64,000 bases of DNA. It comes from a virus. Every line of letters starts with the position of its first letter. Position 1 is the first letter of the stretch. Below the pieces are notes generated by a model. The model saw only the letters and a program-made list of their open reading frames with translations. It made no database searches and was not told where the DNA came from. Positions 1 through 64,000 of this stretch are shown here, piece by piece. The translations under genes were made by a program, and so were the position numbers. The DNA lies in IMG/VR virus record IMGVR_UViG_3300037067_022543; one strand, written 5' to 3'.

Positions 1-1766
1 CTAACAATATCTATTGGCTTGTTGTTAAATTCTTCAATACCATATTTCTTAATAGAGTTTCTAATCAAAGAGCGAGTGTGATCTGTAAGAAACTTTATAT
101 AGTTTTCAACATTGAACCATTTGTTAGGATCATCTACGAAATTAATTCTATATGACACTGATAACTCAACATCAACAAGATCCTTAGTAGTTGCTGAAAT
201 CTTATCTGACACTTTGTTGTTTTTAACTCTCAAATATGCCGTTTTAATTAACCTATCATCATTTTTAGGGGTTCCAGTTGAAAGTTCAAGAATTTCCGGA
301 TTTTCGTCATATTCAAACAAAATAGTTTTAGGACCAACAACTACTTTTCTGTCGCCGCTATTGTTAACAACTTGAACAGCGTAACCCGTCCAAACTTTAA
401 CTGTAACAGCTCCGTCATATTTACTATTTATTGTTATAGTTCTTGGCTCAGTGAATTTTGTATTTCTACTCATTTCGTCAGCAGCAAAATCCTCTGCTCT
501 GACATTATCAGTACTATACATACTCATGCTTCTACTAAGTTTACGAACATCAACAACTCCTGATTCATTTAAACCAATTGCAGACAAGTCGTTGCCAATT
601 TTTTTATTGTAATCTTTAGCTTCTGAATTGCCAGGGTACAACAAATCAATAACTTTATCAGACAACACCCGTTTAACAATTACTTCTTTTCTTGGATCTG
701 GTAGAAACATTTTTGGACCTTGCACCAGATTGACTTCTCCGTTCTCCTTATTAAGAACATAACGGGCTTCGCCTTTTGGTATGGCTATTGCATACATAAT
801 AGTATCTTTACCATATCTAATAATAGCATGTTCAGCTCTTGGGTAATAAATTTTTTGGTCTTTTCCCGTAATGAACATTTCATCGCCTTCACTATATGAT
901 TTATCGCCATCTTTATCACCATCTTTATAATCTGCAAGAACCTTAATGTGTATTCCCATGTTATCATTAAGTTCTAATGCTTTAAATACTCGCTTGCCGT
1001 CCTTTTCAACAAAAGTTTCTGTTGGTTTTGGAAAAACAACTGATGGTCCACGAACATATCTCTTATCTCCGTTTTCGTCTAGCAACCAACAATATTCCAA
1101 TCGTTCAAGGGTAACAGCTTCGCGAACATATTCTTGACCGTTTTCACTCTTCAATATTTCCAGACCAGTTGGTGGGATATAAAAAGAAACTTCCGTTCCT
1201 TTAATTATAATCAATTGCCCCATTTTTAGTTCTTGCGGATTAATTGCTGTTTTGACAACATTAGTTCCGTCAGTCAATTTAATTACGGATGTTCCCCAAA
1301 ATTTTTTGGCTTGTTCTTCATTATAAACTCTAGCCACCAAATACTGGTTAGATCTTAATTGATGACCTTGCACAACTTCACCAATTTGTCTTGGGAAAAG
1401 AGCAAAAGTGCATGGTCCAGAAATGTTTATTTTTCTCCCCATATCAAGAGAAGGAGATTGTTGCTTGCCTTTTTGCGGACGAGTTTCGTGATTACCAGTA
1501 GGGGGATTGGTCAAAATAATGTATTCGCCTTCATTTGCAGAAGGGCATTGGCGAATAGCTTCTGGCTTAGTAACCTTAACGAACTTACCTTTTTCAGAAC
1601 TATAAACTACTGGAGTATCAGTATCTGCTAAACTTTGTTTACTTGGGCCTACAATACTAAACACATCTCCACTAGAATTGTCTTGAACCAAAGCATATTC
1701 GCCTTGAGCTACGATTAGATCTCCCCCGCGTTCCATACGATTATTAACTTCATAGTCTACTGCCAT
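1..1766 (-). CDS. Major vault protein (MVP)-like protein, N-terminal ~588 aa; C-terminus runs off the window start
   Basis: ATG at 1766-1764 preceded by AAAGGAGAAAAACT. Translation MAVDYEV...YALVQDNSSGDVFSIVGPSKQ and ...KVLADYKDGDKDGDKSYSEGDEMFITG...SYRINFVDDP aligns with MVP repeat segments ([46 protein letters not shown]). Not in the ORF track because the minus ORF is open to position 1. Confidence 0.8.
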   Translation of the reverse strand, partial: MAVDYEVNNRMERGGDLIVAQGEYALVQDNSSGDVFSIVGPSKQSLADTDTPVVYSSEKGKFVKVTKPEAIRQCPSANEGEYIILTNPPTGNHETRPQKGKQQSPSLDMGRKINISGPCTFALFPRQIGEVVQGHQLRSNQYLVARVYNEEQAKKFWGTSVIKLTDGTNVVKTAINPQELKMGQLIIIKGTEVSFYIPPTGLEILKSENGQEYVREAVTLERLEYCWLLDENGDKRYVRGPSVVFPKPTETFVEKDGKRVFKALELNDNMGIHIKVLADYKDGDKDGDKSYSEGDEMFITGKDQKIYYPRAEHAIIRYGKDTIMYAIAIPKGEARYVLNKENGEVNLVQGPKMFLPDPRKEVIVKRVLSDKVIDLLYPGNSEAKDYNKKIGNDLSAIGLNESGVVDVRKLSRSMSMYSTDNVRAEDFAADEMSRNTKFTEPRTITINSKYDGAVTVKVWTGYAVQVVNNSGDRKVVVGPKTILFEYDENPEILELSTGTPKNDDRLIKTAYLRVKNNKVSDKISATTKDLVDVELSVSYRINFVDDPNKWFNVENYIKFLTDHTRSLIRNSIKKYGIEEFNNKPIDIV

Positions 1767-1813
1767 AGTTTTTCTCCTTTGTTTTTAATCTTTGTTTTAT
1801 TTATACAATGAAA

Positions 1814-2011
1814 TTATTTTTTATCAACAAGTATTTTTATCTTTTTTGAATAGTCTTCTATTCCATCTTTTGTAATTATTTGTTTGCCTTCTTTTCTAGC
1901 TATTTTTCTTGCTTCACTTAAAAGGGAAGAATATGTTTTCCAACTCATAGAACCAGTATATCTACAATCAATAGGGCGTTCTGAAACCTTAATTATTTTT
2001 TTCATTATCAT
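1814..2011 (-). CDS. hypothetical small protein (65 aa)
   Basis: Minus-strand ORF, co-directional with its neighbours; belongs to a run of four short ORFs with 4-bp or larger overlaps, which suggests translational coupling. Confidence 0.4.
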   Translation of the reverse strand: MIMKKIIKVSERPIDCRYTGSMSWKTYSSLLSEARKIARKEGKQIITKDGIEDYSKKIKILVDKK

Positions 2012-2270
2012 CCTTCCCGCTCATAAATCCCATAGAATAACAAATGCGACTCATTAGATTAGACAACTCTCCTGCTTGTTTGTCAGTTAATTTTATTTTT
2101 GTTTTATTATTTTCCAATTCAATTTCACAAAAGTTAGGTTCTATTGCTATTACTGTTAGCAGGCCATCAATTTTTTCTCCTGAAGAAGATCCGAATGCTT
2201 TGTGGCATCCTTGTGAATATTCTTCGTAAGACATTTCCTTGTCAATTTCTTCTTGAGACATTACTTTCAT
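1989..2270 (-). CDS. hypothetical protein (93 aa)
   Basis: Minus-strand ORF overlapping both neighbours in ATGA style. Confidence 0.45.
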   Translation of the reverse strand: MKVMSQEEIDKEMSYEEYSQGCHKAFGSSSGEKIDGLLTVIAIEPNFCEIELENNKTKIKLTDKQAGELSNLMSRICYSMGFMSGKDDNEKNN

Positions 2271-2461
2271 TTAAGCATCCTTTCTTCATTGATTTTACTA
2301 TTTTTAGGGCATTTTTTGTTGTCGCAAATCTTACAATATTTACCAGGTTTTTTTATAAAACCAAGCAATCTGCTTTCATCTTCTGAAGTAAACCGTCTCC
2401 CTTCTTTTAATGCTTGTTTTTTAACCCATGCTAAAACTTCTTCTCTTGAATTAAAACTCAT
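2267..2461 (-). CDS. hypothetical small protein (64 aa, CxxC pair)
   Basis: Minus-strand ORF with a 4-bp overlap to its neighbours. Confidence 0.4.
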   Translation of the reverse strand: MSFNSREEVLAWVKKQALKEGRRFTSEDESRLLGFIKKPGKYCKICDNKKCPKNSKINEERMLK

Positions 2462-2640
2462 TTTATATCTCTTGCTCTATTCAATAAAACTTTTAAATCA
2501 ATCTCGTTACTTTTGTGTCTGCCTTTTGGATCATAATCAAAGATCAAATCTCTATTATTTTCAATACATTTTTCTATGGCTTTTTCGGTTTTATCATTAA
2601 AATAGTACCAGGAGTAAGAGTAGCATAATAAAATATACAT
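2458..2640 (-). CDS. hypothetical small protein (60 aa)
   Basis: Minus-strand ORF at the head of the small-gene run. Confidence 0.35.
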   Translation of the reverse strand: MYILLCYSYSWYYFNDKTEKAIEKCIENNRDLIFDYDPKGRHKSNEIDLKVLLNRARDIK

Positions 2641-2767
2641 TGTGCTTTATCTTGCATATATTCTCCTATTATACTTCTTGTTCTATATTTAAACAAAGTT
2701 GCCCTTTATTTGTTAATTTCATTCAATTAGCAACTTATTTATCTCCTAAAAACATATTCATTATTTT

Positions 2768-3082
2768 TTAAAGAACATATTTTAATATAGCTTCGCCTTT
2801 TTTCTTAGCTTCTTGCACAAATTTACTTTGTCTAGCCATTTCCATTATACTAACAAAACTAATGTCTTCAGTTGATTTTTCATCAATAACAACTATAGTG
2901 CCATTTACGCCGTCAGGAGTTAATATACTTTCTATGGGTATGATTTCTAAATATAATTTATCTTGAATTCTGCTAATTGTAACAGAACAGTTTCCTAAAT
3001 TACAAGCAGGAGGTAAATTGCCATTATTAATAGTTATATCCCTATCAAATTGTTCCCATGAGTTCTTGTCTGCTTTATTCAT
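2768..3082 (-). CDS. hypothetical protein (104 aa)
   Basis: ORF preceded on the minus strand by TTGACA-N16-TATAAAT and by AAGGAG 8 nt before the ATG. Confidence 0.6.
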   Translation of the reverse strand: MNKADKNSWEQFDRDITINNGNLPPACNLGNCSVTISRIQDKLYLEIIPIESILTPDGVNGTIVVIDEKSTEDISFVSIMEMARQSKFVQEAKKKGEAILKYVL

Positions 3083-3102
3083 TATATTTTCTCCTTTATA
3101 TT

Positions 3103-3132
3103 AATTTATACAATTTTATATTTAATTGTCAA
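3103..3132 (-). promoter_or_regulatory. sigma70-like promoter (-35 TTGACA, 16-nt spacer, -10 TATAAAT) followed by SD AAGGAG
   Basis: Minus strand reads TTGACAATTAAATATAAAATTGTATAAATTAATATAAAGGAGAAAATATAATG. Confidence 0.6.
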
Positions 3133-3321
3133 CATTATATTATTGGCCTTCTGGCCAAGTAAAGCAATCTGCACTTCCATTAAAAACACACCATGCTTCT
3201 TTTATTTTTTCAAAAAAGGTTCTGTATTTATAATTTATAGGACGTGATGGGACCCACTTCCCGTTAATTTCAGTTGTTGCTCTATTTATACTTATCTGTA
3301 AGTTTTTTAATGTCCACATGA

Positions 3322-4074
3322 TTATTTATCCTTATTACTTATAACAACCCCTTTTTTAAACATTTCTGTTACATCATTATACCATTCTCCAGTAAAATTA
3401 CATTCTAATGTTTGCCTTATCGGTTTTATATTATCAGCTGCTATAATTATATGAAATCTGTATTCACCTTTCTTCAATAAATTACATAAATTAGTAGGAT
3501 CTACTTCCGTATCTAAATATAAAATAGTTTTATAACAATCACAATCGTCTGCATTCTTGTAAACACGTTTATAAACTTTATTATACCATTTGTAGTTATC
3601 TTTAGGATTAATAATATGAAATAAATCACAATATTTTGTTAAACCAGGCGATACCCTGTACATGTTGTTTTTATCATCTATCGTGGATGTTTTAGACCAT
3701 TTTAAATTCATAGGAATATAGTCTTCTTTTTCTCTATAACTTTTATCAGGCTGCTTCTCTTCTATTTTTGCAAGAAAAATTTCTGAATTTTCAATTGGTG
3801 TAAATATTTTAAAAACATTAAAAACATTAGGATAGGTAGATGCTTTAAAAACACTAAAAAACTTAGGATAGACGTTTTCTACCCCAATTCTATAGTAAAA
3901 ACAATTTGAAGATAAATCTTCTCTCTGAATTAAAGTTTTAGAAATATTGTCTAGTGACATCCTTGTTATTGGTTTTATAAAAAATCTTTTTATGTTATCC
4001 TGAAATAAAGCTAAAAATGAAAGAATTAATGAAAGACTTGAAAAAACAATTGAAATCTTTTCTGTTAAAGTCAT
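3322..4074 (-). CDS. hypothetical membrane-anchored protein (250 aa)
   Basis: N-terminal hydrophobic segment (IVFSSLSLILSFLALF); Cys cluster near the C-terminus. Confidence 0.55.
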   Translation of the reverse strand: MTLTEKISIVFSSLSLILSFLALFQDNIKRFFIKPITRMSLDNISKTLIQREDLSSNCFYYRIGVENVYPKFFSVFKASTYPNVFNVFKIFTPIENSEIFLAKIEEKQPDKSYREKEDYIPMNLKWSKTSTIDDKNNMYRVSPGLTKYCDLFHIINPKDNYKWYNKVYKRVYKNADDCDCYKTILYLDTEVDPTNLCNLLKKGEYRFHIIIAADNIKPIRQTLECNFTGEWYNDVTEMFKKGVVISNKDK

Positions 4075-4107
4075 AATATTATCTCTCTTTTTGTTTTAAA
4101 TATATTA

Positions 4108-4380
4108 TTACCATGCTATTTTTTCAAGTTGGTCTTCTAGTTCTTTAATTCGTGCTTGCAACTTTCTGACACGAGAAGGTTCGGTATGTAAACTGTTTGG
4201 CCAACCGCAAAAAGTTTTAATCTGATTCCCACCTTCAGCAGCAGAAGCACAATCTTCTAATGTACGTCCCCATGTTGCAACTTGTTGTTTTTTTTCATGC
4301 TTCTCCCAACCAAAAACTATACACTGATCTAAACCAAATTTAACTGCAAAATCTTTTACGGATTTAATTGATATTCTCAT
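4108..4380 (-). CDS. hypothetical protein (90 aa)
   Basis: ORF with an upstream TTGACA-N16-TATAAAT promoter (4401-4430, minus strand) and AAGGA in SD position. Confidence 0.5.
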   Translation of the reverse strand: MRISIKSVKDFAVKFGLDQCIVFGWEKHEKKQQVATWGRTLEDCASAAEGGNQIKTFCGWPNSLHTEPSRVRKLQARIKELEDQLEKIAW

Positions 4381-4400
4381 TTTGTTTTCATCCTTTCCTT

Positions 4401-4430
4401 ATTTATAACTCAAAATCATATCTTGTCAAT
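4401..4430 (-). promoter_or_regulatory. sigma70-like promoter for 4108..4380
   Basis: Minus strand reads TTGACAAGATATGATTTTGAGTTATAAAT. Confidence 0.5.
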
Positions 4431-4537
4431 AACATTTTTTAATCTTTTTTCAGCATATTCACAATAGTTAGGGCTTATTTCTATCCCCATATATAATTTA
4501 GTTTAAAAATAAATTTTTACATTCATTATTAATTTTA

Positions 4538-4987
4538 TCATAATTTCAAATAGTTTTTAAAAGATATATCTCCAAAATACCCTTTTTGCATTTGAAGAAT
4601 ACAAGTTTGAACTCTAGACCCCTTAAAAACATTCCTCGGAAGATGTGTAATTGATTTTAATCCAAAGTTTATTATATCACTGGTTCTTTTAGTTGAATTA
4701 ATTAGAACTAACCATGGCATTAAGGCTATTATATTGTTACTCATTTCCATGCATCTATATAGTATTTTATATCCTAATTTCATGGGGGTAAACGGAGGAT
4801 TCATTACAATACAATCAAAAATTGATGATGACAGCTGAAAGAAGTCTTCTGGGGCTGTCACATTATAATTACCTAATTCTTTAACAATATTGCCTTCTCC
4901 AGGAGTTGGTTCTAATATGGTTTTGCATCCATTTGGAACTAATGAAACCATATATTTGCATATTTCTGGTGGAGTTTGAAAATTCAT
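4538..4987 (-). CDS. small gamma-class N6-adenine DNA methyltransferase-like protein
   Basis: Motif X QTPPEICKYM, motif I ILEPTPGEGN, motif IV VMNPPF. Confidence 0.55.
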   Translation of the reverse strand: MNFQTPPEICKYMVSLVPNGCKTILEPTPGEGNIVKELGNYNVTAPEDFFQLSSSIFDCIVMNPPFTPMKLGYKILYRCMEMSNNIIALMPWLVLINSTKRTSDIINFGLKSITHLPRNVFKGSRVQTCILQMQKGYFGDISFKNYLKL

Positions 4988-4995
4988 CTAAGAAA

Positions 4996-6102
4996 TTATA
5001 CAACAAAAATATCTTTAATAATATTTTTATTTCTTACAAGCCAATTATAAACATCTGTAACTGTATTTAAAACACTCTTTTTAGGTTTCCATCCACTTTC
5101 ATTCATTATTTTTGAATAATCTGTAACATAAAATGGGATATCTAATTCTCTTTCTTTTTCATCTTCTGATATATTTATTTTGTTATTAGTAACATTTTGA
5201 CATATTTGTGTTAACTCTTTTAATGAAACGCTATTTTCCATGCCACCTCCAACATTATAAACCTTACCATTATATTTTTTAATATTTGAAAGTTGAATTT
5301 TTAAAAGACTATATAAATCATCAATGTGCAAAACATCTCTGACTTGTTTGCCTTTGCCACCAAATCCTATATAACTCAATTTTCCACCAAAAAAGTGTTT
5401 AGCAACCCAAAAAGAAATTATTCCCTGATCATCTTTACCCATTTGCCACGGTCCTGCAATAACTCCACATCTATTGATAATCCCCATTATATCATATGTC
5501 TCTACATATTCCTGTATAATTATTTCAGAAGCTAATTTTGTTGCTCCGTACAAAGATCTCGTACCTTCAAGTGTAAATGATTCTGAAATGCCTTTTTCAT
5601 TTACTCCAACGATGTTCTGATTTTTAGATATTGAAAATCTATGAGGCAATTCATCAAAAGAAATCTTTGTTAATGGTTTTATAGGATAAACTCTGCTTGT
5701 GGAAATAAAAACAAAATCTGCTCCAGTTTGTCTTGCTGCTTCAATACAATTTATCGTTCCCATAAGATTGGTATTAATTATATATGCTGGAGATTCTTTA
5801 AGACCAGCAAGCACAGAAGGCTCTGCAGAACATTCTATGAATACATTTGGTTTTTGAGGGCAAAATTTTATTGCTTGAAATATATCATCTTTATTTCTAA
5901 CATCTCCATATACAAATATAACACCAGCTTGTTTTAGCCTATTGATGTTAATTTCGGAACCTCTTCTTTTAAGATTATCTAATGAAATCACACAATGGCA
6001 AGGGTTATCCTTCTTAAACTTTATTGCAAGGTTTGAGCCAACAAACCCAGCCCCTCCTGTAATAAAAATTGTTTTCAATATTAAATCCTTATATTTTTGC
6101 AA
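4996..6102 (-). CDS. NAD-dependent epimerase/dehydratase (extended SDR, sugar-nucleotide epimerase-like)
   Basis: Rossmann motif [12 protein letters not shown] at the N-terminus; catalytic YGATKLASE (YxxxK). Confidence 0.8.
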
Positions 6103-7147
6103 AGATCTTGTAAAATGCTACTCATGTTATGTTGATATTCCCAATTAGGATAATGATTTTTAAACTTAGAAACATCGGAAATATACCAAATATGGTCTCC
6201 ACTTCTGTTTTGATCAACATATTCTATATTAGCTTTTTTACCAACCATTTCTTCAATTTTAAATATTGCTTCCAGCATTGAAATATTTGAATATCTTGAC
6301 CCACCAATATTATAAACTTCTCCTTTTCTTGGGTTTTGATGAAAACTATCAAAAGCATTTATTAAATCAGAAGCGTGAATATTATCTCTGACTTGCTTAC
6401 CTTTATATCCAAAAATTTTGTATGGTTTTTCTGACTTTATGCACTTAACTAAAAATGCCAAAAAACCGTGCAGTTGTGCAGCAGAATGGCTAGAACCCGT
6501 CAAACAACCCCCTCTAAACACTACTGTTTTTAAGTTAAAATATCTTCCATATTCTTGGCACATAATATCGGCAGCGACCTTGCTTGCACCAAAAACACTA
6601 TGCTTTGATTGATCTATTGACATTGTTTCATCTATCCCATTGAAATATGGGTGGTCTTTTTTAATTTCAAATCTAGTTTCCATTTCTTCAAATGGCAAAA
6701 GGTTAGGAGTATCACCATATACTTTATTTGTTGAAGTAAATATAAAATTAGTTTCTGGAGCATAATTTCTTAAATTTTCTAACATAACCAAAGTACCAAA
6801 AGCGTTTACCCCAAAATCAGTAAAAGGTTCGCGAGCAGCCCAATCATGGGACGGTTGTGCAGCACAATGAACTATAAGCTCCAATTTTTTCCCATATTTC
6901 TTAAAAATGTCACTTATTTTTTCTTTATTTTGTATATTTATATTATAATGTTCATAATTATTAAATTGCTTAATAAGAGATTTTATATTCCAAGAAATAT
7001 TGCCGTCTTTGCCAAAGAAATATTTTCTAAAATTATTATCTATACCTATAACTTTTTTATTTTTTTTAGCATAAAACCTAACTGCTTCAGATCCTATTAA
7101 TCCTCCTGAACCAGTTACTAATATTGTGTCTTTTGTTGAAATAGATA
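6081..7147 (-). CDS. NAD-dependent epimerase/dehydratase (second copy); start codon non-canonical or unclear
   Basis: The track ORF 6081..6884 holds YGASKVAAD (YxxxK). The Rossmann motif [15 protein letters not shown] lies in frame upstream (to about 7147) with no ATG, GTG or TTG; only ATA or ATT overlapping the upstream TAA stop. Confidence 0.65.
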
Positions 7148-7954
7148 TTAACCCTTATGTTTAAAATATAAATCTGCTTGTCTTTTAATAATTTTTGCTT
7201 CTATAGGAGATTTTGAAAATTGAGTTATAGAATGAGGCTCAACCATTGAAACTATTTCTTTTATTGTTTTAATTCCAAATTTTTTATCAAACCAAAAAAA
7301 TAATGTATGCTCATCGTGGAAAGATGGCAAAGGACATTTTATTCCTCTTTTCGTTGTAACATAATACCAAGCATTAGATTTTAAACGTTGATATAATTCT
7401 TCATAAGTGTTTAAATATTCTTCCCACATAGTTTGATCATTACAATATATAACACATGAACATATTAGAGCATTTCTAACTATGCCTTTAATGTTTTCAT
7501 CTTCTGGTTTAATAGGAACTCTTTGGTCACGCCTATAATTACATCTTACGGGACTTTGAAAATGAGTTAAATTATCCTTTTTTAACCCATAAAGATCCCA
7601 CATTCTTTTATCTGGCCATTTTAAAATATTGACATCCATATCTAACAATAGCATTTCAGTACTCTTTCCAAATAGCTTAAAGGCTTCGTTTGCTAAATAT
7701 GTTTTGTTATAATAAATTGGAATTTCTGAGTGCGGTCTTGCATCTGGGTTAGAATTTATTTTAATAATATTTTTAACTTTTTTAGTTTTGAGATATTCTT
7801 CGTTTTTATCTCCTAAAACAAAATAAGTAAAAGGTTGAATATTGGGATTTTCTTTGAAAAAATAGTTCTCATTTGCTAAAGCAGTATCTACCATATTCCT
7901 TAATCTATCATCATAAACATTGCCAAATAAAGTTCTAATTATTATTTTACTCAT
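7148..7954 (-). CDS. hypothetical protein, possible glycosyltransferase (DxD-like LLLDMDV)
   Basis: ORF between the epimerases and the FkbM methyltransferase; weak DxD motif only. Confidence 0.4.
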
Positions 7955-8618
7955 TAAAAATCTCCTTTAAAAAAATACTTATGTGACTCCATCTCCTATG
8001 AGAAGAACAAAAAATCTTGTGACTATTTGAAAACTTATTTGCCCAAACAACTGTTTCCTTTTTGTCTATCACATTGGGAACACAATGATGAACTTCCATG
8101 CTTAGTCCCATGGAATTTCTTATTACATATTCTGAAGGAAAGTGACCAAAAATAACATATTCTCCACCTTCGGTATCAATTTTAATGAATAATCCTTTTA
8201 AATCAATATTGTATTTTTCAATAATACTACTCAACAAAAGAGAAGAACACCTTTCTTGCCCTGATACTTCCTTTGGAATATTAGAAAAAGAATGAGCTAA
8301 TGAACATTTTCCTGATATTTTTACAACTTCATCCCCATTTCCTAAAGCAATATTAAATGTTTCTATATCAAGGTTGGCTGTATTCTTTATTAAATTATTA
8401 TAATTTTCTTTATCTGGTTCTATGCTTATTATTCTAGCATTGGGATGAAAAAATCTAAAAGCAACAGAATACAAACCACAATTAGCTCCTATATCTAAAA
8501 TTGTTTTAATGCTATCCAAGGGGAATAGACCTATGCCATACATATACATATAAGGCAAAGAATAACTCCGCATTTCATTCAATAAAGCATCTTTACTGTG
8601 TTTTGGAATAATCATCAA
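7947..8618 (-). CDS. FkbM-family SAM-dependent methyltransferase
   Basis: DIGANCGLYSVAF motif. Confidence 0.7.
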   Translation of the reverse strand: MMIIPKHSKDALLNEMRSYSLPYMYMYGIGLFPLDSIKTILDIGANCGLYSVAFRFFHPNARIISIEPDKENYNNLIKNTANLDIETFNIALGNGDEVVKISGKCSLAHSFSNIPKEVSGQERCSSLLLSSIIEKYNIDLKGLFIKIDTEGGEYVIFGHFPSEYVIRNSMGLSMEVHHCVPNVIDKKETVVWANKFSNSHKIFCSSHRRWSHISIFLKEIFNE

Positions 8619-8724
8619 GATCCTTTTTCAATTAATATAGTATAATTATTCAACAAGGAAAATATTATGACCTTGAAAAAGGATTTTTTTTGTAAAAAAA
8701 GAATAATAAAAAAGGAGATAAAAC

Positions 8725-9045
8725 ATGAAAATTACCATGTCTAAACGTCAGTGGGAAGAATTAATTAATAGAGAAGAAACTTTAAACAAAAAAGATCAAT
8801 CAAAAGAAACAACTTGGAACAAAAAAGCTCAATCAGAAAATGCAAAAGATGTAATTTGTGATTCTGGTATAAAAGGATGGCAAGATAAATTACAAAATGT
8901 TTATCAATCTTTAGAAGAACTTATTTCTTATGATAATATATATGGAATTTGCAAAAGATTAGGATATGAAGATCCTAAAAAATGTTGGGAAGAAAACCCC
9001 ACTATACAGGGGTCTATTAATCCATCTGATTTAAAAAGGGTTTGA
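8725..9045 (+). CDS. hypothetical protein with conserved N-terminal leader (MKITMSKRQWEEL)
   Basis: SD AAGGAGATAAAAC before the ATG; first of three tandem plus-strand paralogs sharing the N-terminus. Confidence 0.6.
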   Translation: MKITMSKRQWEELINREETLNKKDQSKETTWNKKAQSENAKDVICDSGIKGWQDKLQNVYQSLEELISYDNIYGICKRLGYEDPKKCWEENPTIQGSINPSDLKRV

Positions 9046-9054
9046 AAGGAAAAC

Positions 9055-9381
9055 ATGAAAATTACATTATCTAAACAGCAATGGGAGTTCATCGGAAATA
9101 AAACAGGTTGGATTAAATCTGATAAAAAACCAATAAAAGATATAAATCAAAAAGCCCAACTAATCAAAAAAACCTATTTTTATCACATTAATTTAAATGA
9201 ACGTGGACAATTTTATGCCGATGTAAGAGATGAAAAAGGTAATACCATTTTTGAAATTAAGGGTTTTGAAATATTTGAAGACGGTTTCATGACAAATGTT
9301 AAAGACATGAACGGTTTGAAAAATTATTTAGTAAACCTAAGCTTAATTAGCAAACAAGACGAGTTGAAATATATAGGCTAA
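9055..9381 (+). CDS. hypothetical protein with conserved N-terminal leader (MKITLSKQQWEFIGNKTGWIK)
   Basis: SD AAGGAAAAC; the N-terminal 20 aa are shared with 9383, 61768 and 63338 family members. Confidence 0.6.
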   Translation: MKITLSKQQWEFIGNKTGWIKSDKKPIKDINQKAQLIKKTYFYHINLNERGQFYADVRDEKGNTIFEIKGFEIFEDGFMTNVKDMNGLKNYLVNLSLISKQDELKYIG

Positions 9382-9382
9382 C

Positions 9383-9727
9383 ATGAAAATTACATTATCT
9401 AAACAACAGTGGGAAATACTTGGTAATAAAAAACATATCACATCTCAAAATCTTGAAACAGTCAAAACTCTACCAAAACTTGATGACAGAGAAACAACTA
9501 GAGCAATAAGAGATGCTATTATTGCAGAAGAAGGAGCTATTAAGCAATATGAAGTTGTAGCAGATTCTACAAATAACAAAAAAATTTCTAAAGTTCTTCA
9601 AGATATAGCAGATGAAGAAAGAGTGCACGTTTTTGAATTACAAGAATTATTAAATTTTCTTTTGTCAGATGAAAAAAAGTTTGAACAAGATGGCAAAAAA
9701 GAAATTGCTGACTTAATGAAAAAATAA
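9383..9727 (+). CDS. leader-family protein with ferritin-like / rubrerythrin-like (EncFtn-like) C-terminal domain
   Basis: MKITLSKQQWEILGNK leader; AIIAEEGAIKQYE...ADEERVHVFEL resembles a diiron ExxH motif pair. Confidence 0.55.
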   Translation: MKITLSKQQWEILGNKKHITSQNLETVKTLPKLDDRETTRAIRDAIIAEEGAIKQYEVVADSTNNKKISKVLQDIADEERVHVFELQELLNFLLSDEKKFEQDGKKEIADLMKK

Positions 9728-9819
9728 AAATGGCGTATTGTAATATTCCTGTTGTCTTGCCATTAAGGCCGTACAGAAAATAAAACCTTACGCCATTTAA
9801 TATTTTAAAAACTTTCTAA

Positions 9820-10146
9820 TTAAAAAGGAAGATTGTCAGGGTCTTTATCTTCTATAGAAGGCAAATCTTCTTTTTTAGGTTCTGTTCCAGCAGAAACATT
9901 AGTGTTAGTCTTTGATGAATTTGATGAATTTGATGAAAGGGTTCCTACTGACTTTTCGCTTGGGATACTTAGATTAAGCCAACCGTTCCATTCTGAACCT
10001 ACAGGAAGACCGTTAATCTTAGCACTCAACTGCCCCTTTTCATTTTCAAAAACAGCACCACAAGTAAACCATCTGGCTTTCTTCTCACCATTAGATTCAT
10101 ACTCTCCAACTTTTGCAACTAAGTCATATTTTCTTTTTGAACTCAT
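9820..10146 (-). CDS. hypothetical protein with SSB-like acidic C-terminal tip (DKDPDNLPF)
   Basis: The C-terminus ends in D/E-rich ...LPF like bacterial SSB tails (DDDIPF); the N-terminal part is too short to be a canonical OB fold. Confidence 0.4.
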   Translation of the reverse strand: MSSKRKYDLVAKVGEYESNGEKKARWFTCGAVFENEKGQLSAKINGLPVGSEWNGWLNLSIPSEKSVGTLSSNSSNSSKTNTNVSAGTEPKKEDLPSIEDKDPDNLPF

Positions 10147-10220
10147 CGTTTCTCTCCTTTGTTTGTTGTTTATATATTATACAATATTATCTTGTTTTTT
10201 TATATTTAATTGTAATTTTA

Positions 10221-11249
10221 TTATACATCATCTTTAGGAAAGTTAATTTTTATTTTCACAAAAGATATTGACAATCTATTCCAAGTATATGTTACTCCAA
10301 TTCCATCATTTAGTTCAACTATTGATGGATAAGAAAAACTACCTTCTCCTTCTTGTATATGTACCTGTTTTTTCCAAGTTTTACCGTTATCATTTGACGA
10401 AATAAGAGATAATGGAGTCCTATCAGCCCAATTACCAGAAACAGGGTTATATACCAAAAATAATAAACCTCTGGTTTTAAGAATATCTATTCCACTATTA
10501 TTATTGGGCAATTCTATGGGGTAAGCTTGACTCCATGTTTCTCCATAATCAATAGAATCGCTTCTAAATATGAATCCTGCCGTACTACGCAACAACATGT
10601 GTACATTTCCGTCTGTAGACTCCCATAAGGTCGGCTGAATTACACCACCATATTTTCCATTTTTTAAACCATATCTTTTCCTATCAAAATCTATAAGTTT
10701 AGATTTTTTCCATGTTTTCCCTTCATTCTTACTAATATCAACAAATGATTTCCACACAACATCCTTAGGTTCAAACATATTACTATGAATGGTTTGTTCT
10801 ACTGAAGACGGGGCTACCCAATTACCATTTGACAAAACGATAGGTTTACTTCTAACTGGACCTCTGTCAAATTGGTCGTGAATGTGGTCAAAATCAATTT
10901 CATTTAAATTAATTAGTTCTTTTGGTTGACTCCATTTTTCGTTCTCAAAAACCATATAATATGTCACCCAAGCATCTATGGAAGTTCCCATTTTAAAAAA
11001 AAGATATGTTTTGTTTTTAAATGTAAACAAAACTGGGTTCCAATGAGCTACATCATCAACTTTAGCTATAATAGCAGGTTTACTCCAAAACTTTTCATTA
11101 GGAAATAGACACGACATCCATATTGCTGTATCCGGATTAGATTCTCTACTACCAGCAAACCAAGCAACAAATATTCTACCGTCTTTCAATTGAGTTATTG
11201 TTGACGCATGACATTGGGGAAAATATTTTTGTGGTTCAAATATCAGCAT
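10221..11249 (-). CDS. BNR/Asp-box repeat glycosyl hydrolase (sialidase-like)
   Basis: Three Asp-boxes: SKNEGKTW, SIDYGETW, SNDNGKTW. Confidence 0.7.
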   Translation of the reverse strand: MLIFEPQKYFPQCHASTITQLKDGRIFVAWFAGSRESNPDTAIWMSCLFPNEKFWSKPAIIAKVDDVAHWNPVLFTFKNKTYLFFKMGTSIDAWVTYYMVFENEKWSQPKELINLNEIDFDHIHDQFDRGPVRSKPIVLSNGNWVAPSSVEQTIHSNMFEPKDVVWKSFVDISKNEGKTWKKSKLIDFDRKRYGLKNGKYGGVIQPTLWESTDGNVHMLLRSTAGFIFRSDSIDYGETWSQAYPIELPNNNSGIDILKTRGLLFLVYNPVSGNWADRTPLSLISSNDNGKTWKKQVHIQEGEGSFSYPSIVELNDGIGVTYTWNRLSISFVKIKINFPKDDV

Positions 11250-11274
11250 TTAATTAAACCTTTCATAAAACAAC

Positions 11275-11721
11275 TTATATTTTCTTAACATCTTTATTAA
11301 TTTTTTTATTGGCAAAAATGTCGAAAGAACTTAATGCACAACCAGCTATTAAATTATGACCATAGCAGAACATTCTAAGTAAACCACTCTTTGGCAAACA
11401 ATCAATACTCCAAGGCATTATATCAATTTTAAATGGAACACCAATATTTTTTTCTGTCCATTTATAGCCATAACCACCAATACCGTTAATGTGCAAAACA
11501 TCACTACATCCTGAAAGTCTACATATTGGTTCATCTTTTATGCACGCTACAAAATCAATACATCTATAACCACTGTCATGCGTTTTCCTAGTAGGCAAAA
11601 TTACTAAGGAATCAAATTCTCCGATATCTTTATCAAATGATTCCCTATAAGGAAGGCTTTCAAAATCTTTTATGGTCATATTTGTTATTCTTTTTGATTT
11701 TGTTAATTCTTTTTTATTCAT
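11275..11721 (-). CDS. hypothetical protein (148 aa)
   Basis: ORF with AAAGGAAAT SD-like sequence upstream. Confidence 0.45.
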   Translation of the reverse strand: MNKKELTKSKRITNMTIKDFESLPYRESFDKDIGEFDSLVILPTRKTHDSGYRCIDFVACIKDEPICRLSGCSDVLHINGIGGYGYKWTEKNIGVPFKIDIMPWSIDCLPKSGLLRMFCYGHNLIAGCALSSFDIFANKKINKDVKKI

Positions 11722-11832
11722 TTTATTATTTCCTTTAATAATTTATTCATCTAAAGAATACAAACATTTAACATCTAAATCACCAACATTGCTGAAAATA
11801 TCTTTGTGTAGTAAAAATTAACATAATATCAT

Positions 11833-12210
11833 TCACCACCATAATTCTTGAAAATATTTAGAGAACAATTGCATTCCTTCATTATAACTCTTCCATTTGG
11901 CCTTGCAATCATCTCTACTAACTGCTTCATCCTGTTTTAGGTGCCATTCAAATGCAAAAATAATTTTATCCAAAATAATTTGCCATTCTCCTTGTTTTTG
12001 AAATTTGCATGGATAACACGGAGATATGTCTCTAAATCTTTTTAATCTAGGAAGGACAAATGCTGCAATAGTAGTGTTCAAGTTCCATGTTTCTGAATTA
12101 CAAAACCCCATTTCTTTCAATTGTTTTTTATACTTTTTATATCTTTCATCATGCTTATCTAAAAACATAGGGCATTTCATTGACCATTGCCATTTTTTAT
12201 CTGATTTCAT
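11833..12210 (-). CDS. hypothetical protein (125 aa)
   Basis: Minus-strand ORF in a co-directional array. Confidence 0.45.
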   Translation of the reverse strand: MKSDKKWQWSMKCPMFLDKHDERYKKYKKQLKEMGFCNSETWNLNTTIAAFVLPRLKRFRDISPCYPCKFQKQGEWQIILDKIIFAFEWHLKQDEAVSRDDCKAKWKSYNEGMQLFSKYFQELWW

Positions 12211-12221
12211 AAATACTCCAT

Positions 12222-12650
12222 TTATTCTTCAGAAACATTTAAACAAACAATATTTCCAGAAGATATACTATTATCTATTATTTCTCTAATTTCTTCATTA
12301 TGACGAGAAATTCTAATAGCAGCCAATTCCCAATCTTTTTTAAATTTATAATTGTCAACACTTTTTATCATTTCAATTGTTTCTTTATATTCTTTATCAA
12401 AATAATTGTCAATAAATTTCTTAACATCATCTATTCCCATAGCTTCTACGCGATTGCTGTCTGAATAGACTTCTGCTGTTTTAATCAGTTTTATAATGTT
12501 TGGATCTTTTCTGCCGCAATGGATACAAGGTTGAGAATTCTTAAAAGCAATAATAAAAGATGTTGAACTACTGTTAGAAACAAAGTTTTCTCTAATTTTC
12601 ATTTTTATCCTTTTGTTTTTTTTCTTCATTATTAAAGACATAAATTTCAA
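12222..12650 (-). CDS. hypothetical protein (142 aa)
   Basis: Minus-strand ORF. Confidence 0.45.
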   Translation of the reverse strand: MKFMSLIMKKKNKRIKMKIRENFVSNSSSTSFIIAFKNSQPCIHCGRKDPNIIKLIKTAEVYSDSNRVEAMGIDDVKKFIDNYFDKEYKETIEMIKSVDNYKFKKDWELAAIRISRHNEEIREIIDNSISSGNIVCLNVSEE

Positions 12651-12807
12651 AAAACTCGTTCAGTGCTTTAAAATCTCCATTTTTAGTTCTATCCCTTAAT
12701 TCTTTTAAATTATCCACAAATTCATTAATGGAAAACTCATAATATTGCTTTTCTTCTTTTTTGCAAATTAATGCATTTTTTAAACAATTTTCTATATTAC
12801 TTCTCAT
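12592..12807 (-). CDS. hypothetical small protein (71 aa)
   Basis: ORF overlapping the 3' end of its neighbour; weak call. Confidence 0.3.
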   Translation of the reverse strand: MRSNIENCLKNALICKKEEKQYYEFSINEFVDNLKELRDRTKNGDFKALNEFFEIYVFNNEEKKQKDKNEN

Positions 12808-13162
12808 TCCATTTCCCCGTTTCTTTAATTGCCCTAATAACTCTGTAGACTAGTTCTCCTTGATGTCCACCACGCTCTAACATTTCTTTTTCTTTTTCCC
12901 ATATTTTGCCAACCATATCTTTGCATTCTAGACACGTTATTATCTCGTTATAATAGTTTAGATTATCATAATCTTCATTAGTAGCATAACATTTTTCTAA
13001 AAACAAATATCTATGTTCCTTGCAAACATCCTTTTTACAAACATAGCAAGTTTCTATGGTAGCAAAACCACCAGCACGTCTATAATTTTTATCTGAAGAA
13101 CAATTACAAAAATCGCATTTGCATTCCTCAATTTTGACTTCAATTTTTTTATTGACCCTCAC
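12797..13162 (-). CDS. Cys-rich (zinc-finger-like) hypothetical protein
   Basis: GTG start; multiple CxxC pairs (CKCDFCNC, CYVCKKDVC). Confidence 0.45.
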   Translation of the reverse strand: MRVNKKIEVKIEECKCDFCNCSSDKNYRRAGGFATIETCYVCKKDVCKEHRYLFLEKCYATNEDYDNLNYYNEIITCLECKDMVGKIWEKEKEMLERGGHQGELVYRVIRAIKETGKWNEK

Positions 13163-13299
13163 TATTTATCCTTTAAAAATTTCTTTACTTTTTTATACAA
13201 CCTGCTATAAATTATACAAATTTAAATTAATTGTCAATAAATAAAAGATTATTAATTAAAAGTAAAGTATAATACTGATAAACAACAGGAGTATATGTT

Positions 13300-13602
13300 A
13301 TGGATAAAAACAAACACAAAGCTCTTATTGATGAATTCGTTGAAACCTGTCCTTGTAAGGATGAATATTGCTCTTTAAGGGAACTTATAATGCATCTTTT
13401 CCAAGATCCAAGAACTCTTGTACAAGCAAAATGTTTGGAAAAGTTTAAATATGAGCGTTCAAAAGAACTTGGTAAAGATATAGGAAGTGCAGCAGTAGCA
13501 GAATGGATAGATCTAGGTTTTGCAAAGAAATTTTCTGATTGTTATAGTGAAGATAAAACTATTAATCAAATTTATAAAGAAATAAAAAATAGCAAGGTTT
13601 GA
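13300..13602 (+). CDS. hypothetical protein (100 aa)
   Basis: Plus-strand ORF with SD AGGAG 7 nt before the ATG and TATAAT at 13268-13273. Confidence 0.5.
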   Translation: MDKNKHKALIDEFVETCPCKDEYCSLRELIMHLFQDPRTLVQAKCLEKFKYERSKELGKDIGSAAVAEWIDLGFAKKFSDCYSEDKTINQIYKEIKNSKV

Positions 13603-13614
13603 AATTATTATATA

Positions 13615-14061
13615 TTAATCCTTATGTTTTCCATATAACTGTCTATAACACTTAAAATACTTTATGGCATCTTTAACCCCGTTTAATATAGTAGCATCAT
13701 ATAGACAACCCTGAATCCATCCTGGGACATCCTGTATAGTTATATCATCAAAATAACAAACAATGGGTTTATTGTAAATAGCAGCAAAAGTTATTTCGCT
13801 TAATGTTCCTGCTCCTTTAAGAACTGCAGAATCTATTTTTACAAGAAAATGCTCGCAACGAATCAAGTTGTTAATGTCTCTAATAACAATATTATTAATT
13901 ACTTTTTGTTTATACAAAAAAGAACATTTTTTAGGAACCTTTATCTTGTCTGGAATAATGACATCATAATATTGCAAAAGAGATTCCTTAACTTCATTCC
14001 TCCAATTGAAAGGATCTTTTGATTTTTCTATTGCTCCTGACAAATATATACTTGGTTTCAT
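13615..14061 (-). CDS. nucleoside 2-deoxyribosyltransferase-like protein
   Basis: IYLSGAIE at the N-terminus and DSAVLKGAGTLSEITFAAIYNKPIV, matching the NDT/Rcl-type Rossmann motifs. Confidence 0.55.
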   Translation of the reverse strand: MKPSIYLSGAIEKSKDPFNWRNEVKESLLQYYDVIIPDKIKVPKKCSFLYKQKVINNIVIRDINNLIRCEHFLVKIDSAVLKGAGTLSEITFAAIYNKPIVCYFDDITIQDVPGWIQGCLYDATILNGVKDAIKYFKCYRQLYGKHKD

Positions 14062-15233
14062 AATTTACTTTCAATTTTTCCGCCACTAGTAATCTCTATA
14101 AATTCACATTTTTCCTGAAATTCTTTTAAGTTTTTAGCCCCAACATAAGAAAATGATGATTGCAAGCCATGTTTAATATGTTTTAAAATATGTTTAACAT
14201 GCCCCCTAAAAGGAGCCATTTTTGCAACTCCTTCTACAAATTCATTTGCATTTCCATTTGAAACTTTATTTTCTCCGCTAGCAGAACCAGCATAAACTTT
14301 ATAAAACTCCCCTCTTTCTCCTGTAAAAACATTTCCTGGAGTTTCTGTTGATCCGGACAACATGGAACCGAGCATAACTGCATGAGAATATTTTAAGCTC
14401 TTTGCAATATCTCCTATTGATGACATGCCTCCATCTGCAATTATCTTTATGTGTTTAATGCCTTGTCTTATAAACTCTTCATTAATTGATTCCAAAGCAT
14501 AAAGTTGAGGAACACCAACCCCCGTATTTTTCCTCGTTAAGCAGGCCGAACCAGGACCGACGCCGCACTTAATACAATCTGCTCCCCATTCTGCAATATC
14601 GTAAGCACCTTCTGGAGTTGAAACATTACCTGCTATAATATATATATCTTTTAATCCTTTTTCTTTTATCCATTTTAATATATTTTTCATTACTAAAGAA
14701 TGGCCATGGGCAATATCTATGCAAAATATTTTTGCTCCAGCTTCGTATAAACTGTCAAACCTTTTTTTATCTTCATCTTGAACTCCTATTGAAACTCCAA
14801 TTTCATGGTCTTTATTACAAATACTTTTAATATTAGGATGTATATTAAAAGTACTACTATTAAAACTACTACAAGATTCTGAATATTTATCTTCATCTTT
14901 TAAAATAACAGTTGAGTTTCCTAAACTAATAGTATTACTTATAAGCCCTTCATTAACAGAAAAATGGTTTTTAACTTCTAAAAAATCTTCTACAGCTTGT
15001 TCAATACTGCAAAATCTATGTAAAATTCCCATACCGCCATTTTCAATCATTGCTATTGACATTTTAACGCCGCAAATAGTCTTCATATTTGCTGCTATAA
15101 TTGGCAAATTTATCTTAAAAAATCCAAAATCACTAGATAAATCAACACTTCTTCTAGACTCTATTTCAGAATATTTGGGGACAATTAGTACGTCACTAAA
15201 TGTATATGCTTCTTTATTTATTTTTTTATCCAT
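14058..15233 (-). CDS. IMP dehydrogenase / GMP reductase family protein (no CBS insert)
   Basis: CIDIAHGHS and the catalytic loop GVGPGSACLTR of the IMPDH/GMPR TIM barrel. Confidence 0.8.
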   Translation of the reverse strand: MDKKINKEAYTFSDVLIVPKYSEIESRRSVDLSSDFGFFKINLPIIAANMKTICGVKMSIAMIENGGMGILHRFCSIEQAVEDFLEVKNHFSVNEGLISNTISLGNSTVILKDEDKYSESCSSFNSSTFNIHPNIKSICNKDHEIGVSIGVQDEDKKRFDSLYEAGAKIFCIDIAHGHSLVMKNILKWIKEKGLKDIYIIAGNVSTPEGAYDIAEWGADCIKCGVGPGSACLTRKNTGVGVPQLYALESINEEFIRQGIKHIKIIADGGMSSIGDIAKSLKYSHAVMLGSMLSGSTETPGNVFTGERGEFYKVYAGSASGENKVSNGNANEFVEGVAKMAPFRGHVKHILKHIKHGLQSSFSYVGAKNLKEFQEKCEFIEITSGGKIESKL

Positions 15234-15248
15234 AATTGTGCTCCTTTA

Positions 15249-15620
15249 TTATCCACCCATTTCAATATAATCTCTAGTAAAATTACGATAGGCATACCCG
15301 TCCTCATCAAATTTAATTGGATATTTTTCGTTGAAAACGCGGTCTTCTGCATCGTGTCTGCTCGTTGCTACTCTTGCTCTTGCTAAATTAACTTCCATTT
15401 CTTCTATTATCTTCCAATAATCTTCCCATTGTTTTTCCGTCAATTCACTATTGGATTGCCGCATATTTAGTAAAATTTCTTCTGACGGAAATATTTGCAA
15501 TAACTCTGCACTTGTGCCTATAGAGTTGAAACCCATGAGGTCTTCACATATGCCTTTAAGTTTTCTATAATGACTAATTAAATGATTGAAATATTTGTTC
15601 TCAATGTCAGTAATTTTCAT
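15249..15620 (-). CDS. hypothetical protein (123 aa)
   Basis: Minus-strand ORF. Confidence 0.45.
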   Translation of the reverse strand: MKITDIENKYFNHLISHYRKLKGICEDLMGFNSIGTSAELLQIFPSEEILLNMRQSNSELTEKQWEDYWKIIEEMEVNLARARVATSRHDAEDRVFNEKYPIKFDEDGYAYRNFTRDYIEMGG

Positions 15621-15630
15621 TTATTTTCCT

Positions 15631-15915
15631 TTAGAAGGAAGTCCACGCTAACTCTTTAAGTCTGGAATCCAAAACAGAGTTTTTAGTTGTTGTTTTTTTA
15701 TAAACCTTACCAGCTTTACTTTTTAATAAAGGGCATTTTTCTGGAAATCCAGTATCGCATTCTGGATGACTAATAACATAGGCGTTTTCTAGTTTGGTAT
15801 TATCAATTGAAGGGTGTTTGCATATCATCGCTGGGCCAGTACCGCCGTCAATTCCGTGAAAAGGGCATTGGTTACAATTCTCTATTTCTTTTTCTACTAT
15901 CATTTTTAATTTCAT
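15631..15915 (-). CDS. Cys-rich hypothetical protein (94 aa)
   Basis: CNQCPFH...CKH...CDTGFPEKC. Confidence 0.45.
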   Translation of the reverse strand: MKLKMIVEKEIENCNQCPFHGIDGGTGPAMICKHPSIDNTKLENAYVISHPECDTGFPEKCPLLKSKAGKVYKKTTTKNSVLDSRLKELAWTSF

Positions 15916-15982
15916 CGTGTTCTATCCCTTCTATTATACCAATTCCACGAAGTGTTTTTATATTTATTTATTCATAATCACA

Positions 15983-16681
15983 CTAATTGCTTATTTTTTC
16001 TGGTGGTCTTAATTTTTCGTCGCATTTATGATGCCATATTTTGTCACCATCCCAATTAGAAATTGCACTTTCTCCCCATTTAAATCCCTTCTTACAAATA
16101 GCACATCTATCAAACAAGAATCTCTTAATTTTCTCTAACGGATGAATTTGTAACTTCCAATGCCATATATGCCACTTTGGATGTTTATACCATGGGCGAA
16201 TCATTCTTAAATAAGATCTAACACATAAATAAAATAGATTTTCTACATCTTCTTTATTTTTAGTCATAGCACAATGTCTCAAATTATCTACAGGATTAGT
16301 ACATACATTTATTATTTCAACCATTTCCTTTGGAGAAATATTCCTTTTAAAACAACGCCACGATATTATTTGAAAAGTAGCTATAATAGTAGAAAAAGTG
16401 TCCATAATTGGCATATAATTATGGAACATCCCGCCAACACTACTTTCAAATTCAGCTTCTTTTTTAGATAATTCTTTTAGTTTCTTTGTTACTTTAGGAT
16501 AGCTATAGCCACAACTATCATCACTACCGTCTTTTTCAGGATCAACATGCCAAATAGTAATAAATGGCGTATGGTATTTTCTATCTTTACTATTAATTCT
16601 TAATAATTGATTCTGCGTAAGCCAAAAATCTTTATGCCAAAAGTAATGTATTTCAAATGCTACTGTCATAGGATCATGCAT
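15983..16681 (-). CDS. hypothetical protein with C-terminal zinc-binding motif
   Basis: CAICKKGF...HHKCDEK. Confidence 0.5.
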   Translation of the reverse strand: MHDPMTVAFEIHYFWHKDFWLTQNQLLRINSKDRKYHTPFITIWHVDPEKDGSDDSCGYSYPKVTKKLKELSKKEAEFESSVGGMFHNYMPIMDTFSTIIATFQIISWRCFKRNISPKEMVEIINVCTNPVDNLRHCAMTKNKEDVENLFYLCVRSYLRMIRPWYKHPKWHIWHWKLQIHPLEKIKRFLFDRCAICKKGFKWGESAISNWDGDKIWHHKCDEKLRPPEKISN

Positions 16682-16693
16682 CTATATTTCTCC

Positions 16694-17206
16694 TTACTCA
16701 AACCATTCGTTATTATAATCTTCAAGATATTTCATGCTTTCAAAATCTATATTTTTAACCATTTTGTTATATCTAACCAGTTGATTAATTGAAGGAATGC
16801 AATCAACCCATTTAGAAAAATGTTTATTTTCATCACAATAGTTTTCATCATTATCTTCGTTGAAACCACAAAGCTCATTATATTCATCTATTGACATAGT
16901 TGCTGGTTTGTTCTTGAATATAACATAAAAAGAATGTTTGTGATTATCACTACCGTCTTTATTCATATCGCAACAACCTTTTTCCAATCCATTTTTAGCT
17001 GTATCTTCTGATATTTCTTTAATCCCATCTTCTCTATAAAAAGTGAAATATGTTTTGCATTGGTTACATTGCATCAAACGAAGCAACCAGTTACCAACTT
17101 TGTAAGGAACTACCTCATTAGAGTTAATAACATCTGGTTGTTTACATTTAGGACAAATTACGACTCTCAATTCCGAATCGTCTCTGCAAACAGTATAATA
17201 TGACAT
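16694..17206 (-). CDS. Cys-rich hypothetical protein (170 aa)
   Basis: CPKCKQ...CNQCK zinc ribbon. Confidence 0.5.
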   Translation of the reverse strand: MSYYTVCRDDSELRVVICPKCKQPDVINSNEVVPYKVGNWLLRLMQCNQCKTYFTFYREDGIKEISEDTAKNGLEKGCCDMNKDGSDNHKHSFYVIFKNKPATMSIDEYNELCGFNEDNDENYCDENKHFSKWVDCIPSINQLVRYNKMVKNIDFESMKYLEDYNNEWFE

Positions 17207-17208
17207 AA

Positions 17209-17559
17209 TTACTCCTTATTTTCAAAACTGATAGCACCTTCTATATAAAATTTTCTATAATCACAAAGTGTTCTCCATTCCATATCACCATTTTCGTTTA
17301 AAAATTCTACCATGACTCCATGATTATATTGAACAGGAATAAGCCTAATTGTTCCTTTTTTACAATTTGGATAATCTGTATGGCTAACAATATCTACATA
17401 ACCACCTTTTTTAAGCACATCTACAAATTTACCTTTCTTAAATTCTGGTAGTATAGAACCAGAAAAACCATCTATTTTAATACCGTAAAAAACCTTATAG
17501 TACAAACTCCGTAAATCTCTCTTAAACCAAATCCATCTTAATTTTAATTTATTAATCAT
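17209..17559 (-). CDS. hypothetical protein (116 aa)
   Basis: Minus-strand ORF. Confidence 0.45.
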   Translation of the reverse strand: MINKLKLRWIWFKRDLRSLYYKVFYGIKIDGFSGSILPEFKKGKFVDVLKKGGYVDIVSHTDYPNCKKGTIRLIPVQYNHGVMVEFLNENGDMEWRTLCDYRKFYIEGAISFENKE

Positions 17560-17925
17560 TTAATCGATGTCCCATTTTTGTTGACCGCATTTTGGACATT
17601 TTAATTTGTCTTTATTTTTCTTGAATTCTTCATATGTCCTAACTAACATATTTCTAATCCTTTTTGCCCTTCTTTCTAAGTCCCAAGCCGTCAAATCTTG
17701 TCCTTTACAATATATTCCTTGATCATCTTTATAACTTATAATTTCAGGATTGCACCTAAAAAAAGATGAATCCATGTAAATTTTATCTTTAAACAAATCC
17801 TTTTCCATACCATCAATCAAATCTCTTCTAAAAGGGGTATATTTTCCAATTTCCCAAAAATCATCTTGAGACCAACCGCAATTTTTTCCATTGGGCAGTT
17901 TACCATGACAATGTAAGTAAGCCAT
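17560..17925 (-). CDS. hypothetical protein with C-terminal zinc ribbon (CPKCGQ)
   Basis: Minus-strand ORF. Confidence 0.45.
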   Translation of the reverse strand: MAYLHCHGKLPNGKNCGWSQDDFWEIGKYTPFRRDLIDGMEKDLFKDKIYMDSSFFRCNPEIISYKDDQGIYCKGQDLTAWDLERRAKRIRNMLVRTYEEFKKNKDKLKCPKCGQQKWDID

Positions 17926-17980
17926 TTTATTCCTCGTTTTTTAAATCACGGTCACATTATAAAAGTTTTTAGTTTTTATT

Positions 17981-18175
17981 TCAATTCTTTTTTGACTCAT
18001 GAACTGGTTTAAGAGATTTAATTTGTTTAGTTGTGTACGTTCCAAGACGTTTAATTTCATAATGACCACGTTTTCCAGTATATTCACCTTTATCGTCAAT
18101 ACAACACCAACAATCCACTTTCTCGGTATATAATTTTCCACAATCCTGACATTCCCATATAGTTAAATAAGCCAT
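17981..18175 (-). CDS. small zinc-ribbon protein (64 aa)
   Basis: CQDCGK...CWCC. Confidence 0.4.
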   Translation of the reverse strand: MAYLTIWECQDCGKLYTEKVDCWCCIDDKGEYTGKRGHYEIKRLGTYTTKQIKSLKPVHESKKN

Positions 18176-18176
18176 T

Positions 18177-18374
18177 TTATTCCTCAGTTTTTAAATCACA
18201 ACCACATTTTTGGCAGATGCCCTTTTCTTGAGCACATTTTGAACATGGTTCTTTTAACATTTTTATGGGCTCGTTTATATTGGCAACAAAGGATTTTTCG
18301 CCACAAATTTTACAAAAATACATTCCGTCACAAAATCTTGGCATATATTCAGAACACTTTTCGCACAATGTCAT
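18177..18374 (-). CDS. small zinc-ribbon protein (65 aa)
   Basis: CEKCSEY...CKICGEK...CSKCAQEKGICQKCGC. Confidence 0.4.
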   Translation of the reverse strand: MTLCEKCSEYMPRFCDGMYFCKICGEKSFVANINEPIKMLKEPCSKCAQEKGICQKCGCDLKTEE

Positions 18375-18590
18375 TTAATATTTCTCCACATCTTCGCATT
18401 TTGGGAACTTTTTTGCATTATTATAATTTTTCTTGTAGCACAAACAAATATGCCCTTCTGATAAGTGAGCAGTACACGCCCATTCTTTATTTTCTTTGCA
18501 TTTTATTTGCCACTTACAGAATTTTTTCATTCCCAAACCTCGTCTATTAATTCGTAAATCAAGTCCTTCTGTTCGTCGGTAAATTTCCAC
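18375..18590 (-). CDS. small Cys-rich protein (71 aa)
   Basis: ORF overlapping 18527..19120; weak call. Confidence 0.3.
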   Translation of the reverse strand: MEIYRRTEGLDLRINRRGLGMKKFCKWQIKCKENKEWACTAHLSEGHICLCYKKNYNNAKKFPKCEDVEKY

Positions 18591-19120
18591 CTTATGTTAA
18601 CATTCTTGTCTGCCCAATCTTTAGGATTGCTTTTCTTCTCTTCAGACATTGCACACCAATCTGCCACCATCTCAGCTAAAGATAAATCTGGCATATTAGT
18701 AGCATCAATTAATTTTCTAGGCTCATCTCTATCTTCGCGGTTAATTAAACCAATTTTTTCTCCACAATAAAATTCCGGATGATGCTTATTCTTACAAACA
18801 TGATGATTTGTTGCAGCGTTCATTTTTTCTTTCATATCTTCTGAAATTTCAAATTTTTCCCCATCATCCTTACATTTGTATTGCCAAGTTATGTAGATAT
18901 AGGGTTCTTTTTCTGGGTCTTTAAATTTGCTATCATCATGAACCTTGCCCCTTTCAACTAATTCCCCAAATCTTTCCTTGTCATAATCTGAAATTTTTTG
19001 GCAATATTTTCTAACCAAATCAATATGCAAATTAGTTCTTTTTTTAAAAAAATCTAACATTTCTTTTTCTATTTTTGTGATCTCGTCTTTTGATAAAGTT
19101 GCCGTTTTATACCATGTCAT
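18527..19120 (-). CDS. HD-domain phosphohydrolase (YfbR-like 5'-deoxynucleotidase family)
   Basis: LHIDLVRKY ... RGKVHDDSKF (H...HD motif pair). Confidence 0.5.
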   Translation of the reverse strand: MTWYKTATLSKDEITKIEKEMLDFFKKRTNLHIDLVRKYCQKISDYDKERFGELVERGKVHDDSKFKDPEKEPYIYITWQYKCKDDGEKFEISEDMKEKMNAATNHHVCKNKHHPEFYCGEKIGLINREDRDEPRKLIDATNMPDLSLAEMVADWCAMSEEKKSNPKDWADKNVNIRWKFTDEQKDLIYELIDEVWE

Positions 19121-19178
19121 TTATTATTCTCCTAATAACCTTATTGATAACCAATTTCAATAGCATGGGATCATGCTG

Positions 19179-19385
19179 CTATGTTGTTTTTTTCAACGGT
19201 TGGGATGTCCATCCGCACCAAGCGCAACTACCCGTAGCAACTGCCGGTGCCCAATTCTCTCTACCTCTTTCTGGTTCGCAATTGAAACATCTGACTAAGA
19301 ATAATTTTCCAGATTTGTCTCTAAAATTTGGATGTTTATCTTGAATACACTTATTTCGTATTTTCATGAAATGATTATACAACAA
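19179..19385 (-). CDS. small zinc-ribbon protein (68 aa)
   Basis: CFNCEPERG...CAWCGW. Confidence 0.35.
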   Translation of the reverse strand: MLYNHFMKIRNKCIQDKHPNFRDKSGKLFLVRCFNCEPERGRENWAPAVATGSCAWCGWTSQPLKKTT

Positions 19386-19418
19386 ATATAAAAAAACAAT
19401 GAATTTTAAAAAAATAAA

Positions 19419-19739
19419 TTATATGACATTATCAGGATTTAGAACTTCTCCCCATCTAATTTTATCTATGTCTATGTCATTAGAAGAAAGACCATCCAAT
19501 GTTATTTGTATGCCGCTACCGGACATGGCTTCTCTCAATTTACCATAAGCTATTTCTGCACACAGTTCTTTAATAGCTACTATTTTTTGTTCATTGGTCA
19601 TGTTTTTATCTAAAATAACTTTTGCACATCTATCGTCAGATTCAATTTCCCATTCTTCCATAAAAATCTCAACTCTGGCTTCTTTATCAAATCTCATAAA
19701 ATCTTGTGATGAGTCCCTAGATATTTTCTTTATATTCAT
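19419..19739 (-). CDS. hypothetical protein (106 aa)
   Basis: SD TAAGGAGAAGAC before the ATG. Confidence 0.5.
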   Translation of the reverse strand: MNIKKISRDSSQDFMRFDKEARVEIFMEEWEIESDDRCAKVILDKNMTNEQKIVAIKELCAEIAYGKLREAMSGSGIQITLDGLSSNDIDIDKIRWGEVLNPDNVI

Positions 19740-19785
19740 GTCTTCTCCTTAACCCACAAATTTAATGCAGGATTTGTGACTTACC

Positions 19786-20148
19786 ATGTATAATGATTAT
19801 TATGATTCAATATTTTTAATGAAAATACCTTTCAAAAAAATGAAATATAGAATTAAAAGAAAAATACAAAAAAAAATTAATAGTTCTGGAAAGCAACCGT
19901 GTGAGATATGCCATGAGACTTCTATACTAATCAATCATCATATAAATGGCAGAAACATCCCAGATGCTAATAAGGAATGGAATATTGTTGCTATTTGCGA
20001 TAATTGCCATAAATTAATACACACAGGTAAAAAAATTATAGAGGGTTGGTTTTTGACTACAGATGGCAAAAAACTGTTATGGCATTATAAGGACAAAGAA
20101 AGCATAACTGGAAAATCTTCAACCCCTTACTTAATACCACAAAACTAA
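19786..20148 (+). CDS. HNH endonuclease
   Basis: CEICHE...HHINGR...NIVAICDNCHKLIH. Confidence 0.7.
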   Translation: MYNDYYDSIFLMKIPFKKMKYRIKRKIQKKINSSGKQPCEICHETSILINHHINGRNIPDANKEWNIVAICDNCHKLIHTGKKIIEGWFLTTDGKKLLWHYKDKESITGKSSTPYLIPQN

Positions 20149-20150
20149 TT

Positions 20151-20519
20151 ATGAAAAAACACATACAAGCATTGACCAGTTCTATTTCAAAAAATAGATC
20201 TGCCTGGTTAATGGGTATATTAAATGTAATTGCGTCTATTATAATAGCAAGCGGTGGAGTAGATATTGCTCAAAATAAAACAGAAATAACCCAAAATAGA
20301 AGCGAAATATTCCAAAGCAAAGAAACAATTGCAACATTACACAAAAGAATAACCAATCTAGAAACAGAATTGAAAGAACGCGATACAAAGAATGAAGTTC
20401 AATTAGCAAAATTATTAATAGAAATTAATTGTCTTAAGGTTCACAGAATAGAATTGCGTGAAGATATTAATAGTTTGTCTCACAGAATAGACAGCATTAT
20501 GAGAAACAACTTGCAATAA
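20151..20519 (+). CDS. hypothetical membrane/coiled-coil protein
   Basis: N-terminal hydrophobic helix and heptad-like repeats; follows the HNH gene. Confidence 0.45.
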   Translation: MKKHIQALTSSISKNRSAWLMGILNVIASIIIASGGVDIAQNKTEITQNRSEIFQSKETIATLHKRITNLETELKERDTKNEVQLAKLLIEINCLKVHRIELREDINSLSHRIDSIMRNNLQ

Positions 20520-20525
20520 TTAGCT

Positions 20526-21653
20526 TCAAAAATCAAATAATGTTGATTTTTCTTTTGTTTCATTTTTTTCAACAATAGAAACAGAAGGAGAAACAGTTGA
20601 TTCTTCTTGTCTTTTAAAGATAATAATTTCTTTGCTCAATGATTTAATACTGTATTTTTCAAAATATTCTTGCAATTTATCAATTTGTGATTCATTTTCT
20701 TTTATTTCTGGTAAATCATTAATATCATCATCTACTTTTTTTAAGGAATATGCCACATCTAATCTATCTTGATACATTAATAACATTATTGCCTTTTGAG
20801 GTATAGGATCAATTTTCTTCCATTCTATAGCCAATGCAACTCCACTAAAAGGCATACCGTAATAAACATCTGGATATTTTTGCTTACCTGACTTGGTTTT
20901 TTGTAATCTTAAACTCTCTAAATCCAACATTGATTCTATTGCAGGGAAACTATCTTCTAAATGAGAATATTTTTTAACATAATAATTTAAAACATTTTTA
21001 TATGAAATGTGTTTTTGTATTTCTTCAAAAGACGTTTTATCCCCCCAAGATGGAATCCCAAAAATGTTATCTCCATTATCCCCCATTAATGCCCCTACAT
21101 CAACATATTGTTCCGGAGTTATCTTGTTATCTTTTTCAAAATCTTGCTTGGTAATTATTCTAAGGCGAAGCCCATCCCAAATGGAAACATTATCATGTAA
21201 AATTTGATAATAATCATGGTCTGTTGTGGAAACAATTATATTGTTATAGTCTCTCAATAATTTGCAATAGCTAGATATAACATCATCGGCTTCAAATTCG
21301 GGAAGATAAACCTGTTGAATCCCAGTATAATTAACGGCTTCTTGTAGTTGAGGAAGCTGATTATAAAAATCTATAAACTTTTCATCAGTCTTATTCTTTT
21401 CCCTGTTTGCCTTATATACTGATGGTATAATTTGCATTTTGCATTTTTCGGAAGATAGTTGCATTCTTCTTTTAGATTTGCCATCCCAACAAATAACAAA
21501 AGTACGATCCCTGAAATTCTTTTTTAGAGAAATTAGTGCCTTAAAAAATCCATAATGAATTCCAGTATGAATTCCCATGGAATCTTTTAAATCCCAAGAA
21601 CCAAAGGCCGATCTTATTGCCAAATTGTTTCCATCAATTAATAAATATTGCAT
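20526..21653 (-). CDS. 5'-3' exonuclease / flap endonuclease (T5 D15 / Pol I N-terminal type)
   Basis: MQYLLIDGNNLAIRSAF N-terminus (PIN-like FEN motif); size 375 aa. Confidence 0.8.
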   Translation of the reverse strand: MQYLLIDGNNLAIRSAFGSWDLKDSMGIHTGIHYGFFKALISLKKNFRDRTFVICWDGKSKRRMQLSSEKCKMQIIPSVYKANREKNKTDEKFIDFYNQLPQLQEAVNYTGIQQVYLPEFEADDVISSYCKLLRDYNNIIVSTTDHDYYQILHDNVSIWDGLRLRIITKQDFEKDNKITPEQYVDVGALMGDNGDNIFGIPSWGDKTSFEEIQKHISYKNVLNYYVKKYSHLEDSFPAIESMLDLESLRLQKTKSGKQKYPDVYYGMPFSGVALAIEWKKIDPIPQKAIMLLMYQDRLDVAYSLKKVDDDINDLPEIKENESQIDKLQEYFEKYSIKSLSKEIIIFKRQEESTVSPSVSIVEKNETKEKSTLFDF

Positions 21654-21667
21654 AGTTTGTTGTCCTT

Positions 21668-22852
21668 CTAATTAATTCTATGTTTTTTAACATAAACTTT
21701 ATCGTTGTTGGTAAGTTTTAAATGAACAAATTTAAAGTTTGACTTTAAAATATTTTCAACATGTTTTTTTTTATTGTTAATTTTATTCATATATTTATTG
21801 AAAATATATGCCTTTTTACCCCACCCTCGTGACATTTTATTATAACTAGTTACCTCAAAATAAGTATTTATTTCAGGAATATAAAAATCATATCTCTTTT
21901 TTCCAAAACCTTTATAAAGTCCATTTATTTTTATTTCTTTGTATTTATTTTTTAATGAAGTTAAATAAAAATATGCCTCGGTAAAAGAATCAAATTTGGT
22001 ATTGTCATCTAAAATTATTTTTACGCATAACGGACATCCATTTCCTCCGATAGACCTATTACATATTGCAGACTTCCATTCGTGCCCAGCCTTACACTTC
22101 CACCACACCTTTTTACGCGATTTACTTACTACATCTTTTGGAGTTAATTTGTTATTTCTATCATAATTCCATTCTTTTGCTAATTCTGGATTCTTTGTTA
22201 CTAAACAAGTTTCACTACAAACTTTGTGGCCGGAACAATAAGGGCAACCCCCTCCGCTAGCCCTGTAGCTAATATTAGCTTCCCATTCGTGCCCCTTTAT
22301 GCATTTCCACCATACTTTTTTATTACTAGTTGCTCCAACATTTTTCGGCATTAAATCTTTATTCTTAACATAATTCCACTCCCTACATAAATTTTTATTT
22401 AAAAATGCTAAAGAATTATCTTTACATATTTTTTGATTACAACAATATGGGCAACATCTTCCATCGTTTCGATTATTTATTTGTGCCACCCATTCGTGAC
22501 CATTTTTGCATTTCCACCATACTTTTTTATTACTACCTGTCGTAAAATCTTTTGGTGAAATTCCAATATTTTTTTTATAATTCCATTCTTTTACCAATTT
22601 TGGATTTATAGTAGCCAAACAATTGTCTGGACACACTTTGTGGCCAGAACAATAAGGACAACTACAACCATTATTTCTATCATTTATTTTGGCTCTCCAA
22701 CTATGACCATTTTTGCATTTCCACCATACTTCTTTATGACTACCAAAACTAACATCCTTGGGAGTTAAACCCATGTTCTTTTCAACATCCCACTCTTTGG
22801 AAAAATCCGGCCTAACAATTGATAATCTGTTTTTATTATTTAGTTTTTTCAT
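21668..22852 (-). CDS. zinc-ribbon repeat protein (4-5 repeats of WWKCKNGHEW...CPYCSG; DUF4379-like) with C-terminal Vsr/DUF559-like nuclease-fold domain
   Basis: Repeats GSNKKVWWKCKNGHEWVAQINNR..CPYC; C-terminal RYDFYIPEINTYFEV resembles the DUF559 core. Confidence 0.6.
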   Translation of the reverse strand: MKKLNNKNRLSIVRPDFSKEWDVEKNMGLTPKDVSFGSHKEVWWKCKNGHSWRAKINDRNNGCSCPYCSGHKVCPDNCLATINPKLVKEWNYKKNIGISPKDFTTGSNKKVWWKCKNGHEWVAQINNRNDGRCCPYCCNQKICKDNSLAFLNKNLCREWNYVKNKDLMPKNVGATSNKKVWWKCIKGHEWEANISYRASGGGCPYCSGHKVCSETCLVTKNPELAKEWNYDRNNKLTPKDVVSKSRKKVWWKCKAGHEWKSAICNRSIGGNGCPLCVKIILDDNTKFDSFTEAYFYLTSLKNKYKEIKINGLYKGFGKKRYDFYIPEINTYFEVTSYNKMSRGWGKKAYIFNKYMNKINNKKKHVENILKSNFKFVHLKLTNNDKVYVKKHRIN

Positions 22853-22945
22853 TTATACTCCTATATTATATAGGATTATTCTATATATGCCTATAAAATT
22901 CCTTTATTGGTAAGTTGTTTCCGTCAATCAATAAATAGTTCATTT

Positions 22946-23887
22946 CTACTCCTTGCTATTAATTAAAACTCCACCATGCAAATTTGAAAGTGTTTCTTCA
23001 TCTATCCTTTGAGAATCTATTAAATCTATATATTGCTTTGAATTACCCCAATTCTTGTGTTCTTTAAAAAATGATTCCTTATAATGTTTAAGAGTTGGAT
23101 CATTTAATTCTCCTATGTAACTCATGGTTGTGCAAATACTACTACTGTTTAGGCCATGCACAAAATCAAGTATATCATTTCCTTCTCCAAGAAAATCATC
23201 CATGCAAATATTATTATAAGAACCAATAGATATTTCTTTTTCAACAACATCTTTCTTATCTGGATTAACAAGATGGTTTTCAAGTTCTTTTATATCTAAT
23301 ATTGGCTCTATTATAGAATAATTATATTTCTCAAACATTTCTAATTTATGTTCCAAATGCTTTTTAAGAGTTTCTTTTTTAAAAGAAAAAGAAGACAAAT
23401 AAACATGGGGCATTGATTTAATAAAACCATAATAAGTAATAAAACAAGTGTTATTTTGACAATAGGTTAATTCTTTATTTTCTATCAGTTTAGATACTGT
23501 TGAAATGTAGTTCTTGGGATACAAACAATCATGTTCCATTAAAATAATAATATCTCCATTACACTTATTTAAAGAAAATATAAGTTGTTTAATAATAGTT
23601 TTAACAGAATACTCCATTTTTCCAAGAACATATGCCTTGCAATTAACATCATCAATATTAACTATAATATTCTTAGATATACAATTGTCAAACTTTTTAC
23701 TTTTGCTTTTACAGTCCCTTAAATTGGCATACTGAAAACCATTAGTTACAGGATAATGAGATGTAACTATTAATTCACAGTTGTTTTCCCTGCAATGACT
23801 AATACAAGATTCCAATGTAAACTTTAGAATACTTGGGGAAATAAGGTTATGGGTATAATAGAATACTGAAGTTTTAATTGATTTCAC
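22946..23887 (-). CDS. hypothetical protein, possible nucleotide-sugar glycosyltransferase
   Basis: Adjacent to the GT11 gene; MEHD and IDDV acidic motifs; weak. Confidence 0.4.
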   Translation of the reverse strand: MKSIKTSVFYYTHNLISPSILKFTLESCISHCRENNCELIVTSHYPVTNGFQYANLRDCKSKSKKFDNCISKNIIVNIDDVNCKAYVLGKMEYSVKTIIKQLIFSLNKCNGDIIILMEHDCLYPKNYISTVSKLIENKELTYCQNNTCFITYYGFIKSMPHVYLSSFSFKKETLKKHLEHKLEMFEKYNYSIIEPILDIKELENHLVNPDKKDVVEKEISIGSYNNICMDDFLGEGNDILDFVHGLNSSSICTTMSYIGELNDPTLKHYKESFFKEHKNWGNSKQYIDLIDSQRIDEETLSNLHGGVLINSKE

Positions 23888-24737
23888 CTTTGGCTATTTT
23901 AAATATGGTTTCTCTTTTTTCAAAAAAATAATCGCTTTCTTTTGGTATTTCTCTAACATAATTATACCTATTTTCGTCGTCTACTATTAAATTAACTTTA
24001 CCTCTTTTTATCCATCTTTCAGACCAATTTCCTCCAGAACTAAATGGAAGATAAATTTCTTTTGCGTTAGATAACCATGCAATCCACCAAGAATATGTGC
24101 TTTGACTAATAATCATTCTGTTGAAAAATGATGCAAAACTATAATGAACAAATGCATTGCCAAATAAGAAAATTGGATTATAATCATTAAACTTGTTAAA
24201 TGTTTCAGATTCAATTTCATCTGAAATTATAAATATTCTATTGAATTTAATATTCTTAAGTATTTTATCAAAATAATTAAACTTCAAATCTAATCTTAAA
24301 TCAATAAAATCACCTAACCTTTGAACAATTATAATATCATCAATATTTATTTTATCAACATTTATTTTCTCAAAAGAATTGTTTTTTCTTATTCTAAAAT
24401 CCAAATCTGAAATATTATTTATTTTCAAATCTGGTTTTAACCATTGTTTTATTTTTTCTTTGTGATTTTTATAAAATCTATATTGCTGCAAACTATATGG
24501 CATAACAAGTTGATGATGCTTATTATTTTCTATATCTTTTATAGTTTCGTCTACATTATGAAGATCTATTCTGATTTGGTTTTCTTTATGTTCTTCTCCA
24601 ACTATTGGAATTGTATTTGAAAAGCCTTCTATTTTTTTACAACGCAAAGCATAACCGAATCGTTCGGACAATATTCTGCCCAGACAATAAACAAAAAACC
24701 TATTTCCCATTCCCCCACGATATTTAAGTTGAATCAT
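23874..24737 (-). CDS. glycosyltransferase family 11 (alpha-1,2-fucosyltransferase-like)
   Basis: N-terminal GGMGNRFFVY matches the GT11 GGxGNQxFQY motif. Confidence 0.6.
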   Translation of the reverse strand: MIQLKYRGGMGNRFFVYCLGRILSERFGYALRCKKIEGFSNTIPIVGEEHKENQIRIDLHNVDETIKDIENNKHHQLVMPYSLQQYRFYKNHKEKIKQWLKPDLKINNISDLDFRIRKNNSFEKINVDKINIDDIIIVQRLGDFIDLRLDLKFNYFDKILKNIKFNRIFIISDEIESETFNKFNDYNPIFLFGNAFVHYSFASFFNRMIISQSTYSWWIAWLSNAKEIYLPFSSGGNWSERWIKRGKVNLIVDDENRYNYVREIPKESDYFFEKRETIFKIAKGEIN

Positions 24738-24895
24738 CTTTTCACTTTATTTAAAATATTTTATTTTTATAAGCTGAAACAACAAAATCATTATTACTGA
24801 AATAATTTACTATTTTATTAATTTTATCTTTTCTCTACTTGAAAATTCTTTAGGATTACTAATAAATAGCCACTTACATCCCAGATATGAATGTT

Positions 24896-25864
24896 TCATG
24901 GTTTTATGCTCTGGGAACAAATAAGATCTTTATTATCCCAGAAATGTTTTAATGCTACCTGTGTCAATCTCTCAACAAATTGTGCAGGACTATCACCTTC
25001 TCCCTTTTCTACTATTTTATCAATAAACTCAGGACAATCTGACAATATCCTTTTAGCTATTTTTATCCTACAATCCTTATCTAATTTCTTTAATTCAAAT
25101 GCCCTATCTATTCTGCCTGGTCTAGTTGAAATATTTGTTCCGTTAGGATCTTTATCAGTTCTTGGCTTCCCTAACGCTTCATCTAATAATTCTACTCTAT
25201 TCGTAGTTACTATGAGAAATAATCCATCTGTATTTTGAACACCGTCTATGCAATTTAAAAAACAATCAAATGTTAATAAATCTAAATTATTATTTCTATT
25301 TCTAACATTTTCTCTGCCGTTAAAAACAGCATCAACATCTTCAATTAATGCTATACATGGAGTACTTCCTAACATATTTGACCATTCTTTGCAAAATTCA
25401 TAATTAGACATACCAGAAATATCAAAAAAATGAATTGGTAAATCAAGATGCTGACCTATTGCCTTAGCTAAAGAAGTCTTACCTGTATTATGAGAAACTA
25501 TATGATTTGAATAATAACTATGTGCGTTGCTTTTTACTTCAATGTCGTAAGTATCTTTAATGCCAATATATTCTTTTGCAATTACTTTATCTAAACCAGT
25601 TTCTGTTAAAACAGAGTCTTTCCCAACCACAATGTCTTCTGCCGATTTCCATTTTTTATTTTTGCTCATAACCAAATGATCATCGGAACATCCTAAAGAT
25701 AGTCCACCATTAGTTCTCAATATGTATGCATTTTTATTTTTTTTATTATAAACATCTCCTATTTCCATCCACCCATCGGGAGTTTCTATTTCGTATATTC
25801 CGTCTTCATCAACTATTTTAAAAAAATCTTCTATTGAAATTTCTTTTTCGTCTCCAATTTGCAT
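24896..25864 (-). CDS. C-terminal intein fragment (~129 aa) fused to the C-extein of a BCS1-like AAA+ ATPase
   Basis: Intein block B LGCSDDHLVMS and blocks F/G DTYDIEVKSNAHSYYSNHIVSHN, followed by +1 Thr and TGKTSLAKAIG (second half of Walker A); sensor LIVTTN; SD AGGA 6 nt before the ATG. Confidence 0.7.
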   Translation of the reverse strand: MQIGDEKEISIEDFFKIVDEDGIYEIETPDGWMEIGDVYNKKNKNAYILRTNGGLSLGCSDDHLVMSKNKKWKSAEDIVVGKDSVLTETGLDKVIAKEYIGIKDTYDIEVKSNAHSYYSNHIVSHNTGKTSLAKAIGQHLDLPIHFFDISGMSNYEFCKEWSNMLGSTPCIALIEDVDAVFNGRENVRNRNNNLDLLTFDCFLNCIDGVQNTDGLFLIVTTNRVELLDEALGKPRTDKDPNGTNISTRPGRIDRAFELKKLDKDCRIKIAKRILSDCPEFIDKIVEKGEGDSPAQFVERLTQVALKHFWDNKDLICSQSIKP

Positions 25865-25902
25865 ATTATATCCTAATCTCTATTTTTATACTTGTCTACA
25901 AG

Positions 25903-26784
25903 CTACTGGACTATTATTTTTTTGTGCTTGCCATCATTGGACTTTTTTCTTATTTTTATCTTTGTTTCAGCAAGAACACATCCAGGGCTTCCGAAAAGTA
26001 GCCACCCTCTTTTCCAAGGGATAGATTTTGACCTATACCACTTCTCGCTATCCTTCCATCTTTCCATTTCTCCTACTAATGCATCTATTTCTTTTGGAAA
26101 AGCTAATACTTGCAAACTTCTTTTTTCGTCTTGATCTTCTCCTATATCATCAACTTTATATTTTAATATTCTTTTATCTCCAAGAAAAACATCTACATTG
26201 CATGTTATTGTTGCCATTCCTCCATCAGATGGAGCATACTTAGCTGTTTTTTCATCACCATTGCAAGATCGTCCTATGTGTCTATAAATCGTAAATCTAG
26301 ATCTTTTATCATTTTTAATACTCCTTTGATTTAATAACTCTATAGCGTCTATCATTAATTGTTCAATATCAAATGTTCCTCTAATAAAAGAAATAGATGC
26401 AGAACGTTGTTCTCCAATTTCAGATGATGTAACGGGCCTGTTATCATCCTTATTATCAGACATTGAAATAATTAATGGTTTCCAACCCTTCCAAAAAATT
26501 GTTTTGTCTTTAAAATTGACTTCTTCATATCCAATTATATGATGCTTTTTTATACTTTTGATATAATCTCTAAATGTTGAAAAAGAAAGCGGTTGAAATG
26601 GTGATCTTCTAAAATTTTTGACTAAATATACTTCCATCGCTTTTGGCAAATTTCTATCAATTCTAATAGTGACAATAAATAAACTTGATACTCTAGAAAA
26701 TAAAAACTTAATTTTACTCCAAACCAAACCAATAGTGGTAAATATTGCAGCTCCACCAAATACTGTTTCTAAATTATTTAACAT
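25903..26784 (-). CDS. N-extein of BCS1-like AAA+ ATPase (TM anchor, ...KRGWLLFGSPG) fused to a 25-aa N-terminal intein fragment (CVLAETKIKIRKKSNDGKHKKIIVQ)
   Basis: The extein ends in the first half of Walker A (GSPG), directly followed by Cys1 and block-A-like CVLAET; stop after 25 intein residues. Confidence 0.7.
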   Translation of the reverse strand: MLNNLETVFGGAAIFTTIGLVWSKIKFLFSRVSSLFIVTIRIDRNLPKAMEVYLVKNFRRSPFQPLSFSTFRDYIKSIKKHHIIGYEEVNFKDKTIFWKGWKPLIISMSDNKDDNRPVTSSEIGEQRSASISFIRGTFDIEQLMIDAIELLNQRSIKNDKRSRFTIYRHIGRSCNGDEKTAKYAPSDGGMATITCNVDVFLGDKRILKYKVDDIGEDQDEKRSLQVLAFPKEIDALVGEMERWKDSEKWYRSKSIPWKRGWLLFGSPGCVLAETKIKIRKKSNDGKHKKIIVQ

Positions 26785-26865
26785 AATATTTCTACAAAAT
26801 TAAAAGATAATTTATAAAGTTTATTGAACAATTATACAACAAAATATGAAAGGGAGATATTATTT

Positions 26866-27066
26866 ATGAGCATAGATACAGGTCAGGAAATTCCAAAAGA
26901 AATGGACATATTTTATAGTTCCTTAAGTTCATTTATTCCAACCGGCAAAACTTGGTCTGATTTAACTCCCCAAGAACAAGAAGAAATAAAAAATAAATAC
27001 AGATTTTCACCCATGAAACCTGGTATATATCAAGGTATCACAGGTATTGGAACAGATCCTTGCTGA
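26866..27066 (+). CDS. hypothetical small protein
   Basis: ATG at 26866 preceded by GGGAG; the track ORF 26824..27066 starts at an upstream TTG. Confidence 0.4.
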   Translation: MSIDTGQEIPKEMDIFYSSLSSFIPTGKTWSDLTPQEQEEIKNKYRFSPMKPGIYQGITGIGTDPC

Positions 27067-27083
27067 AATATCCGTTATTTAAA

Positions 27084-27293
27084 TTATTTCACAATATTGC
27101 CCAATAATTTGCCTAAATAATCAACAGCTTCTTTTTTTACAATCTTCCCTATACGATCTTTATATCCGAACAAACTTTCTTTATAATGATCTATAGGTGG
27201 CTTCTCTATATCTCCACAGAAATCTTCCCACTTATCATATGCTGGTTCTATTCCAGAAATTATTCCCAATGCCAATATTATTTTTGTTTTCAT
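27084..27293 (-). CDS. small secreted protein (signal peptide MKTKIILALGIISG)
   Basis: Hydrophobic N-terminus. Confidence 0.4.
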   Translation of the reverse strand: MKTKIILALGIISGIEPAYDKWEDFCGDIEKPPIDHYKESLFGYKDRIGKIVKKEAVDYLGKLLGNIVK

Positions 27294-27325
27294 GTTGGCT
27301 GTTATTCAACATTTTGAAAATCTTA

Positions 27326-27775
27326 CTACATATTTTTTCTGCAATAAAAAAACGCCACAATTCCTCCAATAACAAAACATATAAAAAATATTAAAAATGG
27401 AAGATTATCATTCTGTTTTTTAATTAACTTTGCGTTTTCAATTGTTGGGCCAATAGTAATATTATTATCTATATTAGTTTTTAAAATATGGGAATGTGCC
27501 GAATGATACAAAAATATTGGGACAACATTATAAAATTGTTTATACTGCGATATTCTGAAATTATAATACATAGGATTGTTTATAATTGGTTTTCTTACCA
27601 TCCTATATGGTTTTACCATTTTAGAAGGGTTTGGTCTATTAACATGTATAGAACGATTAATATGGGTTGAATGATTAATATGTACGGAATGACTAATATG
27701 TACCGGCCTAGCAAAACAAATAGTTCCCCAAATAAACATAAATATAATTAATGTCTGTGTATTTATTGTTTTCAT
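27326..27775 (-). CDS. secreted/membrane His-rich repeat protein
   Basis: Signal peptide, repeats VHISHSVHINHSTHINRSIHVNR, C-terminal TM helix. Confidence 0.5.
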   Translation of the reverse strand: MKTINTQTLIIFMFIWGTICFARPVHISHSVHINHSTHINRSIHVNRPNPSKMVKPYRMVRKPIINNPMYYNFRISQYKQFYNVVPIFLYHSAHSHILKTNIDNNITIGPTIENAKLIKKQNDNLPFLIFFICFVIGGIVAFFYCRKNM

Positions 27776-28875
27776 AAATATTTTTTATAAAAGTCTCCTC
27801 CTATTTTACCTATTGATCTAATAGCACTTGAAGAAATGTAATCGTATTCTCTACCACAAGGAATAAAAACAACCGAAATATTACCACCATATTTATCCTC
27901 AATAAATCTCAACTGATTAATCTCATAGTTGAAATCGTAACCATTTCTTAAGCCACGAATTAGTGTAACATTTGCATAGGCTTCTATTGATTTGATATAA
28001 TCTGACAAAAAACCAGAAAATGAGTCAACTTCATGAAAAGGAATTACAGATCTAATTTTATCTATATTATCATCTATATTGCCTTCTTTAAGGTTGTCTT
28101 TTTCTGGATTGCGACCAACAGCAATAATTACCTTATCAAAAAGCTTTTCTGCTTTTTCTAAAATATTACTATGCCCAATATGAAAAGGATTAAATGATCC
28201 AGCATAAATCCCAATATTTGGCACATAATTTTCTACATGTTTTATCAATAAAGAAATATTATGACGGTTTTTAAAGCACTTATCATGATTTTTCATTGAG
28301 TTTAAAAATTTAATTCTGCCTTCTTTATACTTATTATAATTATAAAATTGATATTCTTTTAAAATAAGATTATCATCTCTCAATAGTTCGTTAACATTAC
28401 CATAAATAAATGTCCATAAATCTGCCTCATTAAACCATTGAGATAATTTTGTTGTTCCTTCTTGATTTCCATACTGAGTTTCAAGAATCATTTTTTTAAT
28501 AATATTGGTATTAGATTTGTTGGCTTTCCCTGAAACAGAGCTTACAGCAACAAACCAATCTGATGAAAGTTCTTCATTATTGCTCACCCTATCTGAAGTT
28601 GGTCTTTTAGGATCATAAACCACATCATGGAAAAGAGCTACAAGTTGTAAAATTTCTCTTTCTCTGGAAGTATGATGAAATGAATCAATAAGATTAAACA
28701 AAAAACTTATGTGTTTAATATCGTGATAATACCTGTGTTTTTGTTCATAAGCATTAAGAGCATCATTAACAACTTCATTAATTCTTCCGCCAAAAAGATT
28801 ATTGGCAATTGAATTATGAAATAAAAGTTCTTCAATTGATTTTCTAATTGTTCTTTTGTCTAATAAACTTCCCAT
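27772..28875 (-). CDS. HD-domain protein fused to a phosphopantetheine adenylyltransferase (CoaD)-like nucleotidyltransferase
   Basis: N-terminal H...HD motifs (HDIKHISF, ALFHDVVYDP); C-terminal GIYAGSFNPFHIGH, LIRGLRNGYDFNYE and ISSSAIR, colinear with CoaD motifs. Confidence 0.7.
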   Translation of the reverse strand: MGSLLDKRTIRKSIEELLFHNSIANNLFGGRINEVVNDALNAYEQKHRYYHDIKHISFLFNLIDSFHHTSREREILQLVALFHDVVYDPKRPTSDRVSNNEELSSDWFVAVSSVSGKANKSNTNIIKKMILETQYGNQEGTTKLSQWFNEADLWTFIYGNVNELLRDDNLILKEYQFYNYNKYKEGRIKFLNSMKNHDKCFKNRHNISLLIKHVENYVPNIGIYAGSFNPFHIGHSNILEKAEKLFDKVIIAVGRNPEKDNLKEGNIDDNIDKIRSVIPFHEVDSFSGFLSDYIKSIEAYANVTLIRGLRNGYDFNYEINQLRFIEDKYGGNISVVFIPCGREYDYISSSAIRSIGKIGGDFYKKYL

Positions 28876-28901
28876 ATAATCTCCTCAAAACCATAGTCAT
28901 T

Positions 28902-29660
28902 TTAAATCCATTGTTCAATATAATTTCTGTCTTGTGTAAAAATTGGAATTGTGCGATCTTCAATAATATCTGTTCTGAAAACATCGTGATCGCTAATGTT
29001 TTTTTTAGCCTGTTTTTTATATAAGCAAATGCCGCGTTTCTTCCATATGTCTATATTATTCCAATTTATGCCTTTTTCTTTAAAAAGTTTTTCCTGAACT
29101 TGATCGTTATTTAATCCAGACATTTCCTTATGAGAAAAGTTTGCTTGTCCAAGTCCCTGAATACTATTTCTGGTACAATCATTTTGTCTCCAAATAAAAT
29201 AGTTGCAAACTTCTTCTTTAGGCAATACAAAGGCTCTGGAATCAAATAGTCCACAATCACTAATTTCTGGTGATTTTAAATTTAGAAATATAAAACATTT
29301 ATTAAAGCATATAGTAGCAATGGATGCAGATACACTAACAATTTTTTGAAGATTCTTTTCAAACCAAGCTTGCGTGTAAATATTTTCGTAATCTGTTGCC
29401 AAAATGCTGATTTCGTCAGATTGAATATAAGCTAACTTTGAACCTTGAATTTCTTCAAGCAAACCCCTGCCTGTATCAACCATAGCCATTGCAAAATCTT
29501 CATCGAAAGGCTTTTGAAATCCACTCCTTTGTGTAAAACTATGAAACGCCTTTCCATCAACTCTAATAATTAAAGGCATTCTACGAGTAAGATAATGAAG
29601 ATTAACTTCCTCGTACTGCTTCATACGATTTCCTAAAGAATCTGTTTCTATTGTTTTCAT
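28902..29660 (-). CDS. Thg1-like protein (tRNA-His guanylyltransferase / 3'-5' polymerase family)
   Basis: LIIRVDGKAFHSF, IQSDEISIL and FDSRAFVLP match Thg1/TLP catalytic motifs. Confidence 0.8.
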   Translation of the reverse strand: MKTIETDSLGNRMKQYEEVNLHYLTRRMPLIIRVDGKAFHSFTQRSGFQKPFDEDFAMAMVDTGRGLLEEIQGSKLAYIQSDEISILATDYENIYTQAWFEKNLQKIVSVSASIATICFNKCFIFLNLKSPEISDCGLFDSRAFVLPKEEVCNYFIWRQNDCTRNSIQGLGQANFSHKEMSGLNNDQVQEKLFKEKGINWNNIDIWKKRGICLYKKQAKKNISDHDVFRTDIIEDRTIPIFTQDRNYIEQWI

Positions 29661-29668
29661 TATTTTTC

Positions 29669-30514
29669 CTAATTATTTATAACAAAAATTTCTTCATTTT
29701 CATCAAATTTGCCATCATCCCACCAACGAACATCTGGAAAACACCAATTCAATTTCATTTCGTCATATATCATTTTGTTAGTTTCTGTGTTCTGAATATA
29801 TAACCTTATAGGCTTTATTTTCATAATGTCAACATATCTCGTCCTCAAATGTATAAAAGTATTCCAACTATGAACACTAATTCCAATGCCATCAATGTAG
29901 CCGTCAACCATCTTGACAAAGTTTTTAGTTAGAAATATTCCATTCGTTTGAAGATAAATTGGAGTATCCTTTGCAGCTTTCCGTCTCAAACAGCAAAGTA
30001 TAGCAACTAATTTAGGATAAAGCAAAGGCTCTCCACCAGAAACAATAATAGTTCTATATTTTTTTAAGTCAACTTCCTTCCCATCAAGATTAAAAATTTT
30101 TCCATTAAAATCTTGAAGTGGAATCCACTTTTTACTATATTCTTCCAACTTATTAATGCAATACTCGCACTTTAGATTGCAAGCCAAAGTAACCTTAATT
30201 CGGCATTTTGTTTTTTTAACAAAATTAAATTTGTTTTCTGTTTCCTTTTTCCGACCAGTATATAATTCCCAACAAATTGGACAACACTCATCTTTCGTAT
30301 GAAACTTACCTTGACTCCCGCTCAAATGATAATCCTTGCCAATTTTACCGCATAATGTTTTGCTATGTACTAACAAAATTGGTTCTATTGGTGAAATAGG
30401 AATATGCACCCATTTATCGTCAGAATAACAAAGTTCCATATATGGCATTATTTTTCTCCCATCAATCATAACATAAATCATAATTATTTTATGCACCAAT
30501 ATTGTATCCCACAT
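29669..30514 (-). CDS. radical SAM domain protein
   Basis: CNLKCEYC (CxxxCxxC) and SGGEPLL. Confidence 0.7.
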   Translation of the reverse strand: MWDTILVHKIIMIYVMIDGRKIMPYMELCYSDDKWVHIPISPIEPILLVHSKTLCGKIGKDYHLSGSQGKFHTKDECCPICWELYTGRKKETENKFNFVKKTKCRIKVTLACNLKCEYCINKLEEYSKKWIPLQDFNGKIFNLDGKEVDLKKYRTIIVSGGEPLLYPKLVAILCCLRRKAAKDTPIYLQTNGIFLTKNFVKMVDGYIDGIGISVHSWNTFIHLRTRYVDIMKIKPIRLYIQNTETNKMIYDEMKLNWCFPDVRWWDDGKFDENEEIFVINN

Positions 30515-30696
30515 GATGTTTTTTGCCAGGTTTCACGCTTTTTAAAATTATCGGAGGCATACATTGCCTATCAACATAATATTTTTCTTTAGAACTTCTA
30601 CCTAAAATAATAATCACAACTTACAAAGCTCTTTTTGTGTATCCATACTCCATACTCTAAACACTTTACTCTTACTAAAGTTCTCCACATTTCATC

Positions 30697-31196
30697 ACTA
30701 TGTTTTTCTTTCATTTGATTTTTCCCATTTATAAACTGGAATATTTTTCTTAAACCAGTTATGTTCTCTGCCTAGATTCAAATCTCTGATAGCTCTCTCC
30801 AAAAGATCTTCTCTTTCTCCTTCTGGTGGGCTATTTATGGAAATTCTATCATATATATAAGCTTCAAGTATATCATCAAAAGAAATCCGAATGGCAGCAT
30901 GTCCATCTAAAATAGATAGACAATTTTCTTCTGGTTTCCAACCCCAAATAGTACCAATATATTCCCTATTTTTAGTTTTTACAACTGCTATCCCAGGACC
31001 ATATTTATTTTCTGTTTTGTTTTTTATGTTGTTGATTTATTTCCTCCGCAATAACAGACTTAATTCTATGAACAGCATCCGATATTCCCTCATTTGGCAA
31101 TAATTGAGAAACAGCAAAAATTTCGTGTGCCAATCCATCAAGATTAACAATCCTATTAAGATTAGCAATTGTTATTGTTGTGTTTTTTTTCTTCAC
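30697..31196 (-). pseudogene. gene split by a frameshift in an A-rich tract (N-part is track ORF 31005..31196; C-part ~97 codons with no start, 30697..~31004)
   Basis: Downstream frame YGPGIAVVKTKNREYIGTIWGW...RKT has no ATG, GTG or TTG start; the junction sits in cataaaaaacaaaacagaaaataaata. Confidence 0.4.
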
Positions 31197-31416
31197 AATT
31201 ACCGTTCCTTTGATAAAAAACGTAACAAATAATAAAACAATGTCAAGAAAAAAATTACAAATTTACAACATGCCCATACTCTTTAAATACTTTACAGCAT
31301 TTATATATTTTAATGGAGTTCCCCAATTCTGAATAGCATTAATATGTATTCCAGCCGTCATATTTTTAAATTATACAAGAAAAGGATAAATATTTTAAAA
31401 ACAAGAATATAATAAC

Positions 31417-31874
31417 ATGAAAATTACACCTTGCGGCTCAAAAATACAAATAAATAGCGACAATCTCAATCGTTTTATAACAGCACAATCAGAAAATTAT
31501 AACAATGCCATTTCCGAATTAAAAAATGGGCAAAAGAGAACACATTGGATATGGTTCATCTTTCCACAAATTGATGGTTTGGCCATAGTTCAACGACAAA
31601 ATACTATTCTATAAAAAATTCAGAAGAAGCCAAACGATATTTGGAACATCCTATTCTTGGAGCAAGACTTCTGGAATGTGCCAAAACTCTTCTTGCTATT
31701 GAAGGACAACCAATCATTAAAATACTCGGAACGCCAGACGACTTGAAACTAAAATCTTCTATGACATTGTTTGCATCTATCTCAAATGGAGAAAATATAT
31801 TTAATGAAGTCATTGATAAATACTTTAATGGCAAATATGATGATGCTACGATTAGGTTGCTGGACAAGGTTTAA
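31417..31874 (+). pseudogene. DUF1810-like gene with an apparent -1 frameshift (track ORFs 31417..31614 and 31641..31874 are one gene)
   Basis: Frame a carries HWIWFIFPQIDGL and frame c continues GHSSTTKYYSIKNSEEAKRYLEHPILGARL. Re-reading one G at ggtttggcc restores ...FPQIDGLGHSS... Confidence 0.6.
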
Positions 31875-31916
31875 TAGTTGTCTAATTGAAAGAATATACC
31901 ATTAAATACAATAATA

Positions 31917-32783
31917 TTATAACGAATTATTATGCCTTACCCTATAATAAGAAACATATTTCTTTAACTTTTCAATACTTCTTTTAGAAAGATTAGAACG
32001 ATCTATCCCATATTTTTCAACTAATGCTTCAATCAAATCATTTGCAATTTCTTCATTAGATTTATTCCAGTCTACCTTAGACCAATCATATTTTCTGTTT
32101 GGACTATACTGCAATGTTTCAGGAGCGTATAAAGTTCTATATCTAGAAACCAATGATCTACTAATATTATATTCTTCTGCAATTTCTCTATTAGACTTAC
32201 TCCAATCAACTTGCGGTCCTAAAACAGACCAATCATATTGAGTGGGAATTGAATGAACTGTATTTGGGGCAAAAGTCTTCCTATTTCTTGGAACTGAACC
32301 AATAGAAACACCATTTTCTATGGCAATTTCTTCATTAGGCTTATTCCAGTCCACCTTAGACCAATCTATATTTTTTGGTCCAGAATTAAGTTTTGTATCA
32401 GGGGCTAATTTTGATCTCATTCCAGATATATGATCATAGCTCAAACCAATTTCTTGTGCAATTTCTTCATTAGATTTATTCCAGTCCACCTTAGACCAAT
32501 CTGGTTTTACTATTGTATTTGGGGCTAGTTTTCTCCTCATAAAACTAACATATCCCATGGGGGCTCCTATTTCTTGAGATATTTCTTTGTTTGTTTTATT
32601 CCAATCAACCTTGGAAAAATTATATTTCGGTTGCATTGTTTCTGGAGCGTATCTCTTTCTCATTCTAGAGACATAAACAGAAGACGCCCCTGATTCTTTT
32701 GCAATTTCTGATGTTGATTTGTTCCAATCAACCTTGGAAAAATCATATTCAGAAGCTATTTTATACATTGTGTACCAGTTCAT
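31917..32783 (-). CDS. tandem HTH-like repeat protein (MNWYTMYK...; repeats DWSKVDWNKSNEEIAQEIG..S.....MR.K.AP.T)
   Basis: About seven ~35-aa repeats; paralog of 34102..35052. Confidence 0.55.
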   Translation of the reverse strand: MNWYTMYKIASEYDFSKVDWNKSTSEIAKESGASSVYVSRMRKRYAPETMQPKYNFSKVDWNKTNKEISQEIGAPMGYVSFMRRKLAPNTIVKPDWSKVDWNKSNEEIAQEIGLSYDHISGMRSKLAPDTKLNSGPKNIDWSKVDWNKPNEEIAIENGVSIGSVPRNRKTFAPNTVHSIPTQYDWSVLGPQVDWSKSNREIAEEYNISRSLVSRYRTLYAPETLQYSPNRKYDWSKVDWNKSNEEIANDLIEALVEKYGIDRSNLSKRSIEKLKKYVSYYRVRHNNSL

Positions 32784-32938
32784 ATATTATATTTACTTCA
32801 AAAGTAGGTAGAATCCTTGCTTCTCTTTAAATATATTTTAAGAGATTGTTATTTACATTCAAAACACTAAAAGTGTTGTAATTTTACAATTAAAGAAATA
32901 AACTTAAATCAATAATATATTGGGGTAAAAAAATAATT

Positions 32939-33955
32939 ATGAATAATAAAGTCCTGTTAATATGCAAAAAACGTACAGTAGAATATGGTGTTTCTATAGG
33001 GCTAGTCAATTCTGCTACCTTCGTTGCAAATTTTTTAATAGCCAATGGCATACCTTCTAAAGTAGTTTCTGTTATAGATTCAAATTCAATAGACAAAGAA
33101 GTTTTTAACTACAAACCAACACATATTTTTATACAAGCCATATGGGTTCCACCATATAAAATGAAAGAACTTGTCATTAGATATCCAAAAATTAAATGGC
33201 AAATAAGAGTGCATAGTAAAATACCGTTTTTAGCCAATGAAGGAATAGCCATTAATTGGTTGTCTCAATACAATAATATAATAAAACAATTTAATAATTT
33301 AAGTGTTTCTGGAAATAGCATGGCTTTTGCAGACGCTATGCAAAAGTCAATGAATATGCCGGTTTATTATCTTCCAAATTTGTATTTTCTTAATCATAAT
33401 CCACCACAGAGAAAACCTATGGAAAATAAATATATTAATATTGGATGTTTTGGGGCTATACGCCCTCTTAAAAATCACTTATTGCAAGCCATGGCAGCTA
33501 TTTATGTTGGTAACAAAATAGGCAAACCAATAAGGTTTCATATAAACGGCGGAAGACCTGAACAAGGTGGAGAACAAATATTGAAAAATTTAAAATCTCT
33601 TTTTGATGCTTCATCTCCACATGAACTAATAAGCCATAAGTGGGAAGAGCATAATAAATTTTTGGAACTTGTTGCTAGTATGGACGTAGGTATGCAAGTT
33701 AGTATATCAGAAACCTATAACATTATTGCAGCTGATTTTGTAAACGTAGGAGTTCCAATTATCGGTTCACAAGAAATTTATTTGTTACCGTTTTTTAGAA
33801 AGGCTTGGGCGTTGAATATAAGCTCTATTATTTGCCATCTTTATGCAGCCTATAAAAGAGATAATTTCATAAAGAGATTCATTTGCAGCCAAAAACTGAA
33901 GGCTGACACTAGATCAGCAGGTAAGAAATGGTTGCTTTTTTTAAAAAAACAATAG
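32939..33955 (+). CDS. glycosyltransferase, GT-B (family 1-like)
   Basis: C-terminal SISETYNIIAADFVNVGVPIIGS resembles the GT1 nucleotide-sugar binding motif (E..G....EAmA.G.PVI). Confidence 0.45.
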   Translation: MNNKVLLICKKRTVEYGVSIGLVNSATFVANFLIANGIPSKVVSVIDSNSIDKEVFNYKPTHIFIQAIWVPPYKMKELVIRYPKIKWQIRVHSKIPFLANEGIAINWLSQYNNIIKQFNNLSVSGNSMAFADAMQKSMNMPVYYLPNLYFLNHNPPQRKPMENKYINIGCFGAIRPLKNHLLQAMAAIYVGNKIGKPIRFHINGGRPEQGGEQILKNLKSLFDASSPHELISHKWEEHNKFLELVASMDVGMQVSISETYNIIAADFVNVGVPIIGSQEIYLLPFFRKAWALNISSIICHLYAAYKRDNFIKRFICSQKLKADTRSAGKKWLLFLKKQ

Positions 33956-34101
33956 ACTTCTCAATGCTACTGAGATGCCTTGATACTACAATAATCTACT
34001 GGTTCAACTTGAGCTAAATTTAGTCTACCAGAAGAATAGTGAAATGGAAAAATTGTGGGACAGAAAAACAGGATCTTATCGTTAATAACAAACCCAATAA
34101 T

Positions 34102-35052
34102 TTAAAGTTGAAAATTATTGTCTAATTGAGAAGATTTATACCAGTTGAAAGAAGAAAACAATGATTTTAACGGTTCGGTCTCTTGTGGATTTGGTTTGTG
34201 AAGATAATGTCTAACTTTTCCAACATATGCTGTTAATTTTTCAAGATATCTTTCTGGAAGTTTAGACGGATCAAAATCTGGTTCTTTTTTTAACTCTTCA
34301 ATTAAAAATTCTGCTATTTGTCTATCTTTTTTATTCCAATCTACCAATTCCCATTTTAATTTTCTAGGTTGTTTTCGTAATGTCCATGGAGCATATTTTT
34401 TTCTATATCTAGAAATATATGCTGGATCAACATCTTTTTCTTCTGCAATATCTGTTGTTCTTCTAATCCCCCATGCAATTTGTGGACCTTCAGTTGTCCA
34501 GTCTGTTTCCTTCTCATAACGCTTAATAGTATCATTAGCCCAAAACGCCCTCATAGCGTGAACATAATGTATATTTCTATCGGTTTCTATTGAAATTTCC
34601 TTATCGGATTTTACTTTCCATTCCACTTTTGCCCAGTCAACTTTAGCTATTGTATCTGGAGCACATCTCCTCCTCATGCGAGAAACACTAGTGGGATGAA
34701 GTCCTGTTTCTTGAACAATTTGCTTTGTTGATTTGTTCCAATCAATATCGGAACATTTTAAATATTCTTTTATTGTATCTAAAGCAAAACGTCTTCTCAT
34801 TTTTCCAACTTGGTTTTCTCCCTTCCCAATTTCTTGAGATATAACTTTGTTAGACTTGCTCCAGTCTATTTTTGACCAATCAAAATACTTAGTTTTTGTT
34901 TCAGGAGCACATATTACTCTTAAATGATAAATATAACTCATACTTAGTCCAGTTTCTTGCGAAATTTCAGCAGTGGATTTGCTCCAATCTATATCTGAAC
35001 AATCATATTTTGGTTTGCTGTATGTAGTTTTATATAATGTATACCAATTCAT
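34102..35052 (-). CDS. tandem HTH-like repeat protein (MNWYTLYK..., paralog of 31917..32783)
   Basis: Same repeat unit (IDWSKSNKVISQEIG...). Confidence 0.55.
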   Translation of the reverse strand: MNWYTLYKTTYSKPKYDCSDIDWSKSTAEISQETGLSMSYIYHLRVICAPETKTKYFDWSKIDWSKSNKVISQEIGKGENQVGKMRRRFALDTIKEYLKCSDIDWNKSTKQIVQETGLHPTSVSRMRRRCAPDTIAKVDWAKVEWKVKSDKEISIETDRNIHYVHAMRAFWANDTIKRYEKETDWTTEGPQIAWGIRRTTDIAEEKDVDPAYISRYRKKYAPWTLRKQPRKLKWELVDWNKKDRQIAEFLIEELKKEPDFDPSKLPERYLEKLTAYVGKVRHYLHKPNPQETEPLKSLFSSFNWYKSSQLDNNFQL

Positions 35053-35094
35053 ATATTGATATTACAAAAAAATGAGTTGATAATCCTTTAAAAA

Positions 35095-35171
35095 TGGTGA
35101 TCTCGGAGGAATTCGAATCCCCAATTTCTTCCACGTCAAGGAAGCACATTAACCAATTATGTTACGAGACC
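35095..35171 (-). tRNA. tRNA-Val (anticodon GAC), CCA encoded
   Basis: Manual fold: acceptor GGTCTCG/CGAGATC, anticodon arm CTTCC-TTGACGT-GGAAG, T-arm GGGGATTCGAATTCCTC. Confidence 0.65.
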
Positions 35172-36214
35172 AAACTGGTGCTCCTGGCAGGAATTAAACC
35201 CACTTCTACGGGATGAGAACCAGTCGTTTTATTCGGTAAACTATAGGAGCCAAAATTCTTAATCCTATCTAAAAAACTGTCCAATTTGTTTTCTGGATAT
35301 AAATCTGACGGTATTATTTCTATAAATTTTAAATTGTTGTCTTTTACTATTTTGCGTTTGAGTTCTACTACTTTATCATATTCTTCCACCTGCCCTATTA
35401 AACCGAAATATTCTACCAATATATTATAATATGGTAAATAAAAATCACAATCCATATTGCTATTGGGATATTTTTTATTTCTTTCGTGATTTATTTTATT
35501 TATAAAAAACCAATCGTCTACTATTTTTTCAGATATGCTGTCTGCCATATGATTGTCTTGACATTTCAATCTAGTTTTTTGAAATTTACTTTTGTTTGGT
35601 TTTAATCCGCAAAAACTAACGGCTTTATTCCATGTTCCAAAAAATCTTATGGTAGCAGACAATAATCTTATTAAACAATCTCTTTTTTGAGGAGTTCTAT
35701 TAATTTTTTGAGATAATTGTATTATTTTATTAATTACTTCGTCTTTGGTATATGGAGAAAATCCAAACTGATATATTTTTCCGCATTTTGCAGAACAACA
35801 CTTGATTCTTTTTCTCGATGGATGGAATTTTTTTCCACAAATAACGCAGTTCATTTCTTCAAGCATTATTTTATTTTGTGTTTTAAGATATTTTCTAATT
35901 GAATTTCTAGTTTTTTCTGATATTTCTTTTCTTTTTTCATCACTAAAAATTCTATTTTTATTATTTACTACTGCTGCACAAGAATTGCAACAATAAAATT
36001 TCTTTGTTTTACTTCTTTTATAATCACAATTTCCAACCACAATATCTTTTCCACAGTTATAACATTTTAGATTTTTAGATTTTGTTTTAAATTGTATTCT
36101 GCATTCTTTGCTACAAAAAAACTTCCATTTTTGTTTATTCGACCAATTATAATTCCTAGCTGGCATACCAAAATGATGGTGGCAGAAAGAACACTCGACA
36201 TCAATATCTACCAT
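35162..36214 (-). CDS. N-terminal zinc-ribbon repeats + C-terminal DUF559/Vsr-like endonuclease-fold protein
   Basis: Multiple CxxC pairs; DCDFYLPYYNILVEYFG matches the DUF559 core. The ORF as called reads through tRNA-like 35176..35251, so the true 3' end is uncertain. Confidence 0.5.
   Translation of the reverse strand: MVDIDVECSFCHHHFGMPARNYNWSNKQKWKFFCSKECRIQFKTKSKNLKCYNCGKDIVVGNCDYKRSKTKKFYCCNSCAAVVNNKNRIFSDEKRKEISEKTRNSIRKYLKTQNKIMLEEMNCVICGKKFHPSRKRIKCCSAKCGKIYQFGFSPYTKDEVINKIIQLSQKINRTPQKRDCLIRLLSATIRFFGTWNKAVSFCGLKPNKSKFQKTRLKCQDNHMADSISEKIVDDWFFINKINHERNKKYPNSNMDCDFYLPYYNILVEYFGLIGQVEEYDKVVELKRKIVKDNNLKFIEIIPSDLYPENKLDSFLDRIKNFGSYSLPNKTTGSHPVEVGLIPARSTSLVS
35176..35251 (-). tRNA. 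tRNA-like element (possible Glu, anticodon CTC) with acceptor and anticodon-stem mismatches and a non-canonical T-loop
   Basis: Manual fold GCTCCTA...CAGGAGC A CCA; T-loop TTTAATT lacks C56. Confidence 0.3.
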
Positions 36215-36312
36215 AAGAATAACTCCTTTTATATAATTATTCTTTAATATGTCGGCAATCTCCTACTTGAACCTTCAATTATTTGTATTATTTTTTAGGA
36301 CGGTTCAAAAAA

Positions 36313-36390
36313 TGGTGTCGCCATCGGGACTCGAACCCGAACTTTTCAGGATGAAAACCTGATGTGTTAGCCAGTTACACCATGGCGACA
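36313..36390 (-). tRNA. tRNA-Glu (anticodon TTC), CCA encoded
   Basis: Acceptor TGTCGCC/GGCGACA, anticodon arm TCAGG-TTTTCAT-CCTGA, T-arm GGGTTCGAGTCCC. Confidence 0.7.
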
Positions 36391-36395
36391 TAAGT

Positions 36396-36487
36396 TGGTC
36401 AGAGGGGTGGGATTTGAACCCACGATTACCTTGCGGTTTTCCTCCTGCGCCCAAGGCAGGCGTTCTACCAAGCTGAACTACCCTCTG
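36396..36487 (-). tRNA. tRNA-Pro-like (anticodon TGG, G37) with a 20-nt variable region containing a GNRA-capped hairpin (ACC-GCAA-GGT)
   Basis: Perfect acceptor CAGAGGG/CCCTCTG, Pro-type D-loop AGCTTGGTA, anticodon arm CCTGC-CTTGGGC-GCAGG, T-arm GTGGGTTCAAATCCCAC; variable region AGGAAAACCGCAAGGTAATC. Confidence 0.55.
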
Positions 36488-36495
36488 TACAAAAT

Positions 36496-36572
36496 TGGCA
36501 CTCCTGACAGGACTTGAACCTGCACAATCCCACGTTCGTAGCGTAGTGCCCTTCCAATTAGGCCACAGGAGC
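36496..36572 (-). tRNA. tRNA-Arg (anticodon ACG), CCA encoded
   Basis: Acceptor GCTCCTG/CAGGAGT, anticodon loop CTACGAA, T-arm GCAGGTTCAAGTCCTGT. Confidence 0.7.
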
Positions 36573-36606
36573 ATTATACATTAAATTTTCAAATATCAAT
36601 AAAAAA

Positions 36607-36686
36607 TGGTGGGCATGGTGGGATTTGAACCCACGACCTTCTGTGTATCAGACAGACGCTGCTAAAACCAGCTGAGCTACATGCCC
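36607..36686 (-). tRNA. tRNA-Ile (anticodon GAT), CCA encoded
   Basis: Acceptor GGGCATG/CATGCCC, anticodon arm TCTGT-CTGATAC-ACAGA, T-arm GTGGGTTCAAATCCCAC. Confidence 0.7.
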
Positions 36687-36729
36687 ATAATTATGCATTA
36701 TTAAGTTTTCAAATAACAAAACTAAAAAT

Positions 36730-36804
36730 GGTCCGGACCATCCAGAATCGAACTGGAGCCTTCAAGTTCACAGCATGACGGGCTACCACTACCCCATAGT
36801 CGGC
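36730..36804 (-). tRNA. tRNA-His-like (anticodon GTG) with genomically encoded G-1; one C.C mismatch in the acceptor stem
   Basis: Anticodon arm TCATG-CTGTGAA-CTTGA, T-arm TCCAGTTCGATTCTGGA, G immediately 5' of acceptor CCGACTA; the 3' side is TGGTCCG-G-ACCA. Confidence 0.45.
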
Positions 36805-36813
36805 ATCAAAAAG

Positions 36814-36900
36814 TCGGGAAGGTCGGATTTGAACCGACAATGCATTATTTCAGCTCCTGCTTCCAAAGCAGGTCGAGTACCAGTTATCTTCTACTTCCCG
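36814..36900 (-). tRNA. degenerate tRNA-like element (anticodon TGG, A37; irregular D-arm; 17-nt variable region), no CCA
   Basis: Acceptor CGGGAAG/CTTCCCG and T-arm GTCGGTTCAAATCCGAC are intact; the anticodon stem CCTGC/GCAGG is identical to that of tRNA-Pro-like 36396..36487. Confidence 0.35.
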
Positions 36901-36937
36901 TTTTATTCTTATTTTTCAAAGATCACTCATCAAAAAG

Positions 36938-37011
36938 TCGAGCAGGACAGCTTCTCTCCAGCGACCTTCACATCACAAACGTGCCGTTCTACTGAACTGA
37001 ACTACTGCTCG
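36938..37011 (-). tRNA. degenerate tRNA-like element (pseudo-tRNA; anticodon TGT region; T-arm destroyed)
   Basis: Acceptor CGAGCAG/CTGCTCG and D-stem GTTC/GAAC are present; T-loop replaced by AGAGAAG; shares the 3' trailer ACTTTTTGATG with 36814..36900. Confidence 0.3.
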
Positions 37012-37050
37012 TTAAATTCTTATATTTTCCACTCTTCCTTCCGTTAACCC

Positions 37051-37096
37051 CCTACAATCTCCTACAATCTCCTACAATCTCCTACAATCTCCTACA
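37051..37096. repeat. 10-bp direct tandem repeat CCTACAATCT x4 plus a partial copy
   Basis: Read directly from the sequence, immediately next to the degenerate tRNA-like elements. Confidence 0.85.
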
Positions 37097-37100
37097 CGCA

Positions 37101-37142
37101 AAAAGCCACCTTATATGGGTTTCCCCTTACAAGGTGGCTTTT
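37101..37142. terminator. bidirectional intrinsic terminator-like hairpin (AAAAGCCACCTT ... AAGGTGGCTTTT)
   Basis: 12-bp perfect stem with an 18-nt loop, flanked by an A-tract on one side and a T-tract on the other. Confidence 0.55.
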
Positions 37143-37432
37143 AGAAGGCTATGGGCTATTCCAGACCCCTTCCATGCCACCTTGTGATGGGTGGTTCTTC
37201 ATGGCGAATAGGTTCTGGAATAATTAATTTCATTTTATTTTTTCTTTCAGTTCTTTATTTATACAACAAATATAAAAAATATCCTTCTTTTATTACATTT
37301 TTTTTATCACTTATTATTCATAACGTCTTATACTTTAAATTCAGGCATTTTATCAAAACAACCAACATATCCCCCTTAAAATATCTAATAGTGTTCCCGT
37401 TTTTTTCTTTTCTATTAAACTGTTACGCTTTA

Positions 37433-37460
37433 CTTATACCATAAAATATTTTATTGTCAA
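37433..37460 (-). promoter_or_regulatory. sigma70-like promoter (TTGACA-N16-TATAAG) directed toward the tRNA cluster
   Basis: Minus strand reads TTGACAATAAAATATTTTATGGTATAAG. Downstream lie a 16-codon ORF with SD AAGGGGGA, then the hairpin, the tandem repeat and the tRNAs. Confidence 0.4.
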
Positions 37461-37497
37461 CATTTATTTTAAAAAAAATAACATCATAAAAACATTT

Positions 37498-37857
37498 TTA
37501 AATTATGCCAGATTTATGCATAATTTCCATCATCATCCCCCAAAAATTGCCCATGCAATGTTCATATGTTTCTTTGTCTAATAACTTAAGATCAACAATA
37601 GACACATCTAATAATCCGTGACGGCAAACCACATCGTCCCAGAAAAATTCAGTTTTCCATATAATGTATTTAACTTTTTCTAGACGTTTATCTGTCAAAC
37701 CATTTGGACGATAACTTTTGGGTAAAGATACAAAGTGTTTCCATACTTCATTTTTCTTTTCGTCATTTATCATCATAATTATTCTTATTATTAAATATCC
37801 TACTAATTCTTCAATCATTTTGTATCCAATATAATAAATTATTATTTTTTGCAACAA
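37498..37857 (-). CDS. hypothetical protein (119 aa)
   Basis: Minus-strand ORF. Confidence 0.45.
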   Translation of the reverse strand: MLQKIIIYYIGYKMIEELVGYLIIRIIMMINDEKKNEVWKHFVSLPKSYRPNGLTDKRLEKVKYIIWKTEFFWDDVVCRHGLLDVSIVDLKLLDKETYEHCMGNFWGMMMEIMHKSGII

Positions 37858-38030
37858 CTACAAGAACAGTTACATTTGGGGGCATCAGAATCTTCTTTAA
37901 TAAAAAATCCAGAATTGCCTAATTCTTTTTGTTCAACTCTGTATCCACAATCACCGCACCAAATTGGACCAGTAGGTTGCCTGTATTGGCAAACATTTTT
38001 ACTATTGCATCTGGGACATTTAACTTTCAT
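37842..38030 (-). CDS. small zinc-ribbon protein (62 aa)
   Basis: CPRCNSKNVC...CGDCGY...CNCSCSCC. Confidence 0.4.
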   Translation of the reverse strand: MKVKCPRCNSKNVCQYRQPTGPIWCGDCGYRVEQKELGNSGFFIKEDSDAPKCNCSCSCCKK

Positions 38031-38247
38031 ATTTTTACTCCAGTACTATTTTGCCATCTATACTACAGGATGAAAATTTTGCATCATTTACTTGTGATAA
38101 TACTTTTTTAATCATAATTTCTTGTTCTTCAGAGAGTTCATTATTGTTTATATATCTAATAAGATATTGGACAATTATCTTTTCATCTTCGCACATCAAA
38201 CCTTGTACTAATTCATTTAAAGTCTTCGTTTTATTTCTCCTAAAATA

Positions 38248-38649
38248 TTACAAATTATCTAAAGTTCTAAAAATCATAAATAAATTGATAAGGTTTCTTT
38301 TGTCAGTTTCTTTGTACTCGTTATCTCCTCCAAAAGAAACAAAACCTTTTAGAGAAAGTTCTTTGTACCATTGTTCTTCTGCCTCCGGCGTAAGATTAAT
38401 AAACTCTCCAATACACTCTTTTATATCTAAATTAAGTGGATCTGATAATTTTTCTATTGCATCTCTATTAATCCAAGAATATTGTTTTCTAACTATACCT
38501 ATAAATACTTTACAATCAATATCAACTATATCTGGCAAACAAATAGCGACATCCCCAGTCATCTTTTCTAATGACCTGACAATTGCTTCTCCAAATCTTT
38601 TCTTTACTCCAATTTTGCCATCTTTTACGTAGTCAAATATGTTGAGCAT
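38248..38649 (-). CDS. hypothetical protein (133 aa)
   Basis: Minus-strand ORF. Confidence 0.45.
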   Translation of the reverse strand: MLNIFDYVKDGKIGVKKRFGEAIVRSLEKMTGDVAICLPDIVDIDCKVFIGIVRKQYSWINRDAIEKLSDPLNLDIKECIGEFINLTPEAEEQWYKELSLKGFVSFGGDNEYKETDKRNLINLFMIFRTLDNL

Positions 38650-38668
38650 AAAAAAATACTCCTTTTTA

Positions 38669-38896
38669 TCACCATCGGTTTGAATTAATAATATTCTGTG
38701 TTTCTTCGGATTCTATAATTTTTTCTAAATCTTTTCTATTAATACCCTCTGCAAATACAACATCAATACCACATTTTTTACATTTATCTCTAAAGGATTG
38801 AGTGTCCTTATCAACTAAACCAAATGTTTTAGAAAGTTTATTAAAATATTTTTTTCTTTTAATTAATAGTTTTTTAAGGTCAATAAACATAAACAA
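38669..38896 (-). CDS. hypothetical small protein (75 aa)
   Basis: Preceded by promoter 38928..38955 (TTGACA-N16-TATAAA) and SD AAGGA. Confidence 0.45.
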   Translation of the reverse strand: MFMFIDLKKLLIKRKKYFNKLSKTFGLVDKDTQSFRDKCKKCGIDVVFAEGINRKDLEKIIESEETQNIINSNRW

Positions 38897-38927
38897 AATC
38901 CTTTATTTAGTTCTTATTTAATTCTTA

Positions 38928-38955
38928 TTTATACATTAATTTCCTGTATTGTCAA
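38928..38955 (-). promoter_or_regulatory. sigma70-like promoter with A/T-rich upstream element (AAAATAATCCTTGACA)
   Basis: Minus strand reads TTGACAATACAGGAAATTAATGTATAAA; the shared upstream motif also occurs at 51853, 61738 and 63329. Confidence 0.55.
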
Positions 38956-39002
38956 GGATTATTTTTGACCATCTTTCTGACATAATCATCAATAATACTT
39001 TA

Positions 39003-39563
39003 TTAACTATTTTTATTTAATTCTTCTCCAATTCCAATTTCTTTTAATATAGCCATCAGAAAGCTTGTCATTTTAGGAGTGAATCCTCTACGAACAATAA
39101 TTTCATTAAAATCATCAGGAGAAACCATCCCATGTTTATATTGAAATTTTTCACAATCTAAAAATATATTAGTAAAACAGCACAAACTAATCCACATTTC
39201 TATTTCTTGCTGTATTAAATGTCCCCATTTAAATAAAATATTATTATCTTCGGGATATTGTTTGGAATCATCAGTCAAACAATTCTCTAAAAATAATAAT
39301 TCTTTATTCCATACTTCACAATACTTTTCAAACATTGTCTTGTAAGTTAATTCCATTTTAGATTGCAAATCAATAATAAACATACCTTTTTTCCAAGTCG
39401 CATCTATATCTTCTTGTATTTTTTCTTTATTTTCTGGAAATAGTTCTCTAATATATTTTTGATTAGTCAAGCAGTTCAATAGGTTTTCAAGATATGATTT
39501 TGATATTGTTATTGTATCTTGGTATTTACCATTTTGCCATTCTCTATCATAGATCTTTTTCAT
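39003..39563 (-). CDS. hypothetical protein (186 aa)
   Basis: Minus-strand ORF. Confidence 0.5.
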   Translation of the reverse strand: MKKIYDREWQNGKYQDTITISKSYLENLLNCLTNQKYIRELFPENKEKIQEDIDATWKKGMFIIDLQSKMELTYKTMFEKYCEVWNKELLFLENCLTDDSKQYPEDNNILFKWGHLIQQEIEMWISLCCFTNIFLDCEKFQYKHGMVSPDDFNEIIVRRGFTPKMTSFLMAILKEIGIGEELNKNS

Positions 39564-39571
39564 ATAATCCT

Positions 39572-39778
39572 TTATTTTATGTTAAATATTAAAAACGTAA
39601 TTATAAAAAAAACTATTCCTAATATTAAAATTATTGCTTGTATTTTATGAGAAAATTCACAATTTTGTTTCCATTTCCATAGTTCTGGATCTATTTCTGC
39701 AATGGTTCTAGCCCCAGCTCTTATTCTCTTTTCAAATTCTGATTTACCTATTGGTAGCGGAGGCGGCATATAGCTCAT
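39572..39778 (-). CDS. small membrane protein (68 aa, C-terminal TM helix)
   Basis: ILILGIVFFIITFLIF. Confidence 0.35.
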   Translation of the reverse strand: MSYMPPPLPIGKSEFEKRIRAGARTIAEIDPELWKWKQNCEFSHKIQAIILILGIVFFIITFLIFNIK

Positions 39779-40167
39779 TTTATGTCATCTTCCCATATAT
39801 CTTGTTCATATTTAATTCCAGCACAAAAAGAAATGAATAACAATTTTAATACATCCTCACTAAACACTTCTTTATTTCCAATTTCGTTTTTAAACCATTT
39901 TAAAAATGCTTTTTTTTCTGATAGCATGGCATTATAAGGTAAGGGTATATGCTTTTCGCAATAAACTTTACCTTTTTTAATAGCATCCATACAACCTTCT
40001 GGTCCATTCTGTCTAGAAATTCCCCAATCAGCCCTTTCAGAACAAACAACGCAACTATCAGCGTATAAATCTCCTAAGCTTATTAATACTTCTCCAGACA
40101 TGTTGATTGGATAATAAAATTTTAATAACTCAGCAGCATCAGTTAAATTTGTTACATTTTTTTCCAT
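39775..40167 (-). CDS. hypothetical Cys-containing protein (130 aa)
   Basis: Minus-strand ORF with a 4-bp overlap to its neighbour. Confidence 0.45.
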   Translation of the reverse strand: MEKNVTNLTDAAELLKFYYPINMSGEVLISLGDLYADSCVVCSERADWGISRQNGPEGCMDAIKKGKVYCEKHIPLPYNAMLSEKKAFLKWFKNEIGNKEVFSEDVLKLLFISFCAGIKYEQDIWEDDIK

Positions 40168-40191
40168 ATGTTCACTATGTATTATATGATT

Positions 40192-40449
40192 CTAAATATA
40201 TCTACCAATTATTTTTTTTAAACAATGTTGGCAAATGTCACATTTAACTGAAACACCATCGCCAAATACAGATCCATAACCACCAACAAAATCAATGTTA
40301 TGAAATTCTTGTACTTCTGAAATATTTTCTTCTTCGCATTTGTATTCTTTTAGGCATATATCACAAATAATACTTGATGGTATTTTCTCAATTCTTGTTG
40401 CTTCTTTGTATTTAATCATGTTCGTCTGTCTCCATAATCGGTCTTTCAA
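40192..40449 (-). CDS. small zinc-ribbon protein (85 aa)
   Basis: CDICLKEYKC...CDICQHC. Confidence 0.4.
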   Translation of the reverse strand: MKDRLWRQTNMIKYKEATRIEKIPSSIICDICLKEYKCEEENISEVQEFHNIDFVGGYGSVFGDGVSVKCDICQHCLKKIIGRYI

Positions 40450-40663
40450 CTTTTTTAACGGCTGGTGTTCCTATTAGACCGTCAACAGAATATTTTAAAT
40501 ATGGATTACAATTATCATAAGCACAGCCCTTGCCCCAAATGCCGTCCACAACTTTGGCATAGCATTCGTGAGCTTTTCTGTCTTCTCTAATCTCAGGGTC
40601 AATCCAGTTAGATACAGCAGTATTTGTTAAGCCACCACATTTTGCACATTCAATTACAGGCAT
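40412..40663 (-). CDS. small Cys-containing protein (83 aa)
   Basis: CAKCGG... N-terminus. Confidence 0.4.
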   Translation of the reverse strand: MPVIECAKCGGLTNTAVSNWIDPEIREDRKAHECYAKVVDGIWGKGCAYDNCNPYLKYSVDGLIGTPAVKKVERPIMETDEHD

Positions 40664-40674
40664 AATTTATTCTC

Positions 40675-40896
40675 CTATGAACACTGTAACATAAAACCAG
40701 CTTCTTCCATTGGTTTTCTATGTAATTTAACCATTTGTTGAGCAAGGGACGGATTAAATCGCCCCTTAGTTTCCTTCATAATCTTACCCACGACATAACT
40801 TTCACAATCTTCTTGTTTTTTGTTATTAGGATTTTTAAATATAAATTCTTTCATACCAGAATCTATCAAACAGGCAATACTTATTATATCTTTCAC
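40675..40896 (-). CDS. hypothetical small protein (73 aa)
   Basis: Minus-strand ORF. Confidence 0.35.
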   Translation of the reverse strand: MKDIISIACLIDSGMKEFIFKNPNNKKQEDCESYVVGKIMKETKGRFNPSLAQQMVKLHRKPMEEAGFMLQCS

Positions 40897-40905
40897 AATT
40901 TCTCC

Positions 40906-41463
40906 CTATTCAAATTTTTTAATATCTTTGAAAGTGTATGGTTCTAAATAATCAGGATTATCAATTAAGATTTGCTTGCCATAATTGTTTTTAGGATTAA
41001 TAACTAACGGAGATTTAATAATTATAACTCCTTCTGAAAAGACTCCTTTAGCTATATTTCCCTTATCTACTTTAACAATAGTAAGAAAAACAAGATCATC
41101 TGAAGATGATGCATTTAATGCCATTTTATCTTCTTCGCTTGGAGTTGGCTTATAATCCTTAAAAATAAAAAAGGGATCAATACACATAAAGCTAAGTTTT
41201 GTTTCTCCACAAAAGTTCATTATAATAAAAGGGTTACTTTTATCATTAAAAACAAAAGCAAATTCCTTATTGTCTTTAAAACCAGGTAAACCGTCTGGAA
41301 AGTAAAACATCTTTTCTGAAAATCCCCTATTAGAAATAAGATTTTTGTAAGGAATTTTCTTCTTCTGATTTTTACCAAGATATCCCAACATATTTAACTG
41401 AACTAAACTCATTTTAATTCTCCTTGTATTAAAGAAACTTTTATTTGAACCATTTATAACCAA
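40906..41463 (-). CDS. fliW: FliW homolog (flagellar assembly factor / CsrA antagonist family, DUF180)
   Basis: FYFPDGLPGFKDNKEFAFVF, FMCIDPFFIFKDYKPTPSEEDKMALN and IIKSPLVINPKNNYGKQILID are colinear with the FliW motifs (F.P.GLPGF, ID.PF.IF.DY.P...EED, AP.IINL.N..GKQ). The true start may be the internal MSLVQLNML. Confidence 0.7.
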   Translation of the reverse strand: MVINGSNKSFFNTRRIKMSLVQLNMLGYLGKNQKKKIPYKNLISNRGFSEKMFYFPDGLPGFKDNKEFAFVFNDKSNPFIIMNFCGETKLSFMCIDPFFIFKDYKPTPSEEDKMALNASSSDDLVFLTIVKVDKGNIAKGVFSEGVIIIKSPLVINPKNNYGKQILIDNPDYLEPYTFKDIKKFE

Positions 41464-41475
41464 TAGTGTTGCATT

Positions 41476-41892
41476 TTAATCAAATACCATCATTTCATCC
41501 CATAATTTATATTTGTCTTTATTTATACAAAAAACAATTGTAAAATCATCAGAACATTTATCTATTTTATCTAATGATTCTCTTGCAGCTCTAACAACCA
41601 AACAATCTTTCCATAATAAGTTTTCTCCTAACTCCGGAACAAATACTATCTTTTTGTTTAATTTAATTGCTTTATTTATTGATGAAACATATGAATTAAC
41701 AAGTTCTTGCCAATCATTTTTATTAATTTGAGAAGAAGCATTAGATGAACATGATGGAACAGATACAAGTATTATATTAAATTTTTCTTTATATTCACAA
41801 AAAGGTTCAAATTGTGATGGATTCTTATTTTTTTGTACAATTTCAATGTCATAATTTTGATCTTTTTTACTGGTTGTAATTTTAACTTGCAC
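41476..41892 (-). CDS. hypothetical protein, weak macro-domain-like features
   Basis: NIILVSVPSCSSNAS ... KIVFVPELGENL is loosely reminiscent of macro-domain motifs; low confidence. Confidence 0.35.
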   Translation of the reverse strand: MQVKITTSKKDQNYDIEIVQKNKNPSQFEPFCEYKEKFNIILVSVPSCSSNASSQINKNDWQELVNSYVSSINKAIKLNKKIVFVPELGENLLWKDCLVVRAARESLDKIDKCSDDFTIVFCINKDKYKLWDEMMVFD

Positions 41893-41901
41893 CCTAATGG
41901 A

Positions 41902-42099
41902 TTATGCTCCATAATCTACAACTTTAATAAAACCACATTCATAACATCCTTTAAGACATAGTGTATTATGTTTACCCATCCTTTTGCCATTTGATTCCCA
42001 CATAGCATTGTCTAAAAAGTAAGTAAACGTATGACCATGATTGCATAAAAGTTGTTTAAATATCTTTTTAACTCTATTTAAAAATTGTAATATATTCAT
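41902..42099 (-). CDS. small Cys/His protein (65 aa)
   Basis: Minus-strand ORF. Confidence 0.35.
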   Translation of the reverse strand: MNILQFLNRVKKIFKQLLCNHGHTFTYFLDNAMWESNGKRMGKHNTLCLKGCYECGFIKVVDYGA

Positions 42100-42108
42100 G
42101 AAAATTCC

Positions 42109-42573
42109 TTATATTTTGCTAAACCAAATGTTGCAAGCCAATTTCTCTTTACAACTTGGGCACGTAATCCCGTTTTCTCTAGCTTCATCTGCTGTAATTA
42201 ATCTTTCTTTGCATTTATCACAATACATATCAGTTATGCCCTTATCATAATATGTCCTATTGTTCTTGTCAACAATTTCTCTTTCCCATATTATACCGTC
42301 TTTTTGACAAAATAGCTGTATTCTTTTGCCTATTATTTTAATATTTTCCGTGTTGGGAAGAGTAACAAGAGCATATTCTCTTCCTTCTTGTTTATTTTTA
42401 TATAAATGGTCTTTAATATCTTGAGTTATAGATTTAGAATTGATAATATGGTCTATATAAGCAATTGGCCATTCTTTATATAGTGAAAACCCAGTATTAA
42501 AGCATTTGCATTTTTCGTTCTTACAAACAAATTCATATCCTGCTACATTTCTATTTTCTTTAGATTGGCTCAT
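42109..42573 (-). CDS. Cys-rich zinc-ribbon protein (154 aa)
   Basis: CKNEKCKC...CDKCKERL...CPSCKEKLAC. Confidence 0.45.
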   Translation of the reverse strand: MSQSKENRNVAGYEFVCKNEKCKCFNTGFSLYKEWPIAYIDHIINSKSITQDIKDHLYKNKQEGREYALVTLPNTENIKIIGKRIQLFCQKDGIIWEREIVDKNNRTYYDKGITDMYCDKCKERLITADEARENGITCPSCKEKLACNIWFSKI

Positions 42574-42585
42574 TTATTCCTTTTC

Positions 42586-43146
42586 TTAATTATATTCAAC
42601 CATCCAATCATCGGCTAACATATCTTTAATGTCACAAAAAAGTTCATGATCTTCTATATAATTTTCACTTTCCCTTACCAACAGCAGTTCGCCGTCTTCA
42701 GATCTGGAAACAGCAATCATATCCATGCCTTCTCCTCTTGTACGCCAACCTTTTCTACAAGCTCTTTTACCATTAAGAATTTCACGCAATGGAAACTGAC
42801 GACAAACAACCCAACCTTCTAGTTCACAATGCGAATCACGTGAATCACTTAGACCTAATTTATTAATTTCCCAAGGATGTCTTATTCCATTTAAAAAATC
42901 ATCATCTATCCAAATTTCAACAGAACTAATTTGTTCTATATCTGATTTATATTTCCTACCATCAAAATATTCAACTCCTATAACTACTGTTTCTTTTCCT
43001 GTTAAATTGTCATGAACTTTTTCACCAACAAAGAAAGGAAGATTTATGGTTTTAGATGGTGGTAGATTAATTTTAGTTTCTATAACAATATTATCCCCAA
43101 CATTATAATTTATAGTTTTATTCATAGCAATGATATTATTTCCCAT
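42586..43146 (-). CDS. hypothetical protein (186 aa)
   Basis: Minus-strand ORF. Confidence 0.45.
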   Translation of the reverse strand: MGNNIIAMNKTINYNVGDNIVIETKINLPPSKTINLPFFVGEKVHDNLTGKETVVIGVEYFDGRKYKSDIEQISSVEIWIDDDFLNGIRHPWEINKLGLSDSRDSHCELEGWVVCRQFPLREILNGKRACRKGWRTRGEGMDMIAVSRSEDGELLLVRESENYIEDHELFCDIKDMLADDWMVEYN

Positions 43147-43607
43147 TGATCTGATTCCATTATTCTGTCTATTTCTCTTTCACCCATCATGCAACTAACA
43201 TCTACAAAAGCATATGAATTTGGTATATGTTGCCAACCATGTTTTATTTGTCCGAAAGTATATACAAAAATATTAGAAGACTTTCTATTAATTTTTGTTC
43301 CGTTATACTCTTCCATTAGTTTCCAAAAACGTTCTGCCATACTTAAATTAATAAAAAAGCAAAAGCAAATTCTTTTATCAATAATTGCTAATTTAACACA
43401 CTTATTTATTATAAAAAATGTGTTACCAGTTCTTCTACCAAAATCAAGGTGAAGAGTTCTGAAATCCTTATTGACACATTTTATATCATATTTAAGTAGA
43501 TGATTAACACTATTTTCCATATATTCTAACTGTTTTTCTTTTGCAGACCAAGCAAATTCTCTTGCCGCTTCAAATCTATATAAATAACATTTATTAGTTA
43601 CATCCAT
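43122..43607 (-). CDS. hypothetical protein (161 aa)
   Basis: Minus-strand ORF. Confidence 0.45.
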   Translation of the reverse strand: MDVTNKCYLYRFEAAREFAWSAKEKQLEYMENSVNHLLKYDIKCVNKDFRTLHLDFGRRTGNTFFIINKCVKLAIIDKRICFCFFINLSMAERFWKLMEEYNGTKINRKSSNIFVYTFGQIKHGWQHIPNSYAFVDVSCMMGEREIDRIMESDQWEIISLL

Positions 43608-43649
43608 TGGAACGTCTCCTTGCCCTGACTAGGGACTATTTTTAACATA

Positions 43650-44135
43650 TTATACACAATATTTTTTTATTTTTAAATAGAGCTTGTAGAAGTTTTTATC
43701 ATTATATAAAATTCCTATTCCACCATTTTTAATCCATTCTTGAATATTATCTTCTCTATCGTCTATTAAAACAGAAATTGGTGTTGCATATCCCTGCTTT
43801 TCTTCTCTCTGACAAAAAAATGAAGTTAAATTACCAAGGTTGTTTTTTATCCACATTTTCTTACCTTCAAGAGTGTATATTCCATCTTTTTTGTAAGCAG
43901 ACAAAATAATTGGACTGCTTTTGCTGACTAATTTGTAGAGATCTTTTCCATTTTTAGTCCAAGCCATTTCAGACCAAAATTTAACTCCTTGCTTATTAAC
44001 AGTATTCCAAAAAACATCTTGATTTATTTTCTTTTCTTTTATTTCTGATTCAGTCCACATTCCCAAACCAATAAGTGAACCCATTAAATCAGTTATAACA
44101 TCATCCATATCTAAATATATCTGAAACCTTCTCAT
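43650..44135 (-). CDS. HAD-superfamily 5'(3')-deoxyribonucleotidase (NT5C-like)
   Basis: N-terminal IYLDMDDVITDL (DxDxV HAD motif I); size ~160 aa typical of NT5C. Confidence 0.5.
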   Translation of the reverse strand: MRRFQIYLDMDDVITDLMGSLIGLGMWTESEIKEKKINQDVFWNTVNKQGVKFWSEMAWTKNGKDLYKLVSKSSPIILSAYKKDGIYTLEGKKMWIKNNLGNLTSFFCQREEKQGYATPISVLIDDREDNIQEWIKNGGIGILYNDKNFYKLYLKIKKYCV

Positions 44136-46030
44136 TTAGTCAAACCTGCTTCCTTTAAAAATTGACTTGGGTAACAAATCCTATAATTATCTCCAAATCC
44201 ACCTATTTTTCTTTTTCTACAAGATGAAACAAATAGCATTTTTTCAGCCCTAGTCATTGCAACATAAAACAACCTTCTTTCTTCTTCCTCTCCATCTGGT
44301 TCTGTCATTGCTCTTGCGTGTGGCAATATTTCTTTTTCTACACCAACAACAAGAACAACCGGAAACTCTAACCCCTTAGCAGCGTGAATAGTCATTAGTG
44401 TAATCTGATTTTTATTACTACTATCGTCAGATGATGTATATAAGGATATTTTTTGCAAAACTTCATCACAGCTTAACTTTTTATTTTCTTCTGTATTAAT
44501 AGAATTAATAAACTCGTAAACGTTTTCTATTCTATCATTAACATCTTTCCTATTACTATTTTCTAAAACTCCTTCATAATGGATAGACTTAATTATGTGA
44601 GTAAGTATATGAGACGCTTCTTTGTATTGGCAACCATATGCTTCTTTTAGTAAATCAACAGATGCTTGAGACCTTCTTGACAACTTACTATAAACCTTTT
44701 GACAAACATTAACGAATCCTATTTCTCCTTTATGAAATTCTTCTTCTATTATTTTAATTGTTTTTGGACCTATTCCGTCCAATAAGTTAGCCACTCTTGA
44801 AAAAGCGACAACATCTTTATCATTAGCAAAAAGCTTTAGCATAGCCATGCAATCTTTTATTTCAGATCTTTCATAAAAACTAAATCCACCTACTATTTTG
44901 TAAGCCATCCCCATTCTAACGCATGTTTCTTCTAATATTCTGCTCATGAAGTTGGTTCTATATAAAATTACAAAACTATTAGGAGAACAATTAGATGAAG
45001 TTAATAGGTTTGAAATCTTGTTTACAATAAAATTAGCTTCTTGTTCTGGATCTAAAAATTCATTATATTGAACAGGATGACCGTCTTTATTTAGTGTTTC
45101 AAAAACCTTATCTATTCTTTTTTTATTTCTTTTTATTAAGTTATCAGATACCTTAACTATTTGTGGGGTTGAACGATAGTTATAGGTTAATTTTATTATT
45201 TTAATATCTTTATTTTCTTTAATAAAATCATCTATGTTTTCATATCTAGCCCCTCTAAACTGATAAATGGACTGGTCTGGGTCTCCTACCACAAATACAT
45301 TTTTATGTTTTTCTGACAAAAGTTTAATTAAGGCAAATTGAGCGTAATTGGTGTCTTGAGCTTCATCTACCTGCAGATATTGGTGAGAGTTTTGAATTTT
45401 ATTTCTTGGCAAATCATTGTTTTGCATTAATATTATTGATTCATATAACAAACCAGAAAAATCAACACATTTGAATTTCTTTAAATATTCAATATATGTT
45501 TTAGAAACATCTACAAATTTATCTACCATACTTAAATCAGAACAAATTTCAGAAAAAAAATTATTCCAAGAACCTTCTTGTGATAAATCAATTAAATCTT
45601 CTCTGGCTGTATTAATAACATTTGCAATGGCATCAGAATCCATTTCCTTCTTAAATTTTTCATACTTTTGTCTAATAATCTTATTTATTAGATCTTTTTG
45701 TTCTCCAGAATCAAGAATGGTAAAATTCCTTGGCAAATCAGCATAATGTCCAAATTGTCTTAAAACCTTTGCACATAACGCATGAAATGTTCCAACAAAC
45801 ATATTACTGTGATTACTATTTAGTGAAGTGGAAATTCTTTGTTTCATTTCCCTTGCAGCTTTATTTGTAAATGTCAAAGAAATAATATTTTTTGGTTCAA
45901 TACCACTGTTGATTAACCGAACCGTGCGTTCTACTAGTACTCTTGTTTTTCCAGAGCCTGGAACTGCTACAACAAGGCATGGCCCTGTTGTATGGTTGGC
46001 TGCTTCTTCTTGTTTTTCGTTTAATTGCAT
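44132..46030 (-). CDS. UvrD/Rep/PcrA-family SF1 DNA helicase
   Basis: AVPGSGKT (Walker A), TFTNKAAREM, VVGDPDQSIY. Confidence 0.85.
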   Translation of the reverse strand: MQLNEKQEEAANHTTGPCLVVAVPGSGKTRVLVERTVRLINSGIEPKNIISLTFTNKAAREMKQRISTSLNSNHSNMFVGTFHALCAKVLRQFGHYADLPRNFTILDSGEQKDLINKIIRQKYEKFKKEMDSDAIANVINTAREDLIDLSQEGSWNNFFSEICSDLSMVDKFVDVSKTYIEYLKKFKCVDFSGLLYESIILMQNNDLPRNKIQNSHQYLQVDEAQDTNYAQFALIKLLSEKHKNVFVVGDPDQSIYQFRGARYENIDDFIKENKDIKIIKLTYNYRSTPQIVKVSDNLIKRNKKRIDKVFETLNKDGHPVQYNEFLDPEQEANFIVNKISNLLTSSNCSPNSFVILYRTNFMSRILEETCVRMGMAYKIVGGFSFYERSEIKDCMAMLKLFANDKDVVAFSRVANLLDGIGPKTIKIIEEEFHKGEIGFVNVCQKVYSKLSRRSQASVDLLKEAYGCQYKEASHILTHIIKSIHYEGVLENSNRKDVNDRIENVYEFINSINTEENKKLSCDEVLQKISLYTSSDDSSNKNQITLMTIHAAKGLEFPVVLVVGVEKEILPHARAMTEPDGEEEERRLFYVAMTRAEKMLFVSSCRKRKIGGFGDNYRICYPSQFLKEAGLTK

Positions 46031-46075
46031 AAATTTAAATTATACAAATTTTATGAGGTTGTCAATACTTTTAAC

Positions 46076-46504
46076 CTATAAATAAATTGTTATAAATAAA
46101 TTGTGCAAAATAATTAGTAGTGAAATTAGTGGTTTTGAAGAGACGCAAATAGAAAATACAGCAATGATAACAGATGTTAGTGATAAAGATATTGCCCGTT
46201 TTATGTAATTTGATTGTTTTTCATAATAATGTCTAGAAATAAGAGTACCACAAAGACTTTTTTCAACATCAATTACTTCAAGGATAATACTTTTAGAAAC
46301 AAGCAAAATATTATAATCCCATAATTCATCAACACAATATTTTGAAATATTGTCCAATTTTTCTTTATCTTTTATAATATGAACTAATCTTTTCCATTTC
46401 TTTATACGTTCATTTCCATCCTTTATCACGCCTTTAAGATCCAAAAAATCTTTAGTAGATAAAATAACTTCCTGCATATATTGTTTGGCTTCTTTTTCAC
46501 TCAT
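46076..46504 (-). CDS. hypothetical membrane protein (C-terminal TM helices)
   Basis: LTSVIIAVFSICVSSKPLISLLIIL. Confidence 0.45.
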   Translation of the reverse strand: MSEKEAKQYMQEVILSTKDFLDLKGVIKDGNERIKKWKRLVHIIKDKEKLDNISKYCVDELWDYNILLVSKSIILEVIDVEKSLCGTLISRHYYEKQSNYIKRAISLSLTSVIIAVFSICVSSKPLISLLIILHNLFITIYL

Positions 46505-46596
46505 TTATATTTCCTTTTTAAATTGCCTAAAAAAATCTTTAAATCTCTTGCTCTTATAAACTTTATAATATGCCTACTGGAATGTTATTTGTTTTA

Positions 46597-47220
46597 TCAT
46601 ATATTGTCAAATAATCTTGGATAATCATCTTCTTCTTCGCCATTTTCTGATTCTATTTGTTGTTCGTCTACTTTCTTTAAATCACTAATAATTCCCCTAT
46701 CAATATCTACTTTTTCTAACCATTCCTTCATGTTGTTTAACCAAATCTGAACATGATCCGTTGATGCTTTATGGGGAAATTTGAAAGAATAGTCTAAAGC
46801 TCCATTCGGATATCTCCCTTTTGGATGCATTATAGTAGGAGTAGTACTTGTAAAAACAATATTATCGTATACTACCTTAATGTATTCAATAGTTATTTCT
46901 GCATATTTAGAAACTAATTTAAGTAAACGAAGACGACACTCTTTTATATTATCTGACATTATATCAACACCATAAATTGTTTGAAGTGCCCGCAATGGAT
47001 CGTGCCCCTTTTTGAGTTTGCGTTTGAGAACTTCCACCAGCATATTGCCGTTGCCACAAGCTGGATCACAACATGTTTTATCTTCTTCCCACACTTCTTC
47101 AGGAAGCTTGTCTAGCATTTCGTTGATAAGAAATAGGGGAGTAAAATCTTCCGCCGTTTGCTTTTTTCTTTTTTTACGACGCTCATAGTTGGTTGTTTGC
47201 ATTGTTATATTTCTTTTCAA
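46597..47220 (-). CDS. N6-adenine methyltransferase-like protein (motifs X, I, II present; motif IV degenerate)
   Basis: TTG start; FTPLFLINEM (motif X), CCDPACGNGNMLVEV (motif I), IYGVDI (motif II); no NPPY. Confidence 0.5.
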   Translation of the reverse strand: MKRNITMQTTNYERRKKRKKQTAEDFTPLFLINEMLDKLPEEVWEEDKTCCDPACGNGNMLVEVLKRKLKKGHDPLRALQTIYGVDIMSDNIKECRLRLLKLVSKYAEITIEYIKVVYDNIVFTSTTPTIMHPKGRYPNGALDYSFKFPHKASTDHVQIWLNNMKEWLEKVDIDRGIISDLKKVDEQQIESENGEEEDDYPRLFDNI

Positions 47221-47222
47221 TT

Positions 47223-48431
47223 TTAATCAATAAACTTTTTCCAAAAATCTTTGCGAAAATATGGAATAATGTTACGATCAACCACTCCTATTCCTGCTGT
47301 ATTTTTAGTTGTCGTTGCTCTATTTATTTTTTGGAATTTTTCAGATGTTAATGCTTTTACTATTGCGTCGAAATTTTCTACTCTATCAACAATTGCAAAC
47401 GCCCACTGCGTCATTCCATATTCTCCTTTGGTGTCTTTTATAATTCCAAAATTACAACCATCTCCAATAATAATCTTGGGAATTTCAAAATGCCCCTTTT
47501 CAATTGTATTGGAATAATAATATTTAGCTTCGTTTTTAACATTTATTGAATACACACAAGGATATATAAATTTATTTATTTTTTCTTTACTCATCCATTT
47601 TTGTCTACCTTCATATGCAGAAAAACTATGTAGAATTTTAACTTTTTCTTCATCGTCTTTGGCAATCAATGACGAAACTTCATTTAACATAGAATTGGGA
47701 ATGAAAGGCATTTTTTGTAGATCAATTATGCTTTTTAGTCCATTTCTGTCAACAACTGTAGTTTTAATAGGATCGGTGGAATTTCTAATTATATACCAAT
47801 CATAACATGTTGAAGTACCAAAAATTTCCTGCCCATCTTTATTATCGTGCATTTCCAGATAAATAATTTGAAGTTTTGTCATTTTTTTACCAATTTTTTC
47901 TGCAAAAAAACCAGCCCCGCGCCAACCGGGCGGGTTAACAGAAACAACATACCCATTGTCTTTAACTAATGCAAAAGATTTTTCTACAAACCCGTTCCAT
48001 ATTGAATCTTTAGAACCATTTGCTGCTTGATAAGGAGGATTCATAAGAATAAAATCAAATTTTTTACCACCGAAAATTTTCATATTTTTAATTCCTTTTT
48101 TATTAAACTTAACAATTTTATATTGAACTCCATAAAAATTAGGATCTTTTAGCAAATTAACCTTATGTTGACAATCTGTAATAAACCAAATCTTATTGCC
48201 CATTATACCATAATCTTTCAACAATATTTCAATGAACTCAAGATTAAATACTGCAAAATCCTTATCAATAATAGTAGTGTTATTTTTTAGTTCCCCAATA
48301 ATCTGATGACAAAGACAATACGGAGTAAAAACATTTTGTATATTATTTTTGGGACATTTATTAATTCTTTCAATTTGAAACTGCAATTCTTCCTGCCAAA
48401 CTTTTTCAATTTCATTTTTATAAATTTCCAT
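47223..48431 (-). CDS. gamma-class N6-adenine DNA methyltransferase (NPPY), candidate MTase(-TRD) component of a Type ISP/IIG-like RM module
   Basis: VFTPYCLCHQIIGEL (motif X) and ILMNPPYQAANGS (motif IV). Confidence 0.65.
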   Translation of the reverse strand: MEIYKNEIEKVWQEELQFQIERINKCPKNNIQNVFTPYCLCHQIIGELKNNTTIIDKDFAVFNLEFIEILLKDYGIMGNKIWFITDCQHKVNLLKDPNFYGVQYKIVKFNKKGIKNMKIFGGKKFDFILMNPPYQAANGSKDSIWNGFVEKSFALVKDNGYVVSVNPPGWRGAGFFAEKIGKKMTKLQIIYLEMHDNKDGQEIFGTSTCYDWYIIRNSTDPIKTTVVDRNGLKSIIDLQKMPFIPNSMLNEVSSLIAKDDEEKVKILHSFSAYEGRQKWMSKEKINKFIYPCVYSINVKNEAKYYYSNTIEKGHFEIPKIIIGDGCNFGIIKDTKGEYGMTQWAFAIVDRVENFDAIVKALTSEKFQKINRATTTKNTAGIGVVDRNIIPYFRKDFWKKFID

Positions 48432-48448
48432 AATTGACCTTTTTTATA

Positions 48449-51055
48449 TCAAGACATTTTATTTAATAACATTTCAAGAGTGTCTTTGCCACATTTCCAT
48501 GCTGTTTTTCCATTCATGTTTTGCCCAGCAACCACAGAAGCAGCTCCACTGGGAGACTTAAATGAAATATCTTTTACGACAATCCATTTTGAATTTATAA
48601 AACCTTCTTTAATAAGTCTTTCTCTTTCGTTTAAATAGCTTTTAGAAATCCCCATATTAGTATTAGAACTGATCGAAGATCCATTAAGAAGAACAAAATT
48701 GCCTTTGCGGACTACTCCCTTGGCCACTATATTTTTACGAGGAAGGGTTAATATAAAATCATTAGATGCATTAATTGCTGAAAATCCACTAAATTTAGGC
48801 TTAATTTGGTCTATATCACCAACCAATTTTGACAATCTAGAGCGAATTTTAGATCTCTCTATTTCTATTTTTTTATTAAAGTCATTTTGTTTTTTTTTGT
48901 CTTCAATAGAATTTAACACTTGGCAATTAAATTCATATTCAAATAATTCTGGTTCCTTATGTATTTTTTCAATCCTGGGTGGAGCAACAATAATCATCTT
49001 GCCGTCATAAGATTCTTCATTATTAATATTTTCATAAGGACAATAACCTAGGTTGTTTTGAATTTGCTCTACTATTGTTTCTATATTGTTTCTATTAATG
49101 TCTGTAAATCCCAAATACCTAGGCATGATAACATAACAGAAGGGCTTAAAAAATTTACCGCTATAACAATCTGATGGTAGTATCTCTTTCAATAGAATTC
49201 TTTCGCGATCAAAAGGATGTATTCTCTCCCCTCTACCAACAGTTTGGTGCGAAGTTATGTCACTCATATCTCCAAATGGAAGAATAGCGTTAATTCCTGG
49301 AACATCCCACCCTTCTCCTACCATAGCAATATGTAAAATAATAGCTTTTTCATCTGGTTTTTTTTCTAACAACTCTTCCATAAACTTGTTGATATTTTCT
49401 TCATTTGATGGATATTCTACACCATCTCTATAAATCTTCCAGTCACTAGAAATAGCATAAATAGCAACATCTGGTCTATCCTTCTGATATTTCATAAATG
49501 TTTTAGATTTTATAATTTCAGAATACGATTGACCGCCGGAACATTTAACCAACATTTTTATTGCATTCAAATTACTATTAATAGAATGCTTTTCGTTAAG
49601 TTTTTCTACTTCTTGATATGCTCCCCAAACAATGTGGGCATTAATTTCGGCATTCTTTGTAATTTCTTCCTGTGTAGCAGTATGAATATTAATATGTTCT
49701 CCAAGAACAGCGTTGGTAACTGTAAAATGGCAAACCATAGGTCTTACAATTTTACCACAATCAATCATTTCTCTAGGGGACCTTCTGGAAATAACCGGAC
49801 CAAATAACTTGATATTATCCATTCCTTCTCCGTCTAAAACTGGAATGTCTGGAGTTCCACTAAGCCCTTGGGTAGCAGTATAATAAACTATTATTGGGCA
49901 TAAACGCAATGCATTTTCAGAAACCACAATTTTTCTCTTATCCTCTGGGATACTTCTGCCCTTAACTATATTATGTGCTTCATCACAGTTCATGAGTTTA
50001 AATTTAATCTCTGCTTTTATAATTTTAAAAACAGAATGATAAGTTGTAAAAACAAAAACAGGACCATTAGCATCATTAATAGCCTTATTTAATTCTATAA
50101 TATTTGTAGTGTTAACTACATCTTCTATTCCGCGAGACTTTCTTGCTTCATTATCGTTATCATAATCACCAGAAGTAAAATTAATAATTGTACAATTAAA
50201 AATACCGTACTGCATTAATCTATCAATAATCTTGCCGATTCCTTGTTTCCCCAATGTAATTCTTGGAACAACAAAAAGAATTTTAGAGCAAGGATCATTA
50301 TGGATATGTTTTTTAATTAGCCTAATCGAGTGTTCCATCATAATTTCGCTTTTGCCAGTCCCGGTTGGCCAAATGACTTGAAATTTTCCACTTTCAATTT
50401 TGAGTAAGTCTCTTATTGCAGTTTCTTGATATTCATCAGGAATAAATGGCTCCTTCAATGGTGTTATTTCTTTTTTGGCATCTTCAAGAGAATTCTTATA
50501 AGACAACCAAAAATCAATATTATTATTGACCATATTTTTGATTTCTTCTATGCCATAAACTTGAGTTCTTTCGGAATCCACAAAATTCTTTTTAGTGTTT
50601 TCGTGAAAATCTTTAGCATCAGTAAAAATATTAAATATCTTTTCGTTTGAAGAAAGATCAAATCCATCAAGATAATCAGACTGAGCAAAATATTCTGTCA
50701 CCTGACTATTTCCATCTGTCAAAAATTCTTTGCCATTAAAGGCTAAAAAAGTAGTTACAACACAATTACCCCTATTACCTTGTCCATGAGCTTTATATTT
50801 ATGCCTTACAGAATTTATTGTTTCATAATTTTTAATTCCGATAATATCATCAAAATAAAGAATCATTGCTTCAACAAATGACTGAAAACCGCTTTCCGTA
50901 TAGTTCTGGGGATTTTTATCAAATACTGATAGATTTTTTAAGTTTTGACTAAATTTTTCATAAGTGTAATCATTTGGGATTAGTGCTTCTGCTCTTGAAA
51001 CAGTGCCATTATATAATTTAAACTTAAAGACATGACGAGTTTTTATTGTTTTCAT
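48449..51055 (-). CDS. SF2 helicase/translocase (DEAH box; Type I/III/ISP restriction-enzyme-like ATPase)
   Basis: VIWPTGTGKSEIM (Walker A), LMNCDEAHNI (DEAH), QTVGRGERI (motif VI). Confidence 0.8.
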   Translation of the reverse strand: MKTIKTRHVFKFKLYNGTVSRAEALIPNDYTYEKFSQNLKNLSVFDKNPQNYTESGFQSFVEAMILYFDDIIGIKNYETINSVRHKYKAHGQGNRGNCVVTTFLAFNGKEFLTDGNSQVTEYFAQSDYLDGFDLSSNEKIFNIFTDAKDFHENTKKNFVDSERTQVYGIEEIKNMVNNNIDFWLSYKNSLEDAKKEITPLKEPFIPDEYQETAIRDLLKIESGKFQVIWPTGTGKSEIMMEHSIRLIKKHIHNDPCSKILFVVPRITLGKQGIGKIIDRLMQYGIFNCTIINFTSGDYDNDNEARKSRGIEDVVNTTNIIELNKAINDANGPVFVFTTYHSVFKIIKAEIKFKLMNCDEAHNIVKGRSIPEDKRKIVVSENALRLCPIIVYYTATQGLSGTPDIPVLDGEGMDNIKLFGPVISRRSPREMIDCGKIVRPMVCHFTVTNAVLGEHINIHTATQEEITKNAEINAHIVWGAYQEVEKLNEKHSINSNLNAIKMLVKCSGGQSYSEIIKSKTFMKYQKDRPDVAIYAISSDWKIYRDGVEYPSNEENINKFMEELLEKKPDEKAIILHIAMVGEGWDVPGINAILPFGDMSDITSHQTVGRGERIHPFDRERILLKEILPSDCYSGKFFKPFCYVIMPRYLGFTDINRNNIETIVEQIQNNLGYCPYENINNEESYDGKMIIVAPPRIEKIHKEPELFEYEFNCQVLNSIEDKKKQNDFNKKIEIERSKIRSRLSKLVGDIDQIKPKFSGFSAINASNDFILTLPRKNIVAKGVVRKGNFVLLNGSSISSNTNMGISKSYLNERERLIKEGFINSKWIVVKDISFKSPSGAASVVAGQNMNGKTAWKCGKDTLEMLLNKMS

Positions 51056-51057
51056 TT

Positions 51058-51792
51058 TTATTTACTAACCATATTATGAAACGTTTTCCAGAAAATAGGA
51101 TTATCGCCACAAACAGACTTTAAAGACAAAATTTCAGTTGGGTCATTATGGTCATTGTTCTGCATATAAATTCCGCCAGATTCCTCTTGAGCTATAAATT
51201 TTAATCTTCCATGAAAAAATCCTCCAAGAGTCTTCCAATTTATATCGTGAGCAAGTGTAAAAACGAACATTTGATCTTTGCTAGTCTTCCCAACTTTATA
51301 CCTAAATTTTGAAGTCCAATGAAAAGTTCTTAATCTTCGCCTTGTATTGTCTAAACTTTCTGACCAATTGCCATATTTAATTTGAACAGTAACAGTTCTT
51401 TCGTCTTTTGTTATTCCAGTTCCGTCTACACCAACATCTTGATCCTCTCCATCAGTTGTAAAAAACGGTTCATAATTATAAATACCCCAAGTTCTACCAT
51501 ATGCTTTCAAAACATATTCGCCAAAAACTTCAGTTACATCGCCCTTAAAATGTTTTGCCCCTTCTTCACCGAATTTATCAAAAAATTCTACTGTTTCTGA
51601 CTTGCTAATAATTTTAGCATATTTTTCTATTCTACTAATAAAACAAGATAAAGTACTACAATCTTCCAATAGCTCATTCCAACAACTAATTGCCGTTCTT
51701 CTGGGATGAATAATTTCTATTGTAGCAATATCTTTGTCTATCAAAATATTATCTGCAGTATTTTCTGAATTTTTTTTTATTTGTTTTTTCAT
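51058..51792 (-). CDS. PD-(D/E)xK (Mrr-like) restriction endonuclease-domain protein
   Basis: DVGVDGTGITKDERTVTVQIKYG core; stop-AA-ATG junction to the helicase gene. Confidence 0.5.
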   Translation of the reverse strand: MKKQIKKNSENTADNILIDKDIATIEIIHPRRTAISCWNELLEDCSTLSCFISRIEKYAKIISKSETVEFFDKFGEEGAKHFKGDVTEVFGEYVLKAYGRTWGIYNYEPFFTTDGEDQDVGVDGTGITKDERTVTVQIKYGNWSESLDNTRRRLRTFHWTSKFRYKVGKTSKDQMFVFTLAHDINWKTLGGFFHGRLKFIAQEESGGIYMQNNDHNDPTEILSLKSVCGDNPIFWKTFHNMVSK

Positions 51793-51973
51793 TTGTTATT
51801 CCGGGTATCATTACTTATTTATGTAATATAAAGTATTATAAAAAAATAAAAATGTCAAGAATTATTTTAACAAAAAAGAATTATTTCGGATTTTGGATCT
51901 ACATCTTTAAAACTTGTAATATTCACAAATTAAAACATTGGGGCATCTATCATATTTCATCTTTTACCCCTCA

Positions 51974-52180
51974 TTAATCATCAAATCCCCTAAAACTTTC
52001 TGGAAGTCTGGCCTTGAGTTCTAATTTTAATTGTTTAAATTGCCACATTCCTCTTCCAGTAAAAAAACCATCTTGATCATCACCACTTGCTGCATCAATA
52101 GTTTCCAGTAATAAAACATTGTCAGGCATTGCTTTTATACGTTTAATTGCTTCTTTTTGCCAAATAAGTAATTTTTTCAT
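51974..52180 (-). CDS. hypothetical small protein (68 aa)
   Basis: Minus-strand ORF. Confidence 0.35.
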   Translation of the reverse strand: MKKLLIWQKEAIKRIKAMPDNVLLLETIDAASGDDQDGFFTGRGMWQFKQLKLELKARLPESFRGFDD

Positions 52181-52407
52181 CTTTCAACATTTTCCAAAAT
52201 ATTTGTAGGAGGCAAATTGGATTTTAATTCTTTTATCTCTTTGTCTTGGTCAATAGATGCAAGAATATATATTGCACAAGATAATGTCCAAAAAAGAATA
52301 GTAAGATGATTTACTTTTTCATTACAAAAAATAATTCCTGCTATAGATAAAAATACTGAAAAAACACAAGCAACAAGTGTAAATAATGCGAGAGGAACTA
52401 TAAGCAT
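52177..52407 (-). CDS. small 2-TM membrane protein (paralog of 52420..52686)
   Basis: Two hydrophobic helices plus the shared motif ELKSNLPPTN. Confidence 0.45.
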   Translation of the reverse strand: MLIVPLALFTLVACVFSVFLSIAGIIFCNEKVNHLTILFWTLSCAIYILASIDQDKEIKELKSNLPPTNILENVER

Positions 52408-52419
52408 TTTTCTTTCTCC

Positions 52420-52686
52420 TCATTTTTCAATAGATTTAACAACTATTGAGTTTGATGTTATGTTGCTTTCCAAAACTATAGCAGTTTTATTTGTAGTTGG
52501 CAAACTAGATCTTAATTTATTCAATTCTTGATTTTCACAAAAGAATAAAAGTGCCCAAAGCATACAACAAAAAGTCCATATAATGCCACCTTTGTAATTT
52601 GATGGATTGATTATATCATCAAAAATAGACAACCCTGCACATAAAAAAACAACTAACGCTAAAAAACCACTAATAGTTAAAATCAT
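52420..52686 (-). CDS. small 2-TM membrane protein (paralog of 52177..52407)
   Basis: Two hydrophobic helices plus NKLRSSLPTTN. Confidence 0.45.
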   Translation of the reverse strand: MILTISGFLALVVFLCAGLSIFDDIINPSNYKGGIIWTFCCMLWALLFFCENQELNKLRSSLPTTNKTAIVLESNITSNSIVVKSIEK

Positions 52687-53393
52687 AATTTCTCCTTATT
52701 TATTTCAATAATTCTATTATACAAAACATGATACTTACCATCATCAATTTCTTCATGCCAATGACCGCAATAGAATTCTTTAAAAGTAACAGATTGAATA
52801 ATGTTGTCAAGAAAATTACTTACAGAACAATTATTTCTTTTATATGAAAACTTAAAACCAACTTTTTGAACTATAGAATCTGGTAAAGTATGAGCAAAAA
52901 TATAATCAACATTATTGCCATTTTTTTTCAAGTTTGAAATAGCATTATTCTTCTGTTCTTCACTTATTTCTTCTTCCTTCCACCATGATATATCTTCTGT
53001 TCTCCCTTCTTTATCGTGGCTCTTTGCCCCACCAATAGTTAAAATTCTTTTGTTATCAATAGTATATATTTCCCCACGCTTTAGATAAAATATTGAATCT
53101 GACACTACCCCTACCTTACCACCAAGAAAGGAAGATTCATCTAGTTGCAATAATCTTTTATGATTTTCATGATTTCCACATACAAACAAAGTAGTCCAAG
53201 GTTTTTTATCAAACCATTTCTTATAATATAACTCCCATTTCGTTTCTATAACATCCCAAATAAAACCAAAATCACCAAGAATAATTAAATAATCATCCCC
53301 TGATAAGGTTTTTCCTAATGGCCAATTTCTACTGGAAAGCCTTTTATAACCAAGCTCTCCATGAATATCACCAGTTAAAAATATTCTAGACAT
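52683..53393 (-). CDS. calcineurin-like metallophosphoesterase
   Basis: GDIHG, ILGDFGF and GNHENH motifs. Confidence 0.7.
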   Translation of the reverse strand: MSRIFLTGDIHGELGYKRLSSRNWPLGKTLSGDDYLIILGDFGFIWDVIETKWELYYKKWFDKKPWTTLFVCGNHENHKRLLQLDESSFLGGKVGVVSDSIFYLKRGEIYTIDNKRILTIGGAKSHDKEGRTEDISWWKEEEISEEQKNNAISNLKKNGNNVDYIFAHTLPDSIVQKVGFKFSYKRNNCSVSNFLDNIIQSVTFKEFYCGHWHEEIDDGKYHVLYNRIIEINKEKL

Positions 53394-53396
53394 AAA

Positions 53397-54080
53397 TTAT
53401 CTTTTGTAAATATAAAGGTTGTCGTGTATTCCCTCCCATTGTGCCATATCAATTATATTATCTAATTTAAAATTATCAGAAACAAAATCAAAAAAATTAT
53501 CATCAGCCGTACAACCGTATTTATCCTCTCCAATATAGATTAAGGTATTACCATTATATTCAGAAACACAATTATAAGCCATTGGAGTATCATAAGGAGG
53601 CCAACACAAAAACAAGGCTTTATCTTGATGGAGAGAAACAATCTTTCTTTCAGCATTATCAATGGGGTAATAATTTCCAATCAAATTAACTGGATAATAA
53701 AAATGAATGTTTTTATTCTTGCCAATGTCATAAGCAACTATGTCTACCCCATAATCTGCCAAAATACTTGCCCAGTAGCCCCTTCCTGCCCCTATCTCTA
53801 CTATACCCATGTCTTTAGTTGTTTTAACTATTTGGTCAATTGCTTTTTGATCTGTGACTGCCCAAGAATATATTTCTACTAATTTGTTTCTACAAGAGAC
53901 TTTATCACAGAAAGAAAATGGTTCTTTGTTTGATAATGACTCAAAATCAAAGTTAAAAAAATTAGGAAACTTCTTATTCAAAAAGTCTTTAACTTCAGAA
54001 GACTTTTTACCAGAATTATAAATTTTTGTATATAAATCAAAATACGCATTAGTTTTCATAATCAAGATGAAATCTTCCAT
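53397..54080 (-). CDS. class I SAM-dependent methyltransferase
   Basis: VEIGAGRGYWASILADYGVDIVAYD (GxGxG plus acidic residue). Confidence 0.6.
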   Translation of the reverse strand: MEDFILIMKTNAYFDLYTKIYNSGKKSSEVKDFLNKKFPNFFNFDFESLSNKEPFSFCDKVSCRNKLVEIYSWAVTDQKAIDQIVKTTKDMGIVEIGAGRGYWASILADYGVDIVAYDIGKNKNIHFYYPVNLIGNYYPIDNAERKIVSLHQDKALFLCWPPYDTPMAYNCVSEYNGNTLIYIGEDKYGCTADDNFFDFVSDNFKLDNIIDMAQWEGIHDNLYIYKR

Positions 54081-54361
54081 ACATTAGCAGATCTAAACAA
54101 CATAAAAACACCTGTTAAAAAGACAAATATAGAATAACCAATGTTGCTGCCATCAAGTAGAGATACCCACCAAGTTATTCCACAAACAACTAAAAACAAT
54201 AACCAAACATTCTTTTCTCCGTCTATTCCCATATAAATGCCAAAAAAAGACAAAATTAATGCAAGTAGATAAATAAAAAAGCTGGCAATCCAAAAAATAA
54301 AAAACCAAGCAATAGCAAGTATAAATCCCCCCCAAATTAATGCAATAAATATAGCAAACAT
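54062..54361 (-). CDS. hypothetical multi-pass membrane protein (99 aa)
   Basis: Strongly hydrophobic throughout. Confidence 0.4.
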   Translation of the reverse strand: MFAIFIALIWGGFILAIAWFFIFWIASFFIYLLALILSFFGIYMGIDGEKNVWLLFLVVCGITWWVSLLDGSNIGYSIFVFLTGVFMLFRSANVWKISS

Positions 54362-54442
54362 ATTTTTACCTATTTCTATGGTTCTTATTAACTCTCTTTT
54401 GTCAATAAACTACCATGTTTAAGTAAAAAGTCAAGAAAAATA

Positions 54443-54778
54443 TTATTTAATAAATTCATCCATAAGATGCTTTTTTATCTTTTTCTCTAATTTATTAGCA
54501 AGTTCGTGAGCTTCCAAATATTTTAACTTCTTGTATTTCATTTGTTCTCTTTCATACAGTTCATGGATTAAAATAAATCTAAGTTCAAAAAGATCAATAT
54601 GAGCATCAATCCATATTTCTGAATCTGGAATGAATTTTTTAATAGCATTAGTAGAATTAATGCCATATGCTTGATCATTGCCGCCGTCTACAAAATCCAT
54701 CCAAAACTTAACTCCAACTTCACAAGCGTTGACAAAATATATATTAATATCTTCTACAGTACCTATTTTCTTTTGCAA
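54443..54778 (-). CDS. hypothetical protein (111 aa)
   Basis: Minus-strand ORF. Confidence 0.45.
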   Translation of the reverse strand: MQKKIGTVEDINIYFVNACEVGVKFWMDFVDGGNDQAYGINSTNAIKKFIPDSEIWIDAHIDLFELRFILIHELYEREQMKYKKLKYLEAHELANKLEKKIKKHLMDEFIK

Positions 54779-54992
54779 ATTTCTTTATCTTTTTTTGATA
54801 TATGTGAAGAAACATAGTCTTTTATTTCTTGTAAGCCATCTTGTTTAAAAATTTTGTTTACTTCACTTATTATTTTATTAATTTCTATCATTTTATTTCT
54901 CTACGCAAAAAAGGATACATTAATTTTTCCAAAAATGTATCCCAAAAACCTATTCAAATATTATATCTTAACCGTTGCCAACTCAGTATTGC

Positions 54993-55208
54993 CTATCTTT
55001 TCACTGGTACTTCTTTCTTAAAATAAAACATAATATAACCACTTACAGTAACAACTGACACTAATTCTAAACCCTTTTTGCCCATTTCATTCAATATTGT
55101 TTGTTGCTCTTCAGTGTTCATATATTTTGAATTTAATCCTATACCGCCAACAACATATTTAAACTTTTTCATAACTTGTCTCCTTGAACAAACAAGAACA
55201 TTTATCAA
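54993..55208 (-). CDS. hypothetical small protein (71 aa)
   Basis: Minus-strand ORF. Confidence 0.35.
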   Translation of the reverse strand: MINVLVCSRRQVMKKFKYVVGGIGLNSKYMNTEEQQTILNEMGKKGLELVSVVTVSGYIMFYFKKEVPVKR

Positions 55209-55581
55209 TTCTAATACCTTTTTTTATTTTATCTTCTATATATTCTACAGGTATTTTATATTCTTTTGCTAATTTTATTTCTGCTTGAACACCCAGTGAT
55301 TTATTCCATCCCCTTATTTTGAAAACAATTAACCTATCACATTTAGATATAAACTTTTCATCAAAATCCAGCCAATATTTCCAATCTGTAGGCATTTTAT
55401 ATTTTCCAGCCATAACATGACCATAAGCAATTGGAGAAAAAACAAAATTTCCTTTTCTAATAAGATAAGCAGTTAATCTAAGTACTTTCTCAAATCTTTC
55501 ATGCATTACTTTTTTAGATGTGTGAGTATATGGGCTTGCAAGATATATTAATTCTTTATCATTTTTATTATTCATAATCAT
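55159..55581 (-). CDS. nucleoside 2-deoxyribosyltransferase-like protein (DUF1937-like)
   Basis: LIYLASPY ... CDRLIVF ... GWNKSLGVQAEIKLA. Confidence 0.45.
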   Translation of the reverse strand: MIMNNKNDKELIYLASPYTHTSKKVMHERFEKVLRLTAYLIRKGNFVFSPIAYGHVMAGKYKMPTDWKYWLDFDEKFISKCDRLIVFKIRGWNKSLGVQAEIKLAKEYKIPVEYIEDKIKKGIRIDKCSCLFKETSYEKV

Positions 55582-56420
55582 TCAAATAAATTCTTATTGG
55601 TTAATTGATAATTTTTCCACAAACTTTCAACTTTAGTCTTAGGTCTTTCTTTTCCATCTACAGTATGAACATCGAAATCTACCCTAATCCAATTATTGTT
55701 CTTTAATAACCTTTCATATTCATCATTATTATACCCAGAAAGAAGAATTTTTGATTTAGAATTAATAATTTTATCAATAAAAATTTTCTGCTTTTCGTTA
55801 TCCATATCAACCTTATACCTTACATTTGTTCTTCTGGAATGGTGATATGGTGGATCAGCATAAATAAATACATTTTCTGAGTTATATTCGTCTACCATCT
55901 TTAAGGCATCTTTATTAGTTATAATAACTCTTGAAAGCCTCTGATGAACCGGTTCAAGATTATCTACTGTTGACAACATATCTGAAATACTTTTAGACAT
56001 GTTCCTTCTAATAATTAAATTCATTGAAAATCCGCCTATGCCATTTCTAGATGTTCTATTAACAATGAAGTACTTATAAGCCCTGTCAACAATTGAAAGA
56101 CTATCTCTTCTTAATGACTGAATATATTCTTTACGCAATTGTTCTGAATAATATGTTAAATCACATTTTTCTTTGAAAATTTTAAAAAGAAGTGGATCTG
56201 AAATTGATTTAAATAAAGAATAAACATTTTCTTCTAAATCATTATATATTTCAATAGGAGTATTTGGAGATTTTTGAAATAAAATTGAGCCCCCACCACC
56301 AAAAGCTTCCAGATAAGTATCATATGTATCATCAGAAGGAAAGTGCTTTATAATTTCCTTATACATACCACCTTTACCGCCAAAATATCTAATGGGTGAA
56401 TTCATTTTTATATTATACAA
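55578..56420 (-). CDS. Dam-like (D12 class) N6-adenine DNA methyltransferase
   Basis: RYFGGKGGM N-terminus, YLEAFGGGGS (motif I) and YADPPYHH (motif IV). Confidence 0.75.
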   Translation of the reverse strand: MYNIKMNSPIRYFGGKGGMYKEIIKHFPSDDTYDTYLEAFGGGGSILFQKSPNTPIEIYNDLEENVYSLFKSISDPLLFKIFKEKCDLTYYSEQLRKEYIQSLRRDSLSIVDRAYKYFIVNRTSRNGIGGFSMNLIIRRNMSKSISDMLSTVDNLEPVHQRLSRVIITNKDALKMVDEYNSENVFIYADPPYHHSRRTNVRYKVDMDNEKQKIFIDKIINSKSKILLSGYNNDEYERLLKNNNWIRVDFDVHTVDGKERPKTKVESLWKNYQLTNKNLFE

Positions 56421-56428
56421 TATTTTTA

Positions 56429-57259
56429 TTAATCAAACAAATTGATCTTAGCATTTTCTATTCTATCAACTGCTTTGTCTATATATCCTTTATCCCTCTC
56501 TATGCCAATAAACTTTCTCTTAGTCTTAATACAAGCCACTGCAGTTGTTCCTGATCCCATAAAAGGATCCAATACGACATCGCCAACAAAGCTTCCAAGT
56601 TTAATACATCTATATGGGATAGACAAGGGAAATGGGGCTGGATGATCAACTTTTCTTTCAGGAGGGATATTCCATATCTGCATACCAAATTCTTTAAATT
56701 CTTCATTATTCAGTGAAGATAGCTTTCTTAAATCATCACTTATATTTCTAAATCCATTCTTTTTGAACCACAAGATGTATTCAACTTCTTGAACAATTGG
56801 TATTGAGCCTGGGCTACCAAATCTTCCATAACTACCCAACATCCTTAAAGAACCACCAGTAGCATGTTTATTCCTTATTTTTTTCCACAAAATCATTTCT
56901 TTATAATCTATTTTTTTAGAAAGATAAGAAATTAATTCGGCGTGAGTTGGTAAAGTTATATTCTTTTTTAATTCGCTTTTTAGAGATGTATGAGAATCAT
57001 CTATATTAATCCATAAGTGACCTGCATTTTCCAAAATATTTATACAATAATCAAAAATACCATAAAGCATTTTTAGATAAGATTGATAATTTACAAGAAG
57101 ATTATCCCATTTTCTTATATCTTCATATTCTCTGTTGACAAAATAAGGTGGGGATGTAACAACAAGATTAACTTTATTATTTAGTTGGGGAAGAATTTCA
57201 AAACTATCTCCCAAATACAATGCTATATCATTTTTACAATAATACGGAGTAATTGACAT
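56429..57259 (-). CDS. beta-class DNA methyltransferase (N4-cytosine or N6-adenine)
   Basis: VVTSPPYF (motif IV) precedes DPFMGSGTT (motif I). Confidence 0.75.
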   Translation of the reverse strand: MSITPYYCKNDIALYLGDSFEILPQLNNKVNLVVTSPPYFVNREYEDIRKWDNLLVNYQSYLKMLYGIFDYCINILENAGHLWINIDDSHTSLKSELKKNITLPTHAELISYLSKKIDYKEMILWKKIRNKHATGGSLRMLGSYGRFGSPGSIPIVQEVEYILWFKKNGFRNISDDLRKLSSLNNEEFKEFGMQIWNIPPERKVDHPAPFPLSIPYRCIKLGSFVGDVVLDPFMGSGTTAVACIKTKRKFIGIERDKGYIDKAVDRIENAKINLFD

Positions 57260-57430
57260 CTTTCATCCAATAATTTATAACAATTATAAAAGTACAACAT
57301 TAATTATGGTCTTCCGATTCTGTCACCATATCTCCCTTTTGGATACTCTTTGGTATATCCACCATGATCATCGCTATCGGGTATTCTAATTTATTGATCG
57401 TCTACATGAATTAATTAATGTTTAATATTA

Positions 57431-57694
57431 TTAACTTACGTGATTGCACAATTCAATTGCTTGATCTAAATCTTCCTTCATCATCTCAAGACAAACCTTA
57501 ACAGCACGTGTAGCCCACTCTTCTGCTTTTTCTTTTTTGAGATGCAATTTTGAAATATTAAATTTATATTTTTCTAACCAAAACCTGTCATAACCATGTT
57601 CAACAAGAAACGGACAATTTTTAATGTGTTTATAATTATTGAAACCTTCAAGTTTATTTTTTGTTTTTGTTTTTATTTTTAAGTTTCCTTCCAT
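57431..57694 (-). CDS. hypothetical small protein (87 aa)
   Basis: Minus-strand ORF. Confidence 0.4.
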   Translation of the reverse strand: MEGNLKIKTKTKNKLEGFNNYKHIKNCPFLVEHGYDRFWLEKYKFNISKLHLKKEKAEEWATRAVKVCLEMMKEDLDQAIELCNHVS

Positions 57695-57986
57695 TATTAA
57701 CTAAAAAATCATAAAGTTTTTTAGTTGTTGAAAGATCGTGTTTGTTATTTTTTTTGTCCCACCAAGCTTTTTCAACATGTTCGTATATCCACCAACTAAT
57801 CCAATCACCATCATCATTCATAGTTTCTTTTAATAATTCAGAAAGAGCCCAATATTTTTTGTTCTTTGTATTAAACATAACCCAAGAATCACAAACAAGT
57901 TCCAAAGCACGACCAACATCTTCATCAATTTTATCTTGCTCTTTTATAGAACTGATTATCTTGTCAAACAACTCAAATGAGATCAT
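57654..57986 (-). CDS. hypothetical protein (110 aa)
   Basis: Minus-strand ORF. Confidence 0.45.
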   Translation of the reverse strand: MISFELFDKIISSIKEQDKIDEDVGRALELVCDSWVMFNTKNKKYWALSELLKETMNDDGDWISWWIYEHVEKAWWDKKNNKHDLSTTKKLYDFLVNNGRKLKNKNKNKK

Positions 57987-58060
57987 ATTTTTCCTTTAAT
58001 AACTGTATAATGCATCATAACTTAACCATTGTTATAATGCATTATACAAATTATTTAAGA

Positions 58061-59983
58061 TTATTTCTTTTTATCATCAACCATTTCAAAATCAGCATCA
58101 ATTACATCACCTTGTGCATCTTTTTTGTCTTTAATGTTATCAGATGTTTGTTCAGATGTTTTTTCTTTAGAATTCTTTGCTTTTTCATATAATTCAGAAG
58201 AAACAGAATGCATAGATTCATTAAGTGATTCCATTTTTTCCTTAATTGTCTTAACATCTTCAGATTTAATGGCAGATTTCAATTCTTCTATTTTCTTTTC
58301 AACATCTATTTTTTTATCAGAAGAAATCTTTTCAGAATTATCTTTCAGCATTTTCTCTGTTTGATAAACAACATTTTCTGCTATGTTCTTTGTTTCGATT
58401 TTTTCCCTTGAATCCTTATCTTCTTGAGAATGTTCTTCTGCATCTTTAACCATTTCTTTAATTTCTTTTTCAGTCAATCCACTAGATGCTGTTATGGTTA
58501 TCTTTTGTTCCTTATTTGTTCCCAAATCTTTTGCAGAAACATGTAAAATACCATTAGCATCTATATCAAATGCCACTTCTATTTGAGGTGTTCCACGCAT
58601 AGCAGGAGGAATACCATCAAGATGAAAACGCCCTAATGATTTATTACCTTTTGCCATTTGTCTTTCGCCTTGCAAAACATGTATTTCTACGGCAGGTTGG
58701 TTGTCAGCTGCAGTACTAAATATTTCTGACTTGCGTGTTGGTATGGTGGTATTTCTCTCAATCAATTTTGTATAAACTCCACCCAATGTTTCTATCCCTA
58801 AAGAGAGGGGAGTAACATCTAACAGCAACACATCTTTTACATCTCCCTTAATAATACCTCCTTGTATAGAAGCCCCAACTGCAACTACTTCATCTGGATT
58901 AACGCCTTTATGAGGTTCTTTTCCAAATGTCGCTTGAACAACATCTTGAACTTTAGGCATTCTGGTCATTCCTCCAACCATAACAACTTCATTAATATCT
59001 TTATAATCCAAACTAGAATCTTTCACGCATTTTTTGACTGGTGAAAGAGTTCTGCTAATTAAATCATCAACTAGTTGTTCTAGTTTAGATCTGGACAAGT
59101 TAATATTTAAATGTTTTGGTCCAGAAGCATCAGCAGTAATAAAAGGAAGATTAATATCAGTTTGTTGAGATGAAGATAACTCACATTTAGCTTTTTCAGC
59201 AGCTTCCTTCAATCTTTGCAAAGCCATACTATCTTTTGACAAATCAATGCCGTTATCTTTTTTGAATTCAGAAGTCAACCATTGGATAATAAGTTGATCA
59301 AAATCATCTCCACCAAGATGGGTGTCACCATTAGTAGATTTAACTTCAAAAACTCCATCTCCTATATCCAAAATAGAAATATCAAAAGTTCCACCACCAA
59401 GATCATAAACAGCAATCTTTTCATCCTTCTTTTTGTCCATACCATAGGCTAAAGAAGCAGCAGTTGGCTCATTAATTATTCTTAACACTTCAAGACCAGC
59501 AATCTTTCCAGCATCCTTTGTGGCTTGCCTCTGACTATCATTGAAATATGCTGGCACAGTTATAATTGCTTGTGTAACACTTTCCCCCAAATAAGATTCT
59601 GCATCTGTTTTCAACTTTTGCAAAATCATAGATGATATTTCAGGAGGAGAATAAGTCTTGCCATCTACTTCAACATGGGCATCACCATTTTTTGCTTTTA
59701 CTATTTTATATGGTACTAATGATATTTCGTGAGCTACTTCATCATATTTTCTTCCCATAAACCTTTTAATTGAATAAACAGTGTTTTTGGGGTTAGTCAC
59801 TGATTGCCTTTTAGCTGATTGCCCAACAAGCCTTTCTCCGCTTTTAGTGAATGCTACTATTGAAGGAGTTGTTCTACTGCCTTCTGCATTTGGAATAACA
59901 ACAGGTTGCCCGCCTTCCATAACAGCCATACAGCTATTTGTAGTTCCCAAGTCTATACCTATAACCTTATTCGATTTAGCCAT
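58061..59983 (-). CDS. dnaK: Hsp70 chaperone DnaK (bacterial type)
   Basis: [33 protein letters not shown]; full-length 640 aa; TATAAT and AAGGAA upstream. Confidence 0.9.
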
Positions 59984-60024
59984 TTTTTATTTCCTTTCGA
60001 TGTTATTTTTTATTATACAATATA

Positions 60025-60435
60025 TTAATCTATTTTTATTAATGAAACATATGGTTCTTTTTTTGCTTTTGGAATAATAATTTCCAGTACTCCTTCTTTA
60101 TATGAAGCTTTAACATTTTCAATAACTATATCTTCTGGAATTAAAATTGAACGACTAAATGAACCATAAAACCTTTCTTGAATAGGAATATTAACCAGTT
60201 GTTCATTTTCAATTTCATTCTTTTTTTCTCCACTAATAGACAATATGTTATTGTCTTCTATACTAATTTTTATTTCTTCCTTTTTCATGCCAGGAATGCT
60301 AAACTTAAATAAAAATAAATCTTCCCTTTCAATAGCATCCATTTCTGGAAATGTTTTTTTACATTCCATATCACCAAATATACTTCTAGCAATACCGATA
60401 CCGTTAACAGATCTACTACAACTTGAAGAATTCAT
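60025..60435 (-). CDS. Hsp20 / alpha-crystallin family small heat-shock protein
   Basis: Alpha-crystallin domain (SISGEK...ERFYGSFSRSILIPEDI...EGVLEIIIPK); SD AAAGGAGG. Confidence 0.8.
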   Translation of the reverse strand: MNSSSCSRSVNGIGIARSIFGDMECKKTFPEMDAIEREDLFLFKFSIPGMKKEEIKISIEDNNILSISGEKKNEIENEQLVNIPIQERFYGSFSRSILIPEDIVIENVKASYKEGVLEIIIPKAKKEPYVSLIKID

Positions 60436-60622
60436 AAATAACCTCCTTTAATTAATTGTTTGAAAAATATATAAGCATCTATCATGCCAAATAAATACTA
60501 TTATTTATAACTAAATGAATATCAATAAAATAAAATAAAATAGTGTAAATATTAAAAATTAAATACGAGTAAATATGGCACACTTTATATGGGGCAATGA
60601 TAAATAATGGCACAGTTAAAAA

Positions 60623-60700
60623 TGGTAGGTGCGGAGGGATTTGAACCCCCAACCCCCGAGATATAAGCTCGGTGCTCTAACCAGTTGAAGCTACGCACCC
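60623..60700 (-). tRNA. tRNA-Ile (anticodon TAT, AUA-reading), CCA encoded
   Basis: Acceptor GGGTGCG/CGCACCT, anticodon arm CCGAG-CTTATAT-CTCGG, T-arm GGGGGTTCAAATCCCTC. Confidence 0.6.
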
Positions 60701-60712
60701 ATATTTCTCAAA

Positions 60713-60787
60713 TGGCTGCCCGACCAGGATTTGAACCTAGACTAACACGTTCAGAGCGTGTCATGCTGCCAATTACACTATCGGGCA
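60713..60787 (-). tRNA. tRNA-Gln (anticodon CTG), CCA encoded
   Basis: U1:A72 acceptor TGCCCGA/TCGGGCA, anticodon arm ACACG-CTCTGAA-CGTGT. Confidence 0.65.
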
Positions 60788-60793
60788 ATAAAG

Positions 60794-60865
60794 TTGTCCC
60801 GCCTGGAATTGAACCAGGTCTAGAACGTTCAAAGCGTCCTGTGCAGACCTTTACACCACGGGACA
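60794..60865 (-). tRNA. tRNA-Gln (anticodon TTG), no CCA
   Basis: Acceptor TGTCCCG/CGGGACA, anticodon arm GGACG-CTTTGAA-CGTTC, T-arm CCTGGTTCAATTCCAGG. Confidence 0.65.
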
Positions 60866-60870
60866 ATAAA

Positions 60871-61239
60871 TCATATTTTAACATTTAACTCTTCAATATC
60901 AAAATTATGCCTAAACGATTGTTTTTTTAATTTTTCTTCTTCATCTTTTAGTTTTTTAACTTTTTCTTCTGCAAATTCTTTTCTCATAAAATAGCCATGT
61001 TCCATATAATCAATCCATCTTCCTCTACTATCTTCACAGTTTTCTTTAACCCTATATATCTTGAAAGATCCACCTTGAATAAAATGATCTACTAATTCAT
61101 TTATTGAAGCACAGTTGAGACAACCTTCATTATGGCCGTTATAGCTAGTATTTAAGGTCTCCCTCAATACATCTCTTATTGTAACTGGCTTATCTATTAT
61201 AATACCTATTTCTTTTTTACTCTCAACTATTGTTTCCAT
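60871..61239 (-). CDS. hypothetical protein (122 aa)
   Basis: Minus-strand ORF directly downstream of tRNA-Asp. Confidence 0.45.
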   Translation of the reverse strand: METIVESKKEIGIIIDKPVTIRDVLRETLNTSYNGHNEGCLNCASINELVDHFIQGGSFKIYRVKENCEDSRGRWIDYMEHGYFMRKEFAEEKVKKLKDEEEKLKKQSFRHNFDIEELNVKI

Positions 61240-61274
61240 ATTATTTCTCCTTTTTAATTATTATTTTATAAAGT

Positions 61275-61348
61275 TGGCGGGGCCGATGGGAGTTGAACCC
61301 ACGCAGGAAAATAGACAGTTTCCCATTCTACCGTTAAATCACGGCCCC
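61275..61348 (-). tRNA. tRNA-Asp (anticodon GTC), CCA encoded
   Basis: Acceptor GGGGCCG/CGGCCCC, anticodon arm GGAAA-CTGTCTA-TTTCC. Confidence 0.7.
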
Positions 61349-61421
61349 ATTTTTCAAAGAGCATTTGCAATTTTAGTTTAAATAGTCTCAACCACGTAAA
61401 GGTATTGCATATATGAGACCG

Positions 61422-61504
61422 CTCCATCGGTAGGACTTAAACCTACAAACCCTTACGGGCGTCTGGTTAACAGCCAGATGCGGTTATCATTTCGCCACGA
61501 TGGA
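61422..61504 (-). tRNA. atypical tRNA-Asn-like (anticodon GTT) with a 15-nt variable region forming a CCC-GTAA-GGG (GNRA) hairpin; G18G19 and C56 not conserved
   Basis: Acceptor TCCATCG/CGATGGA, anticodon arm TCTGG-CTGTTAA-CCAGA, T-arm GTAGGTTTAAGTCCTAC. Confidence 0.45.
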
Positions 61505-61532
61505 ATTAAATTTTTCAAAGAACGCCACACGC

Positions 61533-61568
61533 AAAAAAACCTTCAGACATCTGCCTGAAGGCTTTTTA
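61533..61568. terminator. intrinsic terminator-like hairpin (CCTTCAG-N8-CTGAAGG + T5), A-tract on the other side
   Basis: 7-bp perfect stem. Confidence 0.55.
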
Positions 61569-61595
61569 AGACTTAACAACAAGAAAGCAGTTAAG

Positions 61596-61620
61596 CCAAA
61601 GCCTTCACGCTTTGGTTTAT
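61596..61620. terminator. second hairpin (CCAAAGC-cttcac-GCTTTGG + TTTAT)
   Basis: 7-bp perfect stem. Confidence 0.45.
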
Positions 61621-61715
61621 ATCCTGATTATCTTGTATTATATTTTTCATTTTATTACTTTTAATCTAACTATCACATACAATTGAATTTATACTATTAT
61701 TCTTTTGATTCTCTA

Positions 61716-61743
61716 TTTATACCAAAAAATCCTTTATTGTCAA
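61716..61743 (-). promoter_or_regulatory. sigma70-like promoter (TTGACA-N16-TATAAA) with the shared upstream motif TTAAAATAATTC
   Basis: Minus strand reads TTAAAATAATTCTTGACAATAAAGGATTTTTTGGTATAAA. Confidence 0.55.
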
Positions 61744-61767
61744 GAATTATTTTAAAATATTTTATTC

Positions 61768-62007
61768 TTAATCTTTTTTAGTATCTTTTCTCCAATCTGT
61801 TGTTCCTTTTACTTTATCAACAATTGATGCACAATAAGCCCCAGGATTACCCTTATCTTTATTTTTATCAATACACTCATCAATAAATCCGTGCTCCTTT
61901 GGGCTATGTTTGTATTTTTTCTTTTTCTTTGCTTCCTCTATTTTTAACCATCCTGTTTTTTCACCAATGAATTCCCATTGACTTTTAGATAATTTAATTG
62001 TTGCCAT
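61768..62007 (-). CDS. leader-family small protein (MATIKLSKSQWEFIGEKTGWLK...)
   Basis: N-terminus matches the MKITLSKQQWEFIGNKTGW family. Confidence 0.55.
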   Translation of the reverse strand: MATIKLSKSQWEFIGEKTGWLKIEEAKKKKKYKHSPKEHGFIDECIDKNKDKGNPGAYCASIVDKVKGTTDWRKDTKKD

Positions 62008-62091
62008 ATTTATCTCCCATTTTGTTTTATAAATACAGTAGACTATTTATTCAATACTTGAGATGGCTAATCCTTTATGAAAATAGCATAT

Positions 62092-62742
62092 TTAAATACT
62101 TTTTTGACATGGATTAATTATCATACTTATTGTGCTTCTAGAACAATCAAAGTGTTTTGCAATATCTATTTGCCTCATTCCATCTTTATACATTTTAAAA
62201 ACTTCGCTTCTACTAAGCGGAGTCCTTTGTTCTTTAAGAGTTATAACTTTTTCATAAATTATTTTTTTCAATTCATTAAATTTATCTACATTTATATGCT
62301 CTTGCCTATGACAATTGGCACAAATAATTTCGCAATTATTTATCTCTTCCATAAAAACATCCAAAGAAACTTTTTTATTTCTATTTATAATATCACTAAC
62401 AATAAAATTTTTTTTCCCAAAATGATGAAAATCTAAACTAGCTAAATTTTCACCTCTGTATCCGCACCTATGACACTTGGTAAATTTATTATCTAAAAAT
62501 ATTTTGGCTTTCTCGTCGTTATGTCTACTGCTAACGCAATGTGTTTCTTTATGACAATTAACACATAATAAAATACATTTGGATATTTCTTTTTTTAAAA
62601 TACTCCATCTATAATGTTTTAATTTGGCTATTATATTTAATTTGTTGGAATTATGGTGAAAATCCAAACAAAAAATATCAGAATTACCGCATTTACTGCA
62701 TTTTCCTCCCAATAAGTTTATGGCTTTTATTTTCTTGCCCAA
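62092..62742 (-). CDS. HNH homing-endonuclease-like protein with C-terminal HTH
   Basis: CSKCGNSD...FHHN...CVNCH and, later, CANCHRQEH; C-terminal IDIAKHFDCSRSTISMIIN is HTH-like. Confidence 0.65.
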   Translation of the reverse strand: MGKKIKAINLLGGKCSKCGNSDIFCLDFHHNSNKLNIIAKLKHYRWSILKKEISKCILLCVNCHKETHCVSSRHNDEKAKIFLDNKFTKCHRCGYRGENLASLDFHHFGKKNFIVSDIINRNKKVSLDVFMEEINNCEIICANCHRQEHINVDKFNELKKIIYEKVITLKEQRTPLSRSEVFKMYKDGMRQIDIAKHFDCSRSTISMIINPCQKSI

Positions 62743-62850
62743 ACAAGAACATAACGCATATCTTCTTTATTTAATGTCATTTTGTTAAACTCCCTTTTAA
62801 ATATTTATTCATAACGCAGTTGAACAAATCCTTTTTATTTTTTATAAAAA

Positions 62851-62926
62851 TGGCAGAAGCGGCAGGCCACGATCCTGCAACTGAGGATTTGGAGTCCCCT
62901 ATTTTGCCCACTTAAACTACGCTTCT
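62851..62926 (-). tRNA. tRNA-Trp (anticodon CCA), CCA encoded
   Basis: Perfect acceptor AGAAGCG/CGCTTCT, anticodon arm GGGGA-CTCCAAA-TCCTC, T-stem GCAGG/CCTGC with an unusual loop ATCGTGG. Confidence 0.55.
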
Positions 62927-62954
62927 ATTGAAATAGCATTTATCCTATCACGCA

Positions 62955-62998
62955 AAAAACCCAACAGATTTTTCCGTTGGGGTTGTTGTCAATCACAA
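62955..62998. terminator. terminator-like hairpin (CCCAAC-N10-GTTGGG flanked by A6 and GTTGTT)
   Basis: Visible inverted repeat. Confidence 0.4.
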
Positions 62999-63306
62999 TC
63001 TGTGAATATAGAATGGCTAACCATCAACCCAAATGATGTTCTGGTTATTTCGCCAATTATCTGTTTTTTTAATTTTCATAATTATTGTATTCTTATATTT
63101 TTTTATTTTTACCTACAAAAAAATGATGTTGCTGTGACCATTTTTAAATTATCATACAACTTTTTAATTAAAACATTAATCCTATTATTATGCCAATTAT
63201 AAACAATAATCTTTTCTCAAAAAATAGCAAGGGCGTATAAATAATATTTATTTTTCCAACTTTTATAACTGTTCTATTATTCACACAATTGTCCTTTTGA
63301 ATTCAA

Positions 63307-63334
63307 AATATACTACTAAACAAGATAATGTCAA
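63307..63334 (-). promoter_or_regulatory. sigma70-like promoter (TTGACA-N16-TATATT) with upstream motif AAAATAAATC
   Basis: Minus strand reads TTGACATTATCTTGTTTAGTAGTATATT. Confidence 0.5.
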
Positions 63335-63337
63335 GAT

Positions 63338-64000
63338 TTATTTTATAGAATTTTGAAACTGTTCTGCTTGTGTAGGCATTGCTTTCATTTCTCCTACATC
63401 TTTCATCATAGACTTTCCAATGAAAATGCCCAAAATAACAAGAATAATAGCAGCAATTAATCTGGCATCAAGCGTTAATGCTTCCTTTGCCAATGCTTTG
63501 CTTGATGCTGTTGTTTTCAATTTATTTATCATTTGATTTGCTTGATTAATAATATCAGATGTTATTCCTGCTTGTTCTGGAGCAACCTTATTATTTTGAA
63601 TATTATCTACTATATCTAATGCTGAATTAAAACCTGGCATTCTGCTAAGAAATTTATAAACTAGTGGATGCTTGTTCTTTAATGTTTCAGCTATGTTTTG
63701 TGAATTTGCAATTTTAATAACATTTAAATTTTTAGCCTGTAATTCTTGGATGGTTTCTGGCATAGCAAAGTTTCTTGCTTTTGCTTCCAAATATATTTCC
63801 TTTAATGTCCCGTCAAACACAGACTCAATTACTCCAGAAGCGTCTCTAATTGTTGCAGTATAAGAAAAATTTGGGTCTAGAACATCTGGTCCTGAAAGGG
63901 TCATGGTTCTGCCTGTATTGTTTTTATCTATTATTCTTTTTGAATTTGCATATTTAATCCAACCTGTTTTATTACCAATAAATTCCCATTGCTGCTTGGA
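63338..64000 (-). CDS. leader-family protein with C-terminal TM helix; N-terminus beyond the window end (in-frame ...SKQQWEFIGNKTGWIKYANS visible at 63940-64000)
   Basis: The track ORF 63338..63904 continues in frame upstream to the window edge and encodes the QQWEFIGNKTGWIK leader. Confidence 0.55.
   Translation of the reverse strand, partial: SKQQWEFIGNKTGWIKYANSKRIIDKNNTGRTMTLSGPDVLDPNFSYTATIRDASGVIESVFDGTLKEIYLEAKARNFAMPETIQELQAKNLNVIKIANSQNIAETLKNKHPLVYKFLSRMPGFNSALDIVDNIQNNKVAPEQAGITSDIINQANQMINKLKTTASSKALAKEALTLDARLIAAIILVILGIFIGKSMMKDVGEMKAMPTQAEQFQNSIK

Follow-up and report, generated by a model that had tools for sequence, protein, structure and literature searches.

The FliW-like gene

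We found that an uninterrupted open reading frame on the minus strand fills positions 40906-41463 of the window, that is, of the whole 64,000-nucleotide stretch of DNA that was analysed. The initial annotation had described a FliW homologue at this position, and the peptides quoted there are all present in the translation of this frame. The strand was left unstated in that annotation.

The TTG at 41463 is merely the first possible start of the open reading frame, as found mechanically. Translation more likely begins with the ATG at 41412, and the product then has 168 amino acids plus the stop codon. We assign the gene to 40906-41412 (minus strand) because three observations agree on this ATG. 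A Shine-Dalgarno sequence, AAGGAG (41420-41425, minus strand; read from the sequence), is 7 nt upstream of it, the 168-aa product is 100% identical to a public gene call (P0001), and the corresponding start is used by all eight of the related loci compared in the dN/dS set.

The 168-aa protein is a member of the FliW family. Over profile positions 2-116 of 122 it matched Pfam PF02623 (FliW), with an E-value of 5.5e-25 and a score of 88 bits. The gathering score for this profile is 25, and the match is far above chance. The search with PF02623 that had been proposed in the initial annotation was thus clearly positive. All eight of the NCBIfam FliW equivalog models in the range NF009790-NF009801 also matched the protein, and all eight matches were under the cut-off; the best was 87.9 bits, compared to a cut-off of 130. 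The label given to P0001 by the JGI pipeline is "flagellar assembly factor FliW". That is, the label was already there, and a bare FliW annotation is not new.

The similarity to FliW was thought to extend over the whole length of the protein. We found that this is correct for residues 37-155 of 168, which make up the FliW domain (codons 37-155; 40948-41304, minus strand). The first 36 residues (codons 1-36; 41305-41412, minus strand) are outside the Pfam domain and are an extension that is specific to, and conserved in, the family described below.

We also compared a predicted structure of the protein to known structures. An AlphaFold model made with a 102-sequence alignment had a pLDDT of 86.4 and a pTM of 0.82. 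A Foldseek search of the PDB with this model gave six significant matches, all of them chains of four FliW entries (2aj7, 5dmd, 5jak, and 5dmb), and nothing else. The best superposition was on 5dmb_A, FliW in complex with CsrA, with an rmsd of 1.8 Å over 126 columns and a target-normalised TM score of 0.78, so that the structure prediction suggested earlier placed the protein closest to a CsrA-bound FliW. Sequence-profile matches in the PDB were also to FliW (2aj7 and 5dmb). Based on the model, the 168-aa protein has the FliW fold.

The window is probably from a large phage

The window is ~30% GC, and its GC skew is negative throughout. It is ~90% coding, 84 of its 110 open reading frames are on the minus strand, and it contains 13 tRNA genes in two arrays. 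Recognisable genes encode a UvrD/PcrA helicase, DnaK, an IMPDH-family enzyme, a BNR-repeat protein, an epimerase, and a 5'-3' exonuclease. The window also encodes a four-fold DUF4379 zinc-finger protein, Dam-type and N6/N4 methyltransferases, a radical SAM protein, AAA ATPases, a metallophosphoesterase, Hsp20, and a nucleoside 2-deoxyribosyltransferase. Eight matches were to HNH-endonuclease families in PHROGs, and a Thg1 protein matched phrog_4717 (1.8e-87). Most of the small genes in the window had no match in any database.

We infer, with high confidence, that the contig is part of a large phage. We saw no capsid, terminase, or tail gene in the 64-kb window, and an additional ~7 kb of fetched flanking DNA contained thymidylate synthase and unassigned genes and no structural gene. 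Megablast with the region from 38 to 46 kb identified no close phage relative in GenBank. The lack of structural genes in the window and flanks, and the cellular appearance of DnaK, the IMPDH-family gene, the epimerase, and the BNR-repeat protein, would fit a fragment of bacterial DNA, chromosomal or plasmid, that carries the organism's own diverged FliW. However, we consider this improbable. The two tRNA arrays, the HNH-endonuclease matches, the Thg1 protein (with 51% identity to its counterpart in large Bacillus phages), the nucleotidase and methyltransferases, the dense coding mostly on one strand, and the many unmatched genes all argue against it. So does the absence of the family from 185,579 bacterial species genomes (see below). 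In addition, there is no csrA, flagellin, or flagellar gene near the FliW-like gene, whereas true bacterial fliW genes, including those in our bacterial control loci, are in a flgK-flgL-fliW-csrA-flaG-fliD arrangement. The gene is in a phage-like array and not a flagellar locus, in agreement with the earlier view that it is among phage-like genes.

There are weak hints about the host. Shine-Dalgarno-like motifs precede 24 of 52 genes (46%), compared to a background of 4.3%, and this enrichment suggests that the host is a bacterium in which such motifs are used. The UvrD helicase is closest to those of phages of Bacillota, with ~35% identity. Together with Thg1, these features hint at a Bacillota-type host. 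The IMPDH-family gene is 37-39% identical to genes in Gammaproteobacteria metagenome-assembled genomes and is uninformative on this point, and the cluster names of the nearest bacterial FliWs included a single Verrucomicrobia label.

A family found only in metagenomes and under purifying selection

A word-indexed search of 5.8 billion proteins identified 13 family proteins that are 54-100% identical to the window protein, all of them metagenomic. Twelve are full length (162-170 aa, with the reading frame intact) and one is a 115-aa fragment. When 1.84 billion representatives were searched exhaustively with a profile, a single cluster was below 1e-30, the family of the window protein. The next matches were P0014 (4e-26) and P0015 (5e-22), both of which have the N-terminal extension. 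Bacterial FliWs appeared from ~1e-19, and in all there were ~1,490 FliW-family proteins below 1e-3. Nine further JGI metagenome contigs carry the FliW-like gene.

We found no counterpart of the family in 185,579 bacterial species genomes when the family alignment was used as the query, and no FliW-like entry in PHROGs or in the BFVD library of viral structures. Scans of IMG/VR with the protein, the family alignment, and an alignment of the neighbouring gene gave no confirmed relative, a weak absence given that these scans rely on short exact patterns. Two weak tblastn matches in GenBank phage records were considered as possible phage FliWs and rejected. These records are UNVERIFIED faecal contigs that contain bacterial flgK-flgL-fliW-csrA-flaG-fliD operons, and we flag both as bacterial contamination. 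Thus, the family is restricted to a phage-like lineage known only from metagenomes.

The FliW-like gene, whose product is 54-93% identical to other members of the family, is under purifying selection. Pairwise dN/dS against relatives was 0.07-0.16 where synonymous sites were unsaturated. A gene captured from a host and now decaying without function could have lost an invariant residue, as this one has (see below), and could be found on a phage without a partner gene. In contrast to what is expected of such a remnant, the dN/dS values are low, the length and reading frame are maintained in the 12 full-length sequences, the ribosome-binding site is strong, and the genomic position is kept in relatives as little as 31% identical. 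That is, decay is contradicted by both the selection data and the gene-order data, and we consider it extremely improbable.

Conserved gene order around the FliW-like gene

The FliW-like gene is part of a conserved set of genes downstream of UvrD, all on the minus strand. Immediately upstream and adjoining it is a gene for a 138-aa protein (41476-41892). Next in the conserved order is a gene for a 154-aa protein with CxxC pairs (42109-42573) that has no Pfam or PHROG match. The upstream end is anchored by a block (43650-46030) made up of a 5' deoxyribonucleotidase-like gene (43650-44135; phrog_2643, 5.7e-23) and a UvrD/PcrA-type helicase gene (44132-46030; Pfam UvrD-helicase, 5e-74). The 138-aa protein had no match in Pfam, PHROGs, or the PDB; the best profile scores were to 3p1v, a metallo-endopeptidase (E = 0.36), and 2dx6 (E = 1.6).

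We compared this region to the corresponding regions of the related contigs. The order UvrD, nucleotidase, other genes, 154-aa gene, 138-aa gene, and FliW-like gene was seen in every contig that was long enough, over a range of identity of the FliW-like protein from 93% down to 31%. It is present in L002, a 93-kb contig in which the FliW-like protein is 54% identical to that of the window. It is also present in L014, in which the FliW-like protein is only 31% identical and the 138-aa neighbour is 49% identical. The UvrD-nucleotidase order is common to L002, L003, and L014, and L010 has a homologue of the nucleotidase. The 138-aa gene, at 49-93% identity, adjoins the FliW-like gene in L002-L007, L010, L011, L014, and L015. 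In L016, another gene is between the 138-aa homologue and the FliW-like gene. Since the order is conserved down to 31% identity, the FliW-like gene is not a recent acquisition; it has long been part of this phage lineage and is inherited vertically within it.

No CsrA or flagellin was found with tblastn or HMM searches in the window or in any of the related loci. The best E-value of an HMM built from four CsrA sequences was ~1 in the window and the phage loci, compared to ~1e-40 for two bacterial positive controls. The gene downstream of the FliW-like gene (40675-40896) encodes a 73-aa protein of a size that would fit CsrA; it was considered as a CsrA and rejected, and it has a weak GatB/YqeY-like match. 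There is a weak Tad2-like (anti-defence) domain near the FliW-like gene. We also scanned the window for promoters and terminators; promoter-like sites were at the level expected by chance, and there were no terminators.

Residues that contact CsrA

FliW binds flagellin and switches off CsrA. Bacteria have few regulators that act on translation globally; CsrA is one of them, and the ancestral protein that antagonizes it is FliW. The residues of Bacillus subtilis FliW whose mutation abolishes antagonism of CsrA were defined by Oshiro and Kearns (bioRxiv 10.1101/2020.07.02.184341). FliW residues P26, F58, N108, A111, and Q124 form a ring around N55 of CsrA, Q124, which is invariant, touches N55 directly, and A122 and K123 are close to the CsrA core (10.1101/2020.07.02.184341). 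N108T and N108Y each abolish interaction with CsrA, and the representative alleles N108Y and Q124R have lost binding in vivo as well as in vitro (10.1101/2020.07.02.184341).

To map these residues onto the 168-aa protein, we aligned 12 members of the family with 130 single-domain representatives of bacterial FliW. The numbering is that of a B. subtilis FliW sequence that we take to be correct; 16 of the 17 positions named in the paper agree with it (position 20 differs), as does the fragment in 5DMB.

At five of the seven positions at which mutations abolish antagonism, the protein has the wild-type residue or that of Geobacillus thermodenitrificans FliW. P26 and F58 are kept as P43 and F75. 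A122, K123, and Q124 correspond to Gly-Lys-Gln at codons 145-147 (40972-40980, minus strand). Gly at the first of these (G145) is found in G. thermodenitrificans FliW and in 81 of the 130 bacterial FliWs. K123 is kept as K146, in a column that retains Lys or Arg, and Q124 is kept as Q147, in a column that is Gln in all 12 family members and all 130 bacterial proteins. A111 is replaced by Ser (S134), a residue that is also found in 23 of the 130.

The remaining position, N108, is different. The window protein has Ile in this column (I131; codon 131, ATT, 41020-41022, minus strand). The column is Asn in 130 of 130 bacterial FliWs and, in the family, Ile in 11 members and Leu in one. The register here is set by a Pro that is invariant and lies four residues downstream, together with the "VIN" motif that follows, and it was the same in HMMER alignments to 2aj7, 5dmb, and 9p4g. 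Apart from the Asn column, the cluster that corresponds to the CsrA contacts, including Gln147 and Lys146, varies little or not at all among members of the phage family. More generally, 12 of the 14 columns that are conserved in at least 80% of bacterial FliWs are identical in the 168-aa protein, and the two exceptions are N108 and L109, both replaced by Ile. The GLPGF motif, F75, P80, Y87, P135, N139, and Gly-Lys-Gln are all retained.

The conserved C-terminal residues that bind CsrA had been singled out in the initial annotation as those whose loss would speak against its proposal. Most of this signature is present, including Q147, and the Asn of the N108 column is gone from the entire family. 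The predicted CsrA-contact patch is thus conserved within the family of the window protein but remodelled at one otherwise invariant position. By homology, the protein may be a CsrA antagonist or a flagellin chaperone, and the replacement of Asn is one specific piece of evidence against this.

Features particular to the phage clade

The first 36 residues have the pattern LGYxxKNxxKxxPYKxLISxRGFSEK and include an insertion of ~15 residues relative to bacterial FliW. There is a second insertion, of ~6 residues (DKxNIAKG), just before the strand that contains Ile131. Relative to P0014 and P0015, the N-terminal extension is 40-43% identical, compared to 24-33% for the core, and no other segment is as well conserved in the wider clade of phages. 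It is 0-13% identical to bacterial FliW. P0014 and P0015 are distant orthologues found at the same genomic position. Both have lost GLPGF and have Arg in the column of the invariant Gln, yet both have kept the N-terminal extension.

The replacement of Asn by Ile, together with the conserved N-terminal extension, suggests a specificity or affinity different from that of bacterial FliW. The loss of motifs in P0014 and P0015 suggests that the function common to the clade is independent of the canonical patch.

The main alternative to a role in the host flagellin and CsrA circuit is that the fold has been repurposed. The N-terminal extension and the remodelled pocket would then largely confer a new function, on a target outside of that circuit; this could be a further host protein or one encoded by the phage, for example the 138-aa product. 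The change of the invariant Asn in all family members, the preferential conservation of the extension, and the persistence of that extension and of the gene order in orthologues that have lost GLPGF and Gln are as expected for a new function. So are the conserved adjacency to the 138-aa gene, the failure to reach the NCBIfam equivalog cut-offs, and the Tad2-like domain nearby. In contrast, the near invariance of the rest of the CsrA-contact cluster in the family of the window protein, and the persistence of 12 of the 14 signature columns, are hard to explain if the canonical partners are irrelevant. The separation of the FliW-like gene from the 138-aa homologue in L016 is a further point against repurposing. 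On balance, we regard repurposing as a substantial possibility but a doubtful one, at roughly a third of our expectation.

A possible role in the flagellin-FliW-CsrA circuit of the host

The reading that we prefer as the most economical, tentatively and with a little under even confidence, is that this genuine FliW homologue has been remodelled and targets the host flagellin-FliW-CsrA circuit, either by antagonizing CsrA or by capturing flagellin. Of its two branches, antagonism of CsrA seems somewhat unlikely when taken singly, and an effect on flagellin only seems decidedly unlikely. What the protein binds, in which direction it acts, and how the phage gains from it are inferred.

The FliW-like gene is an orphan. 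It belongs to a long run of genes on one strand, among them genes for a helicase and for nucleotide metabolism and candidates for host takeover. After infection, the conserved partner-binding patch (P43, F75, S134-P135, and G145-K146-Q147) would bind a component of the host flagellin-FliW-CsrA switch. First in likelihood, the protein would dock on host CsrA, at the C-terminal extension, and block binding of CsrA to RNA. This would release mRNAs with GGA-containing Shine-Dalgarno regions that are repressed by CsrA, for example the flagellin mRNA, and perhaps also the phage's own messages that are led by AAGGAG. Second in likelihood, the protein would capture host flagellin and thereby uncouple the feedback loop.

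The GGA motifs to which CsrA binds are located within or close to Shine-Dalgarno sequences, and the genes of this phage are led by AAGGAG-type sites; a benefit to the phage is possible for this reason. Repression of the phage's AAGGAG-led genes by CsrA is speculation. In its most specific form, the proposal is that a captured and re-engineered FliW serves as a viral CsrA antagonist, freed from release by flagellin through the Asn-to-Ile pocket and the N-terminal module, and that it lifts CsrA repression, including that of phage mRNAs. We regard this as rather unlikely. If true, this would make it the first protein inhibitor of the Csr system to be encoded by a virus.

More broadly, if the protein binds host CsrA or flagellin, this would be a new viral route to rewire post-transcriptional control and motility. 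If instead the fold has been repurposed, a flagellar regulatory scaffold has been recruited to a new viral function. The protein would also be a natural variant at a site that is constant in bacterial FliWs, and could serve as a useful probe of partner recognition by FliW. Either way, this is a defined, conserved, and testable protein of 168 amino acids.

Comparison with known systems

Full-text searches of the literature found no description of a phage-encoded FliW, and a 2026 review of jumbo phages does not mention one. This agrees with the initial annotation, which was aware of no well-described phage strategy of this kind. Three things are new here: the FliW-like gene is a conserved orphan in a phage lineage, a residue that is otherwise invariant and is required for CsrA binding has been substituted, and there is an N-terminal module specific to the clade.

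The protein has the same Pfam family, fold, and similar core size as the bacterial FliWs, including B. subtilis YviF/FliW, G. thermodenitrificans FliW (5DMB, 5DMD, and 5JAK), and Bacillus halodurans BH3618 (2AJ7). It differs from them in being only ~25% identical, in having Ile in place of N108, and in scoring below the cut-off for all of the NCBIfam equivalogs. It also differs in having an N-terminus lengthened to 36 residues by the ~15-residue insertion, and in the additional DKxNIAKG insertion. Unlike bacterial fliW, its gene is on a phage-like genome and is away from csrA and flagellar genes.

Divergent copies of FliW within a single system are known. Helicobacter pylori has FliW1 and FliW2, and the N-terminal region of one of these is poorly conserved (PMC11905337). 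Unlike the phage gene, both are chromosomal and are in a host that is flagellated and has CsrA, and that report is silent on any change of the invariant Asn (PMC11905337). CsrA can also be controlled by the binding of proteins other than FliW. CesT, a type III secretion chaperone of enteropathogenic Escherichia coli, is also a CsrA antagonist (PMC7366521) and is unrelated to FliW in fold and family. We did not detect a CesT homologue here.

The closest parallel on mobile DNA is CsrA itself. Homologues of CsrA have been documented on phages, plasmids, and other mobile elements, one with a measured effect on fitness (PMC11879866; PMC7366521). These include gp28 of phage PTXU04 and the Rsm paralogues of Pseudomonas, and they are likewise a component of the Csr circuit on mobile DNA that presumably reprograms the host (PMC11879866; PMC7366521). 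In those cases, the mobile gene encodes the RNA-binding regulator. In contrast, the phage described here encodes a homologue of the protein antagonist, without csrA.

A conserved gene adjoining the FliW-like gene

We found that the FliW-like gene is always adjoined by a gene for a 138-aa protein (41476-41892, minus strand in the window). This neighbor is often more conserved than the FliW-like protein itself: in L014, a distant relative with the same gene order, the 138-aa proteins are 49% identical whereas the FliW-like proteins are 31% identical. Four motifs in the 138-aa protein (NKNP, CEY, ILVSVPS and PELG) are invariant. Searches of Pfam, PHROG and PDB gave no match to it; the top profile matches were to 3p1v (a metallo-endopeptidase; E=0.36) and 2dx6 (Thermus thermophilus TTHA0132; E=1.6). 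It is possible that the 138-aa protein is a functional partner of the FliW-like protein.

Upstream of the FliW-like gene, three genes away, is a gene for a 186-aa protein (42586-43146, minus strand). The C-terminus of this protein weakly resembles the Thoeris anti-defense Tad2-like domain PF11195 (E=2.3e-4; 22 bits, with the cut-off at 25). This is a hint that the gene block around the FliW-like gene may hold host-takeover or anti-defense genes. Near relatives L001 and L003 both have the gene for the 186-aa protein, which was not detected in several other related loci.

Other genes of the element

The element encodes a Thg1 (tRNA-His guanylyltransferase; 28902-29660, minus strand; phrog_4717 at 1.8e-87) that shares 51% identity with its counterpart in large Bacillus phages. 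The same element has 13 tRNA genes in arrays at 35095-36900 and 60623-62926, among them a tRNA-His gene at 36733-36803. It also encodes a full-length DnaK/Hsp70 (58061-59983, minus strand; 908 bits to PF00012) and a small heat-shock protein of the Hsp20 family.

Three further minus-strand genes are unusual ones for a phage to carry. They encode a BNR-repeat (sialidase-like) protein (10221-11249), an enzyme of the IMPDH/GMP-reductase family (14058-15233), which is just 37-39% identical to genes from Gammaproteobacteria MAGs, and a protein bearing four repeats of the DUF4379 treble-clef zinc finger (21668-22852).

Two neighboring minus-strand ORFs (24896-25864 and 25903-26784) both match one 459-aa AAA ATPase gene of L014. 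In the window genome, this gene looks split or interrupted. In L002, a relative on a 93 kb ENA contig, three successive short ORFs were called for the C-terminal portion of the UvrD helicase (1-1077); the cause could be frameshifts, misassembly or an interruption of the gene.

Comparison with bacterial FliW

Two GenBank entries from human feces titled "UNVERIFIED: Bacteriophage sp." (MT836588.1 and MT836129.1) contain bacterial late flagellar operons (flgK-flgL-fliW-csrA-flaG-fliD). Based on this content, we rejected them as phage; they are most likely bacterial contamination of the phage collection.

The representative library contains some bacterial proteins with a tandem pair of FliW domains in one polypeptide. 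The profile search found these in P0029 (326 aa), P0030 (321 aa) and other matches of 230-330 aa.

Directly downstream of the FliW-like gene is a gene for a 73-aa protein (40675-40896, minus strand) that is absent from several related loci. Its product is not CsrA; it shows a weak GatB/YqeY-like match that falls short of the cut-off (E=4.4e-5). In bacterial fliW loci, by comparison, this position is occupied by csrA.

Follow-up and report, generated by a model that had tools for sequence, protein, structure and literature searches.

The window, by which we mean the whole 64,000-nucleotide stretch of viral DNA analysed (IMG/VR record IMGVR_UViG_3300037067_022543), carries four consecutive genes on its minus strand, here called ORF1 to ORF4. 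ORF1 (51058..51792, 244 aa) encodes a stand-alone nuclease subunit of the Mrr family, of the PD-(D/E)xK type and predicted to be active, and ORF2 (48449..51055, 868 aa) an SF2 ATPase of several domains. They are followed by ORF3 (47223..48431, 402 aa), the catalytic half of an Eco57I-type N6-adenine methyltransferase together with a C-terminal domain, and by ORF4 (46597..47220), a methyltransferase protein of N-half only with motifs X, I, II and III, which has 207 residues, or 201 if started at the alternative ATG at 47202. The positions and lengths given for the nuclease, helicase and methyltransferase genes in an earlier, sequence-only reading were borne out. That reading saw a module of three genes; there are four, because ORF4 is part of it.

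The genes are closely packed and neighbouring ORFs lie in different frames. ORF1 and ORF2 are joined by TAA-AA-ATG, a 2-nt gap and the stop-AA-ATG junction described earlier; ORF2 ends in TGA, followed by 17 nt and the ATG of ORF3; and ORF3 and ORF4 are again separated by 2 nt (TAA-AA-TTG), with the alternative ATG 18 nt further on. The gene directly downstream of the cassette encodes a UvrD-type helicase, and a 5'-3' exonuclease and two more methyltransferases are found elsewhere in the window. The carrier is a large, probably jumbo-phage-like virus.

The nuclease and the motor

ORF1 gave no match in Pfam. Its best fold match is the Type ISP enzyme LlaBIII, and it has the D...QxK pattern within a full Mrr-family signature: a motif I Glu with an adjacent Phe, motif II D-x-G-h-D and motif III Q-x-K. 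The catalytic residues are kept in the Mrr/LlaGI form by every ORF1 homologue. ORF1 is thus a nuclease of the Mrr family whose active site is complete, and it is predicted to be active.

The central part of ORF2 (residues ~200–670, 49046..50458) is an SF2 (ResIII/DEAH) ATPase motor. The DEAH-box ATPase of 868 residues proposed earlier is confirmed by the box itself (D358, E359 and H361) and by Pfam matches to ResIII and DEAD, and all of its ATPase motifs are invariant. The closest solved structure is LlaBIII, which comes top by two independent methods and by a clear margin, with repair and remodelling helicases well behind. ORF2 is therefore a helicase-like SF2 ATPase with intact motifs, of the kind found in Type ISP enzymes. 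Counting against a Type ISP-type machine, solitary 'helicase' genes of T4-like cyanophages share ~25% identity with the ORF2 core and have no linked methyltransferase, and the coupler domain that links ATPase and methyltransferase in Type ISP enzymes was not identified in the cassette.

The N-terminal domain of ORF2 (residues 1 to ~195, 50471..51055) can be aligned to ORF1 as well as to the nuclease domains, intact there, at the N-termini of the helicases at two other loci (L007 and L008). In ORF2, other residues have taken the place of the second motif II Asp and of the motif III QxK (KAHG and TTFLA). All 15 helicases accompanied by a separate ORF1 have lost the catalytic residues of this domain, and the three without one have kept them. 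The two proteins are paralogues here rather than two halves of a single domain and, judged from the alignments, the N-terminus of ORF2 is a dead copy of ORF1.

At the other end of ORF2 lies an accessory domain (residues ~761–856, 48488..48775), a part over which the AF2 model is unreliable. It contains a DUF4357 domain at residues 811–854 (Pfam, 2.9e-13; PADLOC PDC-S14, 1.7e-22). The tail is present only in the window, in P0002/L091 and in the distant L007, and most orthologues are without it. The literature lists DUF4357 as a fused domain in McrB, GmrSD and GIY-YIG proteins.

A methyltransferase apparently in two pieces

ORF3 contains NPPY at residues 131–134 (48030–48041), and N131, P132, P133 and Y134 are all invariant; its score against the Eco57I profile, 24.7 bits, is slightly below the 25.3-bit cut-off. 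Relative to the homologues P0105, P0120 and P0146, it has a 7-residue gap exactly at the motif I loop DPxxGxG (DPCMGKG). Of the earlier description of ORF3 as an NPPY gamma-class methyltransferase the NPPY therefore stands, but the complete enzyme does not, since the deletion removes the motif I loop: ORF3 alone is not a single-chain gamma-class N6A methyltransferase of the form X-I-II-III-IV-...-recognition domain with a functional motif I. This loss is general, motif I being absent from all 18 of the separately encoded ORF3 orthologues in cassettes. Motif I is kept by two methyltransferases that are not separate cassette genes of this kind, one within the single-chain protein of L108 and one at L017, which lies 3 kb upstream of its own nuclease and helicase. 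Within the ORF3 family, which consists mostly of lone methyltransferases of phages or viruses without a neighbouring helicase gene, the loss is restricted to the helicase-linked lineage.

The remainder of the N-half of ORF3 is still conserved and apparently folded (motif X VFTP, xFNLEF, WFxTD). The catalytic half is followed by a conserved domain of ~230 aa with many invariant residues, a putative target-recognition domain that is common to the single-chain relatives; its high conservation across the family is unusual for a specificity domain and counts against this assignment. In Type ISP enzymes, one recognition domain placed C-terminally of the methyltransferase reads an asymmetric site of 6–7 bp. 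Taken together, the C-half and C-terminal domain of ORF3 share 30–42% identity with the C-terminal parts of proteins that combine nuclease, helicase and methyltransferase in a single chain. By sequence, the profile of the ORF3 family finds neither LlaBIII nor LlaGI; its nearest solved relatives are BrxX and M.TaqI, which also counts against a Type ISP affinity.

ORF4 matches Pfam N6_Mtase over profile positions 20–98 only. Its motif I is D52–G58 (47047–47067), and F26, T27, P28, D52, G56 and G58 are invariant. Comparison with the ORF3 family by hhalign places ORF4 residues 18–96 on ORF3 27–98 with 97% probability (E 1.1e-10). ORF4 had been described as methyltransferase-like with motifs X, I and II and a degenerate motif IV. 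The three motifs are there, but motif IV has not decayed: ORF4 is a member of a large family of proteins, mostly of 130–210 aa, which hold motifs X, I, II and III only (719 representatives at E<1e-10), and we reject its interpretation as a decayed methyltransferase. In cassettes with a visible flank the ORF4-like gene is always downstream of the ORF3-like gene, and all visible partners keep DP[AS]CG[ND]G, with DNSCGDG in L009.

By its motifs, then, ORF4 holds exactly the half that ORF3 misses and nothing more. We propose that it is the SAM-binding subunit partnering ORF3, the methyltransferase apparently being split in two. The invariance of NPPY in ORF3 and of motifs X and I in ORF4 implies that both catalysis and the binding of the cofactor are under selection. 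Two observations complicate this picture. ORF3 keeps a folded N-half, so that ORF4 cannot just slot in as missing strands; and ORF4-like genes are also found behind methyltransferases with an intact motif I (L038, L039, L015, L086, L075 and the large L044 and L058), so that ORF4 may do something besides binding SAM. In favour of the split, true split relatives are found at L005, L040 and L082, where a C-half protein starting from motif IV is followed by an N-half gene, and fused permuted relatives are P0266 and P0236.

Conservation of the gene set

The four-gene set and its order recur in ~20 independent metagenomic or viral loci, with helicase identity down to ~25%, and the cassette is therefore more than a chance arrangement. 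The order ORF1-ORF2-ORF3-ORF4 is kept in L001–L004, L089, L091–L094, L096, L099, L103 and L105; it is also kept in L009, where the match to ORF1 is weak, and in L007 and L008, where the nuclease is fused to the helicase. The flanking genes vary from locus to locus. No helicase locus with downstream sequence is without the methyltransferase, which is tied to nuclease and helicase wherever a flank is visible.

The junctions also vary among orthologues (a 2-nt gap, a 1-nt gap, a 4-nt overlap, inserts of up to ~900 nt). The earlier reading left a choice between separate subunits and a decayed fusion; of these, a decayed fusion is rejected because the ORFs are separate from 86% to ~25% identity with differing types of junction. 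A recently broken single-chain gene whose pieces are now pseudogenes might be suspected from the tight 2-nt gaps and the frame changes in the window, but the comparative data contradict it: besides this separation across the orthologues, the catalytic motifs are invariant, and ORF1 and the ORF2 N-domain are paralogous. We give it next to no credence.

A distant relative does combine the activities. On a 116-kb metagenome contig of uncultured origin, L108 (6797–10546) encodes a single chain of 1249 aa in the order nuclease-helicase-methyltransferase. The Mrr-like nuclease of this chain is intact and is joined to ResIII, to an N6_Mtase/Eco57I part that retains motif I and to a C-terminal domain like that of ORF3. 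Its modules are 27% identical to ORF1, 26% to the ORF2 core (1e-40) and 35% to the C-part of ORF3 (4e-56). It differs from the cassette in having an active-type nuclease domain and motif I in cis, all in one chain, and in lacking an ORF4-type half-protein, the next gene instead encoding a complete gamma-class methyltransferase of 441 aa. Proteins of 1290–1610 aa on giant-virus MAGs or large viral contigs (for example L018, 3584–7831; L041, 930–4922) likewise join nuclease-like, ResIII helicase and Eco57I methyltransferase parts. Their methyltransferase half and C-terminal domain are 30–42% identical to ORF3 and, unlike it, have motif I intact; no similarity to ORF1 or ORF2 could be detected in their N-terminal region or their helicase, and the nuclease-like pattern E...D...(S/T)xK was read by eye only.

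Comparison with known systems

The cassette shares with the Type ISP enzymes LlaGI and LlaBIII the order Mrr nuclease, SF2 ATPase, Eco57I/N6_Mtase methyltransferase with NPPY and C-terminal domain; the nuclease signature E(F), D-x-G-x-D, Q-x-K with equal spacing; and, through LlaBIII, the top structural match of both ORF1 and ORF2. The likeness is in fold and motifs only, no sequence similarity to LlaGI or LlaBIII being detectable. The Type ISP-like order suggested earlier is supported by the nearest fold and by the L108 fusion. The differences are also clear. In place of one polypeptide there are four, as in all orthologues, only the distant L108 being single-chain. The motor has an extra, inactivated nuclease-like domain and a sporadic DUF4357 tail. 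Motif I and NPPY do not share one gamma-class domain, NPPY being on ORF3 and the SAM-binding motifs on a small separate protein encoded after the catalytic half. Finally, the cassette is virus-borne, whereas Type ISP enzymes are found on bacterial plasmids or chromosomes.

Classical Type I systems (HsdR, HsdM, HsdS) are likewise multi-subunit with a gamma-class methyltransferase, and in HsdR the SF2 motor comes after an N-terminal PD-(D/E)xK nuclease, a fusion that L007 and L008 share. In HsdR, however, a RecB-type nuclease is fused to the motor, whereas the nuclease here is of Mrr type and encoded separately. The NCBIfam HsdR model gave 18.7 bits against a cut-off of 729 bits, HsdR structures rank far under LlaBIII, and neither ORF1–4 nor the neighbouring ORFs matched HsdS/Methylase_S in Pfam, NCBIfam or PADLOC. 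The cassette has neither the Res with C-terminal nuclease nor the beta-class Mod with internal recognition domain of Type III systems. Nor is it the nuclease-methyltransferase-recognition fusion without ATPase motor of Type IIG (Eco57I/MmeI-like); PADLOC matches to REase_MTase_IIG are weak and on ORF4 only, and the 'IIG' half of the original ISP/IIG label does not apply because an SF2 ATPase of 868 aa is integral to the cassette.

M.AquI is a naturally split, two-subunit DNA methyltransferase. ORF3 and ORF4 resemble such split or permuted enzymes in having catalytic and cofactor halves on separate genes, and their order (IV to VIII and C-terminal domain, then X-I-II-III) is that of beta-like permuted enzymes (IV...TRD...X-I). 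They differ in that their sequences belong to the gamma-type Eco57I/N6_Mtase families and that ORF3 keeps a vestigial N-half. An EcoKI-like Dam with circular permutation has been described from jumbo phages (PMC7824862).

Alternative explanations

The four genes could be neighbours without joint function, with ORF3 and ORF4 a protective (anti-restriction) methyltransferase and ORF1 and ORF2 a nuclease-helicase for recombination, repair or fork processing in a cluster for DNA metabolism. The UvrD-type helicase, exonuclease and further methyltransferases of the window would suit such a cluster, as would the mostly solitary viral members of the ORF3 family and the resemblance of the ORF2 core to the cyanophage helicases. 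We nevertheless think it unlikely: the genes stay together down to ~25% identity while their flanks change, L108 has all three activities in one chain, ORF1 and ORF2 are nearest to a restriction enzyme and not to repair enzymes, and ORF3 motif I is lost only in the helicase-linked lineage. A helicase of a non-restriction family and a solitary Dam-type methyltransferase had been named at the outset as findings that, like a nuclease without D...(D/E)xK residues, would speak against a restriction module. Those residues are present in all ORF1 homologues, ORF2 is structurally nearest to LlaBIII, and the methyltransferase is linked to nuclease and helicase and fused to them in L108.

It is decidedly improbable that the cassette is a Type IV-like reader of methylation, in which a dead ORF3 would read sequence or m6A, DUF4357 would be a sensor and modified foreign DNA would be attacked. 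Mrr itself is modification-dependent, ORF3 is without the SAM loop, and DUF4357 has the fusion partners listed above and matches the PADLOC candidate PDC-S14; yet the invariant NPPY of ORF3 and SAM motifs of ORF4 are as expected of an active enzyme, most orthologues are without DUF4357, the methyltransferase of the fused L108 chain is complete, and LlaGI and LlaBIII cut unmodified DNA with the same Mrr-type nuclease. The DarB protein of phage P1 combines methyltransferase and helicase domains, and the helicase and methyltransferase of the cassette might similarly shield the virus's own DNA, incoming or replicating, against the Type I enzymes of the host, while the nuclease would have some other use. 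The phrog_16 'DNA helicase' profile matches ORF2 at 260–597 and a methyltransferase of the window at 826–910, and thus helicase-methyltransferase fusions are common in phages. However, every cassette includes a nuclease whose active site strong selection has conserved, and the closest structures are restriction enzymes, which makes this a very remote prospect.

A predicted four-polypeptide restriction machine

We therefore consider it probable that the four genes form one operon-like cassette for an ATP-dependent restriction-modification machine of the Type ISP type, made of four polypeptides; from this we infer its restriction activity and a role against the host or in exclusion. ORF3 and ORF4 would come together as a single unit for target recognition and methylation, and this unit would mark the DNA of the virus itself at a specific adenine site. 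At unmarked sites the ORF2 motor would dock on this unit and translocate on dsDNA with ATP. ORF1, resting on the dead nuclease-like domain of ORF2 as a pseudo-dimer, would cut once translocation comes to a halt or one complex runs into another, as LlaGI and LlaBIII do. Unmethylated DNA of the host or of competitors would be the likely target.

The cassette may also, more tentatively, be a snapshot of how a restriction enzyme is rebuilt by duplication, giving a dead nuclease as dock, and by fragment complementation, giving a permuted methyltransferase on two genes. On this reading, the motor would keep its dead nuclease purely to dock the free, active paralogue, and the two-gene, circularly permuted methyltransferase would have its SAM-binding half supplied in trans. 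The methyltransferases of the family occur as an intact gamma form, as a degenerate N-half with an N-half in trans, as a C-half only whose N-half gene either precedes or follows, and as a fused permuted form. If true, such rebuilding would directly link single-chain, L108-like Type ISP enzymes to multi-subunit Type I-like assemblies.

Organisation and linkage of the cassette

The four ORFs all lie on the minus strand at the positions assigned to them by the sequence-only reading, in the order ORF1 (51058–51792, 244 aa), ORF2 (48449–51055, 868 aa), ORF3 (47223–48431, 402 aa) and ORF4 (46597–47220, 207 aa). The ORF1/ORF2 junction is TAA-AA-ATG, the stop-AA-ATG already remarked on from the sequence. 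ORF2 and ORF3 are linked by TGA, 17 nt and ATG, and ORF3 and ORF4 by TAA-AA-TTG with an ATG another 18 nt on. These tight internal junctions, together with the flanking gaps of 181 nt before ORF1 and 92 nt after ORF4, make ORF1–ORF4 look like one unit. A promoter and terminator scan gave sites no more numerous than in shuffled sequence. In the 181-nt gap upstream of ORF1, exact TTGACA and TATAAT hexamers stand only 12 nt apart (51835–51858, minus strand), closer than a standard sigma-70 promoter allows; the consensus scan missed the pair.

A wide-ranging helicase alignment (A8) proved too diverse for scanning the sequence collections; a narrower one (A6) identified one IMG/VR locus and 19 metagenome loci. 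In bacterial and archaeal genomes the A6 scan found nothing convincing, the sole match, L090, being a weak, unrelated helicase. The order ORF1-ORF2-ORF3-ORF4 is seen at loci L001/L002, L003, L004, L089 (which shares a contig with L095), L091 to L094, L096, L099, L103 and L105, and, with a weak ORF1 match, at L009. A methyltransferase is present at every helicase locus with readable downstream sequence, the exceptions ending at a contig edge. The flanks vary by locus: PARP, GIY-YIG, HEPN and LAGLIDADG genes are found in L003 and L004 and not in L001. As judged from this comparison of sequences, ORF1–ORF4 belong together.

Two ways in which the separate genes might be parts of one continuous product were considered. 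It had been suggested that the cassette could be a decayed fusion. The cassette ORFs are separate everywhere, however, and their junctions differ from locus to locus (overlapping by 4 nt at one extreme, holding inserts of ~900 nt at the other), which rules out a recent break. A programmed frameshift joining ORF3 to ORF4 is rejected on the same grounds, since their spacing or overlap differs widely among loci, from −3 to ~900 nt.

ORF1 is a predicted Mrr-family nuclease

Homologues of ORF1 make up only ~20 clusters in a collection of 5.8 billion sequences; Pfam gave no match, and neither did tblastn against phages. The residues F82-K-G-D85, E88, F90, E92, D119, G121, D123, Q137 and K139 are invariant in the alignments. 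The paper defining the LlaGI/Mrr nuclease (PMC2790908) describes E38 and a neighbouring Phe as motif I, D74-x-G-V-D78, in which a supplementary Asp stands four residues ahead of the catalytic Asp and is linked to it through a Gly, as motif II, and Q92-x-K94 as motif III. The equivalents in ORF1 are E88-V-F90, D119-V-G-V-D123 and Q137-I-K139, with an equal Asp-to-Gln spacing of 14 residues. ORF1 is thus predicted to be an Mrr-family nuclease, and the PD-(D/E)xK assignment first made by inspection holds on alignment, with D119/D123, Q137 and K139 invariant. Searches of the PDB by sequence with ORF1, ORF2 and their family profiles returned nothing beyond chance hits and generic P-loop proteins, so the classification of the two proteins rests on predicted structures.

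ORF2 is a motor with an inactivated nuclease domain

ORF2 matches the Pfam families ResIII (4.9e-13) and DEAD (5.1e-07) and, at its C-terminus, DUF4357 (2.9e-13). Walker A, DEAH, TAT and Q..GR..R do not vary, whether among close homologues or at ~20–25% identity, in keeping with the DEAH-box SF2 ATPase originally proposed. Residues 1 to ~195 align with ORF1, but substitutions have removed motif II's second Asp and the motif III Q-x-K (KAHG, TTFLA). All nuclease motifs are intact in 15 of the 15 stand-alone ORF1-type proteins and gone in 15 of the 15 helicases with a neighbouring separate ORF1-type gene; all three helicases that have no separate nuclease gene (L007, L008, L108) retain them. In L007 and L008 the nuclease and helicase are fused and are followed by ORF3-like and ORF4-like genes. 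From its sequence and predicted structure, we regard ORF2 as a Type ISP-like motor carrying a dead nuclease domain. The motif distribution is most simply read as descent from a fused nuclease-helicase whose nuclease was duplicated, the free copy being active and the attached copy now structural.

L017 has a third arrangement, in which a stand-alone nuclease of 194 aa, active by motif (10680–11264), precedes a 522-aa helicase (11350–12918) wholly lacking the N-terminal nuclease-like domain. The DUF4357-containing tail of ORF2 (residues 761–856, 48488–48775) hits PDC-S14, a candidate defence family in PADLOC (1.7e-22). Among cassette helicases it is sporadic: besides the window, it occurs in L091, in the distant L007 and, as a weak match (29% identity, E 8e-05), in L092.

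ORF3 and ORF4 as a proposed methyltransferase pair

ORF3 belongs to a broad, Eco57I-type family of ~390 aa, ordinary members of which show EVFTP as motif X, FLDPCMGKGTF as motif I, and NPPY; its Pfam score against Eco57I is 24.7 bits, slightly below the 25.3-bit cut-off. In ORF3 and all of its cassette-linked orthologues a 7-residue deletion takes out the glycine loop, in place of which there is a conserved xFN[LVMI]EF. NPPY and the following ~270 residues contain many invariant positions across the family. The view of ORF3 as an NPPY methyltransferase is therefore upheld as regards NPPY and the likeness to Eco57I, but with its glycine loop deleted it is not a complete gamma-class enzyme.

ORF4 matches Pfam N6_Mtase over profile positions 20–98 only. 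It and its orthologues carry motifs X (F26-T-P28), I (D52-P-A-C-G-N-G58) and II (Y-G-V-D) and stop after a motif III-like NG(A/S)LDY, so that ORF4 is not, as had been thought, a methyltransferase-like protein with a degenerate motif IV. The family is a large one, with 719 representatives at E<1e-10, mostly of 130–210 aa, and we found no role assigned to it. Profile–profile comparison aligned ORF4 18–96 with ORF3 27–98 at a probability of 97% (E 1.1e-10), and DPACGNG of ORF4 coincides exactly with the gap in ORF3. In a comparison that took in all helicase-linked loci, motif I was absent from each of the 18 separately encoded ORF3-type proteins and kept in every ORF4-type partner in view. It was also kept by the two methyltransferases not encoded as separate cassette genes, those of L108 (single chain) and L017 (3 kb upstream of the nuclease and helicase). 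Some relatives of ORF3 consist of the C-half only and begin at motif IV, with an N-half gene after them in L005, L040 and L082 and before them in L030, L035 and L012, and fused circularly permuted forms occur in the wider family (P0266, P0236). Given these relatives and the complementary motifs of ORF3 and ORF4, we propose that the two form a two-subunit methyltransferase.

This proposal calls for caution on two counts: ORF3 still has a conserved vestigial N-half, and ORF4-like genes also follow motif-I-intact enzymes (L038, L039, L015, L086, L075, L044, L058). The second rules out, as a whole explanation, that ORF4 solely complements enzymes without motif I, and together they indicate that the ORF4-type partner may do more than, or something other than, substitute for the missing loop.

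Several variants were seen among the relatives. In a large single-chain relative (L058:4061–7846; see also L062) GNWPFG replaces NPPY, and an ORF4-like gene with intact motif I (EPSCGDG) follows directly (L058:7819–8343). The ORF4-like gene L005:4533–4967, after the C-half-only methyltransferase P0136, has an in-frame TAA at the Leu of its relatives (QECR*RLLK vs KECRLRLLK), for which point mutation, an error in sequencing and read-through are all possible explanations. P0178 and P0259 have an ORF4-type half-methyltransferase module at the C-terminus of unrelated proteins, one with a beta-class-like methyltransferase part that has FAGSGS but DWQW at the expected DPPY, the other with an HNH-like N-terminal part.

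Single-chain relatives

The metagenome contig Ga0075012_10000039 (116 kb; L108) encodes a protein of 1249 aa in one ORF (6797–10546). It consists of an intact Mrr-like N-domain (FKGH..E..E, D-T-G-V-D-G, T-V-Q-V-K), ResIII, N6_Mtase/Eco57I and an ORF3-like C-terminal domain, the gamma-class methyltransferase having both motif I (IDPAMGSG) and NPPY. Its identity is 27% to ORF1, 26% to the ORF2 core (1e-40) and 35% to the C-part of ORF3 (4e-56). A complete 441-aa gamma methyltransferase follows (10555–11880). By sequence, L108 is a homologue of the window cassette with Type ISP architecture, and the cassette itself appears as an L108-type machine in pieces; the domain order of single-chain Type ISP enzymes recognised in the sequence-only reading is thus found fused in a homologue.

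A further ~45 proteins of 1290–1610 aa, from giant-virus MAGs (GVMAG) and large viral contigs, end in an ORF3-type catalytic half and C-terminal domain (for example L018:3584–7831, L041:930–4922, L019:1975–6801, L028:3746–7816, L014:3608–7843 and L047:3832–7701, with ~40 more loci). They also carry ResIII, Helicase_C and an Eco57I methyltransferase, and an N-terminal E...D...(S/T)xK region was read by eye. BLASTP and hhalign comparisons of their N-terminal and motor parts with ORF1 and ORF2 were negative. By these comparisons they do not share the ORF1/ORF2 lineage, having only the methyltransferase and C-terminal module in common with the cassette. These proteins suggest that giant viruses commonly carry single-chain enzymes of a Type ISP-like kind.

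The virus and its other genes

The window has a G+C content of 27–36%, with almost all genes on one strand, and 13 tRNA genes, all minus, in two clusters (35095–36900, 60623–62926) that include two tRNA-Pro(TGG) and two tRNA-Ile. It also has an unusual set of cargo genes, indicative of a very large virus: a full-length Hsp70/DnaK homologue (58061–59983, 2.8e-273), an IMPDH/GMP reductase (14058–15233), a BNR sialidase-like protein (10221–11249) and a tRNA-His guanylyltransferase (28902–29660). A 5'-3' exonuclease and a UvrD helicase are also encoded. The heavy methyltransferase load that had been noticed is borne out by two further adjacent DNA methyltransferases (55578–56420, phrog_56, 8.1e-54; 56429–57259, phrog_67, 1.4e-57). 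The family phrog_16 ('DNA helicase') is composite, ORF2 matching positions 260–597 and the methyltransferase at 56429–57259 matching 826–910, which implies that its members include helicase-methyltransferase fusions.

An identical ORF2 protein is recorded on a 103-kb contig, and near relatives of the cassette occur on two contigs, one of 186 kb from IMG/VR and one of 148 kb from a metagenome. Among cultured phages there is no close relative and no DNA-level match to the 6-kb region; ORF3 has a single match among phages, in an uncultured 484-kb phage. The source is probably a large, jumbo-phage-like virus.

Discussion

By analogy with the single-chain Type ISP enzymes LlaGI and LlaBIII, ORF3 and ORF4 would read a target site and methylate it, ORF2 would be released for ATP-driven translocation where that site lacks the methyl mark, and ORF1 would cut. 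ORF1 may dock on the dead nuclease domain of ORF2. The substrates would likely be unmethylated DNA of the host or of a rival phage. We lean towards the four proteins acting jointly as one methylation-discriminating nuclease-translocase, and hold any particular biological target with much less confidence.

The cassette would operate in the manner of a Type ISP enzyme and has the nuclease signature and the motor fold in common with such enzymes, but differs from them in being several polypeptides and in having no complete methyltransferase domain within one chain. It differs from Type I systems in lacking an HsdS subunit and from Type III systems in its layout, and the 'IIG' half of the label first given to it does not apply, the Type IIG design being motor-less where the cassette has ORF2. 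Type ISP enzymes are by definition single polypeptides and are models for the coupling of ATP-driven translocation to DNA cutting. Our literature search found no paper on a split or virus-borne Type ISP form, including in giant viruses, which is not proof of absence.

A conserved four-subunit relative, if such it is, would offer separable parts for dissecting the coupling of translocation to cleavage, with the nuclease free, the dead nuclease-like dock on the motor, and the methyltransferase divided into a catalytic and a cofactor half. The cassette would provide natural intermediates for the fusion and fission routes that have been proposed to connect Type I, ISP and II systems (PMC6158711), as well as for the circular permutation of methyltransferases. 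Large viruses would also count a translocating restriction enzyme among their weapons, its possible roles being the degradation of host DNA and the exclusion of rival phages.
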